This document shows positions 1 through 32,000 of a stretch of 32,000 nucleotides of DNA, piece after piece. Numbering within the stretch: position 1 is the stretch's first letter; each line of letters opens with the position of its first letter. Source of the DNA: Salisaeta longa DSM 21114 (GTDB taxonomy: Bacteria > Bacteroidota > Rhodothermia > Rhodothermales > Salinibacteraceae). Under the pieces are notes generated by a model that saw nothing but the letters and a program-made list of their open reading frames with translations, was not told the origin of the DNA and made no database searches. The DNA is taken from contig NZ_ATTH01000002.1 in the NCBI RefSeq assembly GCF_000419585.1, positions 95,873-127,872 of the forward strand, written 5' to 3'. A program made the translations under genes and the position numbers.

Positions 1-406
1 CATCCTCAGCGGAAGAATCTACCGACGCCCGCGGAAAATCCATCCAGAGGGCAGGCCCATCGGAGCCCGTGGCGCGCCACGTGTGCAATGCGCCGCTCGC
101 GGTGTGAAACGTAATAGACACGTTTGGGTCCACCGCGCCGGTGTGCCACAGCACAGTTGCCGCCGCGAGCGTGGCGTGCCCGCACAGGTCCACCTCGTCC
201 GTGGGCGTGAACCATCGCAGGGCAAAAGCCGCCGTGGCATCCGCTGCATCGGTGTACGGATGCACAAACGCCGTTTCTGAGAGGTTCATTTCGGCAGCAA
301 ACGCCTGCATCCAGTGCGCGGGCGCCGCGCCCGGAAGCACGCAAACGGCCGCCGGATTTCCGCTAAAGGGCGCATCGGCAAAGGCATCCACATGATAACA
401 CGTCAT
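1..406 (-). CDS. PhzF-family isomerase-like protein (N-terminal ~135 aa; 3' end lies beyond the window start)
   Basis: Absent from the ORF track because it runs off the window. Manual translation of the minus strand from the ATG at 406..404 gives MTCYHVDAFADAPFSGNPAAVCVLPGAAPAHWMQAFAAEMNLSETAFVHP...ALRWFTPTDEVDLCGHATLAAATVLWH. This matches the PhzF/YddE N-terminal signature (VDAF..PF.GNPAAV, EMNLSETAF, RWFTP..EV.LCGHATL). Confidence 0.8.
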   Translation of the reverse strand, partial: MTCYHVDAFADAPFSGNPAAVCVLPGAAPAHWMQAFAAEMNLSETAFVHPYTDAADATAAFALRWFTPTDEVDLCGHATLAAATVLWHTGAVDPNVSITFHTASGALHTWRATGSDGPALWMDFPRASVDSSAED

Positions 407-510
407 AGAACAGCTTGTGAAGCGAGGAATAAGGTTGTGGGGATAAAGGATGGCCCGGATGTTGCTATTTTGCAACGTGACTCTCATATTATCCGAAAGA
501 TGGGAGATTG

Positions 511-1317
511 ATGCGCCGAAGTGCGTACTCCCTCATGCTCCCCGGCAAGTGTGTATTTCCTCACCATTCGTTTATGACTACAGCGTCACAGGCCAAAAGC
601 TCGCGCCCCCTCGAACGTTTCGTACAATCGGTTCGCCGCCGCGCCATCGCGCATGACGTACCGGCTGCGCGCGCCAAAATTTACGGCGCGTGGGCCGCGT
701 GCTACTATCGGTATTGCTTGCTCAAGGACAAATCGTGGAAGTCGCCGGAGCACGTTCCGGGATTTCTCGACTACCTGCAAGCCCAGCAGCAAGTCGACAC
801 GTCGCCGGGGTCGAAGGCAGTCCGGTCAGTAATTTTCCTGTTTGAAGAAATTCTCGATACGCCGGTGGCCGATGAGCCGTGGGCGCGCGAGGACACGGCC
901 CAAGCGCCGGCCGCGGCGCCAACGGCGGCCGACAAAGCGGCCTCCGAGAAGGAGCAGAGCACACTTCTTACCAAGGTGCTGTTTCATACGTCGCTCACCA
1001 TCCGTGAGGCGCTTGATCTGTGCGCCGGCGACCTGGACTTCGACGCGGGCATCATCTACGTGAGCGACCAGTTTGGCACGCCGAAGCGCCTCGAAGAAAT
1101 GCCCGCGGTGCTCAAGCAGCCGCTGCAGGCGCAGGTGGCAGAAATTGAGGAAGAGCACGGGCTCATGTCAGCCAACATCCGGCTCTTTCAGGCCAATGCG
1201 CTGGAAGGCAACGTCGACGAACAGCCGTCGTGGGCGTCGGACGAAGAGCCGGTGCAAGAAGCGGCCGTCGAGGAAGAGACCGAAGAGGGCCGCTCGCTCT
1301 GGCAGTACGCCGAGTAG
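511..1317 (+). CDS. Truncated tyrosine-recombinase-like protein (integron-integrase-type N-terminal SAM-like domain, no catalytic C-terminal half, acidic tail)
   Basis: Track ORF 508..1317; the ATG at 511 is preceded by GGGAG (502-506), and an alternative ATG lies at 574. LERFVQSVRRRAI...YGAWAACYYRYCLL...FLDYLQAQQQVDTSPGSKAVRSVIFLFEEIL resembles the core-binding (SAM-like) domain of IntI-type recombinases. LLTKVLFHTSLTIREALDLCAGDLDFDAGIIYV resembles the first catalytic segment with the box-I Arg. The ORF then ends in a Glu/Asp-rich tail with no HxxR or Tyr motifs. Confidence 0.55.
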   Translation: MRRSAYSLMLPGKCVFPHHSFMTTASQAKSSRPLERFVQSVRRRAIAHDVPAARAKIYGAWAACYYRYCLLKDKSWKSPEHVPGFLDYLQAQQQVDTSPGSKAVRSVIFLFEEILDTPVADEPWAREDTAQAPAAAPTAADKAASEKEQSTLLTKVLFHTSLTIREALDLCAGDLDFDAGIIYVSDQFGTPKRLEEMPAVLKQPLQAQVAEIEEEHGLMSANIRLFQANALEGNVDEQPSWASDEEPVQEAAVEEETEEGRSLWQYAE

Positions 1318-1424
1318 TCGCGCCGCGCAATCACGCCGCGCAGGTTCTATATTGGCACGTAGCAGAACGCGAGGACGCAGCCACGCACGGCGGCGTCCTC
1401 GTTGCATGTAAGGGCGCTGTGCCC

Positions 1425-2213
1425 TCACGTAGCGGAGAGGGCATCGAGCTGATCAACCACGCGCTGGGTGAAGAGGGCCACCAGCCGGCGCCGCACCTCG
1501 CGCTGATGCGCCAGGTAGAAGGCGTACTCGTCTTCGGTAAAGTGGCCGGCCACGAGGCCCACAAGCGAGCGCTTGAGGCGGCGGTCTTCCTTGAGCAGGT
1601 TGCGCACCTTGGCCTCCTGATCGGCGCGGTCCATCTGCGAAAAGCCGGTGTTGTACTTCTGCAGGTAGCGGCTTACGGTCGTCAGAAGGAGGGGGTTTTG
1701 GAGCTTGCAGAGGGGCCGCAGCGTGCGGCTCTGAAACCGCTCCATGGGCTGCTGGTCGCGGGTGTCGACGGGTACATCCGGACGAATCTGCTGCAGGCTC
1801 GCGTCGCGGTTCATGGCGCCCCACAGGGTGGGCGTGGCCAGCTCGACGCTGTTGCCGGCCGGGTCGCGCAGGTATAGCGAGTGGCCGCCGTGGGGCCATG
1901 TCTTTTCTTGCTCGATGGGTACGTCCTGCTGGTTCAGGCGGGCGCGCCACGCGTCGAGCGCGTGGGTTGGAACGGCAAAGGCCACGTGGCCCGCGCCGGT
2001 CGTTCCGTGCGGCGGCACGGCGCCATCGGCTGCGGCGGCCGCGTGGTCAAACACGTGCACGATGCCCGTGCCGCACCGAAACGACACGAGCCGCGGGCGT
2101 TCGTCGAGCGCCACGGGGAGCTGCAGCACCGTCTCGTAGAACGCGGCCGTCGCGTCGACCGCATCGGCATATAGGCTGGTTTCGAGCACGCCGTGAAGCG
2201 ATGGAGCAGGCAT
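1425..2213 (-). CDS. VOC (glyoxalase/bleomycin-resistance/dioxygenase) family domain fused to a ~130-aa C-terminal domain I do not recognise
   Basis: 262-aa ORF. The N-terminal ~130 aa (LETSLYADAVDATAAFYETVLQLP...GAGHVAFAV...GGHSLYLRDPAGNSVELATP) fit the VOC fold pattern. The C-terminal half (MERFQSRTLRPLCKLQNPLLL...DEYAFYLAHQREVRRRLVALF) matches no family I recognise. Confidence 0.7.
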   Translation of the reverse strand: MPAPSLHGVLETSLYADAVDATAAFYETVLQLPVALDERPRLVSFRCGTGIVHVFDHAAAAADGAVPPHGTTGAGHVAFAVPTHALDAWRARLNQQDVPIEQEKTWPHGGHSLYLRDPAGNSVELATPTLWGAMNRDASLQQIRPDVPVDTRDQQPMERFQSRTLRPLCKLQNPLLLTTVSRYLQKYNTGFSQMDRADQEAKVRNLLKEDRRLKRSLVGLVAGHFTEDEYAFYLAHQREVRRRLVALFTQRVVDQLDALSAT

Positions 2214-2268
2214 GGGCAGGAGGGGCCCGTAGGAGAGAAATTGCGTGGTAGGCGGCCGCGTGCAGCGC

Positions 2269-2604
2269 TCAGTCGCCGTCGGTAAACTTGTCGAGGCGCA
2301 CCACCGACGTATCGGAGACGAACATCACGCCCGAGCTCTTCTCGAACAGGGGCGTAAGGCCGCTTACAATGCGGCGGATGGTGCCCTCGCGGCCGACGGC
2401 GAAGAACATGACCAGCGAGGAGCGGTCGTTGAAGAGCAGCTGTCCTTCGTGGAAGCCGTGCGCGCCGCGGCCTACGATGTCGCGGTGGATGGTGTAGCCG
2501 CTCACGCCGGCGTCGTCGAACAGGTTGCGCACGTACATCTCTTTCTCGCCGTGCACGATGATTTCGATTTTCTTAAGCGGATGGAGCGTATGCTCGGGGG
2601 GCAT
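2269..2604 (-). CDS. P-II-like (GlnB-fold) small protein, last gene of the DAB cluster
   Basis: Track ORF 2269..2712 trimmed to the internal ATG at 2604 because the upstream part overlaps the dabA 3' end. The 111-aa product MPPEHTLHPLKKIEIIVHGEKEMYVRNLFDDAGVSGYTIHRDIVGRGAHGFHEGQLLFNDRSSLVMFFAVGREG...GVMFVSDTSVVRLDKF has the P-II beta-alpha-beta layout, with a T-loop-like GRGAHGFHEG segment. Confidence 0.7.
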   Translation of the reverse strand: MPPEHTLHPLKKIEIIVHGEKEMYVRNLFDDAGVSGYTIHRDIVGRGAHGFHEGQLLFNDRSSLVMFFAVGREGTIRRIVSGLTPLFEKSSGVMFVSDTSVVRLDKFTDGD

Positions 2605-2635
2605 GGGCAGGAAGGAGCGTTGAGGCGGTTGCGGG

Positions 2636-5008
2636 TTATGCGGAAGGTGCCGGAGCGGGCGCGGCCCTCGGGTGCCAGGTGCCGCCCGGCTGGTATTCGT
2701 GCACCGTGGCATCGGACGGATCTACCACCGCCAACGACATCCAGCGGTGGTCAAGCAATCGTTTCAACTCGTACTGCTGGTTCAGGATCGCCTCCACGCG
2801 ATCACGCGGCGCATGCACGAGCGCCCACAGGCGCAGCGGGGCGTGGTGTGCCATGGTATCGGAGGCATAGAGGGATTGCAACGGCAGGCCGCTCATGAGG
2901 TCGCCGCCATTGCCCTGGATGAGCCCAAAGCGGCCCGTGACGTTCTGGGTGATCTTCGATCCGCTGCCGTAAGCGGCGTTGTCGATGGTGGAAAAGTAGT
3001 ACTGCATGTTGATCCACTCGCCGACCACCAGGGGGCCGGTCATGATGGTTTCGAGGGCGGTGCCGTCGGGGTCGGTCTGCCAGTTGTAGGAGTGCAGGAA
3101 GACGCGCCCGTCGAGGGATGTATCTTGGCTGAGGGCGCGGGGCCCAATGATGAAGGCGTAGTTGCCGGCGAGCCCCCACTCGGGGCGCGTCTCGGCCCAG
3201 TCGTGGGCGCGGCGGCGCGCATCGTCGCGTCCGGTTGCAGGACCGCCGCCGGGCAGCGTGGCGGCGCGCTCGGCCGCGGCCTTCGACTGCGCAGCAGACA
3301 GGTCGTCGCGCAGCCGGTTGAGGGCCTCGGGCGCGACGCGGTCGGTGGCGTCGTCGTACAGCGTGACGGCGTCGGTGGTGGTGTTGTGCTCGGCTGCAAG
3401 AAACACGGTATCCTCAGGAATTGCAATTCCGCGTTCGCGGAGGGCGTCGCGCACGGCAGGGGTGTTGCAGAGGGCGGCGAGCACGCGGGCGTTGGGACCG
3501 CCGGGGGCACCGGCGCACGCGCCACAGTCGAGGCTGGCTTTGTATGGGTTGTTCGGTGTTTGGGCGCCGTGGCCGGTAAACACGACGACGGGCGCAAAGC
3601 GATCCGTCCAGCCCATCAGGCGGAAGGCGGCCTCGGCGTACAGCACCTGCGCATCGTGTGTAAGGCCGTACGGAAGGCCATTGTCGCGGTCGGGGTCGCG
3701 GGCTACCGCGGGCGCCGCGACGTCGGAGGCCGCGGGTACCCACCGGCGCAGGCGGTCGCGCCAGGCGGCCAGGCCCAGTGGAGCGAGCGTACGGCCGGCC
3801 AGCGCCCCGCCGAAGAAGCCGCCGCTGCCCTCCACAAACCCGAAGGCCGCGGCGACGTCGTGCTTGAGGGTCTTCAGGAGCGACGTGCCCGTGGCGCGCC
3901 AGGCGTCCGCACGGGCGTAGCGGTCGGCGGCCGCGTGGGCCTCGGGGCGCGGATCTTCGGCGATGCGGTGGCGCGGATCGACGATGGGCGGGCACGCCTT
4001 GTGCGGATGCGCTTCGTCGTGCGTCTGCAGCGCGATGGGCAGGCCAAAGAAGCCAGCGTAGCCGTGCGTCTCGTACGCGCCGGTGTGCTCAATGTGGCGC
4101 CGGATGATTTCCGAGCGGACGTCGATGCAGAAGACGAGCTGCGCGTCGGGGCGTTCGGCGGGCGCGTTGGTGGCCGATGGGTCGAGGCGATCCAGGAGCC
4201 GCCGGCGCGCGCTCTCCTCCCAGGCGGCGAGCCAGCACTGCGCGAGGGCCGCGTGCTCCGACGCGTCGGGTGCCGCGGCGTCATCGGGCGGAGTGATGGG
4301 ACGATCCAGAAGCGTCGCGGCGGTCAGGCGCACCGCGAGGTAGTCGATCAGGGTGAGCGGGGCCTCAGACTGCCAGTCGTGCGCCTCGGCCTGCATCCGC
4401 CAGCGGATGTGGCCCGTCCAGCCCGGCAGGGCGGCCAGGTGATGGGTGAACAGGCGCTCCCAGGTGGGCTCGGGATGATCCGCCAGCACGGCGCGGAGGG
4501 CATCCCACGACGTCTCCGGCAGATCCATCGCATCGCGCACCGTGGGCAGGGCGCGCTCGTGCGGGGCGAGGGCGCGCCAGGCGGCGTAAAAGCCATCGCC
4601 GCGCTCCGGCATGGGCCACGTGGCCTGGCCCCGATCGGCAAAGGCCGCAAGCCACTCCGTCAGCAGCTGGTTCAGCGTCTCGTCGGGCGGGGGCGCCGGA
4701 GCAGGGGCGCGGTCCATCTGATCGAGCAGGGCCTCGGGCGTGGCCGCGAAGCCGGCGTCGGACAGGCGTTGCGTGAGGATGTCGGGCTCGATGGCGCCTT
4801 CGGCCCAGGCCGTGCGGAAGCAGTCGGCGGCGGGATAGGCGCGGCCGCCGAAGAGGCGCTGGCCGGTACGGACCGCCTCCGCAAAGGGCTGATCCTCCAA
4901 CCCCGACAAGGGATTCGACGAGTTGAAGAGGGGCAGCGGCCAGAGCGGACCGATCGCCGCGGCGGCATTCTCGATGCGCGCGCGCAGAACGGTGCGTTCA
5001 ATGGGCAT
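2636..5008 (-). CDS. dabA: DabA (DUF2309 family), carbonic-anhydrase-like subunit of the DAB inorganic-carbon pump
   Basis: Track ORF 2636..5128 trimmed to the ATG at 5008 (MPIERTVLRARIENAAAAIGPLWPL...), giving 790 aa. It carries the conserved FCIDVRSE motif (4110-4133, Cys-x-Asp) and GHGAQTPNNPYKASLDCGACAG (the LDCGACAG part is at 3509-3532). The His-to-Cys spacing of 15 matches the C351/D353/H524/C539 pattern described for Halothiobacillus DabA2. Confidence 0.85.
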   Translation of the reverse strand: MPIERTVLRARIENAAAAIGPLWPLPLFNSSNPLSGLEDQPFAEAVRTGQRLFGGRAYPAADCFRTAWAEGAIEPDILTQRLSDAGFAATPEALLDQMDRAPAPAPPPDETLNQLLTEWLAAFADRGQATWPMPERGDGFYAAWRALAPHERALPTVRDAMDLPETSWDALRAVLADHPEPTWERLFTHHLAALPGWTGHIRWRMQAEAHDWQSEAPLTLIDYLAVRLTAATLLDRPITPPDDAAAPDASEHAALAQCWLAAWEESARRRLLDRLDPSATNAPAERPDAQLVFCIDVRSEIIRRHIEHTGAYETHGYAGFFGLPIALQTHDEAHPHKACPPIVDPRHRIAEDPRPEAHAAADRYARADAWRATGTSLLKTLKHDVAAAFGFVEGSGGFFGGALAGRTLAPLGLAAWRDRLRRWVPAASDVAAPAVARDPDRDNGLPYGLTHDAQVLYAEAAFRLMGWTDRFAPVVVFTGHGAQTPNNPYKASLDCGACAGAPGGPNARVLAALCNTPAVRDALRERGIAIPEDTVFLAAEHNTTTDAVTLYDDATDRVAPEALNRLRDDLSAAQSKAAAERAATLPGGGPATGRDDARRRAHDWAETRPEWGLAGNYAFIIGPRALSQDTSLDGRVFLHSYNWQTDPDGTALETIMTGPLVVGEWINMQYYFSTIDNAAYGSGSKITQNVTGRFGLIQGNGGDLMSGLPLQSLYASDTMAHHAPLRLWALVHAPRDRVEAILNQQYELKRLLDHRWMSLAVVDPSDATVHEYQPGGTWHPRAAPAPAPSA

Positions 5009-6404
5009 GATAGTCGGGGCGATGGGTGAGGAGCGTGGCGGGGTGGGGGCGTGAGGTGCTGCGCAGCAGGGCGTAGAGGCGGAGGCTGTTGCGGTGCCGG
5101 CCGCTCTGCTGCACGACGTAGGCGCCAATGAACAGCGCGAGCAGCACGCCGTGCGCGGCGTTCAGCGGTTGGGCGTGCAGCGGGCCGTGGCCGATGAGCG
5201 CGCTGACGCCGTTGTAGATGGCGGCGTAGAGCGCCACGCCGCCGGCCATGCCCAGGGGCAGCCCCACCAGCCGCGCGGCCCGCGAGAGCGCCTGCGTTTG
5301 GGCGAGGGTGCGCACCGCTTGCAATACCGTGAGCGCCACAAAGCACGCGAGCACCGCGCCGGTGGTGGGCGCAAGCAGCGACTTGCCCGTTAGGGCCGCA
5401 AACAGCACCGCGCCGCCCACAGCGCTGAGTCCGGTAACGATCCATCCGAGAGGCGTTGGGCGGGTCGCGGGCGCCGCGGCGCCGCCCTGCACCGCTTCCC
5501 CAACCGAAAGAAACAGGTACGCCTTGTAGAAGCCGTGCAGCATGAGGTGGGCCAGCGCAGCGGGCACAAAGCCCAGGCCCACCTGCAGCACCATGAAGCC
5601 CATCTGCGCGGTGGTGGAGCAGGCGAGCTGGCGCTTGACGTCGGTTTGGACGAGCATCCAGGCTTGCCCAAGGAGCGCGCTGAGGCCGCCCAGCACCACC
5701 AGGACGGTGAGGAGCGACGCGTGGGGCGCGAGCAGCGGAGCGAAGCGCGCGAGCAGCACACCGCCTGCATTGACGATGCCCGCGTGCATCAGGGCGGAGA
5801 CCGGGGTGGGGGCCGTCATGGAGGACAGCAACCACCGTTGCGCCGGCACCAGGGCCGACTGGATCACCGCAGCGCCCGCGACCAATCCGCCGATGGCGAG
5901 GGGCCAGGCGGTGGGGAGATCCGATGCGGCCGCCAAGGCCGCGGAAACGACGACGTGCCCGGTGCCCAGCGCAAGCAGCGCAAGGGCTGCGGCCAAGAGC
6001 GCGCTGCCGAGGAGGAGCGCGCGCCGGGTGTAGCGTGCCGCGGCCTGGGCCTGTGGCCAGTCCTTCAGGTGGCCGATGAGATCCGCTAGCACCCAGCCCA
6101 TGCCCGTCCACGCCGCCCACAGCAGCACCGCGTGGTTGGCCGCCGCCACGAGCAGCGCGAGGGCAGTGAGCGCAAAGAGCCGTCCGAAGAACGCATTGAT
6201 GCGCTGCTGTCCTTGCATGTAGCGCAGCGCAAAGCTATGCACAATGCCGCTCACGAAGGTCACGACGCCCCCCATAAAGACGGTGAGGCCATCGAAGCGA
6301 ACGAAGGGCGACGTCCACGGCGCGCCGTAGAAGGCATACCCCAGAATGGCGAGCGTGCTCAGGGCAAACAGCGCCCAGACCATTCGTGTCAACAGACGTG
6401 GCAT
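4998..6404 (-). CDS. dabB: DabB (NuoL/MrpA-like proton-conducting membrane subunit, PF00361 type)
   Basis: Track ORF 4998..6641 trimmed to the ATG at 6404 (MPRLLTRMVWALFALSTLAILGYAF...; alternative ATG at 6383), because the longer form overlaps the icd 3' end. It is a polytopic membrane protein with the NuoL-like motif TAPTPVSALMHAGIVNAGGVLL. Its stop (4998-5000) overlaps the dabA start (5006-5008) in ATGCCCATTGA. Confidence 0.85.
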   Translation of the reverse strand: MPRLLTRMVWALFALSTLAILGYAFYGAPWTSPFVRFDGLTVFMGGVVTFVSGIVHSFALRYMQGQQRINAFFGRLFALTALALLVAAANHAVLLWAAWTGMGWVLADLIGHLKDWPQAQAAARYTRRALLLGSALLAAALALLALGTGHVVVSAALAAASDLPTAWPLAIGGLVAGAAVIQSALVPAQRWLLSSMTAPTPVSALMHAGIVNAGGVLLARFAPLLAPHASLLTVLVVLGGLSALLGQAWMLVQTDVKRQLACSTTAQMGFMVLQVGLGFVPAALAHLMLHGFYKAYLFLSVGEAVQGGAAAPATRPTPLGWIVTGLSAVGGAVLFAALTGKSLLAPTTGAVLACFVALTVLQAVRTLAQTQALSRAARLVGLPLGMAGGVALYAAIYNGVSALIGHGPLHAQPLNAAHGVLLALFIGAYVVQQSGRHRNSLRLYALLRSTSRPHPATLLTHRPDYHAH

Positions 6405-6504
6405 ACAGAAGAGCAATTGGTGCGAAAACAATCGAATGTGCGCAAGGCGTGGGGCAGGGGCAAACCCTGTGCCGAGGCCCGCCCCCGCCGGCACGGTACA
6501 ACGG

Positions 6505-7995
6505 TCACTCGCCCTGCCCCAGCGAGTAGGCGCGGCGTCCGTCGAACGTGTACAGGTGCTCCGTCTTAATGACGTCCCAGCCGGCGTTGTGCAAAGCCCC
6601 AAGAAGGTCGAGGATGCGGGCAAAGTCAATAGCCTCGGCATCGGCCGGGAGAAAGCGGCAGCGCCAGTGATCCGTCCAGAACGTCTCCGGGAGGCCGTCG
6701 GGGTACACCTTCACGCCGCGATTGGTGATCATCTTGAGGCCCCAGTTCACCGTCGCGGCGGCCTCCTCCAGCCCGTGGCCAATCACGTCCGGATCGCGCC
6801 CGTCGTCGTCCCAGTCGATGAACACATCAACGCCGCGCAGGACTTTCTCTTGCGCCGGCGTGGGCGCGGGCTCCACGTGGATTCCGCCCGAGCGGTAGCG
6901 CACCGGCTTCAGCGTATCGGGTTCGGCCCCCAGCCGCGCGATGACGGCGTCGGTAAACGCCTCGGTGCCCACCTCGCGGTGGCTCGTTTCCGCCTGGTAG
7001 ATGTCGGCCGTGTGGATTCCATCTTCGAGCGTCTTCAGCCACGCGTTTTTGATGGTCTGCGCCACGTCGGCCGCGCCCAGGTGCACCAGCATCTGCGTCG
7101 CCCCCACGAGCAGCCCCGACGGGTTGGCAATGCCGCGCCCGGCAATATCGGGCGCCGAGCCGTGCACCGCCTCAAACATGGCCACATCCGTCCCGATGTT
7201 GGCCGAGCCGGCGAGTCCCACCGAGCCTGCAATCTGGGCCGTAATGTCGGAGAGGATGTCGCCGTAGAGGTTGAGCGTCACGATCACGTCGAACTGCTCG
7301 GGCTGCGCCGCCACCCGCGCCGCCCCGATGTCGATGATGAGCTGATCGCTCTCGATGTCGGGGTACTCGGCGGCCACTTCATCAAAGACCTCGTGGAAGA
7401 GGCCATCGGTGTGCTTCATGATGTTGTCTTTCGTCATGCACGTCACCTTCTCACGGCCGTAGGCCCGCGCATACTCGAACGCATAGCGGATGATGCGCTC
7501 GGAGCCGGGGCGCGTGATGAGCTTCAGGATCTGCGCCACCTCCCGCGTCTGCTGATGCTCGATGCCCGCGTAGAGGTCCTCCTCGTTCTCGCGGATCACC
7601 ACCACGTTCATGTCCGGGTGGTTCGAGTCGACAAACGGCGCGTAGGCCTTCGCCTGGCGCACGTTGGCAAACAGGCTGAGGGCTTTGCGCAGCGTCACGT
7701 TCAGGCTCTTGTAGCCGCCGCCCTGCGGCGTGGTGATGGGGCCTTTCAGCAGAACTTTGTTGTTGCGGATCGTCGTCCACGCGTCCTCGGGAATGCCGGA
7801 GGTGATGCCGCGTTCGTACGCCGCCTTGCCGATGTGAACGACGTCGTACTGCAGGGGTGCATCGGCCGCGTCGAGGATGCGCAGCACCGCCTCGGTAATC
7901 TCCGGCCCGATGCCGTCGCCATATGCGACCGCGATGGGAGTGGGCGTATCGAGGGTGGGCGCGGGGGCCGTGGATGGATCAGCAGCTGTAGGCAT
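6505..7995 (-). CDS. icd: NADP-dependent isocitrate dehydrogenase, long (~496 aa) form with a C-terminal extension
   Basis: 496-aa ORF. It has IDH/IPMDH family motifs (IAVAYGDGIGPEI, VVIRENEEDLYAGIEH, NLYGDILSD, FEAVHGSAPDIAG), followed by a ~140-aa extra C-terminal domain as in the Thermus/Bacteroidota-type long IDHs. Confidence 0.9.
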   Translation of the reverse strand: MPTAADPSTAPAPTLDTPTPIAVAYGDGIGPEITEAVLRILDAADAPLQYDVVHIGKAAYERGITSGIPEDAWTTIRNNKVLLKGPITTPQGGGYKSLNVTLRKALSLFANVRQAKAYAPFVDSNHPDMNVVVIRENEEDLYAGIEHQQTREVAQILKLITRPGSERIIRYAFEYARAYGREKVTCMTKDNIMKHTDGLFHEVFDEVAAEYPDIESDQLIIDIGAARVAAQPEQFDVIVTLNLYGDILSDITAQIAGSVGLAGSANIGTDVAMFEAVHGSAPDIAGRGIANPSGLLVGATQMLVHLGAADVAQTIKNAWLKTLEDGIHTADIYQAETSHREVGTEAFTDAVIARLGAEPDTLKPVRYRSGGIHVEPAPTPAQEKVLRGVDVFIDWDDDGRDPDVIGHGLEEAAATVNWGLKMITNRGVKVYPDGLPETFWTDHWRCRFLPADAEAIDFARILDLLGALHNAGWDVIKTEHLYTFDGRRAYSLGQGE

Positions 7996-8030
7996 ATCGA
8001 AGAAGGAAGCTTAAGTGAAGGAGGCATACG

Positions 8031-8077
8031 AAAAAAGCCGACACGCAACCCCTGCACACGGAGGTCGGATGTCGGCT
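8031..8077 (-). terminator. Rho-independent-terminator-like hairpin on the minus strand
   Basis: The minus-strand RNA would read AGCCGACA-(26 nt)-UGUCGGCU followed by UUUUUU. Stem arms are at 8070-8077 and 8036-8043, and the T-tract is the complement of 8031-8036. It lies ~190 nt downstream of the DUF2294 stop and only ~36 nt upstream of the icd ATG. The loop is large, so confidence is moderate. Confidence 0.4.
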
Positions 8078-8268
8078 ATCAATCGTTGCACCTGCTTCGC
8101 GAAGCGGAGCCTGTGCGCGGCTTGGGCCAGATATATGTGGAGCGATGCGCGCGCGGCTTGCCGGGGGCCTTCCGCCCACACATCGGGAGCCATGGTACAA
8201 GCGCCGGGCGGTGGATGCAAGCCGCAGCGGCAGGCTCACGGCATTTTCACGCGTCACCGGGCGCGGAG

Positions 8269-8634
8269 CTACGAGCGAAAGGCGGCCGCAAGGTCGTCTG
8301 CCATACTGAACACAAACACGCGCTCGCCGGTCCGTGCGCTGATGTCGGTGTGCAGGCTCACCACCTCGGTGCCGGTGGCCTCGGTGACGAGGGCGCGCAG
8401 GGCGTCGCTAGAGCTTTCGATGAGGCGCGAGCGCATCTGCTTGATGAGGTCGACGCCGCCGTTTTCGTGGCTCAGCTGCTGTTCGGCCGGACTCAAGATG
8501 CCCTGCAGCCGCACCACCACGAGGTCCTCAATGATGAAGGTGCGCGCCTCCTTGGGGCCGCGGCCCAGGTAGTCGCGCTCGAACTTGGTGATGGCCTCGG
8601 TAACGGCCGCTTCGACTTGTCCTTTGGTGGGCAT
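8269..8634 (-). CDS. DUF2294 family protein
   Basis: Track ORF 8269..8742 trimmed to the ATG at 8634. The 121-aa product MPTKGQVEAAVTEAITKFERDYLGRGPKEARTFIIEDLVVVRLQGILSPAEQQL...VVSLHTDISARTGERVFVFSM matches the DUF2294 pattern (GRGP.e.r..i..d.vvvrl.g.Lt.aE, sl..Di....ger...F). Confidence 0.7.
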   Translation of the reverse strand: MPTKGQVEAAVTEAITKFERDYLGRGPKEARTFIIEDLVVVRLQGILSPAEQQLSHENGGVDLIKQMRSRLIESSSDALRALVTEATGTEVVSLHTDISARTGERVFVFSMADDLAAAFRS

Positions 8635-8826
8635 CGGCGGGGAGTAGGCAAACGGGAACGGACAGGCGCACAGGGGCGCATCAAATCTATCCGATGGCCG
8701 CGACGCATGCAACCGCCGCGCGGTGGACATCCGGTGAACCATGCCCTAACGCGCGCCTCACGACGTCGTGTCGTATGCCGCGCACGGCCGCGCAGCCCGT
8801 ACGCATGTCATGATGTATGCGGTGGA

Positions 8827-9231
8827 CTAACGCCGGGCGTCTTGGGGCGTGCGCGTATCCCACGCTTTTATGTAGGGTGCCTCGCGCAGCTCGTCGTACA
8901 GCACAGCGACACGCTTGCCAATGGCCATAAATTGCTGAACCCCGTCTTTCATCACGCGCACTCGGATTCGCCCATCGGCTTCTTTTGGCGCGCGCACCAC
9001 GGCCTTGAAGCGCTTGGCCAGCGTGGTGGTCTCAAACGGCACGGTGAGCTGCGAGGGTTTCTTCGGCGGACTGTCCAGGGCGCTCCAGTCTAGCACCTCA
9101 ACGGTTGTGAGGGCCGCTCCATCCGCAGCGCGTATCTGCACCGTATAGGTCGGAGCGGTTCCTTGCGCATGGCAGAGCGCGGGGGCTATGAATAACAGGA
9201 GTGCGGAGACAACCGAGGGTAAGCGTTTCAT
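8827..9231 (-). CDS. Hypothetical secreted protein
   Basis: Track ORF 8827..9273 trimmed to the ATG at 9231, giving a signal-peptide-like N-terminus MKRLPSVVSALLLFIAPALCHAQ. 134 aa; no family recognised. Confidence 0.5.
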   Translation of the reverse strand: MKRLPSVVSALLLFIAPALCHAQGTAPTYTVQIRAADGAALTTVEVLDWSALDSPPKKPSQLTVPFETTTLAKRFKAVVRAPKEADGRIRVRVMKDGVQQFMAIGKRVAVLYDELREAPYIKAWDTRTPQDARR

Positions 9232-9510
9232 AACGGAGCATGCGTGTAGTGAAACGGAGCGCACGATCGGCACCCGCGCGGCGGCGAAGATAAGGCTATG
9301 CCAACGATCTCAGGACCACGTGTATTGGTCCTTGCAGCCGCCGGCGTAGCGCGAAGGGCAGATGTCGCTTTTTCTGGACATCGCATGGTCGCTGCTGTGC
9401 GGATGCATTTCAGCTCTAAGGTAAGCTGTTCAGATTTAAGACATACGGCAGAAAGAAATCGAATGCAATACTTGTTTGCTTGCTCTTCATGGTTTGCGGG
9501 TTCAATCAGC

Positions 9511-10863
9511 TCAACCCGCAGGCCCGCGCACGTATCGGGCCATGGCCCGGGGCACATCCGTCCACCGCGTGGTGTAGCACGGCGAGCGTTGGTGCTGCGC
9601 CATGGCCCAGGCGCAAGCGTCGGGTTCGCGGACGTGCCCGCGGCCCGTCCGGGCGATGTAGACGGTGCCCCGCCCCATGCGCGCGTTCAGGGCGTCCACG
9701 GCGCGCATCAAGGCGTCTTGGCTGCGTAGTGCAGGCGCTGCGGGGGCGGTGCCGGTTGCATCGGCGGCAAACAGCCCCAACTGCCGCGCGCGCTTCGGGC
9801 GGAGGGCATAGAGCAGCACGCCGCACTTCTTGTAGCCCACCCGTTCGCCGGCAATGGTAGACCGGTAGACGGTGGCCAGCAGGCGGCGGGCGGTGGATAC
9901 AAGTACCGGCGTGTAGCTGGTGGGCTGCGGCAGGGCCTGCGCGGCGCGGTTGCTGTAGTGCGGCGGCGGCCCAAACCGCTTGGTGGTCACAAAAATTTGC
10001 ATTCCGCCGGCGTCCAGCCCTTCGTGGCGCAGCTTCTCGGCGGCGCGCTGGGTGTGGTGGGCCAGCGCCTCGGCCAGGACATCTTGCCTGTACACGCGCT
10101 GTCCAAACGAGCGGCTGCGTATCAGCGTCTTGCGCTGGGGCGCGGGCGGGTCAACGGCGTGGCAGCGCTCGCCCCGCAGCTCCCGCGCGGTGCGCAGCCC
10201 AGTCACGGCCATGTGCTGCCGGATCCACGCGTCGGGAAGCGCCCGAAACGCCGCCGCGTCCGTCACGCCGCGGGCCGACAGGCGCTTGGCATGCGCGCGG
10301 CCAATGCCCCACACGTCGCCGGCGGGCGTGGCGCGCAGCACCTCCGTTAGGGCCGGCTCGGGCGGACACACAAAGACGCCGTCGGTCGCTTTTGCTTTCG
10401 CATTGGCTACCTTCGCGAGGGTCTTCGTCGGGCCGATGCCCACGCGTACCGGAACCCCCACGTGCCGCCGCACGGTCTGCCGCATCCGGCGGGCCACGCG
10501 CCGCAGCCGATCGACCGGTAGCGCGGGCAGCGTCGCAAAGGCTTCGTCGATCGAGTACACCTCCAGGTCCATCACCGCCCGCTCCAGCACCCGCATCACC
10601 CGCTGCGACATGTCGGCATACAGCGGATAGTTGCTCGACAGCACCGCTGCGTCGATGCGATCGAGGGCGGCGCGCCACTGAAACAACGGAGCGCCCATCG
10701 GGATGCCCGCCGCCTTCACTTCCGATGAACGGGCCACGATGCAGCCGTCATTGTTTGAAAGCACCGCCACCGGGCGCCCGCGCAAGGACGGATCGAAGAC
10801 CCGCTCGCACGAGGCGTAAAAGTTTTCGCAGTCGATGAGCGCAATCACGTCTGCAGCAGACAT
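9511..10863 (-). CDS. umuC: Y-family DNA polymerase, UmuC-like (Pol V catalytic subunit)
   Basis: Track ORF 9511..10965 trimmed to the ATG at 10863. MSAADVIALIDCENFYASCERVFDPSLRGRPVAVLSNNDGCIVARS and YSIDEAF are canonical UmuC/ImpB motifs. 450 aa, located 79 nt downstream of the umuD-like gene. Confidence 0.85.
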   Translation of the reverse strand: MSAADVIALIDCENFYASCERVFDPSLRGRPVAVLSNNDGCIVARSSEVKAAGIPMGAPLFQWRAALDRIDAAVLSSNYPLYADMSQRVMRVLERAVMDLEVYSIDEAFATLPALPVDRLRRVARRMRQTVRRHVGVPVRVGIGPTKTLAKVANAKAKATDGVFVCPPEPALTEVLRATPAGDVWGIGRAHAKRLSARGVTDAAAFRALPDAWIRQHMAVTGLRTARELRGERCHAVDPPAPQRKTLIRSRSFGQRVYRQDVLAEALAHHTQRAAEKLRHEGLDAGGMQIFVTTKRFGPPPHYSNRAAQALPQPTSYTPVLVSTARRLLATVYRSTIAGERVGYKKCGVLLYALRPKRARQLGLFAADATGTAPAAPALRSQDALMRAVDALNARMGRGTVYIARTGRGHVREPDACAWAMAQHQRSPCYTTRWTDVPRAMARYVRGPAG

Positions 10864-10942
10864 GCGAGGCACCGGGTACGTGAGACAAACGAATACGTGT
10901 TGGTGAATGCCGCGTCGTAAGCCGCGCGCCGCGATCCGGCCG

Positions 10943-11374
10943 TCAAGACACCGCGTGGATGGCATGCTGCACCACGCCCCACACCATCAGGTCCTGCCCG
11001 TCCGCGATGCGGATGGGCGCGTGATGGGGGCTCTCGGGCACGAGGTACGGCTGCCCGCGCCGCACCTCGTAGCGCTTCACGGTCAGGTCGCCATCCAGCG
11101 CAGCAATGACCACGTCGCCCGCCCGCGGCCGCGGCGCGCGATCAACCACCAGCAGGTCGCCATCGTGGATGCCGGCGCCCGTCATCGAGTCGCCCCGAAC
11201 GCGCACGTAAAACACCGAGGGCCGCCCGCCGGTGAGGTACTCGTTTAGGTCGAGAGCCGTCTCCACGTAGTCGTCGGCCGGGTTGGGGAAGCCGGCGGGA
11301 ACGGTGGACAAAAAGAGCGGATGGGCAAGGCCGTGCAGCCGGAGGGGGCCCGGCGAGGAGGCAAGAAGCGGCAT
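10943..11374 (-). CDS. umuD: UmuD-like S24 peptidase (LexA-type self-cleaving accessory subunit)
   Basis: Track ORF 10943..11434 trimmed to the ATG at 11374 (143 aa). It retains an Ala-Gly cleavage site in VPAGFPNPADDYVE, the Ser nucleophile in RGDSMTGAGI and the Lys in DLTVKRY. It aligns well with E. coli UmuD by eye. Confidence 0.8.
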   Translation of the reverse strand: MPLLASSPGPLRLHGLAHPLFLSTVPAGFPNPADDYVETALDLNEYLTGGRPSVFYVRVRGDSMTGAGIHDGDLLVVDRAPRPRAGDVVIAALDGDLTVKRYEVRRGQPYLVPESPHHAPIRIADGQDLMVWGVVQHAIHAVS

Positions 11375-11437
11375 GAGCGCATGGCGTTTGTGATTGATAG
11401 CAGGCGGTTTCTTAACATACGAACGCCCACACATATT

Positions 11438-11453
11438 TCAAACATGTTTTTGA
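11438..11453. promoter_or_regulatory. Near-palindrome TCAAACATGTTTTTGA (perfect 10-bp core AAACATGTTT at 11440-11449); candidate operator in the umuD / antiporter divergent region
   Basis: Read directly from the sequence. It lies 66-75 nt upstream of the umuD ATG, inside the only AT-rich patch of this intergenic region. It matches no LexA-box consensus that I can recall. Confidence 0.2.
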
Positions 11454-11597
11454 TTTCGTTACGATGCCCGCGCGATCCGCTCGCCACGTGGGAACGATAC
11501 CCGGCGCGTTGCCCAAAGCGCACACCGCCTGGGGAACTGCGCCTCAGGTTGCTCTTTGGAGCGCGCCGGTTCTCCACAGACGAAAGCCCGCACCTCC

Positions 11598-12539
11598 ATG
11601 GCATCAGCTGCCCTGGCACTCATGGCAGGACTCGCATTGCTCACCATCGGCGCGGAAGGCCTGGTGCGCGGCGCGTCGTCGCTCGCCCGGCGCCTGGGCA
11701 TGTCGGCTCTTCTGGTGGGACTTACGGTGGTGGCGTTTGGCACCAGCGCGCCGGAGCTCGTCGTCAGCCTGGGCGCAGCCCTGCGCGGCAGCAGCGCGGT
11801 GGCTCTGGGCAACGTGGTGGGCTCAAACATTGCCAACATCGGCCTCATCCTCGGAACGGCCGCGCTCATCCAGGCCCTCAACGTCAATGCGCAAGTCATT
11901 CGCGTGGAAGTGCCGCTGCTCGTTCTGGTATCGGCGGGCCTGCTGGCGCTGCTCTACGATGGCACCGTCAGCCGCCTCGAAGGCGGACTGCTCGTAGCGG
12001 CGCTGGTGGCGTACCTCGTCTTTAGCATCCGGGCGGCCCGGCGCGAACAGCATCCGGCGGTGGCGGCCGAGTACGAGGAGGGGGTGCCGCCGCAGCGCGC
12101 GTGGGGCCTCGATGCGCTGTACGTGGCCGGCGGACTCGGGCTGTTGGTGGGCGGCGCCAATCTGCTGGTGGGCGGCGCGATTACCATCGCCGGGGCGCTG
12201 GGCGTCAGCGAAGCCGTCATCGGACTTACGGTGGTGGCCGTGGGCACTAGCTTGCCGGAGCTGGCCACGTCCGTGGTGGCGGCCTGGCGCGGCGAGGGCG
12301 ACATCGCCATTGGCAATGCCGTAGGCTCGTGCCTGTTCAACATCCTGTGCATCCTCGGCATCACGGCCCTGGTGCAGCCGCTGTCAACCGCCGATTTGCA
12401 ATGGGCAGACGGCGCGATGCTCGTCGGACTGCCGGTGCTGCTGCTTCCGCTTATGCGCACTGAAGGGCAACTGCGCCGCTGGGAAGGGGGGCCCCTCCTC
12501 GTGATCTACGCCGCGTATGTTGCGTATCTGGTAACCTGA
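11598..12539 (+). CDS. CaCA-family cation/Ca2+ exchanger (YrbG-like Na+/Ca2+ antiporter)
   Basis: Track ORF 11556..12539 trimmed to the ATG at 11598 (MASAALALMAGLALL...). It has the two alpha-repeat signatures GTSAPEL and GTSLPEL, with GNVVGSNIANIGLILG and GNAVGSCLFNILCILG. Confidence 0.85.
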   Translation: MASAALALMAGLALLTIGAEGLVRGASSLARRLGMSALLVGLTVVAFGTSAPELVVSLGAALRGSSAVALGNVVGSNIANIGLILGTAALIQALNVNAQVIRVEVPLLVLVSAGLLALLYDGTVSRLEGGLLVAALVAYLVFSIRAARREQHPAVAAEYEEGVPPQRAWGLDALYVAGGLGLLVGGANLLVGGAITIAGALGVSEAVIGLTVVAVGTSLPELATSVVAAWRGEGDIAIGNAVGSCLFNILCILGITALVQPLSTADLQWADGAMLVGLPVLLLPLMRTEGQLRRWEGGPLLVIYAAYVAYLVT

Positions 12540-12571
12540 CAGGCTGCCAAGTTTATGGATCAAACCCACCG

Positions 12572-12928
12572 ATGGCGACACTCTCCTGCTATGTCCTCGC
12601 CGCCCTCTTTGTGAGCACGGGGTTGTTGCACTTCATCATGCCGCAGACGTTTGTGCGCATCGTGCCGCCGTATCTGCCGCGTCCGCTGCTGCTGGTGTAC
12701 ATCAGCGGTGTTTTTGAGATAGCGGGCGGTGCGGGGTTGCTGGTGTCCACCTGGCGCCCGCTTGCCGGATGGGGCCTCATCCTCCTGCTCATCGCCGTCT
12801 TCCCCGCCAACGTCCACATGGCGCTGCATCCCGCGGCCTTTCGGCCAATTCCTGCGTGGGCGCTCTACCTCCGGTTGCCCTTACAGGTGGTCCTCATCGC
12901 CTGGGTGTACGCGGCCGCCGTGGCGTAG
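12572..12928 (+). CDS. DoxX-like family small membrane protein
   Basis: 118-aa ORF with four hydrophobic segments. The LLHFIMPQTFVRIVPPYLP...ISGVFEIAGGAGLL...FPANVHMAL pattern is typical of DoxX-like proteins. Confidence 0.6.
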   Translation: MATLSCYVLAALFVSTGLLHFIMPQTFVRIVPPYLPRPLLLVYISGVFEIAGGAGLLVSTWRPLAGWGLILLLIAVFPANVHMALHPAAFRPIPAWALYLRLPLQVVLIAWVYAAAVA

Positions 12929-12950
12929 CGGGGCCGGCGGCTACAGGGCA

Positions 12951-13154
12951 TCATTGCCCGCGATTGAGAAAGAACAGGATGGCGTATAGCTCCAAAAGAA
13001 GCGCGAGCACGAGCAGCGGGATGTGCGCGAAGGCACTGTTGAGGACGGCCAGCGGCCCCTGCACGAATAGTTCGAAGAGGCCAACGATGCCGCCAAACAG
13101 GCAGAGCTGGCCCACAAAGGCGGCAATGAACGGTAAGCGCTCAAATAACTCCAT
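12951..13154 (-). CDS. Hypothetical 67-aa two-helix membrane protein
   Basis: This is the tail of track ORF 12951..13808, starting from the ATG at 13154: MELFERLPFIAAFVGQLCLFGGIVGLFELFVQGPLAVLNSAFAHIPLLVLALLLELYAILFFLNRGQ. The rest of the 285-aa track ORF is Arg/Pro/His-rich and antisense to the DUF2459 gene. No homolog recognised. Confidence 0.4.
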   Translation of the reverse strand: MELFERLPFIAAFVGQLCLFGGIVGLFELFVQGPLAVLNSAFAHIPLLVLALLLELYAILFFLNRGQ

Positions 13155-13232
13155 ACGTAAGGGGTGGAAACGGTTCAACAACTGACGGTTTCTTTTTATG
13201 CGTAGCACGACGCGCGCACCGGACACCGGCGT

Positions 13233-13958
13233 ATGAAACCGCTCATGCTCCTCTTCAGAGAACGCTTCTTTACCGTCGGTACGGGCGGCTGCTCGCTGCT
13301 GCGACGCCCGTGGTGGGCCCTGGCGGTGCTGCTTGTGGGGTGCGGATTGCCGGAGCCTGTGCGCACAGAGCGGGCGCCGGCGGACACAAGCCGCGTCACG
13401 ATTACACTGATTCGCCACGGATGGCACGCGGGCCTCGCGGTGCCGCGCGCCGCGCTCGATTCGGTGGCGTGGGTGCAGGACGTGCTTGGGCCCACGGTGC
13501 AGTTTGTGGAAATGGGGTGGGGCGAGGCCCGCTACTACCCGGCGCCCGATCCCGGATGGTGGGCCACGGTGCGTGCGGGCGCCTGGCCGACCGGCAGCGT
13601 GGTGCATCTGGTGCCGGTGACAACCGCGCTCACCGCGCGCTTTCCGCGCCAGCCTATGGTGCGGCTTCGGATCACCGAGCCGAGTCTTGCTGCGTTGCTG
13701 CGCTACCTCCGCGCCTCCGTCGTCGTTCGGAGCACGGGGCGGGCCGTGGGGGCGGCTCCGGGATGGTATCCTACCAGCCAGTTTGTGCGTTCGCCGCTCA
13801 CGTACCACCTATTTCAGAACTGCAACCACTGGGTGGCCGAGGCGCTGGAGGCGGCCGGGTGCTCAACGACGCGCTGGCGGGCGCTTACCGTAGGCGCGGT
13901 GCTTCGGCAGGCGCGCCGGTGCGAAGCCGCAATGCCTTCATCACGCACAGCACAGTAG
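13233..13958 (+). CDS. DUF2459 (TIGR02117-like) family lipoprotein
   Basis: 241-aa ORF with a lipobox-like signal (WWALAVLLVGCG) and the family pattern ITLIRHGWHAGLAVP...VEMGWGEARYY...YHLFQNCNHWVAEALEAAG. Confidence 0.7.
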   Translation: MKPLMLLFRERFFTVGTGGCSLLRRPWWALAVLLVGCGLPEPVRTERAPADTSRVTITLIRHGWHAGLAVPRAALDSVAWVQDVLGPTVQFVEMGWGEARYYPAPDPGWWATVRAGAWPTGSVVHLVPVTTALTARFPRQPMVRLRITEPSLAALLRYLRASVVVRSTGRAVGAAPGWYPTSQFVRSPLTYHLFQNCNHWVAEALEAAGCSTTRWRALTVGAVLRQARRCEAAMPSSRTAQ

Positions 13959-13960
13959 CC

Positions 13961-14836
13961 ATGCACGAAGCCATCGTCATTTGCACGCGCAACCGCCCGG
14001 CGGAACTGCGCATCACGCTTCGCAGCATCCGGCACGCCCTCGGCGCTCATCGCACGCTGTGGGTGATCGATGCGAGCGATGCGGCGCAGGCTAAAGCCAC
14101 GGCGGCTTGCTGCGAGGGTCCATCGATGCACTACCGACGCTATGCAAAGCCGCCCTCGACCGCCGCTCAACGCAACGCCGGCGTCGACGCCCTCCCGCCA
14201 TCGGTCGGCTGTCTGCATTTTGTAGACGACGACGTGACGGTGCGGCCGGGCCTGGCAGATGCGCTGCGTGCGCATCCGTCATGGGGCGGCGTGGGCGGCC
14301 GCGTCGTCGAGGCCCACGCCCACACGCCGGGCGCCACGGCGCTCCGCCGCCTCTTTCTGCTCGACCACCCGCGTCCGGGCCGCGTGCTTGCCTCGGGACA
14401 CACCTCGTATCCGGAACCGGCGCCCCCGGGGCCTACGCCCGTCGAGTGGCTGCCGGGGTGTGCCTGCTCCTACCGGCGCGCCGTTTTTGATGCGTTTCGG
14501 TTCGACGAGCGCCTGCGTGGGTATGCAATGCTGGAAGACCTGGACTTCTCGTTTCGCGTGGGGCAGCTGCATCCGCTGCGGGCGGTGCCAGGGGCCGTGT
14601 TGGAGCATCGGCGCACGCCTACGGCCCGCTTCGACCGCGCGCGCTACACCGAGCGGGCCCTCATCCACCGCTGGTGGTTTGTGCGCAAGCACTTTGCAGC
14701 GTGGGAGCGTTTGGCCTACGCGTGGGCCGCGCTGGGTGAGGGGCTGGCGCTTTGGCGGGCCGGCGACCGGGCGCGCTGCAGGGGCTGGCAGCGCGGGCTA
14801 CGGGCCGTTTGCGCCGGACGTGATCCGTTATTGTAA
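13961..14836 (+). CDS. Family 2 glycosyltransferase
   Basis: This is the in-frame 3' part of track ORF 13310..14836, starting at the ATG at 13961, 2 nt after the DUF2459 stop. MHEAIVICTRNRPAELRITLRSI...VIDASD...RNAGVDA...FVDDDVTV (DxD) is the standard GT2 layout. 291 aa. Confidence 0.8.
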   Translation: MHEAIVICTRNRPAELRITLRSIRHALGAHRTLWVIDASDAAQAKATAACCEGPSMHYRRYAKPPSTAAQRNAGVDALPPSVGCLHFVDDDVTVRPGLADALRAHPSWGGVGGRVVEAHAHTPGATALRRLFLLDHPRPGRVLASGHTSYPEPAPPGPTPVEWLPGCACSYRRAVFDAFRFDERLRGYAMLEDLDFSFRVGQLHPLRAVPGAVLEHRRTPTARFDRARYTERALIHRWWFVRKHFAAWERLAYAWAALGEGLALWRAGDRARCRGWQRGLRAVCAGRDPLL

Positions 14837-14841
14837 AACAA

Positions 14842-15741
14842 TCAAGTAGACGCATCGGGCGATGGTGGAACCGACGACGCAGCATCTGCAGGTGCCGCGT
14901 CGGCCGAGGCGTCGCCTGCGGGATCGGGCGCGCGCCACGGGGTGCGCAGCACGCCTGCAACCGACTGATGCGCCGGGGCATCCCATCCGTCCAGCCCAAA
15001 CCGGATCGCCGACACGTCGGCGCGCATCCGAAAGGTGCGCCCGAGGCGGTCCCACCACGAGAACAGCGCGCTGTAGTTCGAATCCGTTTCGGGCTGCCAG
15101 CGCGAATGGTGGATCTTGTGCATGTTGGGCGTCACGATGACGGCGCGCAGTGCCCGGTCGAGCGCCGGGGGGAGCGCGATGTTGGCGTGATGAAACTGGA
15201 CGACCGCAAACATTAGGGTTTCGTACAGCACCAGCTCCCACAGGTGCACGCCCACCGCCACGATGATGCCGATGCGGAAAAGAGACGACAGCACAATTTC
15301 GCCGGTGTGAAAGCGGCTCGCCGTCGTTACGTCCATCGTGGGGTCGTGGTGATGCACGCGATGGAAGCGCCACAGCACCGGCACCACGTGGTTCAGGCGG
15401 TGCCACAGGTACGTCCACAGATCAAGCAGCAACACAGCGCCCAGGGCATGCACCCAGGGCGTCCATCCCGCCGCGGCGGGCAACGCATGCAGCAGCCCCA
15501 CGTCGTGCTGCTGCGCCCACAGGGCCGCCGCGCCCCACAGCCCCACAAAGCCCACCGAGATGATGACGGCGTTGAGTCCGCCCAGCAACAGGTTCCGCAG
15601 CGCATGTGTGCCGCGGGCGCGGGCATCGCCGCGAAAGAAATCAAACAACGGATGGGCGTGCTCCCACAGCAGCAACACCACCAGTCCGGCCAGCATGGCC
15701 AGCGTCTGGGTTTGCTGAAGGGCACCGAGTAGGGCCGCCAT
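14842..15741 (-). CDS. Fatty acid hydroxylase / sterol desaturase superfamily membrane enzyme
   Basis: 299-aa ORF with the three His boxes WHRLNH, HRVHHHD and NMHKIHH. It is convergent with the GT2 gene with only 5 nt between the stops. Confidence 0.85.
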   Translation of the reverse strand: MAALLGALQQTQTLAMLAGLVVLLLWEHAHPLFDFFRGDARARGTHALRNLLLGGLNAVIISVGFVGLWGAAALWAQQHDVGLLHALPAAAGWTPWVHALGAVLLLDLWTYLWHRLNHVVPVLWRFHRVHHHDPTMDVTTASRFHTGEIVLSSLFRIGIIVAVGVHLWELVLYETLMFAVVQFHHANIALPPALDRALRAVIVTPNMHKIHHSRWQPETDSNYSALFSWWDRLGRTFRMRADVSAIRFGLDGWDAPAHQSVAGVLRTPWRAPDPAGDASADAAPADAASSVPPSPDAST

Positions 15742-15881
15742 GGTGCTTTTTTATTTGTATGACATGTTATTACATCTGTAGAAATTCGGTGTGAGGGCGT
15801 AGGTTCCGCGGCGCGCGCAAAACAACAACCGCAGACCGCCGGTACGTACGACGCTTCGCCAGTCCGTTCCCTAGTGCTTCT

Positions 15882-16556
15882 GTGCGCGTGTCTCCCGACG
15901 ATTTTGCCGAGCAACAGCCGCTTGCCCAGGCGGCGGCCGCGTGTTACGTAGACGAGGCGGCGGCGTGCACGCGGGCCGCGATCATCGAGCGCAGCGGGCA
16001 GCCGCCCGACGTGTTCGATCGTCACTTCACCCATCCCGAGGAGGCCCTCACGGCCTTCTACAACCTGCTGGTGCCGCAGTATCGCCTCATCACCGCCTCC
16101 ACGGAAGGGTTTGGCGACTTCTCGTTCGAGGAGCGCCTGGCGTCGTTCCACTACATTTTGCTCGATGGATTGGCCGAGCAGCGTGCCTTCGTGCAGGCCA
16201 CCTTCGAGACGGCCGTGCGCACGCGCTCGTCGTTGCGTGCAGACCTTCGCGCGGCCCTCAAGGAGCTGCTCACCAGCGCCGATGTGCCCAACACCAACCG
16301 CCTCATCACGGGCCTGTGGCCGGTGCAGGCGGTCCTCGTTGAGGTGACGATGGCGGTGCTCCGCTTTTGGGTGGCCGACGAGAGCGCCGAGCAGCAAGCC
16401 ACCACCGCGCTCGTCGACAAGCTCGTTGCGTTCATTGCTGAACTCGTGATGTTTGGTGGCGTGCAACGCGGCGTAGACCTCGCCTGGTACCTTGCCCGGG
16501 CCGATCTGCTGGGCCTCAAGCGCTTGCCCGTTGTGGGGCGCTGGTTTGGGTCGTAA
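15882..16556 (+). CDS. TetR/AcrR-like protein with a divergent N-terminal HTH
   Basis: 224-aa ORF with a GTG start; the frame is closed by a TGA at 15792-15794 and has no earlier in-frame start. LAQAAAACYVDEAAACTRAAIIERSGQPPDVFDRHFTHPEEALTAFY lines up with the TetR helix 1-3 pattern (iL.AA..lf...G...t...Ia..aGvs.g.fY.hF.sKeeLl), but the recognition helix is atypical. Confidence 0.45.
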   Translation: MRVSPDDFAEQQPLAQAAAACYVDEAAACTRAAIIERSGQPPDVFDRHFTHPEEALTAFYNLLVPQYRLITASTEGFGDFSFEERLASFHYILLDGLAEQRAFVQATFETAVRTRSSLRADLRAALKELLTSADVPNTNRLITGLWPVQAVLVEVTMAVLRFWVADESAEQQATTALVDKLVAFIAELVMFGGVQRGVDLAWYLARADLLGLKRLPVVGRWFGS

Positions 16557-16587
16557 CACGTGCTCTGCTGGATAATGATGGACCTGC

Positions 16588-17910
16588 ATGTCGGACGCAT
16601 CGGACGATTCCTTTCCCGCCTCTAAGCTCGACCGTGGAAAGATTTTTGCCAAGACCGGGCTCAAGGTGGGTGCCAACTACGCCAAGTACCTGGCCGACCG
16701 CGTCACCAAGGGCAAAGACGATGGCACGCGCAAGCGTGACCTGAACACCCGCAACGCCCAGGAGCTCTTCCGCGAGTTTACCAAGCTGCGCGGCACGGCC
16801 CTGAAGCTGGCGCAGTCGATGAGCATGGACACGGGGGTGCTGCCGGAGGAGTTCATGGATGTGATGGCGCAGGCGCAGTATCAGGTGCCGCCGATGAACA
16901 AGGCGCTGGTGCAAAAGCGCATCCGCGACGGATTGGGCGCGTACCCGGCGCAGCTGTTTGACGCGTTTGAAGCCGAGGCCCTGGCGGCGGCGTCGATCGG
17001 GCAGGTGCACCGCGCGCGCCTCGACGACGGCACGCCCGTGGTGGTGAAGGTGCAGTACCCCAACGTTCGCGAAACCATTGCCTCGGACCTCGCGATGGCC
17101 CGCTCCATCATCAAGCGGATCGTGAAGAGTCCCAACCTCGACGAGTACATGGACGAGGTGCGCGCCCGGCTGAACGAAGAGACCGACTATCTGAACGAGG
17201 CCGAAAACATCGCCTTCTTTGCCGAGCAATATGCGAGCGATGCGGTCGTCACGCCGCAGCCGGTTCGGGCGTACACCGCCGAAACCGTGCTTACCATGAC
17301 GTACGTGGAGGGGCAGCACCTCGACGCCTTTCTGGCCGACGACCCGCCCCAAGCGCGCCGCGACCACTTTGGACAGCGCCTGTGGGATTTCATCCACGAA
17401 CAGATTGCGAGCGACCACCGCACCATCCACGCCGATGCGCACCCGGGCAACTTCCTCTTTCGCACCGACGGCCGCCTGGGCGTTATCGACTTTGGGTGCG
17501 TGAAGACGTTTCCGCAGGACTTTCGCGACGATATGCTGCGGCTGTGGCGGGCGCGCATTGCGGATGACAGCGCGGCCATCGAGCCGCTGCTCTACCGCCT
17601 CGACATTTTGCACGAAGGCATGGATGCCGCGGCCCGCGCGCGCCTGCGGGACTTCTTTGACCGCTTCGGGTCGTTGATTGTGCGCCCGTACCGCACCGAC
17701 CGCTTCGACTTCGGCGCGCCCACCTTCCACCAAGAGCTGCAGGCCCGCTTTCGGGAAGCCTCGGAGCTCCGCGAAACGACCGGCTCGCCGCACTTCGTGT
17801 TCTTAAACAAGGTGCTGGTGGGCATCTTCAACCTGATGGGCCAGCTGGGGCCGGTCATCGACACGCGACGCAGCCGCACCCTGCTGGAAGGCACCGTCAC
17901 GGCGCTGTAG
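16588..17910 (+). CDS. ABC1/AarF/UbiB-family atypical protein kinase
   Basis: 440-aa ORF. FTKLRGTALKLAQSMSMDTGVLPEEF, AAASIGQVHRARL, VVVKVQYPNV and HADAHPGNFLF are hallmark ABC1-family motifs. Its last ~266 nt are duplicated at 30153-30418. Confidence 0.9.
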   Translation: MSDASDDSFPASKLDRGKIFAKTGLKVGANYAKYLADRVTKGKDDGTRKRDLNTRNAQELFREFTKLRGTALKLAQSMSMDTGVLPEEFMDVMAQAQYQVPPMNKALVQKRIRDGLGAYPAQLFDAFEAEALAAASIGQVHRARLDDGTPVVVKVQYPNVRETIASDLAMARSIIKRIVKSPNLDEYMDEVRARLNEETDYLNEAENIAFFAEQYASDAVVTPQPVRAYTAETVLTMTYVEGQHLDAFLADDPPQARRDHFGQRLWDFIHEQIASDHRTIHADAHPGNFLFRTDGRLGVIDFGCVKTFPQDFRDDMLRLWRARIADDSAAIEPLLYRLDILHEGMDAAARARLRDFFDRFGSLIVRPYRTDRFDFGAPTFHQELQARFREASELRETTGSPHFVFLNKVLVGIFNLMGQLGPVIDTRRSRTLLEGTVTAL

Positions 17911-17954
17911 CAACCGGGCGGGACCGCACTCCTCGATCGGGCGCGTGCGTCTCG
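17645..17954. repeat. Left copy of a 310-bp direct repeat (3' end of the ABC1-kinase gene plus 44 nt downstream)
   Basis: Base-by-base comparison with 30153-30462 at a constant offset of 12,508 nt. The core 17662-17954 has 5 mismatches in 293 nt and no indels. 17645-17661 has 4 mismatches in 17 nt, and similarity stops upstream of 17645. Confidence 0.9.
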
Positions 17955-18248
17955 CTGATCCACAGCGGGCGTCGTCGGATCCCTCGCCAGCATCGGTTCT
18001 AAGGCAGCGAATTTCGCCTCGCCTGCTGCGGCGGGAGTGAAGCGCACACCCCCCGGCATGCCCCAGCGTGCCGCTTACGGGGCACGTACCGTAAACGATG
18101 GGGGCGTAACATTTACAGGCCGTGAATTTGCCGCATCCTCGTCCGCATGGATCGGAAGGGCGTAGCGGTACGAGCCAGGGGCAAGTCCGGCGGGGAGGCG
18201 TGCGCGGAGGGTGTCCGTGGCGTCCGAGAGGACGCGTCATCGGTCGGT

Positions 18249-18293
18249 CGTGCACACCACGATGGACCGTGCACACCACGATGGACCGTGCAC
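18249..18293. repeat. Perfect 19-bp tandem repeat, 2.4 copies (CGTGCACACCACGATGGAC)
   Basis: Units at 18249-18267 and 18268-18286, plus a partial unit at 18287-18293. This gives three GTGCAC palindromes at 19-bp spacing. It abuts or overlaps the stop codon (18293-18295) of the NatB-like permease gene. Confidence 0.85.
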
Positions 18294-19486
18294 TACGTCC
18301 GGAAGATGATGTTTTCCTGCCGGAAGAGATAGGCGCACACGCCCAGCCCCAGCGCGGCCCACACCGCGAGCGAGCCGTAGACGAGCGCCAGCATGCCCAG
18401 GGCGATGTCGCCCGCGATCACGCCTTTGGTGGCAAGCGAGACGTTCAACACCGGGACGAGCGCCGTCACCGCGTCGAGCTCGATGCCCGGCAGCAGGCCG
18501 ATGAAGACCGGGAAGATGACCACGATGGTCAGCGGGTTGATGATGCTCTGCGCTTCCTTGAACGACTTGGCGTAGAAGGAGAGCGAGAGCTGCGCCGCAC
18601 CGAAGAAGAGCGTCAGCGGCACGAGCATCGTGAGCAGCGCCGCCATGACGCCGGGGTCGAGAATGTCGTACGCCGCGTCGAGCAGCGACTGCGGAACGTC
18701 GTCGACGAGCATCGGCGAGATGACGACGCTTCCGATGGCGATCACGGCCGAGGCCACGCCCGTCAGCACGATGGTGCCAAGCTTGCCGAGGAGGATCTGC
18801 GGGCGGCTCGCCGGGGTGGAGAGCAGCGCCTCCAGCGTGCCGCGCTCTTTCTCCCCGGCGCCCAGGTCGATGGCCGGGTACATGCTGCCGAGGAAGCAGA
18901 AGAGAATAAAGACGTAGGGCAGAAAGCCGCCGATGCTACGCGCGATCTTCTCCTGCGCGGTGGCTACGTCCACGTCGCGCACCTGCACGGCCTCGGTGGC
19001 GTCGAGCGAGAGCTGCAGGGTCGAAAACCGCTCCTCTAACAGCTGCCGCTCGTAGCCGTCGAGCACTTGCTGCAGCCGGCGCCGCAGGATGTCGGTGTTG
19101 TCGCCCGACTTGTAGACGAACTCGATGGCGCCCGCGCGCAAGTTCTGCACGGCGTCCTGGAAGGACGGGGCTACGATGAAGGCCGCATCCAGCACCTCGC
19201 GCCGGACGCGCGCCCGCGCCGAGTCCGGCGCCAGCCTGGTGACGACGTCCACCTGGGGCGCCGCCGCAAGCCGCTCGGCCAGCCCGTCGGCCTGCGCGCC
19301 GTGGACGAGCGCCACGCGCAGCGTCCGCTGGGCGGCCTGTTCACTCTGCGACTGCATGATCCACGTCGACGCTACAAACAGTAGCGGAAACAGCACGAGC
19401 GGCACTACCACCATGGCAATGATGGTGCGGCGGTCACGCAGCGTGTCAATCAGCTCTTTCTTGAAGACGGTAAATGCAGCGCGCAT
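18293..19486 (-). CDS. ABC-2 type transporter permease (NatB-like)
   Basis: 397-aa ORF. The N-terminus MRAAFTVFKKELIDTLRDRRTIIAMVVVPLVLFPLLF, a large extracytoplasmic loop, then five more hydrophobic segments including EKERGTLEALLSTPASR, which is typical of NatB/ABC-2 permeases. Confidence 0.85.
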   Translation of the reverse strand: MRAAFTVFKKELIDTLRDRRTIIAMVVVPLVLFPLLFVASTWIMQSQSEQAAQRTLRVALVHGAQADGLAERLAAAPQVDVVTRLAPDSARARVRREVLDAAFIVAPSFQDAVQNLRAGAIEFVYKSGDNTDILRRRLQQVLDGYERQLLEERFSTLQLSLDATEAVQVRDVDVATAQEKIARSIGGFLPYVFILFCFLGSMYPAIDLGAGEKERGTLEALLSTPASRPQILLGKLGTIVLTGVASAVIAIGSVVISPMLVDDVPQSLLDAAYDILDPGVMAALLTMLVPLTLFFGAAQLSLSFYAKSFKEAQSIINPLTIVVIFPVFIGLLPGIELDAVTALVPVLNVSLATKGVIAGDIALGMLALVYGSLAVWAALGLGVCAYLFRQENIIFRT

Positions 19487-19543
19487 GGTAGGTCGGCGGG
19501 TCGAGGGAGGAAGGGGGACGAGCCGGAGCGACGCGGGGAACGA

Positions 19544-20329
19544 TCAGGCCGCTTCCACGCGGCGAATGAACTCGTCTTCGAGGGTGGGCGCTTCCATTTC
19601 ATCGGAAAAGGCGTCGAACGAGCCGGCGTAGAGGAGACGGCCCTCGTGCAAGAGGCCGAGGTCGTCGGCCAGCAGGTTGACCTCGTCCATCCGGTGGGTG
19701 GAGAAGATGACGGTTTTGCCATCGTCGCGGCACTGGCGCACGAGGCGGATGATGCTGCGGGCAGCGATCACGTCGAGCCCGGCGGTGGCCTCGTCGAGCA
19801 CGACCACGTCGGGGTCGTGGATCATCGTGCGGGCGATGCTCACCTTCTGGCGCATGCCCGTCGAGAACTTGCCGATGCGCCGGTCGGCAAAGGCGTGCAT
19901 GTCGAGCAGGTCGAAGAGCGCGTCGCGTCGCCGCTGGAAATCCGTAGAAGAGACGCCGTGCAGGTCGGCGTGGTACTTGACGAGCTCGTGGGCGGTGAGG
20001 CGGTCGTAGAGGCCGGTGCTGCCGGTCAGGAAGCCGAGCTGGCGGCAGACGGCGCGCGGGTGCTCCATCACGTCGCAGCCGCCGACGCGGACGGTGCCTC
20101 GCGTCGGCTTGAGCATGGCGGCAATGATTCGGAGCGCCGTTGTCTTGCCCGCGCCGTTGGGGCCGAGCAGGCAGAAGATGCGGCCCGGTTGGCAGGTGAA
20201 CGAGACGTCGCGCAAGGCGTCGAGGGTGTCGCCCGTGTAGCGGTCGCCCATTTCCTTTTTCTGCTCACGCGAGAGCGTGTACGTCTTGGAGAGCTGTTGC
20301 ACCTCGATCATAAGAGTACCGTTGGACAC
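19544..20329 (-). CDS. ABC transporter ATP-binding protein (NatA-like)
   Basis: 261-aa ORF with Walker A GPNGAGKTT, signature FSTGMRQK and Walker B VVVLDEATAGLD. An alternative ATG at 20311 would start the protein at MIEVQQLSK. Confidence 0.9.
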   Translation of the reverse strand: MSNGTLMIEVQQLSKTYTLSREQKKEMGDRYTGDTLDALRDVSFTCQPGRIFCLLGPNGAGKTTALRIIAAMLKPTRGTVRVGGCDVMEHPRAVCRQLGFLTGSTGLYDRLTAHELVKYHADLHGVSSTDFQRRRDALFDLLDMHAFADRRIGKFSTGMRQKVSIARTMIHDPDVVVLDEATAGLDVIAARSIIRLVRQCRDDGKTVIFSTHRMDEVNLLADDLGLLHEGRLLYAGSFDAFSDEMEAPTLEDEFIRRVEAA

Positions 20330-20482
20330 GTGAGATCGCGGGAGAAGGCTTCAGTCACGGAGGATAAGCACGCCGTCCCCTTTCGGAAACCCCTCTTTAA
20401 TGAACGGTGACATGGTGTGCTGAACGGCAGATTCCGCCAGCGGGGAGCCGGCTGGGCTGCCAGAGACGGTGCTGCCATCCGT

Positions 20483-21619
20483 CTACGACCGTTGGCTAGA
20501 CGTCGCCGCTGCATGGGTTGCGTCTGCAGGTTTGGTGGCAGAGGCATCCGTACCTGTTTGCACGCGGCTGGGATTGCGGGGGACGCGCGCCGTTGCAACC
20601 ACGGTAGCCGGTCCATCCATTCCTAACTCGATCGAAGCCTCGGAGCCAAAGAGCAGGCGGAGGCGCTCGCGTACGTTTTGCAGCCCAATGCCGCCGGAAC
20701 GGTCCGACCCATTGAGTTGCCCGGTGTTAGCAACCCGCAGGTGCAGCGCATCGGCAGCGCAATGAGCGCTCACCCGCACCGTACCGCCGTTGGGCCGGGG
20801 GGCGATGCCGTGTTTGATGGCGTTTTCCACGAGCGTCTGTACGAGCAGGGGCGGAACAGAACGGCTGCACACGGCGGGGGGAACATCAATCCGGTACGCC
20901 AGCCGCTCCTCTAGGCGCACCGATTCGAGTTCGAGATACGTGCGTACAATCTCGATCTCCTTGCGCAGCGGCACCGTAACCGTCTTGCTGCTTTGCAGCG
21001 TGGTACGCAAGAGCCGCGCGAGGCGTGTGATCATCGTCTGCGCTTGCTCCGGATCCTCCGCCACGAGCGCGCGCACGCTGTTGAGGCTGTTAAAGAGAAA
21101 GTGCGGGTTGAGCTGCAGCTTGAGCGCGTCGAGCTTCGCCTCGCGCGATTGAACGGCCATCTCTAGCCGGTCGATTTCGGCCTGCCGGTAGTTCCAGAAA
21201 AAGTGCAGGCCGAAGTAGATCGTGGACCAAACGAGCAAGAGCAGGCCACCTCCGGTGAGGGCCGACACCAACAAGACGGGCTTCTGCAGCGTTGACAAGT
21301 CGCCGGCCCCCTCCGGTAGCCATCCGGCTTCACTCATGCCAATTTGAACCAGGTTCCAGATCACACTGAGGAGTACTGCAGCCAGGAGCATGCGGGGAAT
21401 GAGCGCGCGTAGGGGGAGGCGTGTCCAGTTGTAGGCGCGGAGATACGCGCGGTACGCGTGCGTAAGGCCGACGCCCAAGCCTACTGTTAAAACAAACCCA
21501 GTACCGAGTTCGATCGTGTGCGCCGCATCTTCCAGCAGGGCGTACAGCACGACGCCAAACGCCGCCCATAGGCCCCAGCCGCCAAGCTGGCACACCCAGT
21601 ATGCCTGTTTGCGTGTCAT
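20483..21619 (-). CDS. Sensor histidine kinase, LytS/YehU type (PF06580 His_kinase + HATPase_c) with a membrane-only sensor region
   Basis: 378-aa ORF. The N-terminal ~170 aa are hydrophobic helices with no sizeable extracytoplasmic domain. These are followed by LKLQLNPHFLFNSLNSVRAL (the PF06580 H-region), the N box LVENAIKHG and the G box GGIGLQNVRERL. It starts 29 nt after the stop of the permease::M1 gene. Confidence 0.85.
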   Translation of the reverse strand: MTRKQAYWVCQLGGWGLWAAFGVVLYALLEDAAHTIELGTGFVLTVGLGVGLTHAYRAYLRAYNWTRLPLRALIPRMLLAAVLLSVIWNLVQIGMSEAGWLPEGAGDLSTLQKPVLLVSALTGGGLLLLVWSTIYFGLHFFWNYRQAEIDRLEMAVQSREAKLDALKLQLNPHFLFNSLNSVRALVAEDPEQAQTMITRLARLLRTTLQSSKTVTVPLRKEIEIVRTYLELESVRLEERLAYRIDVPPAVCSRSVPPLLVQTLVENAIKHGIAPRPNGGTVRVSAHCAADALHLRVANTGQLNGSDRSGGIGLQNVRERLRLLFGSEASIELGMDGPATVVATARVPRNPSRVQTGTDASATKPADATHAAATSSQRS

Positions 21620-21648
21620 CAGAATGGGGGGAATGATGCTGCGCGCGG

Positions 21649-24600
21649 TCAGTCGTCCGCCGCCCGCGCGACGGTCGTCACGTTATCGCCCACAGCGCGG
21701 TCGATGAGCTTGGCGTACGGGTCGATGCCCGCGCGGGCAGGCTCGTCGTCCACGGTCACAGTGATCGTCTGCGCGCCGCTCTTAAGACGGTGCTTGCGCA
21801 GGTAAAGCGGCTCGGGCGGCACGTCGCTCGTGTCGGGCGGAAAGACGCCCACGTCGATCCAATCGTTCATGGCAACTTCGGTTTCCGCGCCTAGGCTATC
21901 GGCCCGTACCTTTCGGGCGATTACGTTGAGCGTCACGCGGTAGCGGCCGTTGCCGGTCGGCGTGTAGGTGGCCTTAGTTGTGCGGTTTTCGTAAAGCGTA
22001 ATGGTGCGAAACCAGTCATCGAGAATGTACTGGAGCGAGTCGGGGGTAACGGCCTCCAGCTCCTGCATCAGCTCCCGGGATGTAGGATAAGGCGGCTTGT
22101 TGAACTTCGTTTTGTTGATAAGACGACGCAGGGCCGTGTTCACGCGGTCCTCGCCAATGTAGTCTTGCAAGGCATACATCACGTTCGAGCCCTTCTGGTA
22201 GTGGATGTATTCCTGGCCAGCTACGCGCACAAGCGGCCGTTCGCCGCGCGATGCCGTCCGGCGCCCTTTCAGGTACCGATCGAGTTCGTATTTCAGAAAG
22301 CGGCGCATCTGGTGCGCGCCGTAGCGCTTCTTCATCACCATGAGCGCGCTGTACTGCGAGAGGGTCTCGGAGAGCATCGCGGCGCCCGCCACGTTTGCAG
22401 GCGCCACTTGGTGGCCCCACCACTGGTGCGCCACCTCGTGCGCCGTCACGTAAAACGGGAAGTCGATGTCGCTTTCCTCGTCGAAGCGCATGATGAAGCC
22501 CATTGACTCGGAGAACGGGATGGTGCCCAGAAACGACTGGGCGAAGGCGCCGTGGTACAGCGGAAACTCGGCAATGCGTAGGTGGCGGTTCTGGTACGGG
22601 CCGAAGTGGGTGGTGTAGTAATCGAGCGCCGTGCGCGCCCCGGCTACGAGGCGGTCGAGGTTGAAGGTGTGGGTTGGGTGGTGGTAGACGGTGATGTCAA
22701 CCGGTGCCTGCCCGGAGGCCGTATCGGGCGGCGTCCACCGGGCAGCGACGGTGTCGTACCGCGCAGAGAGCACTGTGTAGAAGTGGAGCATGGGCGCGCG
22801 GGTCGTAAAGCGCGCGTAGCGCCGTCCGTCAGAAAGCCATGTCGTGTCGCGGTGCCCGGGTGCCAGCGCAACCTGATCGGCAGCGGTGCTCACCGTCGCA
22901 GTGAAGTCGATCCAATCGGCATAACGGCTGAAGGCGTTTGTGCGCTGCGCCAGCGAATCATTCCTGGGCGGCAGAGGTGGCTTCGGCGGCAGTCCATAGT
23001 CCTCGCGCTCGCTGGGCGTGGAGAGCTCGCGCCTCGGTTGATAACCAATCTGCGGGAGCACGTTGTTACGCAGAAACGTGCCGTTGGCCACGAGCGCATC
23101 CACGTCTCCGGCGAATCCACGGGTGCGGATTGCCTGGCGCAGGGACAGCTGGAGCGTATCGTTGGGTGGCAGCGGTGCGTCCAGCACGTACGTGCGAAAG
23201 CCCAATGCCTTATCGTTTAGTGCGATTGTAGCCGGCTGGCTAAACGTGAGCTGCTCGACGTGCACGTCGTCTTGCGGGGGCAACTGCACATGCACCGAGT
23301 CGATGGCGCGGGGCGTCTTGTTGACAAGCGTGTACGAGCCGGCGATGGTTGCATCGCGCCGGCTCGGAAAGAGGTCGATGGCCACGTTTACCGCTGTCAC
23401 GCGCGGCTGTGGGGTATCTTCGAGCAGGCCGTACGTCCGCTCGTAGCGGGCACGCAGCGCCTTCTGCTCGTCGTTGGTACGGTAGGTGTGCAGCACGTTT
23501 ACATTGTAGAAGATGACAGCCCCGGTGCAGAGCATGAGCGTGCTCGCGCCGCCGAGGCGCAGCGCCATCGGGCGCGTGAGGCGGCGTTTGGCCTGCTCCC
23601 AGCGCGCACGGAGCGTGGTTTCGTTACCGCGTACCCACAGCAGGCGGGCGATGAGCGCCAGCACGAGGGCCACTGCGCTCCAGTGCAGGGCCGTCCACGC
23701 AAAGCGCGTGAGGTAATGGCCGTACCCGTTCAGGTCGGAGTACGGGATGCTGATCCCGCCGCCGAAGACGTAGAGCGGATGCTCCAGCCCCAACTGCGGG
23801 AGGAAGGCCAGGCTGAGGTAGTAGAGGATGATGAGGAGGTGGCCAACATACTTATGATTGACGACTGTATGCACGACAAGCGCCAGCGCACAGAAGAGCG
23901 CGTTCGATAGCAACCCGATGCCGAACAGCTCGCTCACGTACAGCCCCAGCTCAAACTGCGTGTAGCCCTTCACCAGTTGCGTTCCAATGCCTACAGCCAT
24001 AATAACGGCCTGGAGCACTACCACCATCCCAACCAGTGCTGCAAATTTCGACACGAGCGCAAGGCTGCTCGGCACGGGCAACGTGTCGGTAAGCGGTTGC
24101 ACCTTTAAGTCGCGCTCGCGCCAGACGAGCCGCCCGGCGTAGAACGCGATGAGCACTACCATAATTATGCCGAAGCCGGCGCTCAGCTCGTTTGCTACGA
24201 TGCGTGTTACGGGCTGAACGGTTGTGCCGTACTGCTGCCCAATCTCGTTTGCCCCGATGATAAGGAAAACCATACCGCCCGCCAAAATAGCGTAAAAGTA
24301 CACGTCGCGTACAATCTCAGAGAAAGCGCGCCGTGTGAGCGCTACAAGCTGCTGGAGACGCGCCCGGCTGTTATAGAGCAGCTGCACCGACGGGAGGTCG
24401 AGCTGCGAAATGAGCGTGCTAACGCGCCCTGCCGTCAGCGGATCTGCTTCCTCATCCGCTGTTGTGGTATCGGCCGATCCACCGCCCGCGAGGTGGGCAA
24501 CGCGAAACCGTGCAATGACCCCGGCAACGATCGTTCCGCTTATGCCAATCCACAGCAGCCGGTTAGCCAAGAGCAAGCCCGTGAGCGGCACGAGCCGTGT

Positions 24601-25308
24601 GTTCTGTTCCGTGGTCGTCCAGTAGCGTGTTACCTGATCCACCGTGATGAGGCCAAACGGATCCAGCAGCGCCGCGATCGTGCTATTCTCGATCGGGTTG
24701 CCGGCGATGAGCGTCGCTGCGATGCTGTGGCCGACGAGGAGCAGGATCCCTCCGATGTAATTGGGCAGCATCTTGCGTGTCGTCGCGGCCAGGGCAAAGA
24801 AGAGGGCCCCGGTAAACAGCAGATTGGGTATGACAAACAGCAGGTACGGCTGCAGGTAGGCACTGAGCCGGAAGGCGCCGAACTCGCTGGCGTCGAGCCA
24901 GGGCGTCACCTCGCCCGCCATCAGGCCCAGCGCAAAGCTCGCAAAGATGTAGAGGTTCACGGCCAAGGCTCCCACAAAGCGCCCGCCCAGAAGATCAAGC
25001 TTGCGCACGGGCGTGGTAAACATGAGCGGATGAATCCCGCTGGCGTAGTCACGATAAATGGTTTGCCCCATAAAGGCCGCCGTGATAATAAGGCCCAAGA
25101 AACTAAAGAGGGTCGTGTATAACATGACGGCATAAGGCGAATTAGCCGCCACAATAGGGCTAAGGCCCCCGATGCCGCCGTCTCCAAAAGCCCCACCCTC
25201 GACGTTGACGAGCAGGAAGCTGAGGGCAAAGAAGAGCAGAAAGTACACGTGGGTAGAGAGCGCCCGGAACCGGAACCGGACTTCGTGTGATGCAATACGC
25301 CAGAACAT
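21649..25308 (-). CDS. ABC-2 permease fused to an M1-family (aminopeptidase N-like) zinc metallopeptidase domain
   Basis: 1219-aa ORF. The N-terminal ~600 aa are polytopic membrane protein. The C-terminal half contains HEVAHQWWGH (HEVAH at 22426-22440, His957), a downstream Glu in MLSETL, and GAFAQ at the position of the GxMEN exopeptidase motif, 37 aa before the first His. Confidence 0.85.
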   Translation of the reverse strand: MFWRIASHEVRFRFRALSTHVYFLLFFALSFLLVNVEGGAFGDGGIGGLSPIVAANSPYAVMLYTTLFSFLGLIITAAFMGQTIYRDYASGIHPLMFTTPVRKLDLLGGRFVGALAVNLYIFASFALGLMAGEVTPWLDASEFGAFRLSAYLQPYLLFVIPNLLFTGALFFALAATTRKMLPNYIGGILLLVGHSIAATLIAGNPIENSTIAALLDPFGLITVDQVTRYWTTTEQNTRLVPLTGLLLANRLLWIGISGTIVAGVIARFRVAHLAGGGSADTTTADEEADPLTAGRVSTLISQLDLPSVQLLYNSRARLQQLVALTRRAFSEIVRDVYFYAILAGGMVFLIIGANEIGQQYGTTVQPVTRIVANELSAGFGIIMVVLIAFYAGRLVWRERDLKVQPLTDTLPVPSSLALVSKFAALVGMVVVLQAVIMAVGIGTQLVKGYTQFELGLYVSELFGIGLLSNALFCALALVVHTVVNHKYVGHLLIILYYLSLAFLPQLGLEHPLYVFGGGISIPYSDLNGYGHYLTRFAWTALHWSAVALVLALIARLLWVRGNETTLRARWEQAKRRLTRPMALRLGGASTLMLCTGAVIFYNVNVLHTYRTNDEQKALRARYERTYGLLEDTPQPRVTAVNVAIDLFPSRRDATIAGSYTLVNKTPRAIDSVHVQLPPQDDVHVEQLTFSQPATIALNDKALGFRTYVLDAPLPPNDTLQLSLRQAIRTRGFAGDVDALVANGTFLRNNVLPQIGYQPRRELSTPSEREDYGLPPKPPLPPRNDSLAQRTNAFSRYADWIDFTATVSTAADQVALAPGHRDTTWLSDGRRYARFTTRAPMLHFYTVLSARYDTVAARWTPPDTASGQAPVDITVYHHPTHTFNLDRLVAGARTALDYYTTHFGPYQNRHLRIAEFPLYHGAFAQSFLGTIPFSESMGFIMRFDEESDIDFPFYVTAHEVAHQWWGHQVAPANVAGAAMLSETLSQYSALMVMKKRYGAHQMRRFLKYELDRYLKGRRTASRGERPLVRVAGQEYIHYQKGSNVMYALQDYIGEDRVNTALRRLINKTKFNKPPYPTSRELMQELEAVTPDSLQYILDDWFRTITLYENRTTKATYTPTGNGRYRVTLNVIARKVRADSLGAETEVAMNDWIDVGVFPPDTSDVPPEPLYLRKHRLKSGAQTITVTVDDEPARAGIDPYAKLIDRAVGDNVTTVARAADD

Positions 25309-25442
25309 GACAGGAAAGAACGAACAGTGAGAGGGTAACGGCTGGGGATGGTTGGACGTGTCGGCGCACTAAAGCGCACCAGCGGGGTCGGTAGCGGCTC
25401 CGGGCCGGCCGTCGCTGGCGCTGGATGCGCGCCCACGTTCCT

Positions 25443-26348
25443 TCAGGCCTTCAGGGCGGTGGCGGACACCAGGTCTTGCATTCGTACGAAGTAAACGTCT
25501 TCAAGTGTGGGGCGCGCTGGCTTAAACCCATCGCCAGGATCCTGCTCGGCATAGACGCGAATGACGGGTCGCCCGGCCACGAGCCGCACCGAGATGACAT
25601 CGTGGCGCGCTTCGTACATCGGCAGGGTCACCCTTGTCACGGTGTGGCTCCAGATACGCCCTTCGAGGGCTCGAATGGCGCTCGCAGGGCTGCCCTCGAA
25701 TACGATGGAGCCTTTGCGAATCATGGCCATGTTAGAGCAGAGCTCGCGCACGTCCTTCACGATGTGCGTCGAGAGGATGACAATGCGGTTCTCGCCGAGC
25801 TCGCTCAGTAGATTCAGAAACCGTGTCCGCTCGGAAGGGTCGAGGCCAGCGGTGGGCTCGTCTACAATGATGAGCTGGGGGTCGCCCAGGAGCGCCACCG
25901 CAATGCCAAAGCGCTGTTTCATGCCGCCCGAATAGCTGTCGAGCGTTTGCGTTCGTGCATCCTGGAGGTTTGTGCGGTCAAACAGCGTATCTACAGTCGC
26001 GGCGCGCTCGCTCGCATCTGTAATACCTTTCATCACCGCAAAGTGATCGAGGAGATGGTCGGCACGGGCCTTTGGGTACAGCCCAAATTCCTGCGGCAGG
26101 TAGCCCAGGCGACGGCGCACGCGACGTTTCTCTGTAAGTACGTTGATCGTCGCGTCGTCGGTGTTGAGCTCAACGGTGCCGTCGTCGGGCTCTTGCAGCG
26201 TGGCAATCGTTCGCATGAGCGTCGACTTACCAGCACCGTTGGGGCCCAGTAGGCCGTAAAGACCCGTGGAGACCGATAGCGTGACCTCCTTGAGGGCCTG
26301 TGTACCGTTTGGATAGGTCTTCGAGACGTTTTCAATGCGAAGCTGCAT
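25443..26348 (-). CDS. ABC transporter ATP-binding protein (partner of the permease::M1 fusion)
   Basis: 301-aa ORF with Walker A GPNGAGKST, signature YSGGMKQR and Walker B LIIVDEPTAGLD. It has a C-terminal ~90-aa accessory domain. Confidence 0.9.
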   Translation of the reverse strand: MQLRIENVSKTYPNGTQALKEVTLSVSTGLYGLLGPNGAGKSTLMRTIATLQEPDDGTVELNTDDATINVLTEKRRVRRRLGYLPQEFGLYPKARADHLLDHFAVMKGITDASERAATVDTLFDRTNLQDARTQTLDSYSGGMKQRFGIAVALLGDPQLIIVDEPTAGLDPSERTRFLNLLSELGENRIVILSTHIVKDVRELCSNMAMIRKGSIVFEGSPASAIRALEGRIWSHTVTRVTLPMYEARHDVISVRLVAGRPVIRVYAEQDPGDGFKPARPTLEDVYFVRMQDLVSATALKA

Positions 26349-26392
26349 GGGAGTGCGGGGTTGTAAGGTAAGGGCAAGGGGCGCGTATGAGC

Positions 26393-26440
26393 GTACAGTA
26401 TGCAGCGCTTAAATAAAGCATCTACCAAGTAGAGTATGCA
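26393..26440. promoter_or_regulatory. Pair of 12-bp direct repeats GTA(C/G)AGTATGCA (26393-26404 and 26429-26440) upstream of the ABC ATPase gene
   Basis: 11 of 12 positions identical, with 36 bp start-to-start. They lie 45-92 nt upstream of the ATG at 26348, in a 363-bp spacer. A chance occurrence cannot be excluded. Confidence 0.25.
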
Positions 26441-26711
26441 CTGCAGGACGTAACCTGTAGTCCCTTTTGATAGGCGGGAAAGGGGCGCGACGAGCGGCAA
26501 GAACGGAAGATAGACAGCGAAGAAGCGGTGCTGCCTTCTGGCCGGCTCGTAAGTGCGCAGACAAGAAACAGGCGCAAAGGGCAGCGGAAGCAGGAGGGGG
26601 GCGCCGGTACCGGATGGGACAAGGAAGGTGCCGGCAGGTGCGCGGCGCAGCGAGTGGCGCAGCCGAGCGTTTCATTGTGTCGTGACCTGTAAGAAAAAGT
26701 GTTCACAGTAA

Positions 26712-27941
26712 CTACACAGAACGGTGCGCCTTCGTGCAACGAGCGCTGGAGGGGCGACAGAGTGCATTCAGCCATTGGGTTGCGGCTGCGGCCAGGCCGC
26801 GCACAGGGTCTCCGGCGAGTGCTTCGCGCGCCCGGCTTATCGTATCTGCTGTAGGCTCGCCCGTCGCCCACTGGACAGCGACTTGGGCTCGCAGGCGGAG
26901 GCTCTCGTCGTCGAAGGGGGTCCTGCCGGTGCCCACAGCGCGCCAGCGCGCCGCGGCGCCCGCATCTTGGCGCACGGCGCCCTCAAAGAACGCCGCCTCC
27001 AGGGCTAGTGACGGGAGCAAGGCCGGCGGGTACAACGCGTGGCGGTCTAAGGCTTCTTGCAATAGCCGATGGGCGCGCGTCATATCGCCGGTATCCAGTG
27101 CGTGCAGGTACGCCAGCCGCCGGCCTTCTACGTCGTAGGGCGTTTCATCGTCTACGGCCGTGGCCTGGTCGACAAGCGCGGGCTCCCAGGTGCACGGCCG
27201 CTTTTCAAACAGTAGCGCCGTGAGGGCAAAGACGGCCGCATCGCGGGCGGCCGCCGGATGGTTGCGCCAGATGCGCAGCAAGCGCGACCCGTCCGTGAAG
27301 AAGCCGCTCGTCGTTACGGGTACGAGCGTAACAACGCCTATACTGAGCGAGACTGTACCAAAGATAAGCGTTCCATCGGCTGCCATCCACCCGATGGGCA
27401 ATGTGCCCGACGGTACCGCGTCGTACAGGCCCAGTGCGATGTACGCGCCAATGGCTAGCAGCCCCAGCAACAGGCTCGCAGCAGGCCCGCCGGCCACCAT
27501 GCGTGCTTCGCCGCGGGCTAGATCTTGCAGGTCGGTGGGCACGCTGCCCGCCATTCCCCCATAGAGAGACCAGTGCGTGTGCAGTTCAACCTGGTACCCG
27601 GTATTCGTGCGTGTGACCATGAACGGTCCTACGGCGAGGAGTTGAAACCGAAAGCCACTCAGCCATCCGCCCAGCAAATGCCCGGCCTCGTGAACGGCCA
27701 GTGCAAGAAATATGATGACAGCCGTCCCCACAAGCGCGATCGCTCCGCCTAACACATCCAACGTGCCGGCAGGTACAGCGCTCGCCCCTCCGTCGTCGCC
27801 GATGAGCAGAACGTACGCGGCGTATCCAACTGCGCCACTCGCAAGCACAATAGCAGCTGTTTTAAGGAAGTCAATGGTAGCAGCATTATCCGGGGCGAGG
27901 CCCGCGGGCATCCGTAGCGGAGGCACGTCGGAGGCGTCCAT
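26712..27941 (-). CDS. M50-like (site-2-protease-type) membrane zinc metalloprotease with a C-terminal helical-repeat domain
   Basis: 409-aa ORF. HEAGH lies inside a transmembrane segment (FLALAVHEAGHLLGGWL), and a second membrane-embedded motif LVPVTTSGFFTDGSRLL resembles the M50 NxxPxxxxDG segment. The ~170-aa soluble C-terminal domain is alpha-helical and repeat-like. Confidence 0.65.
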   Translation of the reverse strand: MDASDVPPLRMPAGLAPDNAATIDFLKTAAIVLASGAVGYAAYVLLIGDDGGASAVPAGTLDVLGGAIALVGTAVIIFLALAVHEAGHLLGGWLSGFRFQLLAVGPFMVTRTNTGYQVELHTHWSLYGGMAGSVPTDLQDLARGEARMVAGGPAASLLLGLLAIGAYIALGLYDAVPSGTLPIGWMAADGTLIFGTVSLSIGVVTLVPVTTSGFFTDGSRLLRIWRNHPAAARDAAVFALTALLFEKRPCTWEPALVDQATAVDDETPYDVEGRRLAYLHALDTGDMTRAHRLLQEALDRHALYPPALLPSLALEAAFFEGAVRQDAGAAARWRAVGTGRTPFDDESLRLRAQVAVQWATGEPTADTISRAREALAGDPVRGLAAAATQWLNALCRPSSARCTKAHRSV

Positions 27942-28001
27942 GGCAGTTAGGCACGTGGTGAAAGGTGCGTACGGTGCGGCGTGAATTCCGTAAAAACGAC
28001 G

Positions 28002-28877
28002 TTAGCGCTGATGTATGGTGTAGCCTCGGGCTTCTAGCAGCGCAATGAGGCCCTTGCGCCCCACCATATGGCCGGCCCCCACCACAATCATAGGACGTGT
28101 GCTGCCTGCAAGTAGTGCCTCAATTTGGGGCACCCACCGCTGGTTGCGTTCTACCAGAAGGCGCCGGTACAGCGCCGGAAATTCTCGCATCATCTCGCCC
28201 TCAAGAAGGGCCCGCAGCCGTGTGGTATCGCCCCGTGCCCATGCACGCGTCATCTCGTCCATCTGCTGTATGGTGCGCCCCGAACGCGCTAACGTGTAGC
28301 GCAGAAAGTCCTCCTGCTGTGACGACGAGAGCCCATCAAAAATACGCAACTGCTCGCGGAGCGTCTCTAGGGAGCGGATGGGTTTTCCGGCAGTCTTGGC
28401 CTTACGGAAAAAGTGAGCATCGATGCCAGAACCGGGCGTGTAGCCAGCGCGCTGGTAAAGTAGTATGGGCACCGACATAGAAACCACCCACGGCTCCATG
28501 CGCTGCAACCGTTTAAGAGGTAAGTTAAGGCTGTCGGTGGTCGTTTTGAGCAGACGGTAGGCATCGCTTGAAAGCGTGCGTTGCAGCGTTTGATTGTCGC
28601 TGTACATGCCCATCTCGGCAATGAGCGCGGGGGCTTGTGTGCGGGCGCTGTCCAGGCGGGTTTCGAAGACCAGCACATCAGACGCAGCGAAGACGCTGTC
28701 GAAGGCCGGAGCCAGTGGGTACGCTTCGGGCTTTAGAAGATGAACCGACCCTACAAGGTATCCCTCGGTGCCTGCATCCGAACGGATGTCCCACAGCATA
28801 TGGCGGTCTTGTGCATGGGCAATCATCGGGAGCAACCCCAAGATGGCTATACATACAGCGGTCCAAAAGCGCTGCAT
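28002..28877 (-). CDS. TraB/GumN-family protein, secreted
   Basis: Track ORF 28002..28922 trimmed to the ATG at 28877 (signal peptide MQRFWTAVCIAILGLLPMIAHAQ). The family pattern is MLWDIRS..GTEGYLVGSVHLL... and the C-terminal IVVGAGHMVGRKGLIALLEARGYTI. Confidence 0.8.
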   Translation of the reverse strand: MQRFWTAVCIAILGLLPMIAHAQDRHMLWDIRSDAGTEGYLVGSVHLLKPEAYPLAPAFDSVFAASDVLVFETRLDSARTQAPALIAEMGMYSDNQTLQRTLSSDAYRLLKTTTDSLNLPLKRLQRMEPWVVSMSVPILLYQRAGYTPGSGIDAHFFRKAKTAGKPIRSLETLREQLRIFDGLSSSQQEDFLRYTLARSGRTIQQMDEMTRAWARGDTTRLRALLEGEMMREFPALYRRLLVERNQRWVPQIEALLAGSTRPMIVVGAGHMVGRKGLIALLEARGYTIHQR

Positions 28878-28965
28878 AGGGAAGCGTCTGCTCCGGAAAC
28901 CTACAAGTAATCGTGTGTGCATGGTAGTTCAAAGTTGTTAGAAGCTGCATTTGCAAAACCACTGC

Positions 28966-29001
28966 CTTTATAAAGCGACGCTACTCCGTTGTAAAGCGCA
29001 G
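28966..29001. promoter_or_regulatory. Direct repeat TT(A/G)TAAAGCG with 21-bp periodicity (28968-28977 and 28989-28998); candidate LytTR-type binding architecture upstream of the TraB/GumN gene
   Basis: 9 of 10 positions identical, with start-to-start spacing of exactly 21 bp. It sits in the AT-rich spacer between the regulator stop (29070) and the TraB/GumN start (28877). It overlaps a perfect palindrome CTTTATAAAG (28966-28975). The repeats are short, so chance is possible. Confidence 0.25.
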
Positions 29002-29069
29002 TATTGGTCAGTGGCTGCATCCTTTGATGAGTGGCGCTGGCCCTCTCCGTTTCGGGCAGCGGCTGGCGT

Positions 29070-29810
29070 TTACAGCTTCAAGTGCTCACGGAATTGCTTC
29101 GAGCGCCGACGCGAAAGTTCGATCTCGCTCCCGTCCTTCAGCTTTGCAAGAATCTTATCGCCAAACCAGGGGACAACGTCCTCTACCCAGTGCAGGTTAA
29201 TGATGTGCTGACGGCTTGCGCGGAAAAAGCAGTTGGGATCGAGGCGTTCTTCGAGATAACGCAGCGAGCGGTGTACAAGCGGCTTGCCCTTGCTGGAGAC
29301 GATGCGCGTGTAATTTCCTTCCGATGCGAAGTAGCGTACATCGGCCAGTTGCACAAAGTAGTAGCGTTTGCCATCCTTCACAAACACTTGGTCATCGGTG
29401 GAAAGGGTGGGCACGGGCTCCGCTTCCGCCACTGCCCCCTGCGGTTGAGTCGCCTTGGCTTGCTCGCGCACGCGCTGCACAGCCTCCGCTAATCGCTCGG
29501 GTTCAATGGGCTTGACAAGGTAGTCTAGCGCACTCACTTCAAACGCCTCAAGGGCGTAGGCATCGTACGCGGTCGAAAACACGACAAACGGCACGGCATC
29601 TAGACGCTCCAGCAGATCGAAGCCGCTGCCACCAGGCATCTGAACATCGAGAAAAAGGAGATCGGGCTGCAGGTCGTTGACGGCGGCCTCGGCCTCATCG
29701 GCATTTGTGGCTTCTCCAACGATTTCGAGATCCTCGTGGGCGGCCAGCAGGCGTCGCATTTCGCTGCGTGCCAGGCGCTCGTCATCGACGATAAGTGTTC
29801 GTAGCGTCAT
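29070..29810 (-). CDS. LytTR/LytR-AlgR-family response regulator
   Basis: Track ORF 29070..30146 trimmed to the ATG at 29810. MTLRTLIVDDERLARSEMRRLL...DLLFLDVQMPGGSG...LDYLVKP is a receiver domain. The C-terminal FVKDGKRYYFVQLADVRYFASEGNYTRIV...FFRASRQHIINL is a LytTR DNA-binding domain. 246 aa. Confidence 0.9.
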   Translation of the reverse strand: MTLRTLIVDDERLARSEMRRLLAAHEDLEIVGEATNADEAEAAVNDLQPDLLFLDVQMPGGSGFDLLERLDAVPFVVFSTAYDAYALEAFEVSALDYLVKPIEPERLAEAVQRVREQAKATQPQGAVAEAEPVPTLSTDDQVFVKDGKRYYFVQLADVRYFASEGNYTRIVSSKGKPLVHRSLRYLEERLDPNCFFRASRQHIINLHWVEDVVPWFGDKILAKLKDGSEIELSRRRSKQFREHLKL

Positions 29811-30152
29811 GATATGTACGACTATTAGTAGATTTTGGGCGTCAGGGAACGGTTTTGCAGGCCGTACGCTCGCCAACGATAGGCGCAAGAACGTATGCCC
29901 TCGGGCTGCTCCGCTCCCATGCGACGGGATAGGCGATTGGGAGACAAACAGCGCAAGGGTGCCGATACAACAAAATACTTCCATACAATGAAGATACGAA
30001 ACGCACTGGCCCTGTGAAAGCAATTTCTGATCGCCGGTAGCTTGCGCTGATGAGCGGGGGAGGCAACGTGCTGTAGCATTCGGGGACGGCTTGCCCGGCA
30101 GTTTGCGAACGGACGCATGTTGCATCTGCACGGGTGGCCGGTGCAAGTAAAT

Positions 30153-30418
30153 TGCGGGAGTTCCTTGCGCGCTTCGGGTCGCTGATTGTGCGCCCGTACC
30201 GCACCGACCGCTTCGACTTCGGCGCGCCCACCTTCCACCAAGAACTGCAGGCCCGCTTTCGGGAGGCCTCGGAGCTTCGCGAAACGACCGGCTCGCCGCA
30301 CTTCGTGTTCTTAAACAAGGTGCTGGTGGGCATCTTCAACCTGATGGGCCAGCTGGGGCCGGTCATCGACACGCGACGCAGCCGCGCCCTGCTGGAAGGC
30401 ACCGTCACGGCGCTGTAG
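30153..30418 (+). pseudogene. Orphan 3' fragment of an ABC1-kinase gene (displaced or duplicated copy)
   Basis: It reads ...KLREFLARFGSLIVRPYRTDRFDFGAPTFHQELQARFREASELRETTGSPHFVFLNKVLVGIFNLMGQLGPVIDTRRSRALLEGTVTAL, which is identical to the C-terminus of the 16588..17910 product from FGSL onward except for Thr/Ala. It has no kinase domain upstream. The track ORF 30134..30418 only has a GTG start. Confidence 0.85.
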
Positions 30419-30462
30419 CAACCGGGCGGGACCGCACTCCTCGATCGGGCGCGTGCGTCTCG
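30153..30462. repeat. Right copy of the 310-bp direct repeat
   Basis: See the left copy. The offset is 12,508 nt and identity ends at 30462 (left copy 17954). Confidence 0.9.
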
Positions 30463-30875
30463 TTGGTTAAAGCCAGCGGCCCGCTACTGCACGAGCGGCG
30501 GGAGGGGCGGTGTCCCTTGCATATCGCAGGGGGATACAGCTCTTGGGTGCCCACAGCGATTGCAGGAACGGTTACGCTCGCCCCAAAGCGGGCGTCGTCG
30601 GGCGACCCTTTGCCAGGCCCGTTTCTGAATCAGCAGGCCCCGCTCCAACCGCTACGGAAGTAACGAAGCGCTCCCCACCCCCCAAGCCATGCAATCGACG
30701 GATCGGCCGGTGCGCGCAGCAGAGATCATAACGTCTAGTGCGCCCGCTCCGAGCCTATGGAATGAGGCCCGGCTCCCAACGCACGAAGCCGCTCCCGCCA
30801 CGAGGGCAGGGGCGGCTTCGGTGGTCACGTTGCCTGACGGCACATCTGTTACGGGTAGGCTCGTGGCTCCCTCGG

Positions 30876-32000
30876 TCAGAGGAGCGCCGGGCCTCCCGGT
30901 GCAAAGCTCACCTTCCCAGCGACAAACCGTTCCAGAAAGGCTTGCATTCCAACGGTCGTGCTCAGGTCTTCGGTGGTGAGGTGACGGCGTATTTCTTTTG
31001 CGAAGATCCATCCACGGTCTCCCTTGGTGCTCTCCACACGAATCATGATGCCGTACCTGCCCTGAAGCTTTGCTCCTAGAATGGTCCAGTCGGCCCGCTC
31101 GAAGACCAGGCGATCGCCTTTTGAAAACGCCCCCAGGCGCTCCTTCCGGTTTTCGTTGGAGATATCCCCAGCACGGTACAGGAAGCGGTCGTCGAAATCG
31201 CGCGACTTCTGGTCTCCCGACATCTGGTCGTCGCCCGGTCCGCCAATCAGCGTGTCTTCGCCGTTGTTGCCGCTGATCCGATCGTCGCCTTCCCCGCCGT
31301 CGATGACGTCGCCCGGCATGAAGGAGCCGCCGAGCACGTCGTTGCCTTTGCCTCCGTTGATGCGAACGGGAGTACGGAGCGCGTTGGCGCGCACGATGTC
31401 ATCGCCATTGCCGCCCTGCAGGCGTTCGACACTGGCGCGGTCCATGTAGAATCGCTTGCCTCCGGTGCCGCGGTTGTCGAGGCGCACCCAGTCGGTGCCG
31501 CTGCCGCCGCTCACATGCTCGGCGAAGGTCCACGGCGTCGCATCCGCAAAGTCTTCTTTCCCAACGTACCACAGCTTGTCGTTGCCATCTCCGCCGAAGA
31601 GCTTGTCTGCGAAGCGCGGGCTGCCGCCCAGCTCGTCGCCCCGCAGCTGGTCATTGCCATCGTCGCCATACAGAATGTCGGCATCAAGATGCCCAACCAG
31701 CGTGTCGTCGCCGTCGCCGCCGCGGAGGATATCTTCGCCCTTCCCGCCATGCAGATGGTCATCGCCAGGCCCTCCATCGAGGTTGTCCGCGCCTGGGCCT
31801 CCCACTAGGCGATCGTTGCCCGCGGGGTAAGAGACGGGGTGGATGTTTACGGCGTCGCTTTTCAGGACATCGTCACCGGGACCGCCGTACAGGTAGTCGT
31901 CGAATGCTCCCCCGTACAGCTCATCGTCGCCGTCGCCGCCGTGCATCTCGAGAATGCCGCGCTGGAACGAGGCAATCACGTCGTTGCCATTGTCCCCGAA
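30876..32000 (-). CDS. RTX-type (hemolysin-type) calcium-binding repeat protein, C-terminal 374 aa (5' end beyond the window)
   Basis: Track ORF 30876..31979 continues in frame to the window end (...FGDNGNDVIASFQRG...). It has many GGxGxD nonapeptide repeats (GGDGDDELYGG, GGPGDDVL, GGPGADNLDGGPGDDHLHGGKGEDILRGGDGDDTL, GGNGDDIV, GGKGNDVL, GGEGDDRISGNNGEDTLIGGPGDDQ), followed by a ~100-aa non-repeat C-terminus. Confidence 0.85.
   Translation of the reverse strand, partial: FGDNGNDVIASFQRGILEMHGGDGDDELYGGAFDDYLYGGPGDDVLKSDAVNIHPVSYPAGNDRLVGGPGADNLDGGPGDDHLHGGKGEDILRGGDGDDTLVGHLDADILYGDDGNDQLRGDELGGSPRFADKLFGGDGNDKLWYVGKEDFADATPWTFAEHVSGGSGTDWVRLDNRGTGGKRFYMDRASVERLQGGNGDDIVRANALRTPVRINGGKGNDVLGGSFMPGDVIDGGEGDDRISGNNGEDTLIGGPGDDQMSGDQKSRDFDDRFLYRAGDISNENRKERLGAFSKGDRLVFERADWTILGAKLQGRYGIMIRVESTKGDRGWIFAKEIRRHLTTEDLSTTVGMQAFLERFVAGKVSFAPGGPALL

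What the first reader, a model, noticed from the sequence alone, without database searches (positions are those of the whole stretch)
17645..30462. 12.2-kb insertion bracketed by a duplicated 3' end of the ABC1-kinase gene (offset exactly 12,508 bp), with no integrase
The stretches 17662-17954 and 30170-30462 align base-for-base at a constant offset of 12,508 nt. They differ at only 5 positions (17674 T/C, 17736 G/A, 17757 A/G, 17769 C/T, 17878 A/G). A further 17 nt upstream (17645-17661 vs 30153-30169) align at the same offset with 4 mismatches, and similarity then stops. The left copy is the true 3' end of the intact 440-aa ORF (stop at 17908-17910) plus 44 nt. The right copy is an orphan fragment. 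Four of the five core substitutions are synonymous (Leu, Glu, Glu, Leu), and only one changes the protein (Thr/Ala). That pattern is expected if the two copies diverged as parts of functional orthologues in different lineages, rather than by decay of a local duplication. This is the classic footprint of an element that inserts into the 3' end of a gene and supplies a replacement end. It would also fit homology-anchored acquisition of foreign DNA. However, no integrase, transposase or transfer gene lies between the repeats. The 293-bp near-identical repeats would also allow precise loss of the cargo by homologous recombination.
Basis: partly seen in the sequence, partly recalled or inferred. 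Interest (0 to 1): 0.8.

Follow-up and report, generated by a model that had tools for sequence, protein, structure and literature searches.

The report
Operon bracketed by duplicated gene end
In Salisaeta longa, an eight-gene transporter and regulator operon sits between two near-identical copies of the last 0.3 kb of a kinase gene, which looks like ordinary homologous or illegitimate recombination rather than a new kind of mobile element.

Summary
Positions 17662-17954 and 30170-30462 match at a constant offset of 12,508 nt, with exactly the five transitions listed. A 100%-identical contig from an independent assembly confirms both inner junctions.

Two details change the picture:
- Homology does not stop at 17954/30462. 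After a net 115-nt extra segment in the right copy, another ~103 nt align at only 67%.
- The left edge (16/21 matches) breaks a conserved FFD motif in the orphan copy.

So a 98% core sits between much more diverged edges.

The DNA between the repeats is one co-directional operon: LytTR regulator, TraB/GumN, M50-like protein, two ABC ATPases, an ABC-2/M1-peptidase fusion, a LytS-type kinase and an ABC-2 permease. It has its own 342-nt leader. It holds no integrase, transposase, tRNA or detectable remnant of these.

The central genes of the operon have relatives that are 70-77% identical in protein and about 75% in DNA, much like the kinase gene itself (72-76% DNA). I found no sign of distant foreign origin.

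Best reading: a RecA-type single crossover, or a related unequal exchange, duplicated the shared segment. Gene conversion later homogenised the core.

No close relative exists in any searched collection, so the empty-site test could not be run. This is an ordinary example of a known kind and of modest interest.

The parts
16588..17910 (+). Intact ABC1/UbiB-family atypical kinase gene (440 aa). Its last 249 coding nt form part of the left repeat.
   Evidence: Pfam PF03109, E = 5e-60. Full-length orthologues at up to 80% identity in Salinibacter-like MAGs.
17641..17661 (+). Left-copy side of the diverged 5' edge (16/21 identical to 30149-30169).
   Evidence: Here the left copy keeps the conserved L-R-D-F-F-D residues seen in all orthologues.
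17662..17954 (+). Left core repeat. It is 293 nt long and 288/293 identical to the right core.
17960..18062 (+). Left tail: diverged continuation of the duplicated unit (67% identical to 30583-30688).
18293..19486 (-). ABC-2 family permease, the last gene of the operon. It is convergent with ABC1.
   Evidence: PF12698 and PF12679. Partial match to NF041647 over the permease part.
19544..20311 (-). ABC transporter ATP-binding protein (ATPase 1).
   Evidence: PF00005. Gene call in L018.
20483..21619 (-). LytS-type sensor histidine kinase.
   Evidence: PF06580, E = 5e-27.
21649..25308 (-). ABC-2 permease / M1 aminopeptidase fusion protein (1219 aa).
   Evidence: PF01433 and PF12730. 100% identical to a protein named for Salisaeta longa (P0241).
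25443..26348 (-). ABC transporter ATP-binding protein (ATPase 2).
   Evidence: PF00005.
26712..27941 (-). M50-like membrane protein.
   Evidence: PF02163, E = 5e-7.
28002..28877 (-). TraB/PrgY/GumN family protein. It is not a DNA-transfer gene.
   Evidence: PF01963, E = 9e-74. P0121 is 100% identical and named for Salisaeta longa.
29070..29810 (-). LytTR-family response regulator, the first gene of the operon. Its true start is ATG 29810.
   Evidence: PF00072 and PF04397. BtsR/LytR-like in NCBIfam. Start.
29811..30148 (-). Non-coding leader upstream of the regulator gene. It ends at the junction with the orphan copy.
   Evidence: One promoter-like consensus match at 30018-29991 (not evidence of function).
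30149..30169 (+). Orphan-copy side of the diverged 5' edge. It is either microhomology or a decayed edge, and it marks the novel junction.
   Evidence: 16/21 matches. The orphan reads L-R-E-F-L-A and so breaks the conserved FFD motif. Matches of this quality occur 85 times between ABC1 and the 12-kb cargo.
30170..30462 (+). Right (orphan) core repeat: the last 249 coding nt of ABC1, the stop codon and 44 nt.
   Evidence: The junction with the leader is confirmed by independent contig L018.
30463..30582 (+). Segment present only in the right copy (net 115 nt). It separates the core from the tail.
   Evidence: No Rfam family and no exceptional fold.
30583..30688 (+). Right tail, homologous to 17960-18062 at 67%.
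30876..31979 (-). RTX-repeat protein gene, the right-hand neighbour. It is convergent with the orphan copy.
   Evidence: PF00353, E = 5e-35.

Best explanation
The structure was made by general recombination, not by a site-specific recombinase.

**Proposed steps**
1. A 12.5-kb unit existed as a circle or as a sister/allelic copy. It ran from the middle of the ABC1-kinase gene (about codon 352), through that gene's end and downstream spacer, across the whole eight-gene LytTR-regulated ABC-transporter/peptidase operon, to the leader of its first gene.
2. One end of that unit had been joined to mid-ABC1 sequence by an illegitimate join at imperfect microhomology (30149-30169).
3. A RecA-type single crossover within the shared ABC1 3' end then placed the unit in the chromosome. 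This is Campbell-type integration or, equivalently, unequal exchange.
4. Such a crossover duplicates exactly the shared segment. It leaves one complete gene on the left and a truncated orphan end at the far side of the operon.
5. Afterwards the two copies exchanged sequence by gene conversion. This kept the uninterrupted 293-nt core at 98% identity. The extreme edges, and the tail cut off by the 115-nt indel, drifted to about 67-76%.
6. The core can still recombine and precisely delete the operon while leaving an intact ABC1 gene.

**Shown:** the anatomy, the heterogeneous identity, the absence of a recombinase and the single-operon content.
**Inferred:** the circular or allelic intermediate, the order of events, gene conversion and excision.
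For: **Anatomy**
- Direct repeats correspond to a gene 3' end. One copy completes the gene and the other is truncated in mid-gene.

**Experimental precedent**
- In E. coli, a single crossover between a circular molecule carrying part of the lacZ end and the chromosome gave duplications of 109-950 bp of the homologous locus. True homology-facilitated illegitimate recombination was predicted to give deletions instead (PMC3240628).

**No recombinase**
- No integrase, transposase, tRNA or terminal inverted repeats were found.
- No remnants were found in any intergenic gap.

**Content between the repeats**
- It is exactly one co-directional gene array plus its 342-nt leader.
- A related four-gene module (kinase, LytTR regulator, ATPase, ABC-2/M1 fusion) occurs as a unit on Hymenobacter plasmid pHsw1.

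**Junction**
- The junction edge has 16/21 matches but violates the conserved FFD motif, as expected for microhomology or a decayed edge.
- Partial matches of this quality are plentiful enough for a microhomology-guided join: 85 between ABC1 and the cargo.

**Identity profile**
- Identity runs 76% edge / 98% core / 67% tail beyond an indel. This is the pattern expected from conversion limited to contiguous homology.

**Independent assembly**
- A separate assembly confirms the inner junctions and the allele-specific edges.
- The window is from a cultured isolate species, Salisaeta longa. The five SNPs therefore mark two loci rather than a mixture of strains.
Against: - No relative is close enough to show an empty site, a donor arrangement (ABC1 followed by this operon) or a circular form.
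- Twelve ABC1 loci from relatives share only the TetR-ABC1 pair with the window. The polarity of the event cannot be set: operon inserted, or gene end copied to a new place.
- Gene conversion is inferred from the identity profile alone.
- The sharp contrast could instead reflect an allelic donor whose ABC1 end had been homogenised earlier. Differences are 0 in the 44 nt after the stop codon, against 33% in the tail.
- A circle of 12.5 kb without replication genes has no evident source.
Confidence: 0.45

Rival explanations
1. Local duplication within one genome. Either a tandem duplication of the 12.5-kb unit occurred, followed by deletion of most of the second copy. Or a ~0.5-kb piece (the ABC1 end plus downstream spacer) was copied to a site 12 kb away. 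In both cases the operon was already resident and nothing was 'inserted'. Later gene conversion kept the core similar.
For: - The two copies are each other's closest relatives by a wide margin: 98% against at most 76%.
- The central cargo genes are as diverged from relatives as ABC1 is, which suggests long residence in the lineage.
- The two operon genes next to ABC1 have native-like GC3 of 0.89-0.91.
- The tail homology at 67% points to an old event.
- The junction microhomology fits an illegitimate duplication join.
Against: - This needs two events (duplication plus deletion), or an unusual dispersed copying of a short segment.
- It also relies on gene conversion to explain 98% against 67%.
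- The right part of the operon has lower GC3 (0.65-0.78) than the flanks (0.81-0.86). That does not fit a uniformly native block.
Confidence: 0.3
2. Degenerate integrative island. A site-specific (tyrosine or serine) recombinase once inserted the element into the 3' end of ABC1 and supplied a replacement end, as phage 21 and e14 do at icd. The recombinase gene was later deleted.
For: - Direct repeats derive from a gene 3' end, with gene integrity preserved.
- Four of five substitutions are synonymous.
- GC falls to 0.56-0.60 at the right end of the cargo.
Against: - No recombinase gene or fragment is present; the largest non-coding gaps are only about 340-460 nt and gave no hits.
- No other mobility, replication or phage genes are present. 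The content is a single operon.
- 293 nt at 98% identity, with diverged homology on both sides, is not the short identical core within diverged arms that is typical of att sites.
- The central cargo genes are lineage-typical.
Confidence: 0.1
3. Homology-facilitated illegitimate recombination of linear DNA taken up from a relative. The ABC1 end acted as a one-sided anchor, and the far end joined at microhomology upstream of the crossover, so the anchor was duplicated.
For: - One-sided homology together with a 16/21 microhomology junction.
- The mechanism is documented in several bacteria and has been proposed for orphan arrays at T6SS and Rhs loci (PMC5361080).
Against: - In the experimental system read here, this mechanism was predicted to yield deletions. 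The duplications that were found were attributed to single crossovers of circular molecules (PMC3240628).
- Natural competence is not known for this organism (my own knowledge; not tested).
Confidence: 0.08
4. Assembly or phasing error. The real molecules would be a chromosome with ABC1 followed by the RTX side, plus a separate 12,508-bp circle carrying the orphan end and the operon. Alternatively, the two forms coexist as a mixture.
For: The independent k=31 contigs stop inside the repeat and cannot link the inner and outer flanks. The graph is therefore equally compatible with a circle plus an empty site.
Against: - The SNPs lie 30 and 76 nt from the repeat ends, and the longest identical run is 108 nt. 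That is within reach of ordinary paired reads.
- The putative circle has no replication or partition gene.
- The deposited contig is 150,924 nt long.
Confidence: 0.05

Closest known systems
Campbell-type single-crossover integration of a circular DNA that carries a fragment of a chromosomal gene (as with suicide plasmids; E. coli lacZ-end duplications of 109-950 bp in PMC3240628)
   Same: - The insert is flanked by direct repeats equal to the shared fragment.
- One repeat completes the gene and the other is truncated at the fragment's end.
- No dedicated recombinase is needed.
- The event is reversible by recombination between the repeats.
   Different: - This is a natural case, and no vector, replication gene or selectable marker is visible.
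- The circular intermediate is hypothetical.
- The repeats show a heterogeneous identity profile (76% / 98% / 67%), which implies age or an allelic donor.
Integrative elements that insert into the 3' end of a protein gene and supply a replacement end (phage 21 and e14 at icd of E. coli; recalled from my own knowledge, not read here)
   Same: - A duplicated gene 3' end brackets the inserted DNA.
- The gene stays intact.
- The differences between the copies are mostly synonymous.
   Different: - No integrase or excisionase is present, and no phage or transfer genes.
- The cargo is a single housekeeping-type operon.
- The identical stretch is far longer than an att core.
Orphan 3' ends and immunity-gene arrays at Rhs and T6SS effector loci, attributed to homology-facilitated illegitimate recombination (PMC5361080)
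   Same: - A conserved upstream sequence acts as a homology anchor.
- Older downstream sequence is displaced and kept as an orphan.
- No integrase is involved.
   Different: - Here the anchor itself is duplicated rather than the downstream module being displaced.
- This is a single event, not an array.
- The genes are not toxin/immunity pairs.
Four-gene module of LytS-type kinase, LytTR regulator, ABC ATPase and ABC-2/M1-aminopeptidase fusion, as on Hymenobacter swuensis plasmid pHsw1
   Same: The same four protein families lie next to each other. ATPase 2 is 55% identical and the fusion protein 35% identical.
   Different: - In the window the kinase and regulator lie at opposite sides of the module.
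- TraB/GumN, an M50-like protein and a second ABC-2 pair have been added.
- The location is chromosomal.

Membership tests
Integrase-mediated genomic island or prophage inserted in a gene 3' end | A site-specific recombinase gene inside the element, usually next to one att site | tested here: not met
   Pfam on all eight genes and on the flanking genes found no integrase, resolvase or transposase. Six-frame translations of the gaps gave no hit at E <= 1.
Integrase-mediated genomic island or prophage inserted in a gene 3' end | Direct repeats (attL/attR) derived from the target gene end, with the gene kept intact | tested here: met
   17662-17954 vs 30170-30462, 288/293 identical. The ABC1 ORF is intact.
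Integrase-mediated genomic island or prophage inserted in a gene 3' end | An empty site in close relatives | not testable with these tools
   The best ABC1 relatives are only 80% identical and share no downstream synteny. Two metagenome scans found nothing.
Campbell-type single-crossover integration product | The insert is flanked by direct repeats of the homologous fragment. One copy is complete and the other is truncated at the fragment's boundary. | tested here: met
   The orphan copy starts abruptly at about 30149, within codons 352-358 of the 440-codon gene. The left copy is continuous with the gene.
Campbell-type single-crossover integration product | Repeats long and similar enough for RecA-dependent exchange | tested here: met
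   Perfect runs of 108, 76 and 61 nt lie within a 293-nt core.
Campbell-type single-crossover integration product | Existence of a circular intermediate or donor carrying the gene fragment next to the cargo | not testable with these tools
   No reads and no close relatives are available. The Logan contigs cannot distinguish a circle from the integrated form.
Homology-facilitated illegitimate recombination | A one-sided homologous anchor plus a microhomology join at the other end | tested here: inconclusive
   The junction has a 16/21 match that violates conserved residues. This fits microhomology, but a decayed edge would look the same.
Homology-facilitated illegitimate recombination | Recipient DNA between the anchor and the join is deleted, not duplicated | tested here: not met
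   The anchor is duplicated here. In PMC3240628, duplications were assigned to single crossovers of circles instead.
Transposon or insertion sequence with target-site duplication | A transposase, terminal inverted repeats and a short (2-14 bp) target duplication | tested here: not met
   There is no transposase. No inverted repeat pairs the two ends. The duplication is about 300-420 nt long.
Repeats undergoing concerted evolution (gene conversion) | Identity is highest in the contiguous interior, drops at the edges and falls beyond an indel | tested here: met
   76% (16/21) at the left edge, 98.3% in the core and 67% in the tail after the 115-nt indel. This is consistent with conversion but is not proof of it.

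The most novel reading that the evidence does not exclude
The operon could be a recombinase-free, 'homology-addressed' mobile cassette. It would carry a 0.3-kb copy of the end of a conserved housekeeping gene as an address tag. RecA would loop it out as a 12.5-kb circle. After transfer, it could re-enter any relative's chromosome at the same gene without damaging it. If so, the duplicated gene end would be a maintained functional part rather than a scar.
Probability: 0.08. Interest if true: 0.6.

Novelty: new member of a known kind. Interest (0 to 1): 0.25.

Why it matters
- It is a clean natural example of how a whole operon can become bracketed by a duplicated gene end without any integrase.
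- Repeat-flanked 'islands' of this kind should not automatically be read as degenerate integrative elements.
- A synonymous-biased handful of differences between such repeats does not prove that they evolved in separate lineages.
- Practically, the 293-nt repeats predict that Salisaeta longa cultures lose this transporter and regulator operon precisely, at a measurable rate.
- Beyond that, the finding is ordinary.

Tried and rejected
**Empty-site search**
- An exact look-up of the ABC1 protein found nothing.
- Protein homologues reach only 80% identity.
- A genome-collection scan gave 10 loci at 60-80% identity, with synteny limited to TetR-ABC1.
- Two further contexts gave the same result.
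- A degenerate and an exact DNA pattern in metagenome contigs both returned nothing. The degenerate pattern does match loci already in hand, so the metagenome collection simply lacks the relevant samples.

**Plasmid or phage origin of the cargo**
- Megablast of the 13-kb region against plasmids gave only a 46-nt chance hit.
- A protein search found the ABC-2/M1 fusion on plasmids at no more than 42% identity.

**Structured RNA or mobile-element nature of the 115-nt extra segment**
- No Rfam hit was found.
- Folding z-scores were -1.8 and -0.8.

**Other checks**
- No integrase remnants were found in the intergenic DNA.
- I tried to use relatives' ABC1 downstream DNA to decide which tail is ancestral. 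No alignment scored above shuffles.
- TraB/GumN neighbours in relatives are unrelated, so TraB is not a conserved part of the module.
- Rejected: an IS or transposon origin, because there is no transposase and no terminal inverted repeats.
- Rejected: a strain-mixture assembly chimera, because the species is a cultured isolate and two independent assemblies agree on the allele-specific edges.


Full report

Yes. The repeat finder reports a single long direct repeat, 17645-17944 / 30153-30452, spaced 12,508 nt apart at 97% identity. Every other repeat family in the window is 44 nt or shorter and 90% or less identical. An ungapped local alignment gives 305/318 identities for 17645-17962 vs 30153-30470.

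Four are synonymous (Leu363, Glu383, Glu390, Leu394) and one changes Thr431 to Ala.

The left copy is the end of an intact 440-aa ABC1/UbiB-type kinase gene (PF03109, E = 5e-60) plus 44 non-coding nt. The right copy begins in mid-gene, and nothing upstream of about 30149 resembles ABC1.

**2.

- *Homology continues past 17954/30462.* The right copy has a net 115 nt of extra sequence (30463-30582). Beyond it, 17960-18062 aligns with 30583-30688 at 67% (69/103). The alignment score is 30, against 10.0 +/- 1.6 for shuffles. With the 18/19 seed excluded it is 18 against 9.4 +/- 1.5. None of 500 shuffles reached either score. The 15-mer seed occurs only at these two places in the window.
- *The 5' edge extends to 17641/30149 with 16/21 matches.* In those codons the left copy keeps the L-R-D-F-F-D residues found in every orthologue. 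The orphan copy reads L-R-E-F-L-A and breaks the invariant FFD motif.
- *The identity profile is therefore uneven:* 76% at the edge, 98.3% in the core, an indel, then 67% in the tail.
- *The response-regulator gene starts at ATG 29810,* where its receiver domain begins, and not at 30146. Positions 29811-30148 are a non-coding leader that abuts the orphan copy.

**3. Source organism and reliability of the assembly**

Two cargo proteins are 100% identical to proteins named for Salisaeta longa, a cultured halophile of the Rhodothermales (P0121; P0241).

An independent Logan assembly of run SRR3938206 contains a 12,288-nt contig identical to window 17925-30212. A second contig ends at window 17704.

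These ends are exactly where a k=31 graph must break. They lie 30 nt past the first distinguishing SNP on each incoming path and 30 nt into the shared end on the outgoing path.

Both inner junctions, and the allele-specific edges (T at 17674, C at 30182), are thus confirmed independently.

These contigs cannot link the inner and outer flanks, so a 12,508-bp circle plus an empty site is formally compatible with the graph. I consider it unlikely. The element has no replication gene. The SNPs also lie within reach of ordinary paired reads, since the longest identical run is 108 nt.

**4. What lies between the repeats**

Eight genes lie there, all on the minus strand, forming one array with its own leader:

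| Order | Gene | Coordinates |
|---|---|---|
| 1 | LytTR response regulator | 29810-29070 |
| 2 | TraB/PrgY/GumN protein | 28877-28002 |
| 3 | M50-like protein | 27941-26712 |
| 4 | ABC ATPase | 26348-25443 |
| 5 | ABC-2 permease / M1-aminopeptidase fusion (1219 aa) | 25308-21649 |
| 6 | LytS-type histidine kinase | 21619-20483 |
| 7 | ABC ATPase | 20311-19544 |
| 8 | ABC-2 permease | 19486-18293 |

Nothing in the window is an integrase, transposase, relaxase or tRNA. Despite its name, TraB/GumN belongs to a pheromone-shutdown/TIKI-like family and not to DNA-transfer machinery (my own knowledge of PF01963). Stop-free six-frame segments from the five gaps examined gave no Pfam hit even at E <= 1. 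No inverted repeat pairs the two ends.

**5. Is the cargo foreign?**

I found no sign of distant foreign origin.
- The centre of the operon (M50-like, ATPase 2, ABC-2/M1 fusion, kinase) is syntenic in a 226-kb metagenome contig (L019). Protein identities are 56%, 75%, 75-78% and 70%, and DNA identity is 75% over 5.8 kb.
- ATPase 2 and the fusion protein recur at 77-79% identity in L020.
- ABC1 itself is 80% identical in protein, and 72-76% in DNA, to its best relatives. The cargo centre is therefore about as diverged as the neighbouring core gene, which argues for long residence in this lineage.
- Composition is mixed. The two genes next to ABC1 have GC3 of 0.89-0.91, like the flanks at 0.81-0.86. 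The genes from the kinase to the regulator have GC3 of 0.65-0.78.
- A kinase / LytTR regulator / ATPase / ABC-2-M1 module sits as a unit on a Hymenobacter plasmid, so the module type can travel. No plasmid or phage carries anything close to this copy.

**6. Can the empty site be tested?**

No. The ABC1 protein is not in the contig index. The nearest homologues are 80% identical.

In twelve ABC1 loci from relatives, only the TetR-ABC1 pair is shared with the window. Neither the operon nor the RTX gene follows ABC1 in any of them. Two metagenome scans returned nothing. Downstream non-coding DNA of relatives cannot be aligned with either tail.

**7. Mechanism**

The anatomy has three features. 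One complete gene end sits on the left. One end truncated at a fixed boundary sits on the right. The DNA between them runs from that boundary back to the gene end. This is the product of a single homologous crossover between the chromosome and a molecule carrying [mid-ABC1 ... gene end ... operon ... leader] joined head to tail. That molecule would be a circle in Campbell integration, or a sister/allelic copy in unequal exchange or tandem duplication.

An E. coli study observed exactly this outcome. Circular molecules carrying part of the lacZ end integrated by single crossover and duplicated 109-950 bp. True homology-facilitated illegitimate recombination was expected to delete recipient DNA instead (PMC3240628).

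The novel join at 30149-30169 shows 16/21 similarity to ABC1 yet destroys conserved residues. Matches of that quality are common enough to guide an illegitimate join: 85 between the non-duplicated part of ABC1 and the cargo. They are far too rare (about 7e-6 per position pair) to appear at a random junction.

I attribute the uneven identity to gene conversion. Exchange is confined to contiguous homology, so the interior is homogenised. The extreme edges, and the tail isolated by the 115-nt indel, drift apart.

The alternative is an allelic donor whose ABC1 end happened to be 98% identical while its spacer was 33% diverged. I cannot exclude this.

**8. The synonymous-substitution argument**

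Four of five synonymous gives P = 0.06 if only transitions are considered and 0.02 for all changes.

Polarising with six orthologues gives a mixed result. The intact gene carries the derived state at 17674 (TTG, where all outgroups have CTN) and at 17878 (Thr, where four of the six, including the closest relatives, have Ala). The orphan carries the derived state at 17736.

A constrained gene and a neutral orphan that exchange sequence would give the same picture. The pattern therefore does not require two functional orthologues in separate lineages.

The two copies are also each other's nearest relatives by a wide margin (98% against at most 76%).

**9. Rivals**

- A purely local origin (tandem duplication plus deletion, or ectopic copying of about 0.5 kb) is the main rival, at 0.3. 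It differs from the preferred model mainly in whether the operon arrived or was already there.
- A degenerate integrase-driven island (0.1) lacks any trace of its defining gene.
- Homology-facilitated illegitimate recombination of linear DNA (0.08) predicts deletion rather than duplication.
- A phasing error or free circle (0.05) is addressed in section 3.

**10. Comparison with known systems, and novelty**

The structure works like a Campbell-type integration product. It resembles phage 21/e14 at icd only in outline: there is a duplicated gene end, but the recombinase test fails.

It shares the homology-anchor logic proposed for the orphan arrays at Rhs and T6SS loci (PMC5361080).

I class it as a new member of a known kind: a recombination-generated partial gene duplication bracketing an operon.

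Its value is mainly cautionary and practical. It predicts precise, RecA-dependent loss of the operon. The most novel reading still open is a recombinase-free cassette that uses the gene end as a maintained address tag, and I give it about 8%.

Noticed in passing
window 18249-18293: A perfect 19-nt tandem repeat (CGTGCACACCACGATGGAC, 2.4 copies) lies immediately downstream of the stop codon of the ABC-2 permease gene, in the convergent spacer with ABC1. Its function is unknown.
   Followed up: no
window 18293-29810 (minus strand): The operon combines a LytTR/LytS two-component pair with two ABC-2 transporters. One transporter is fused to an M1 aminopeptidase, and the other has a permease resembling the permease half of ABC/CPBP-protease fusions. 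An M50-like protein and a TraB/PrgY/GumN protein are also present. The mix suggests peptide signal processing or export, or protection against antimicrobial peptides. No precursor peptide gene was looked for systematically.
   Followed up: partly
L017 3679-10429 (Hymenobacter swuensis plasmid pHsw1); L019 6713-14512: The ABC ATPase plus ABC-2/M1-aminopeptidase fusion recurs with a LytS-type kinase, and often a LytTR regulator, across Bacteroidota and Gemmatimonadota. Some copies are on large plasmids. This looks like a widespread and apparently uncharacterised regulated exporter-peptidase module.
   Followed up: partly
window 30134-30418 (+): The orphan ABC1 end remains an open 94-codon frame with a GTG start and the native stop codon. 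It gave no family hit on its own. I did not test whether it is expressed.
   Followed up: no
window 9511-11434 (-) and 2636-6641 (-): A umuD/umuC-type pair (S24 peptidase plus Y-family polymerase) and a DabA/DabB-type inorganic-carbon pump pair lie in the left flank. Beyond TetR-ABC1, synteny with relatives is also lost on this side: relatives have DnaJ and EI24 genes there instead. The whole neighbourhood is therefore rearranged between genera.
   Followed up: no
window 6346-9093 (+) vs 6505-7995 (-): The long plus-strand ORF (915 aa, no Pfam hit, GC3 0.65) is probably spurious. An independent gene call places an isocitrate dehydrogenase gene on the opposite strand at 6505-7995.
   Followed up: partly
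Metagenome-contig collection: A degenerate pattern that matches L011 (JGI sample 3300012002) found nothing in the metagenome scan. That collection therefore does not contain every JGI sample represented in the protein database. Negative scans there are weak evidence of absence.
   Followed up: yes

Follow-up and report, generated by a model that had tools for sequence, protein, structure and literature searches.

In one stretch of its genome, Salisaeta longa encodes a two-component system and two ABC-2 exporters, one of them joined to a zinc peptidase, along with another two metalloproteases. Do these form one system, and what would it do? We analysed the 32,000-nt stretch of DNA that carries them, here called the window.

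A composite island at a duplicated gene end

The genes make up a 12.5-kb island of eight co-directional minus-strand genes (18293–29810; WP_022836893 to WP_022836900, consecutive in NCBI numbering; Table 1). A sequence-only reading had claimed nine, although its own list names eight; calling genes independently on an assembly contig of 12,288 bp also gives eight. Its gene order, strand and coordinates were borne out, and Pfam searches confirmed every domain it had predicted.

The island is bracketed by 315-nt direct repeats, formed by duplication of the 3′ end of an ABC1/UbiB-like kinase gene (Pfam ABC1, 203 bits). The repeat search gave 300 nt at 97% identity and 12,508-nt spacing, with limits set by pairwise alignment. 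The island would have entered by recombination at this 3′ end. Its lower-GC core, remarked on earlier, is real: GC3 is 0.65–0.78 from kinase through regulator and 0.84–0.86 in left-flank host genes. NatA and NatB have GC3 values of 0.90 and 0.91, a codon composition that differs from the rest of the island (0.90 versus 0.65–0.78), and the block is therefore evolutionarily composite.

The ATPase and M50-like genes are separated by 363 bp (26349–26711), as first read. The 153-bp spacer given between kinase and NatA (20330–20482) holds with a GTG start; the ATG start used by gene callers makes it 171 bp. A small-ORF search of the spacers returned no convincing peptide ORF in any of them, in agreement with the earlier remark that no precursor-peptide gene is obvious. 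The island has no substrate, precursor or toxin gene, and its surroundings lack genes for bacteriocin or lantibiotic biosynthesis.

Table 1 Features of the island and its borders (window coordinates).
Feature	Coordinates	Strand	Details
Left direct-repeat copy	17644..17958	+	Last 88 codons of intact ABC1/UbiB-like kinase gene (16588–17910) plus 48 nt downstream; left border
NatB-like ABC-2 permease (WP_022836893, 397 aa; COG1668/K09696)	18293..19486	-	PF12698, 91 bits; PF12679
NatA-like ABC ATPase (WP_022836894, 255 aa)	19544..20311	-	PF00005, 103 bits; alternative GTG start 20329
Candidate operator, NatA promoter	20398..20427	-	CCGTTCAGCA / CCGTTCATTA, 20-nt phasing; 87–116 nt upstream of NatA start
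Sensor-less (membrane-only) PF06580 histidine kinase (WP_022836895, 378 aa)	20483..21619	-	PF06580, 94.5 bits; weak HATPase_c match
ABC-2 permease::M1 zinc peptidase fusion (WP_022836896, 1219 aa)	21649..25308	-	PF12730; PF01433
ATPase partner of fusion permease (WP_022836897, 301 aa)	25443..26348	-	PF00005, 103 bits
Candidate operator, ATPase promoter	26468..26497	-	CCGCTCGTCG / CCGCCTATCA, 20-nt phasing; within 363-bp spacer
M50-like (site-2-protease-type) intramembrane zinc protease (WP_022836898, 409 aa)	26712..27941	-	PF02163, 29.8 bits (cut-off 27.2)
TraB/GumN (Tiki-like, YbaP-type) protein, 291 aa	28002..28877	-	PF01963, 249 bits
Candidate operator, TraB promoter	29005..29034	-	CCACTCATCA / CCACTGACCA, 20-nt phasing; 128–157 nt upstream of TraB start
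REC-LytTR response regulator, BtsR-like (WP_022836900, 246 aa)	29070..29810	-	PF00072; PF04397
Right direct-repeat copy	30135..30465	+	Displaced promoter-less 3′ fragment of ABC1-kinase gene; right border

The fusion exporter and its proteolytic neighbours

The fusion starts with two ABC-2 halves of six TM helices each; a strongly K/R-rich loop leads to a 13th TM helix (579–605), and M1 domains I–III follow. The peptidase is predicted to lie in the periplasm behind that helix. Its AF2 model (pLDDT 80.4) matches ERAP1/2 and APN in Foldseek (E about 1e-16) and shows an M1 fold without domain IV. The catalytic residues H957, E958, H961, E981 and Y1037 (HExxH, E, Y) are invariant across 34 homologues; the GAMEN motif is absent, with A-Q-S-F in its place. 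With its catalytic site intact, but with neither the GAMEN glutamate that anchors the N terminus nor domain IV as a cap, the M1 domain probably acts as an open-site peptidase rather than a strict aminopeptidase.

The fusion has 989 word-filtered homologues, and clustering at 50% identity with E ≤ 1e-30 gives 2,109 clusters; its identity to the listed 120 best homologues is 44–78%. In nearly all loci for which upstream DNA is available, an ATPase orthologue (53–79% identity) directly precedes the fusion gene; in one exception (L078) it lies just downstream. The ATPase and fusion constitute a self-contained unit present in >600 species (~2,100 50%-identity clusters). It is chromosomal, widespread across at least six phyla and mostly unaccompanied by any two-component system, so the core is a general-purpose unit, not a dedicated signalling system, and inducibility is lineage-specific. 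We found no published study of this pair, only the NCBI annotation name 'ABC transporter permease/M1 family aminopeptidase', of which the window fusion is a full-length collinear member with its partner ATPase gene upstream. Compared with that family generally, the two-component system, M50-like protease, TraB and NatAB are lineage-specific extras. JGI annotation calls many members a NosY-like 'multi-copper enzyme maturation permease'.

The M50-like protein shares with 17 homologues an HExxH (H84–H88) within a TM helix and an L206/P208...D217-G218 motif, and its C terminus is a helical-repeat (TPR-like) domain. Its AF2 model (pLDDT 75) gives weak Foldseek matches to mjS2P (3b4r; probability 0.98, E 0.4) and to TPR-like proteins. 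The family is tiny, its distant members not linked to the fusion. The TraB/GumN protein (alternative start at 28922; NCBI product 274 aa) has a hydrophobic N terminus ending AHA/Q, predicted to be a signal peptide, and invariant G43-S-x-H46, E72 and G267-A-x-H270. With 322 homologues, many labelled YbaP, it is a common protein of the soluble YbaP type; an orthologue at 53% identity sits in an unrelated gene context.

The NatB-like permease carries a 141-aa extracytoplasmic loop after TM1. Its alignment to NF041647, 'ABC transporter permease subunit/CPBP intramembrane protease', covers the whole permease portion of that family (positions 3–400 only; 350 bits against a cut-off of 435), but it lacks the CPBP half (397 aa versus 636 positions). 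This is a second ABC-2 permease lineage recurrently joined to a protease. The NatA-like ATPase has a DrrA-type model as its best NCBIfam match, and lantibiotic-protection and DrrA-type models match the island's ATPases with scores under the model cut-offs.

Kinase, regulator and candidate operators

The kinase gene begins 29 nt past the fusion's stop codon, and a junction of 15–29 nt is kept in L003. The N-terminal ~140 residues of the kinase are TM segments only, with no extracytoplasmic domain, and orthologues in L003, L088, L089 and L090 share its His box (LNPHFLFNSLN) and N box (ENAIKHG). It belongs to PF06580, not to the peptide-sensing HPK10 family. The regulator best matches BtsR in NCBIfam (NF008677, 179 bits, under the equivalog cut-off of 246). 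Although 7.5 kb separates their genes in the window, kinase (295–530 bits) and regulator (343–345 bits) are orthologues of side-by-side pairs adjoining the transporter in L089 and L090. Judged by this orthology they are the cognate pair that had been presumed, split by rearrangement.

Across 89 loci of the ATPase and ABC-2::M1 pair, a PF06580 kinase/LytTR regulator is the neighbour that recurs most, being linked in 12 and usually directly adjacent. When neighbours are clustered without supervision, the leading recurrent families include response regulators (17 loci) and PF06580 kinases (12 loci). The two-component pair adjoins the fusion unit in L003, L088, L089, L090, L043, L069, L073 and L086, and lies 1.4–3.8 kb away in L002, L004, L027 and L082. 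M50-like orthologues (427–448 bits) precede the ATPase in L003 and L088, the closest two relatives, and are linked only there. NatAB adjoins the fusion only in the window and in five Oxalobacteraceae, which have the order NatA-NatB-ATPase-fusion; L095 has a NatA-NatB-M50-like run. TraB lacks conserved linkage, neither it nor NatAB is syntenic in relatives, and none of the other genomes sampled has all eight genes. Still, the arrangement goes beyond chance: the kinase and LytTR regulator recur with the fusion unit, as do M50 in two relatives and NatAB in Oxalobacteraceae.

An a-priori operator pattern, CCRCTYA pairs at 20–21-nt phasing, was derived from the 'YehT binding site' oligonucleotide of E. 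coli yjiY, whose boxes CCGCTCA, CCGCTTA and CCACTCA stand 20 and 21 nt apart (PMC4847170). At ≤2 mismatches it finds six pairs in the window. Three of these fall in sense-strand promoter DNA of the island (2% of the search space), where about 0.06 would be expected, figures to be read with the degeneracy of the motif, the GC-rich genome and the partly post hoc nature of the motif work in mind. A matrix trained only on L088/L089 yields five pairs scoring ≥15 in the window, where control loci totalling 1.75 Mb give 0.8–0.9 per 32 kb. Its best pair window-wide stands at the NatA promoter (20.2; null best-pair 95th percentile 18.6) and also fits the E. coli-derived pattern. The TraB pair ranks third and is the sole window pair to fit CCRCTYA with ≤1 total mismatch. 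Ranking fifth (15.6; 1+1 mismatches to CCRCTYA) is the ATPase pair, 120–149 nt upstream of the start codon; in L089, which has three boxes, and in L088 the motif precedes the orthologous ATPase by an equal distance. The motif was not found at the L003 and L090 promoters or at loci with paralogous LytTR systems, and no box pair above thresholds lies upstream of the regulator gene itself. The boxes before TraB–M50, ATPase–fusion–kinase, NatAB and the orthologous operons of two relatives predict a single regulon, in keeping with the LytTR control proposed earlier.

Precedents and competing readings

The sequence-only reading knew of no described system with this combination. The complete set does occur nowhere else in our sample, but two things had been overlooked. 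One is the closest precedent, NatK-NatR/NatAB of B. subtilis, in which NatK-NatR, of LytTR type, controls natAB (Ogura 2007, cited in PMC3498285). There a small kinase embedded in the membrane, of LytS/PF06580 type, and a regulator of the LytTR family govern an adjacent ABC-2 exporter, as they would in the window, whose NatA/NatB-like pair immediately follows the kinase and has the strongest box pair at its promoter. The likeness lies in architecture. The window's two-component system travels evolutionarily with the M1 fusion transporter, its two genes are far apart, and its proposed regulon includes three metalloproteases. The other is that Eep (M50), PptAB/EcsAB (ABC) and PrgY/TraB make up one Firmicutes pathway for hydrophobic signal-peptide-derived peptides (PMC7117660, PMC7157817); the function of RasP (M50) likewise depends on EcsAB (PMC7478892). 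The protein kinds for its intramembrane cleavage, ATP-driven export and extracellular degradation are the same three that are adjacent in the window. The Firmicutes genes are scattered, however, whereas the window has a peptidase–permease fusion in a diderm halophile without a known pheromone, permeases without an EcsB-family Pfam match, and a soluble TraB in place of membrane-anchored PrgY. E. coli BtsS/BtsR (YehU/YehT) offers the regulator's best family match, and the candidate boxes CCGCTCA, CCACTCA and CCGTTCA resemble the YehT-binding oligonucleotide in sequence and phasing. The window kinase lacks the 5TM-Lyt and GAF sensor domains of BtsS, and the putative targets are exporters and proteases rather than a CstA-type pyruvate importer (PMC4847170, PMC5552118, PMC5431176).

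We favour, tentatively and at somewhat less than an even chance, a reading in which the eight genes are one LytTR-controlled envelope regulon on an acquired island, for inducible clearance of envelope peptides. The conserved ancestral core would comprise an exporter (two ATPase copies and one 13-TM permease with a periplasmic M1 C terminus), the kinase and the regulator. The kinase would be co-transcribed with the fusion exporter and, we infer, sense through it. Once phosphorylated, the BtsR-like regulator would bind CC[G/A][C/T]T[C/T]A-like direct repeats spaced 20 nt apart, and boxes 90–160 nt upstream would control the TraB-M50, ATPase-fusion-kinase and NatA-NatB operons. The regulon would serve the inducible removal of peptides that are hydrophobic or associated with the membrane. 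Its M50-like protease would cleave inside the membrane, the ABC-2 exporters would pull material out of it, and the tethered M1 domain and secreted Tiki-like TraB would digest what emerges. Such peptides could come from the cell itself, as signal-peptide-like remnants, or from outside it, as membrane-active toxins. The earlier idea of a peptide module is borne out in part: the genes are linked and three promoters have candidate operators in common, but the core proves general-purpose, and the peptide function is one that we infer. ABC-2 exporters move many non-peptide cargoes.

A module for resistance or immunity to exogenous peptide antibiotics (Bce/LanFEG-like), with the kinase monitoring the fusion transporter, the regulator inducing the exporters and the proteases destroying the toxin, is unlikely but keeps an appreciable chance. 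As in BceRS-BceAB, the genes tie a sensor-less intramembrane kinase to an ABC transporter that may serve as its sensor, making resistance-type logic plausible; the two are translationally adjacent here and in L003. The sub-cut-off ATPase matches, the apparent inducibility through a candidate operator and the acquired, lower-GC island all fit. The protein families do not: BceB is an FtsX-domain permease, BceS HisKA_3-type and BceR OmpR-type, none of which Pfam finds in the window, with its ABC-2 permeases and LytTR/PF06580 system. The lack of biosynthesis genes nearby and the chromosomal, widespread fusion pair, mostly free of two-component systems, also argue against it. We give a small probability to an ABC module without cargo, an ATP-driven mechanotransmitter gating its periplasmic peptidase to process envelope proteins (compare FtsEX, NosFY). 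The peptidase is covalently tied to the membrane domain through the 13th TM helix, many family members are annotated NosY-like, and without domain IV access to the peptidase may be controlled by the transporter; yet the precedents FtsEX, MacB and LolCDE have membrane domains of FtsX type rather than ABC-2.

Smaller again is the chance of NatK-NatR/NatAB-type ion or small-molecule efflux in a halophile with the proteases as unrelated neighbours. The natB label (COG1668/K09696), the kinase directly upstream of NatA, the box pair there and the B. subtilis precedent speak for it. Elsewhere, however, the kinase and regulator orthologues accompany the fusion transporter, not NatAB, the protease and fusion operons also have these boxes upstream, and the CPBP-fused relatives of the NatB-like permease favour peptide or protein work, not Na+ transport. 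Only a slight chance attaches to accidental juxtaposition in a recombination-acquired island, with ATPase and fusion as the sole functional unit. The uniqueness of the full set, the unconserved synteny of TraB and NatAB and the mosaic composition would suit it; set against these are independently recurring linkages (two-component system/fusion in 12 of the 89 loci, M50/fusion, NatAB/fusion, NatAB/M50) and three promoters with a common operator-like motif. The pheromone or quorum-sensing flavour of the sequence-only reading (Agr/Com/Blp or Eep-PptAB-PrgY type) is very improbable. A LytTR regulator, M50 protease, TraB-family protein and ABC exporter do occur in Gram-positive peptide signalling (PMC7117660), but here a precursor ORF, an HPK10 kinase and a C39-peptidase exporter (Pfam) are absent, TraB is of the soluble YbaP type, and the regulator resembles metabolite-responsive BtsR. 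Read as an envelope regulon, the Salisaeta island points to an uncharacterised inducible system that would clear peptides from the cell envelope.

Eight genes between direct repeats

The island lies between direct repeats of the 3' end of an ABC1-kinase gene, and its eight minus-strand genes (WP_022836893 to WP_022836900) occupy 18293-29810; genes called independently on an assembly contig of 12,288 bp were the same eight. The sequence-only reading had counted nine co-directional genes; its strand, span and content stand, and the Pfam domains it proposed were all recovered in a Pfam search. The parts of the island belong to known families. A 1219-aa protein joining an ABC-2 permease to an M1 zinc peptidase (the fusion) matches 'ABC transporter permease/M1 family aminopeptidase [Salisaeta longa]' at 100% identity, and its family already bears an NCBI name.

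Features of the window and of compared loci (coordinates of loci L004 to L095 refer to those loci)
Feature	Coordinates	Strand	Remark
UmuD/UmuC-like pair	9511-11434		left flank
GCGCTCGTCG/GCGTTCATTG pair	16407-16437	plus	end of TetR-like gene
ABC1/UbiB-like kinase gene	16588-17910		insertion target
Direct repeat, left copy	17644-17958
NatB-like permease	18293-19486	minus	eighth gene in transcription order
NatA-like ATPase	19544-20311	minus	after 171-bp spacer (153 bp with alternative GTG start)
Candidate boxes, NatA	20398-20427
PF06580 kinase	20483-21619	minus	sixth gene; 29 nt past fusion gene
ABC-2::M1 fusion	21649-25308	minus	fifth gene
ABC ATPase (fusion partner)	25443-26348	minus	fourth gene; after 363-bp spacer
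TGCATACTCTAC/TGCATACTGTAC pair	26393-26440	minus	45-90 nt upstream of ATPase start
Candidate boxes, ATPase	26468-26497
M50-like protease	26712-27941	minus	third gene; then 363-bp spacer
TraB/GumN	28002-28877	minus	second gene
CGCTTTACAA/CGCTTTATAA pair	28968-28998	minus	upstream of TraB; rejected
Candidate boxes, TraB	29005-29034
REC-LytTR regulator	29070-29810	minus	first gene
Direct repeat, right copy	30135-30465
RTX repeat protein	30876-31979		just right of island
L004, integrase and toxin-antitoxin pair	16184-17038		Salinibacter altiplanensis
L060, L065, L066, L081, L084, NatA-NatB-like pair with ATPase-fusion	~6900-13600		Oxalobacteraceae; NatB 206-233 bits
L089, transposase genes	2548-3777, 13355-17719		either side of fusion block
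L090, tandem 14-nt units	~8840-8925		upstream of ATPase orthologue
L095, NatA-like, NatB-like, M50-like	268-3596		metagenome contig

The bracketing repeat is 315 nt long (97% identity) and corresponds to the last 88 codons of the ABC1/UbiB-like kinase gene plus 48 nt downstream; the island is therefore a 12.5-kb recombination insertion at that 3' end. The window contains neither an integrase nor a transposase or tRNA to account for the insertion. The public short-read assembly breaks exactly at both repeats, leaving the 12,288-bp contig. The flanks are ordinary chromosome, the left one encoding a Nuo/Mrp subunit, isocitrate dehydrogenase, UmuDC (a translesion polymerase-like pair), a Na/Ca exchanger, a fatty-acid hydroxylase and a TetR-like protein. 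The RTX calcium-binding repeat protein to the right carries 25-nt internal DNA repeats. GC3 is 0.90-0.91 in the NatA/NatB genes (18293-20311), at or above host level (0.84-0.86 in the left neighbouring host genes), and 0.65-0.78 in the six genes from kinase to regulator (20483-29810). This mosaic suggests different evolutionary histories inside one repeat-bounded block. At other loci, several transposase genes (rve, OrfB_IS605, DDE_Tnp_1) flank the L089 fusion block, and a phage-type integrase and a RES/Xre toxin-antitoxin pair lie near the S. altiplanensis locus, hints that the module is mobile.

PADLOC defence-system models gave only generic ABC-ATPase similarity in the island, with no specific match, and Rfam and tRNA scans gave none. 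A scan for sigma-70 promoters and terminators returned counts equal to shuffled expectation, this promoter type being probably inappropriate for the host phylum. The absence of an obvious precursor-peptide gene, remarked on from sequence alone, was upheld by a small-ORF search of all island spacers, which gave no credible candidate and only Arg/Pro/Ala-rich ORFs of non-coding composition. An 88-aa ORF of the 363-bp spacer is not conserved, because that spacer measures merely 139-207 bp in L003 and L088, the loci most closely related to the island.

The ABC-2::M1 fusion family

Searches with the fusion gave 989 word-filtered matches and at least 597 confirmed fusion stretches among GTDB species genomes. 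At E<=1e-30 the family comprises 2,109 50%-identity clusters in >600 species; the best 150 of these 2,109 representatives are almost all 1,170-1,260 aa long, and most of them match from one end to the other. The window protein aligns over 100% of its length, at 44-78% identity, to the 120 best homologues listed. Like named members, with which it is collinear, it is a single ~1200-aa chain of tandem ABC-2 domains (PF12730) followed by M1 (PF01433). The family is found in Bacteroidota, Rhodothermota, Acidobacteriota, Gemmatimonadota and Myxococcota, and also in Burkholderiales. A full-text literature search on the fusion family and on LytTR with ABC-2 returned no relevant or experimental paper.

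An AF2 model of the fusion (mean pLDDT 80.4, pTM 0.74) has two ABC-2 halves of six helices with an interface helix before each, then a K/R-rich loop (559-578), a 13th transmembrane helix (579-605, containing invariant G596 and N602) and an M1 fold. The loop is predicted to be cytoplasmic. Four K/R residues fall within the first 15, and with a cytoplasmic N-terminus the modelled topology would place the peptidase in the periplasm. Foldseek matches the M1 part to ERAP1/2 and APN (E ~1e-16), aligning ~600 columns to enzymes of 820-910 residues. Only domains I-III are present: the model ends in a β-sandwich (1103-1195), lacking the capping helical domain IV of MEROPS M1 aminopeptidases.

The MEROPS M1 zinc ligands (HEXXH and a downstream Glu) and catalytic Tyr are in place; H957, E958, H961, E981 and Y1037 are invariant in 34 sequences and align to the ERAP2 active site. 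The GXMEN exopeptidase motif, which in M1 aminopeptidases binds the free N-terminus of the substrate, is replaced, with ERAP2 GAMEN aligning to F-A-Q-S-F. A923, Q924 and S925 do not vary within the family, which thus lacks the glutamate of the motif. With the catalytic residues kept, loss of GAMEN together with the missing domain IV indicates, from alignment and model, a zinc peptidase that is active but probably no classical aminopeptidase.

Gene neighbourhoods were surveyed at 89 loci, with up to 10 kb of flank each. An orthologue of the ATPase (53-79% identity) adjoins the fusion in essentially all loci with enough flanking DNA, upstream in every one except L078, where it lies just downstream. 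A PF06580 kinase and LytTR regulator are present in 12 of the 89, mostly as immediate neighbours of the pair: the order is kinase-regulator-kinase-ATPase-fusion in L089, kinase-regulator-ATPase-fusion in L090, kinase-M50-like-ATPase-fusion in L088 and M50-like-ATPase-fusion-kinase in L003; the system is directly adjacent in L043, L069, L073 and L086, and 1.4-3.8 kb away in L002, L004, L027 and L082. Among the families that recurred most in an unsupervised clustering of neighbouring ORFs were likewise response regulators (in 17 loci) and the PF06580 kinase (in 12); no other partner was widespread. Genes of the S9 family (prolyl oligopeptidase/DPP-IV-like) lie <6 kb from the ATPase-fusion pair in five unrelated loci (L007, L023, L037, L041, L086); S9 or S10 peptidases also occur in L002, L003 and L091.

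The two-component system and its candidate operators

By Pfam the system is of LytS/LytTR type, a PF06580 plus HATPase_c kinase with conserved His and N boxes and a REC plus LytTR regulator. Ahead of its PF06580 domain the kinase has only membrane segments (~4 TM), and its N-terminal 140 aa give no Pfam or NCBIfam match to the 5TM-Lyt or GAF sensor domains of LytS/BtsS. This membrane domain is conserved within the group formed with L003, L088, L089 and L090, whose counterparts score 295-530 bits (kinase) and 343-345 bits (regulator), vs only 72-136 bits for two-component systems of other loci. The window's kinase and distant regulator, proposed as partners in the sequence-only reading, are thus orthologues of these pairs, and are therefore a cognate pair that ancestrally lay beside the transporter.

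Among NCBIfam models, the regulator scores best against E. coli BtsR/YehT (179 bits). A search for LytTR-type direct repeats gave CCG[C/T]TC[A/G]T-like boxes at 20-nt phasing upstream of the ATPase gene in the window, L088 and L089 (three boxes in the last), and also upstream of the window NatA gene and L089's first kinase gene. A matrix trained only on the seven L088/L089 boxes was used to rank every pair in the 32-kb window, on either strand. First comes the pair at the NatA promoter (20.2, vs 18.6 for the null 95th percentile of the best pair), with the TraB promoter pair 3rd and the ATPase promoter pair 5th; five pairs score >=15, whereas control loci totalling 1.75 Mb give 0.8-0.9 per 32 kb. 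The 2nd-ranked pair, GCGCTCGTCG/GCGTTCATTG with a spacing of 21 nt, is located ~150 nt ahead of the ABC1-kinase gene, the insertion target, and may be due to chance.

Core and phasing are the same as in the E. coli BtsR/YehT operator: the yjiY YehT-binding oligonucleotide carries CCGCTCA, CCGCTTA and CCACTCA, 20 and 21 nt apart (PMC4847170). With CCRCTYA at 20-21-nt phasing as an a-priori pattern, a pair with <=1 mismatch occurs in the window at the TraB promoter only; at <=2 mismatches, three of six lie in sense-strand promoter DNA of the island, which is ~2% of the search space, so that ~0.06 pairs would be expected there. A single pair with <=1 mismatch occurs in L088 and another in L089, both positioned precisely ahead of the ATPase gene. 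BtsR-like boxes were not found at L003 or L090 promoters, nor at loci with paralogous LytTR systems. The candidate boxes are, in silico, direct repeats about two helical turns apart, as in LytS/LytTR operators. There is moderate to good in-silico evidence for one predicted regulon of three operons (TraB-M50, ATPase-fusion-kinase and NatAB).

Other repeats were less telling. A naive search for 10-mers common to spacers gave nothing above shuffles. The 12-nt repeat TGCATACTSTAC, present twice upstream of the ATPase gene, was rejected as not above chance, and CGCTTTAYAA, present twice at 21-nt phasing (CGCTTTACAA/CGCTTTATAA), as unique to the locus and statistically weak. TGCATACTCTAC/TGCATACTGTAC, 36 nt apart, has weak statistics and is absent from related loci. 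In L090 a 14-nt unit, AGTCACGCATCACG, is repeated six times in tandem just ahead of the ATPase orthologue, at the place that the box pairs take in the window, L088 and L089.

Companion proteins and a peptide-clearance reading

The M50-like protein has the site-2 protease motifs ((N/L)xxPxxxxDG and a transmembrane HExxH; Pfam 29.8 bits vs a cut-off of 27.2): H84-E85-x-x-H88 lies inside TM helix 63-94, and L206, P208, D217 and G218 (LxP...DG) are invariant in 17 homologues. Pfam matched neither a PDZ nor a CBS accessory domain of the kind that RseP/Eep and SpoIVFB carry. The fold matches mjS2P weakly in Foldseek, the C-terminal 180 aa are modelled as helical repeats with weak TPR-like matches, and a PDB sequence search with the M50-like profile gave no match. 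The family has 18 detectable members; in the surveyed loci, orthologues occur in L003 and L088 only, plus a weak one in L024, and a reciprocal survey of 30 metagenome loci (best segments 29-50% identical) showed no linkage to the fusion. In L095 the NatA-like, NatB-like and M50-like genes are consecutive and co-directional without the fusion, linking the M50-like family to a NatAB-type exporter.

TraB (PF01963, 249 bits) has the paired GxxH and Glu of the Tiki-like superfamily, with G43-S-V-H46, E72 and G267-A-G-H270 invariant in 12 homologues. It is a common YbaP-type protein (322 homologues) with a signal-peptide-like N-terminus, and shows no conserved linkage to the fusion pair in the surveyed loci, its orthologue lying in an unrelated context. 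A NatA-NatB-like pair lies directly upstream of ATPase-fusion, co-directional, in five Oxalobacteraceae, an independent second case of two ABC-2 systems adjoining. Of the 636 positions of NCBIfam NF041647 (ABC permease/CPBP intramembrane protease), the NatB-like permease covers the first 400 only; its close relatives are therefore fused to a different protease, and by this match it is a second ABC-2 lineage recurrently joined to a protease.

The island classifies as a NatKR/NatAB-like ABC-2 exporter under predicted LytTR control, in which the permease is fused to a peptidase and proteases are predicted to be co-regulated. The likeness to NatK-NatR/NatAB, a LytTR-type system beside a NatA/NatB-type exporter, extends to the kinase, the 171-bp spacer, NatA and NatB (natB label K09696); NatK-NatR controls natAB (reference in PMC3498285). 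The best-supported reading, held tentatively, is that of an inducible envelope peptide-clearance regulon. An intramembrane-sensing kinase, possibly reading the co-expressed transporter, would activate the BtsR-like regulator, which would induce the M50 intramembrane protease, a pair of ABC-2 exporters and two metallopeptidases of the periplasm, of which one is tethered to its exporter; the peptides might be endogenous, or else exogenous toxins. Such clearance logic would copy, by analogy, Eep-PptAB/EcsAB-PrgY, EcsAB-RasP and NatKR-natAB biology: Eep (M50), PptAB/EcsAB (ABC) and PrgY/TraB act successively on hydrophobic signal-peptide-derived peptides (PMC7117660, PMC7157817), and RasP activity requires EcsAB (PMC7478892).

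The rival readings draw on the same evidence. Chance juxtaposition of the genes would leave no co-occurrence elsewhere; in part this is what is seen, TraB being unlinked and the eight-gene combination having no second occurrence in the sampled data, and in part not, the two-component system recurring with the fusion in 12 of 89 loci and the M50-like gene in L003 and L088. NatAB-type ion efflux with the proteases as bystanders shares the NatAB likeness; the candidate boxes at the TraB promoter would place the proteases in the same predicted regulon. Parallels with pheromone biology had been drawn through AgrA/ComE and enterococcal TraB. Neither is borne out: the kinase is PF06580 rather than HPK10, no C39 domain or credible precursor ORF such as Agr/Com/Blp loci have was found, and TraB has only an N-terminal signal-like segment and chromosomal YbaP-type relatives, vs the membrane-anchored, pheromone-conjugation-encoded PrgY/TraB. 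For dedicated peptide-antibiotic immunity, the proposed Bce-type parallel fails by Pfam, since the permeases are ABC-2 and the two-component system PF06580/LytTR, vs FtsX-domain BceB and BceS/BceR; the peptide processing or immunity interpretation as a whole is partly supported. ABC-driven gating of the peptidase is a further rival, and shares with peptide clearance the single chain of exporter and zinc peptidase.

A bolder extension of the peptide-clearance reading, which we consider unlikely, is that ABC-2::M1 fusions are unrecognised 'extract-and-degrade' machines. Hydrophobic peptides, either remnants of signal peptides or membrane-active toxins, would be drawn by the exporter from the inner membrane and passed straight to the open-site zinc peptidase that it carries in the periplasm. 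In the lineage of Salisaeta the machine would be wired through a BtsR-like LytTR regulator and a kinase sensing through the transporter to an M50 intramembrane protease, a Tiki-like protease and a second exporter, a diderm counterpart of Eep-PptAB-PrgY in one regulon.

The ABC-2::M1 fusion is a very large and phylogenetically broad family, for which the island is an unusually informative context: the predicted operator, the cognate two-component system and the proteases predicted to be co-regulated yield concrete, testable hypotheses on the function of the family. Should the regulon prediction fail, the locus would still clearly illustrate a modular island acquired by recombination. If it holds, it would assign both targets and a DNA motif to a LytTR system from beyond Proteobacteria and Firmicutes, and would extend the teamwork of ABC exporter, M50 and Tiki-like protease on membrane peptides from Gram-positive pheromone biology to diderms.
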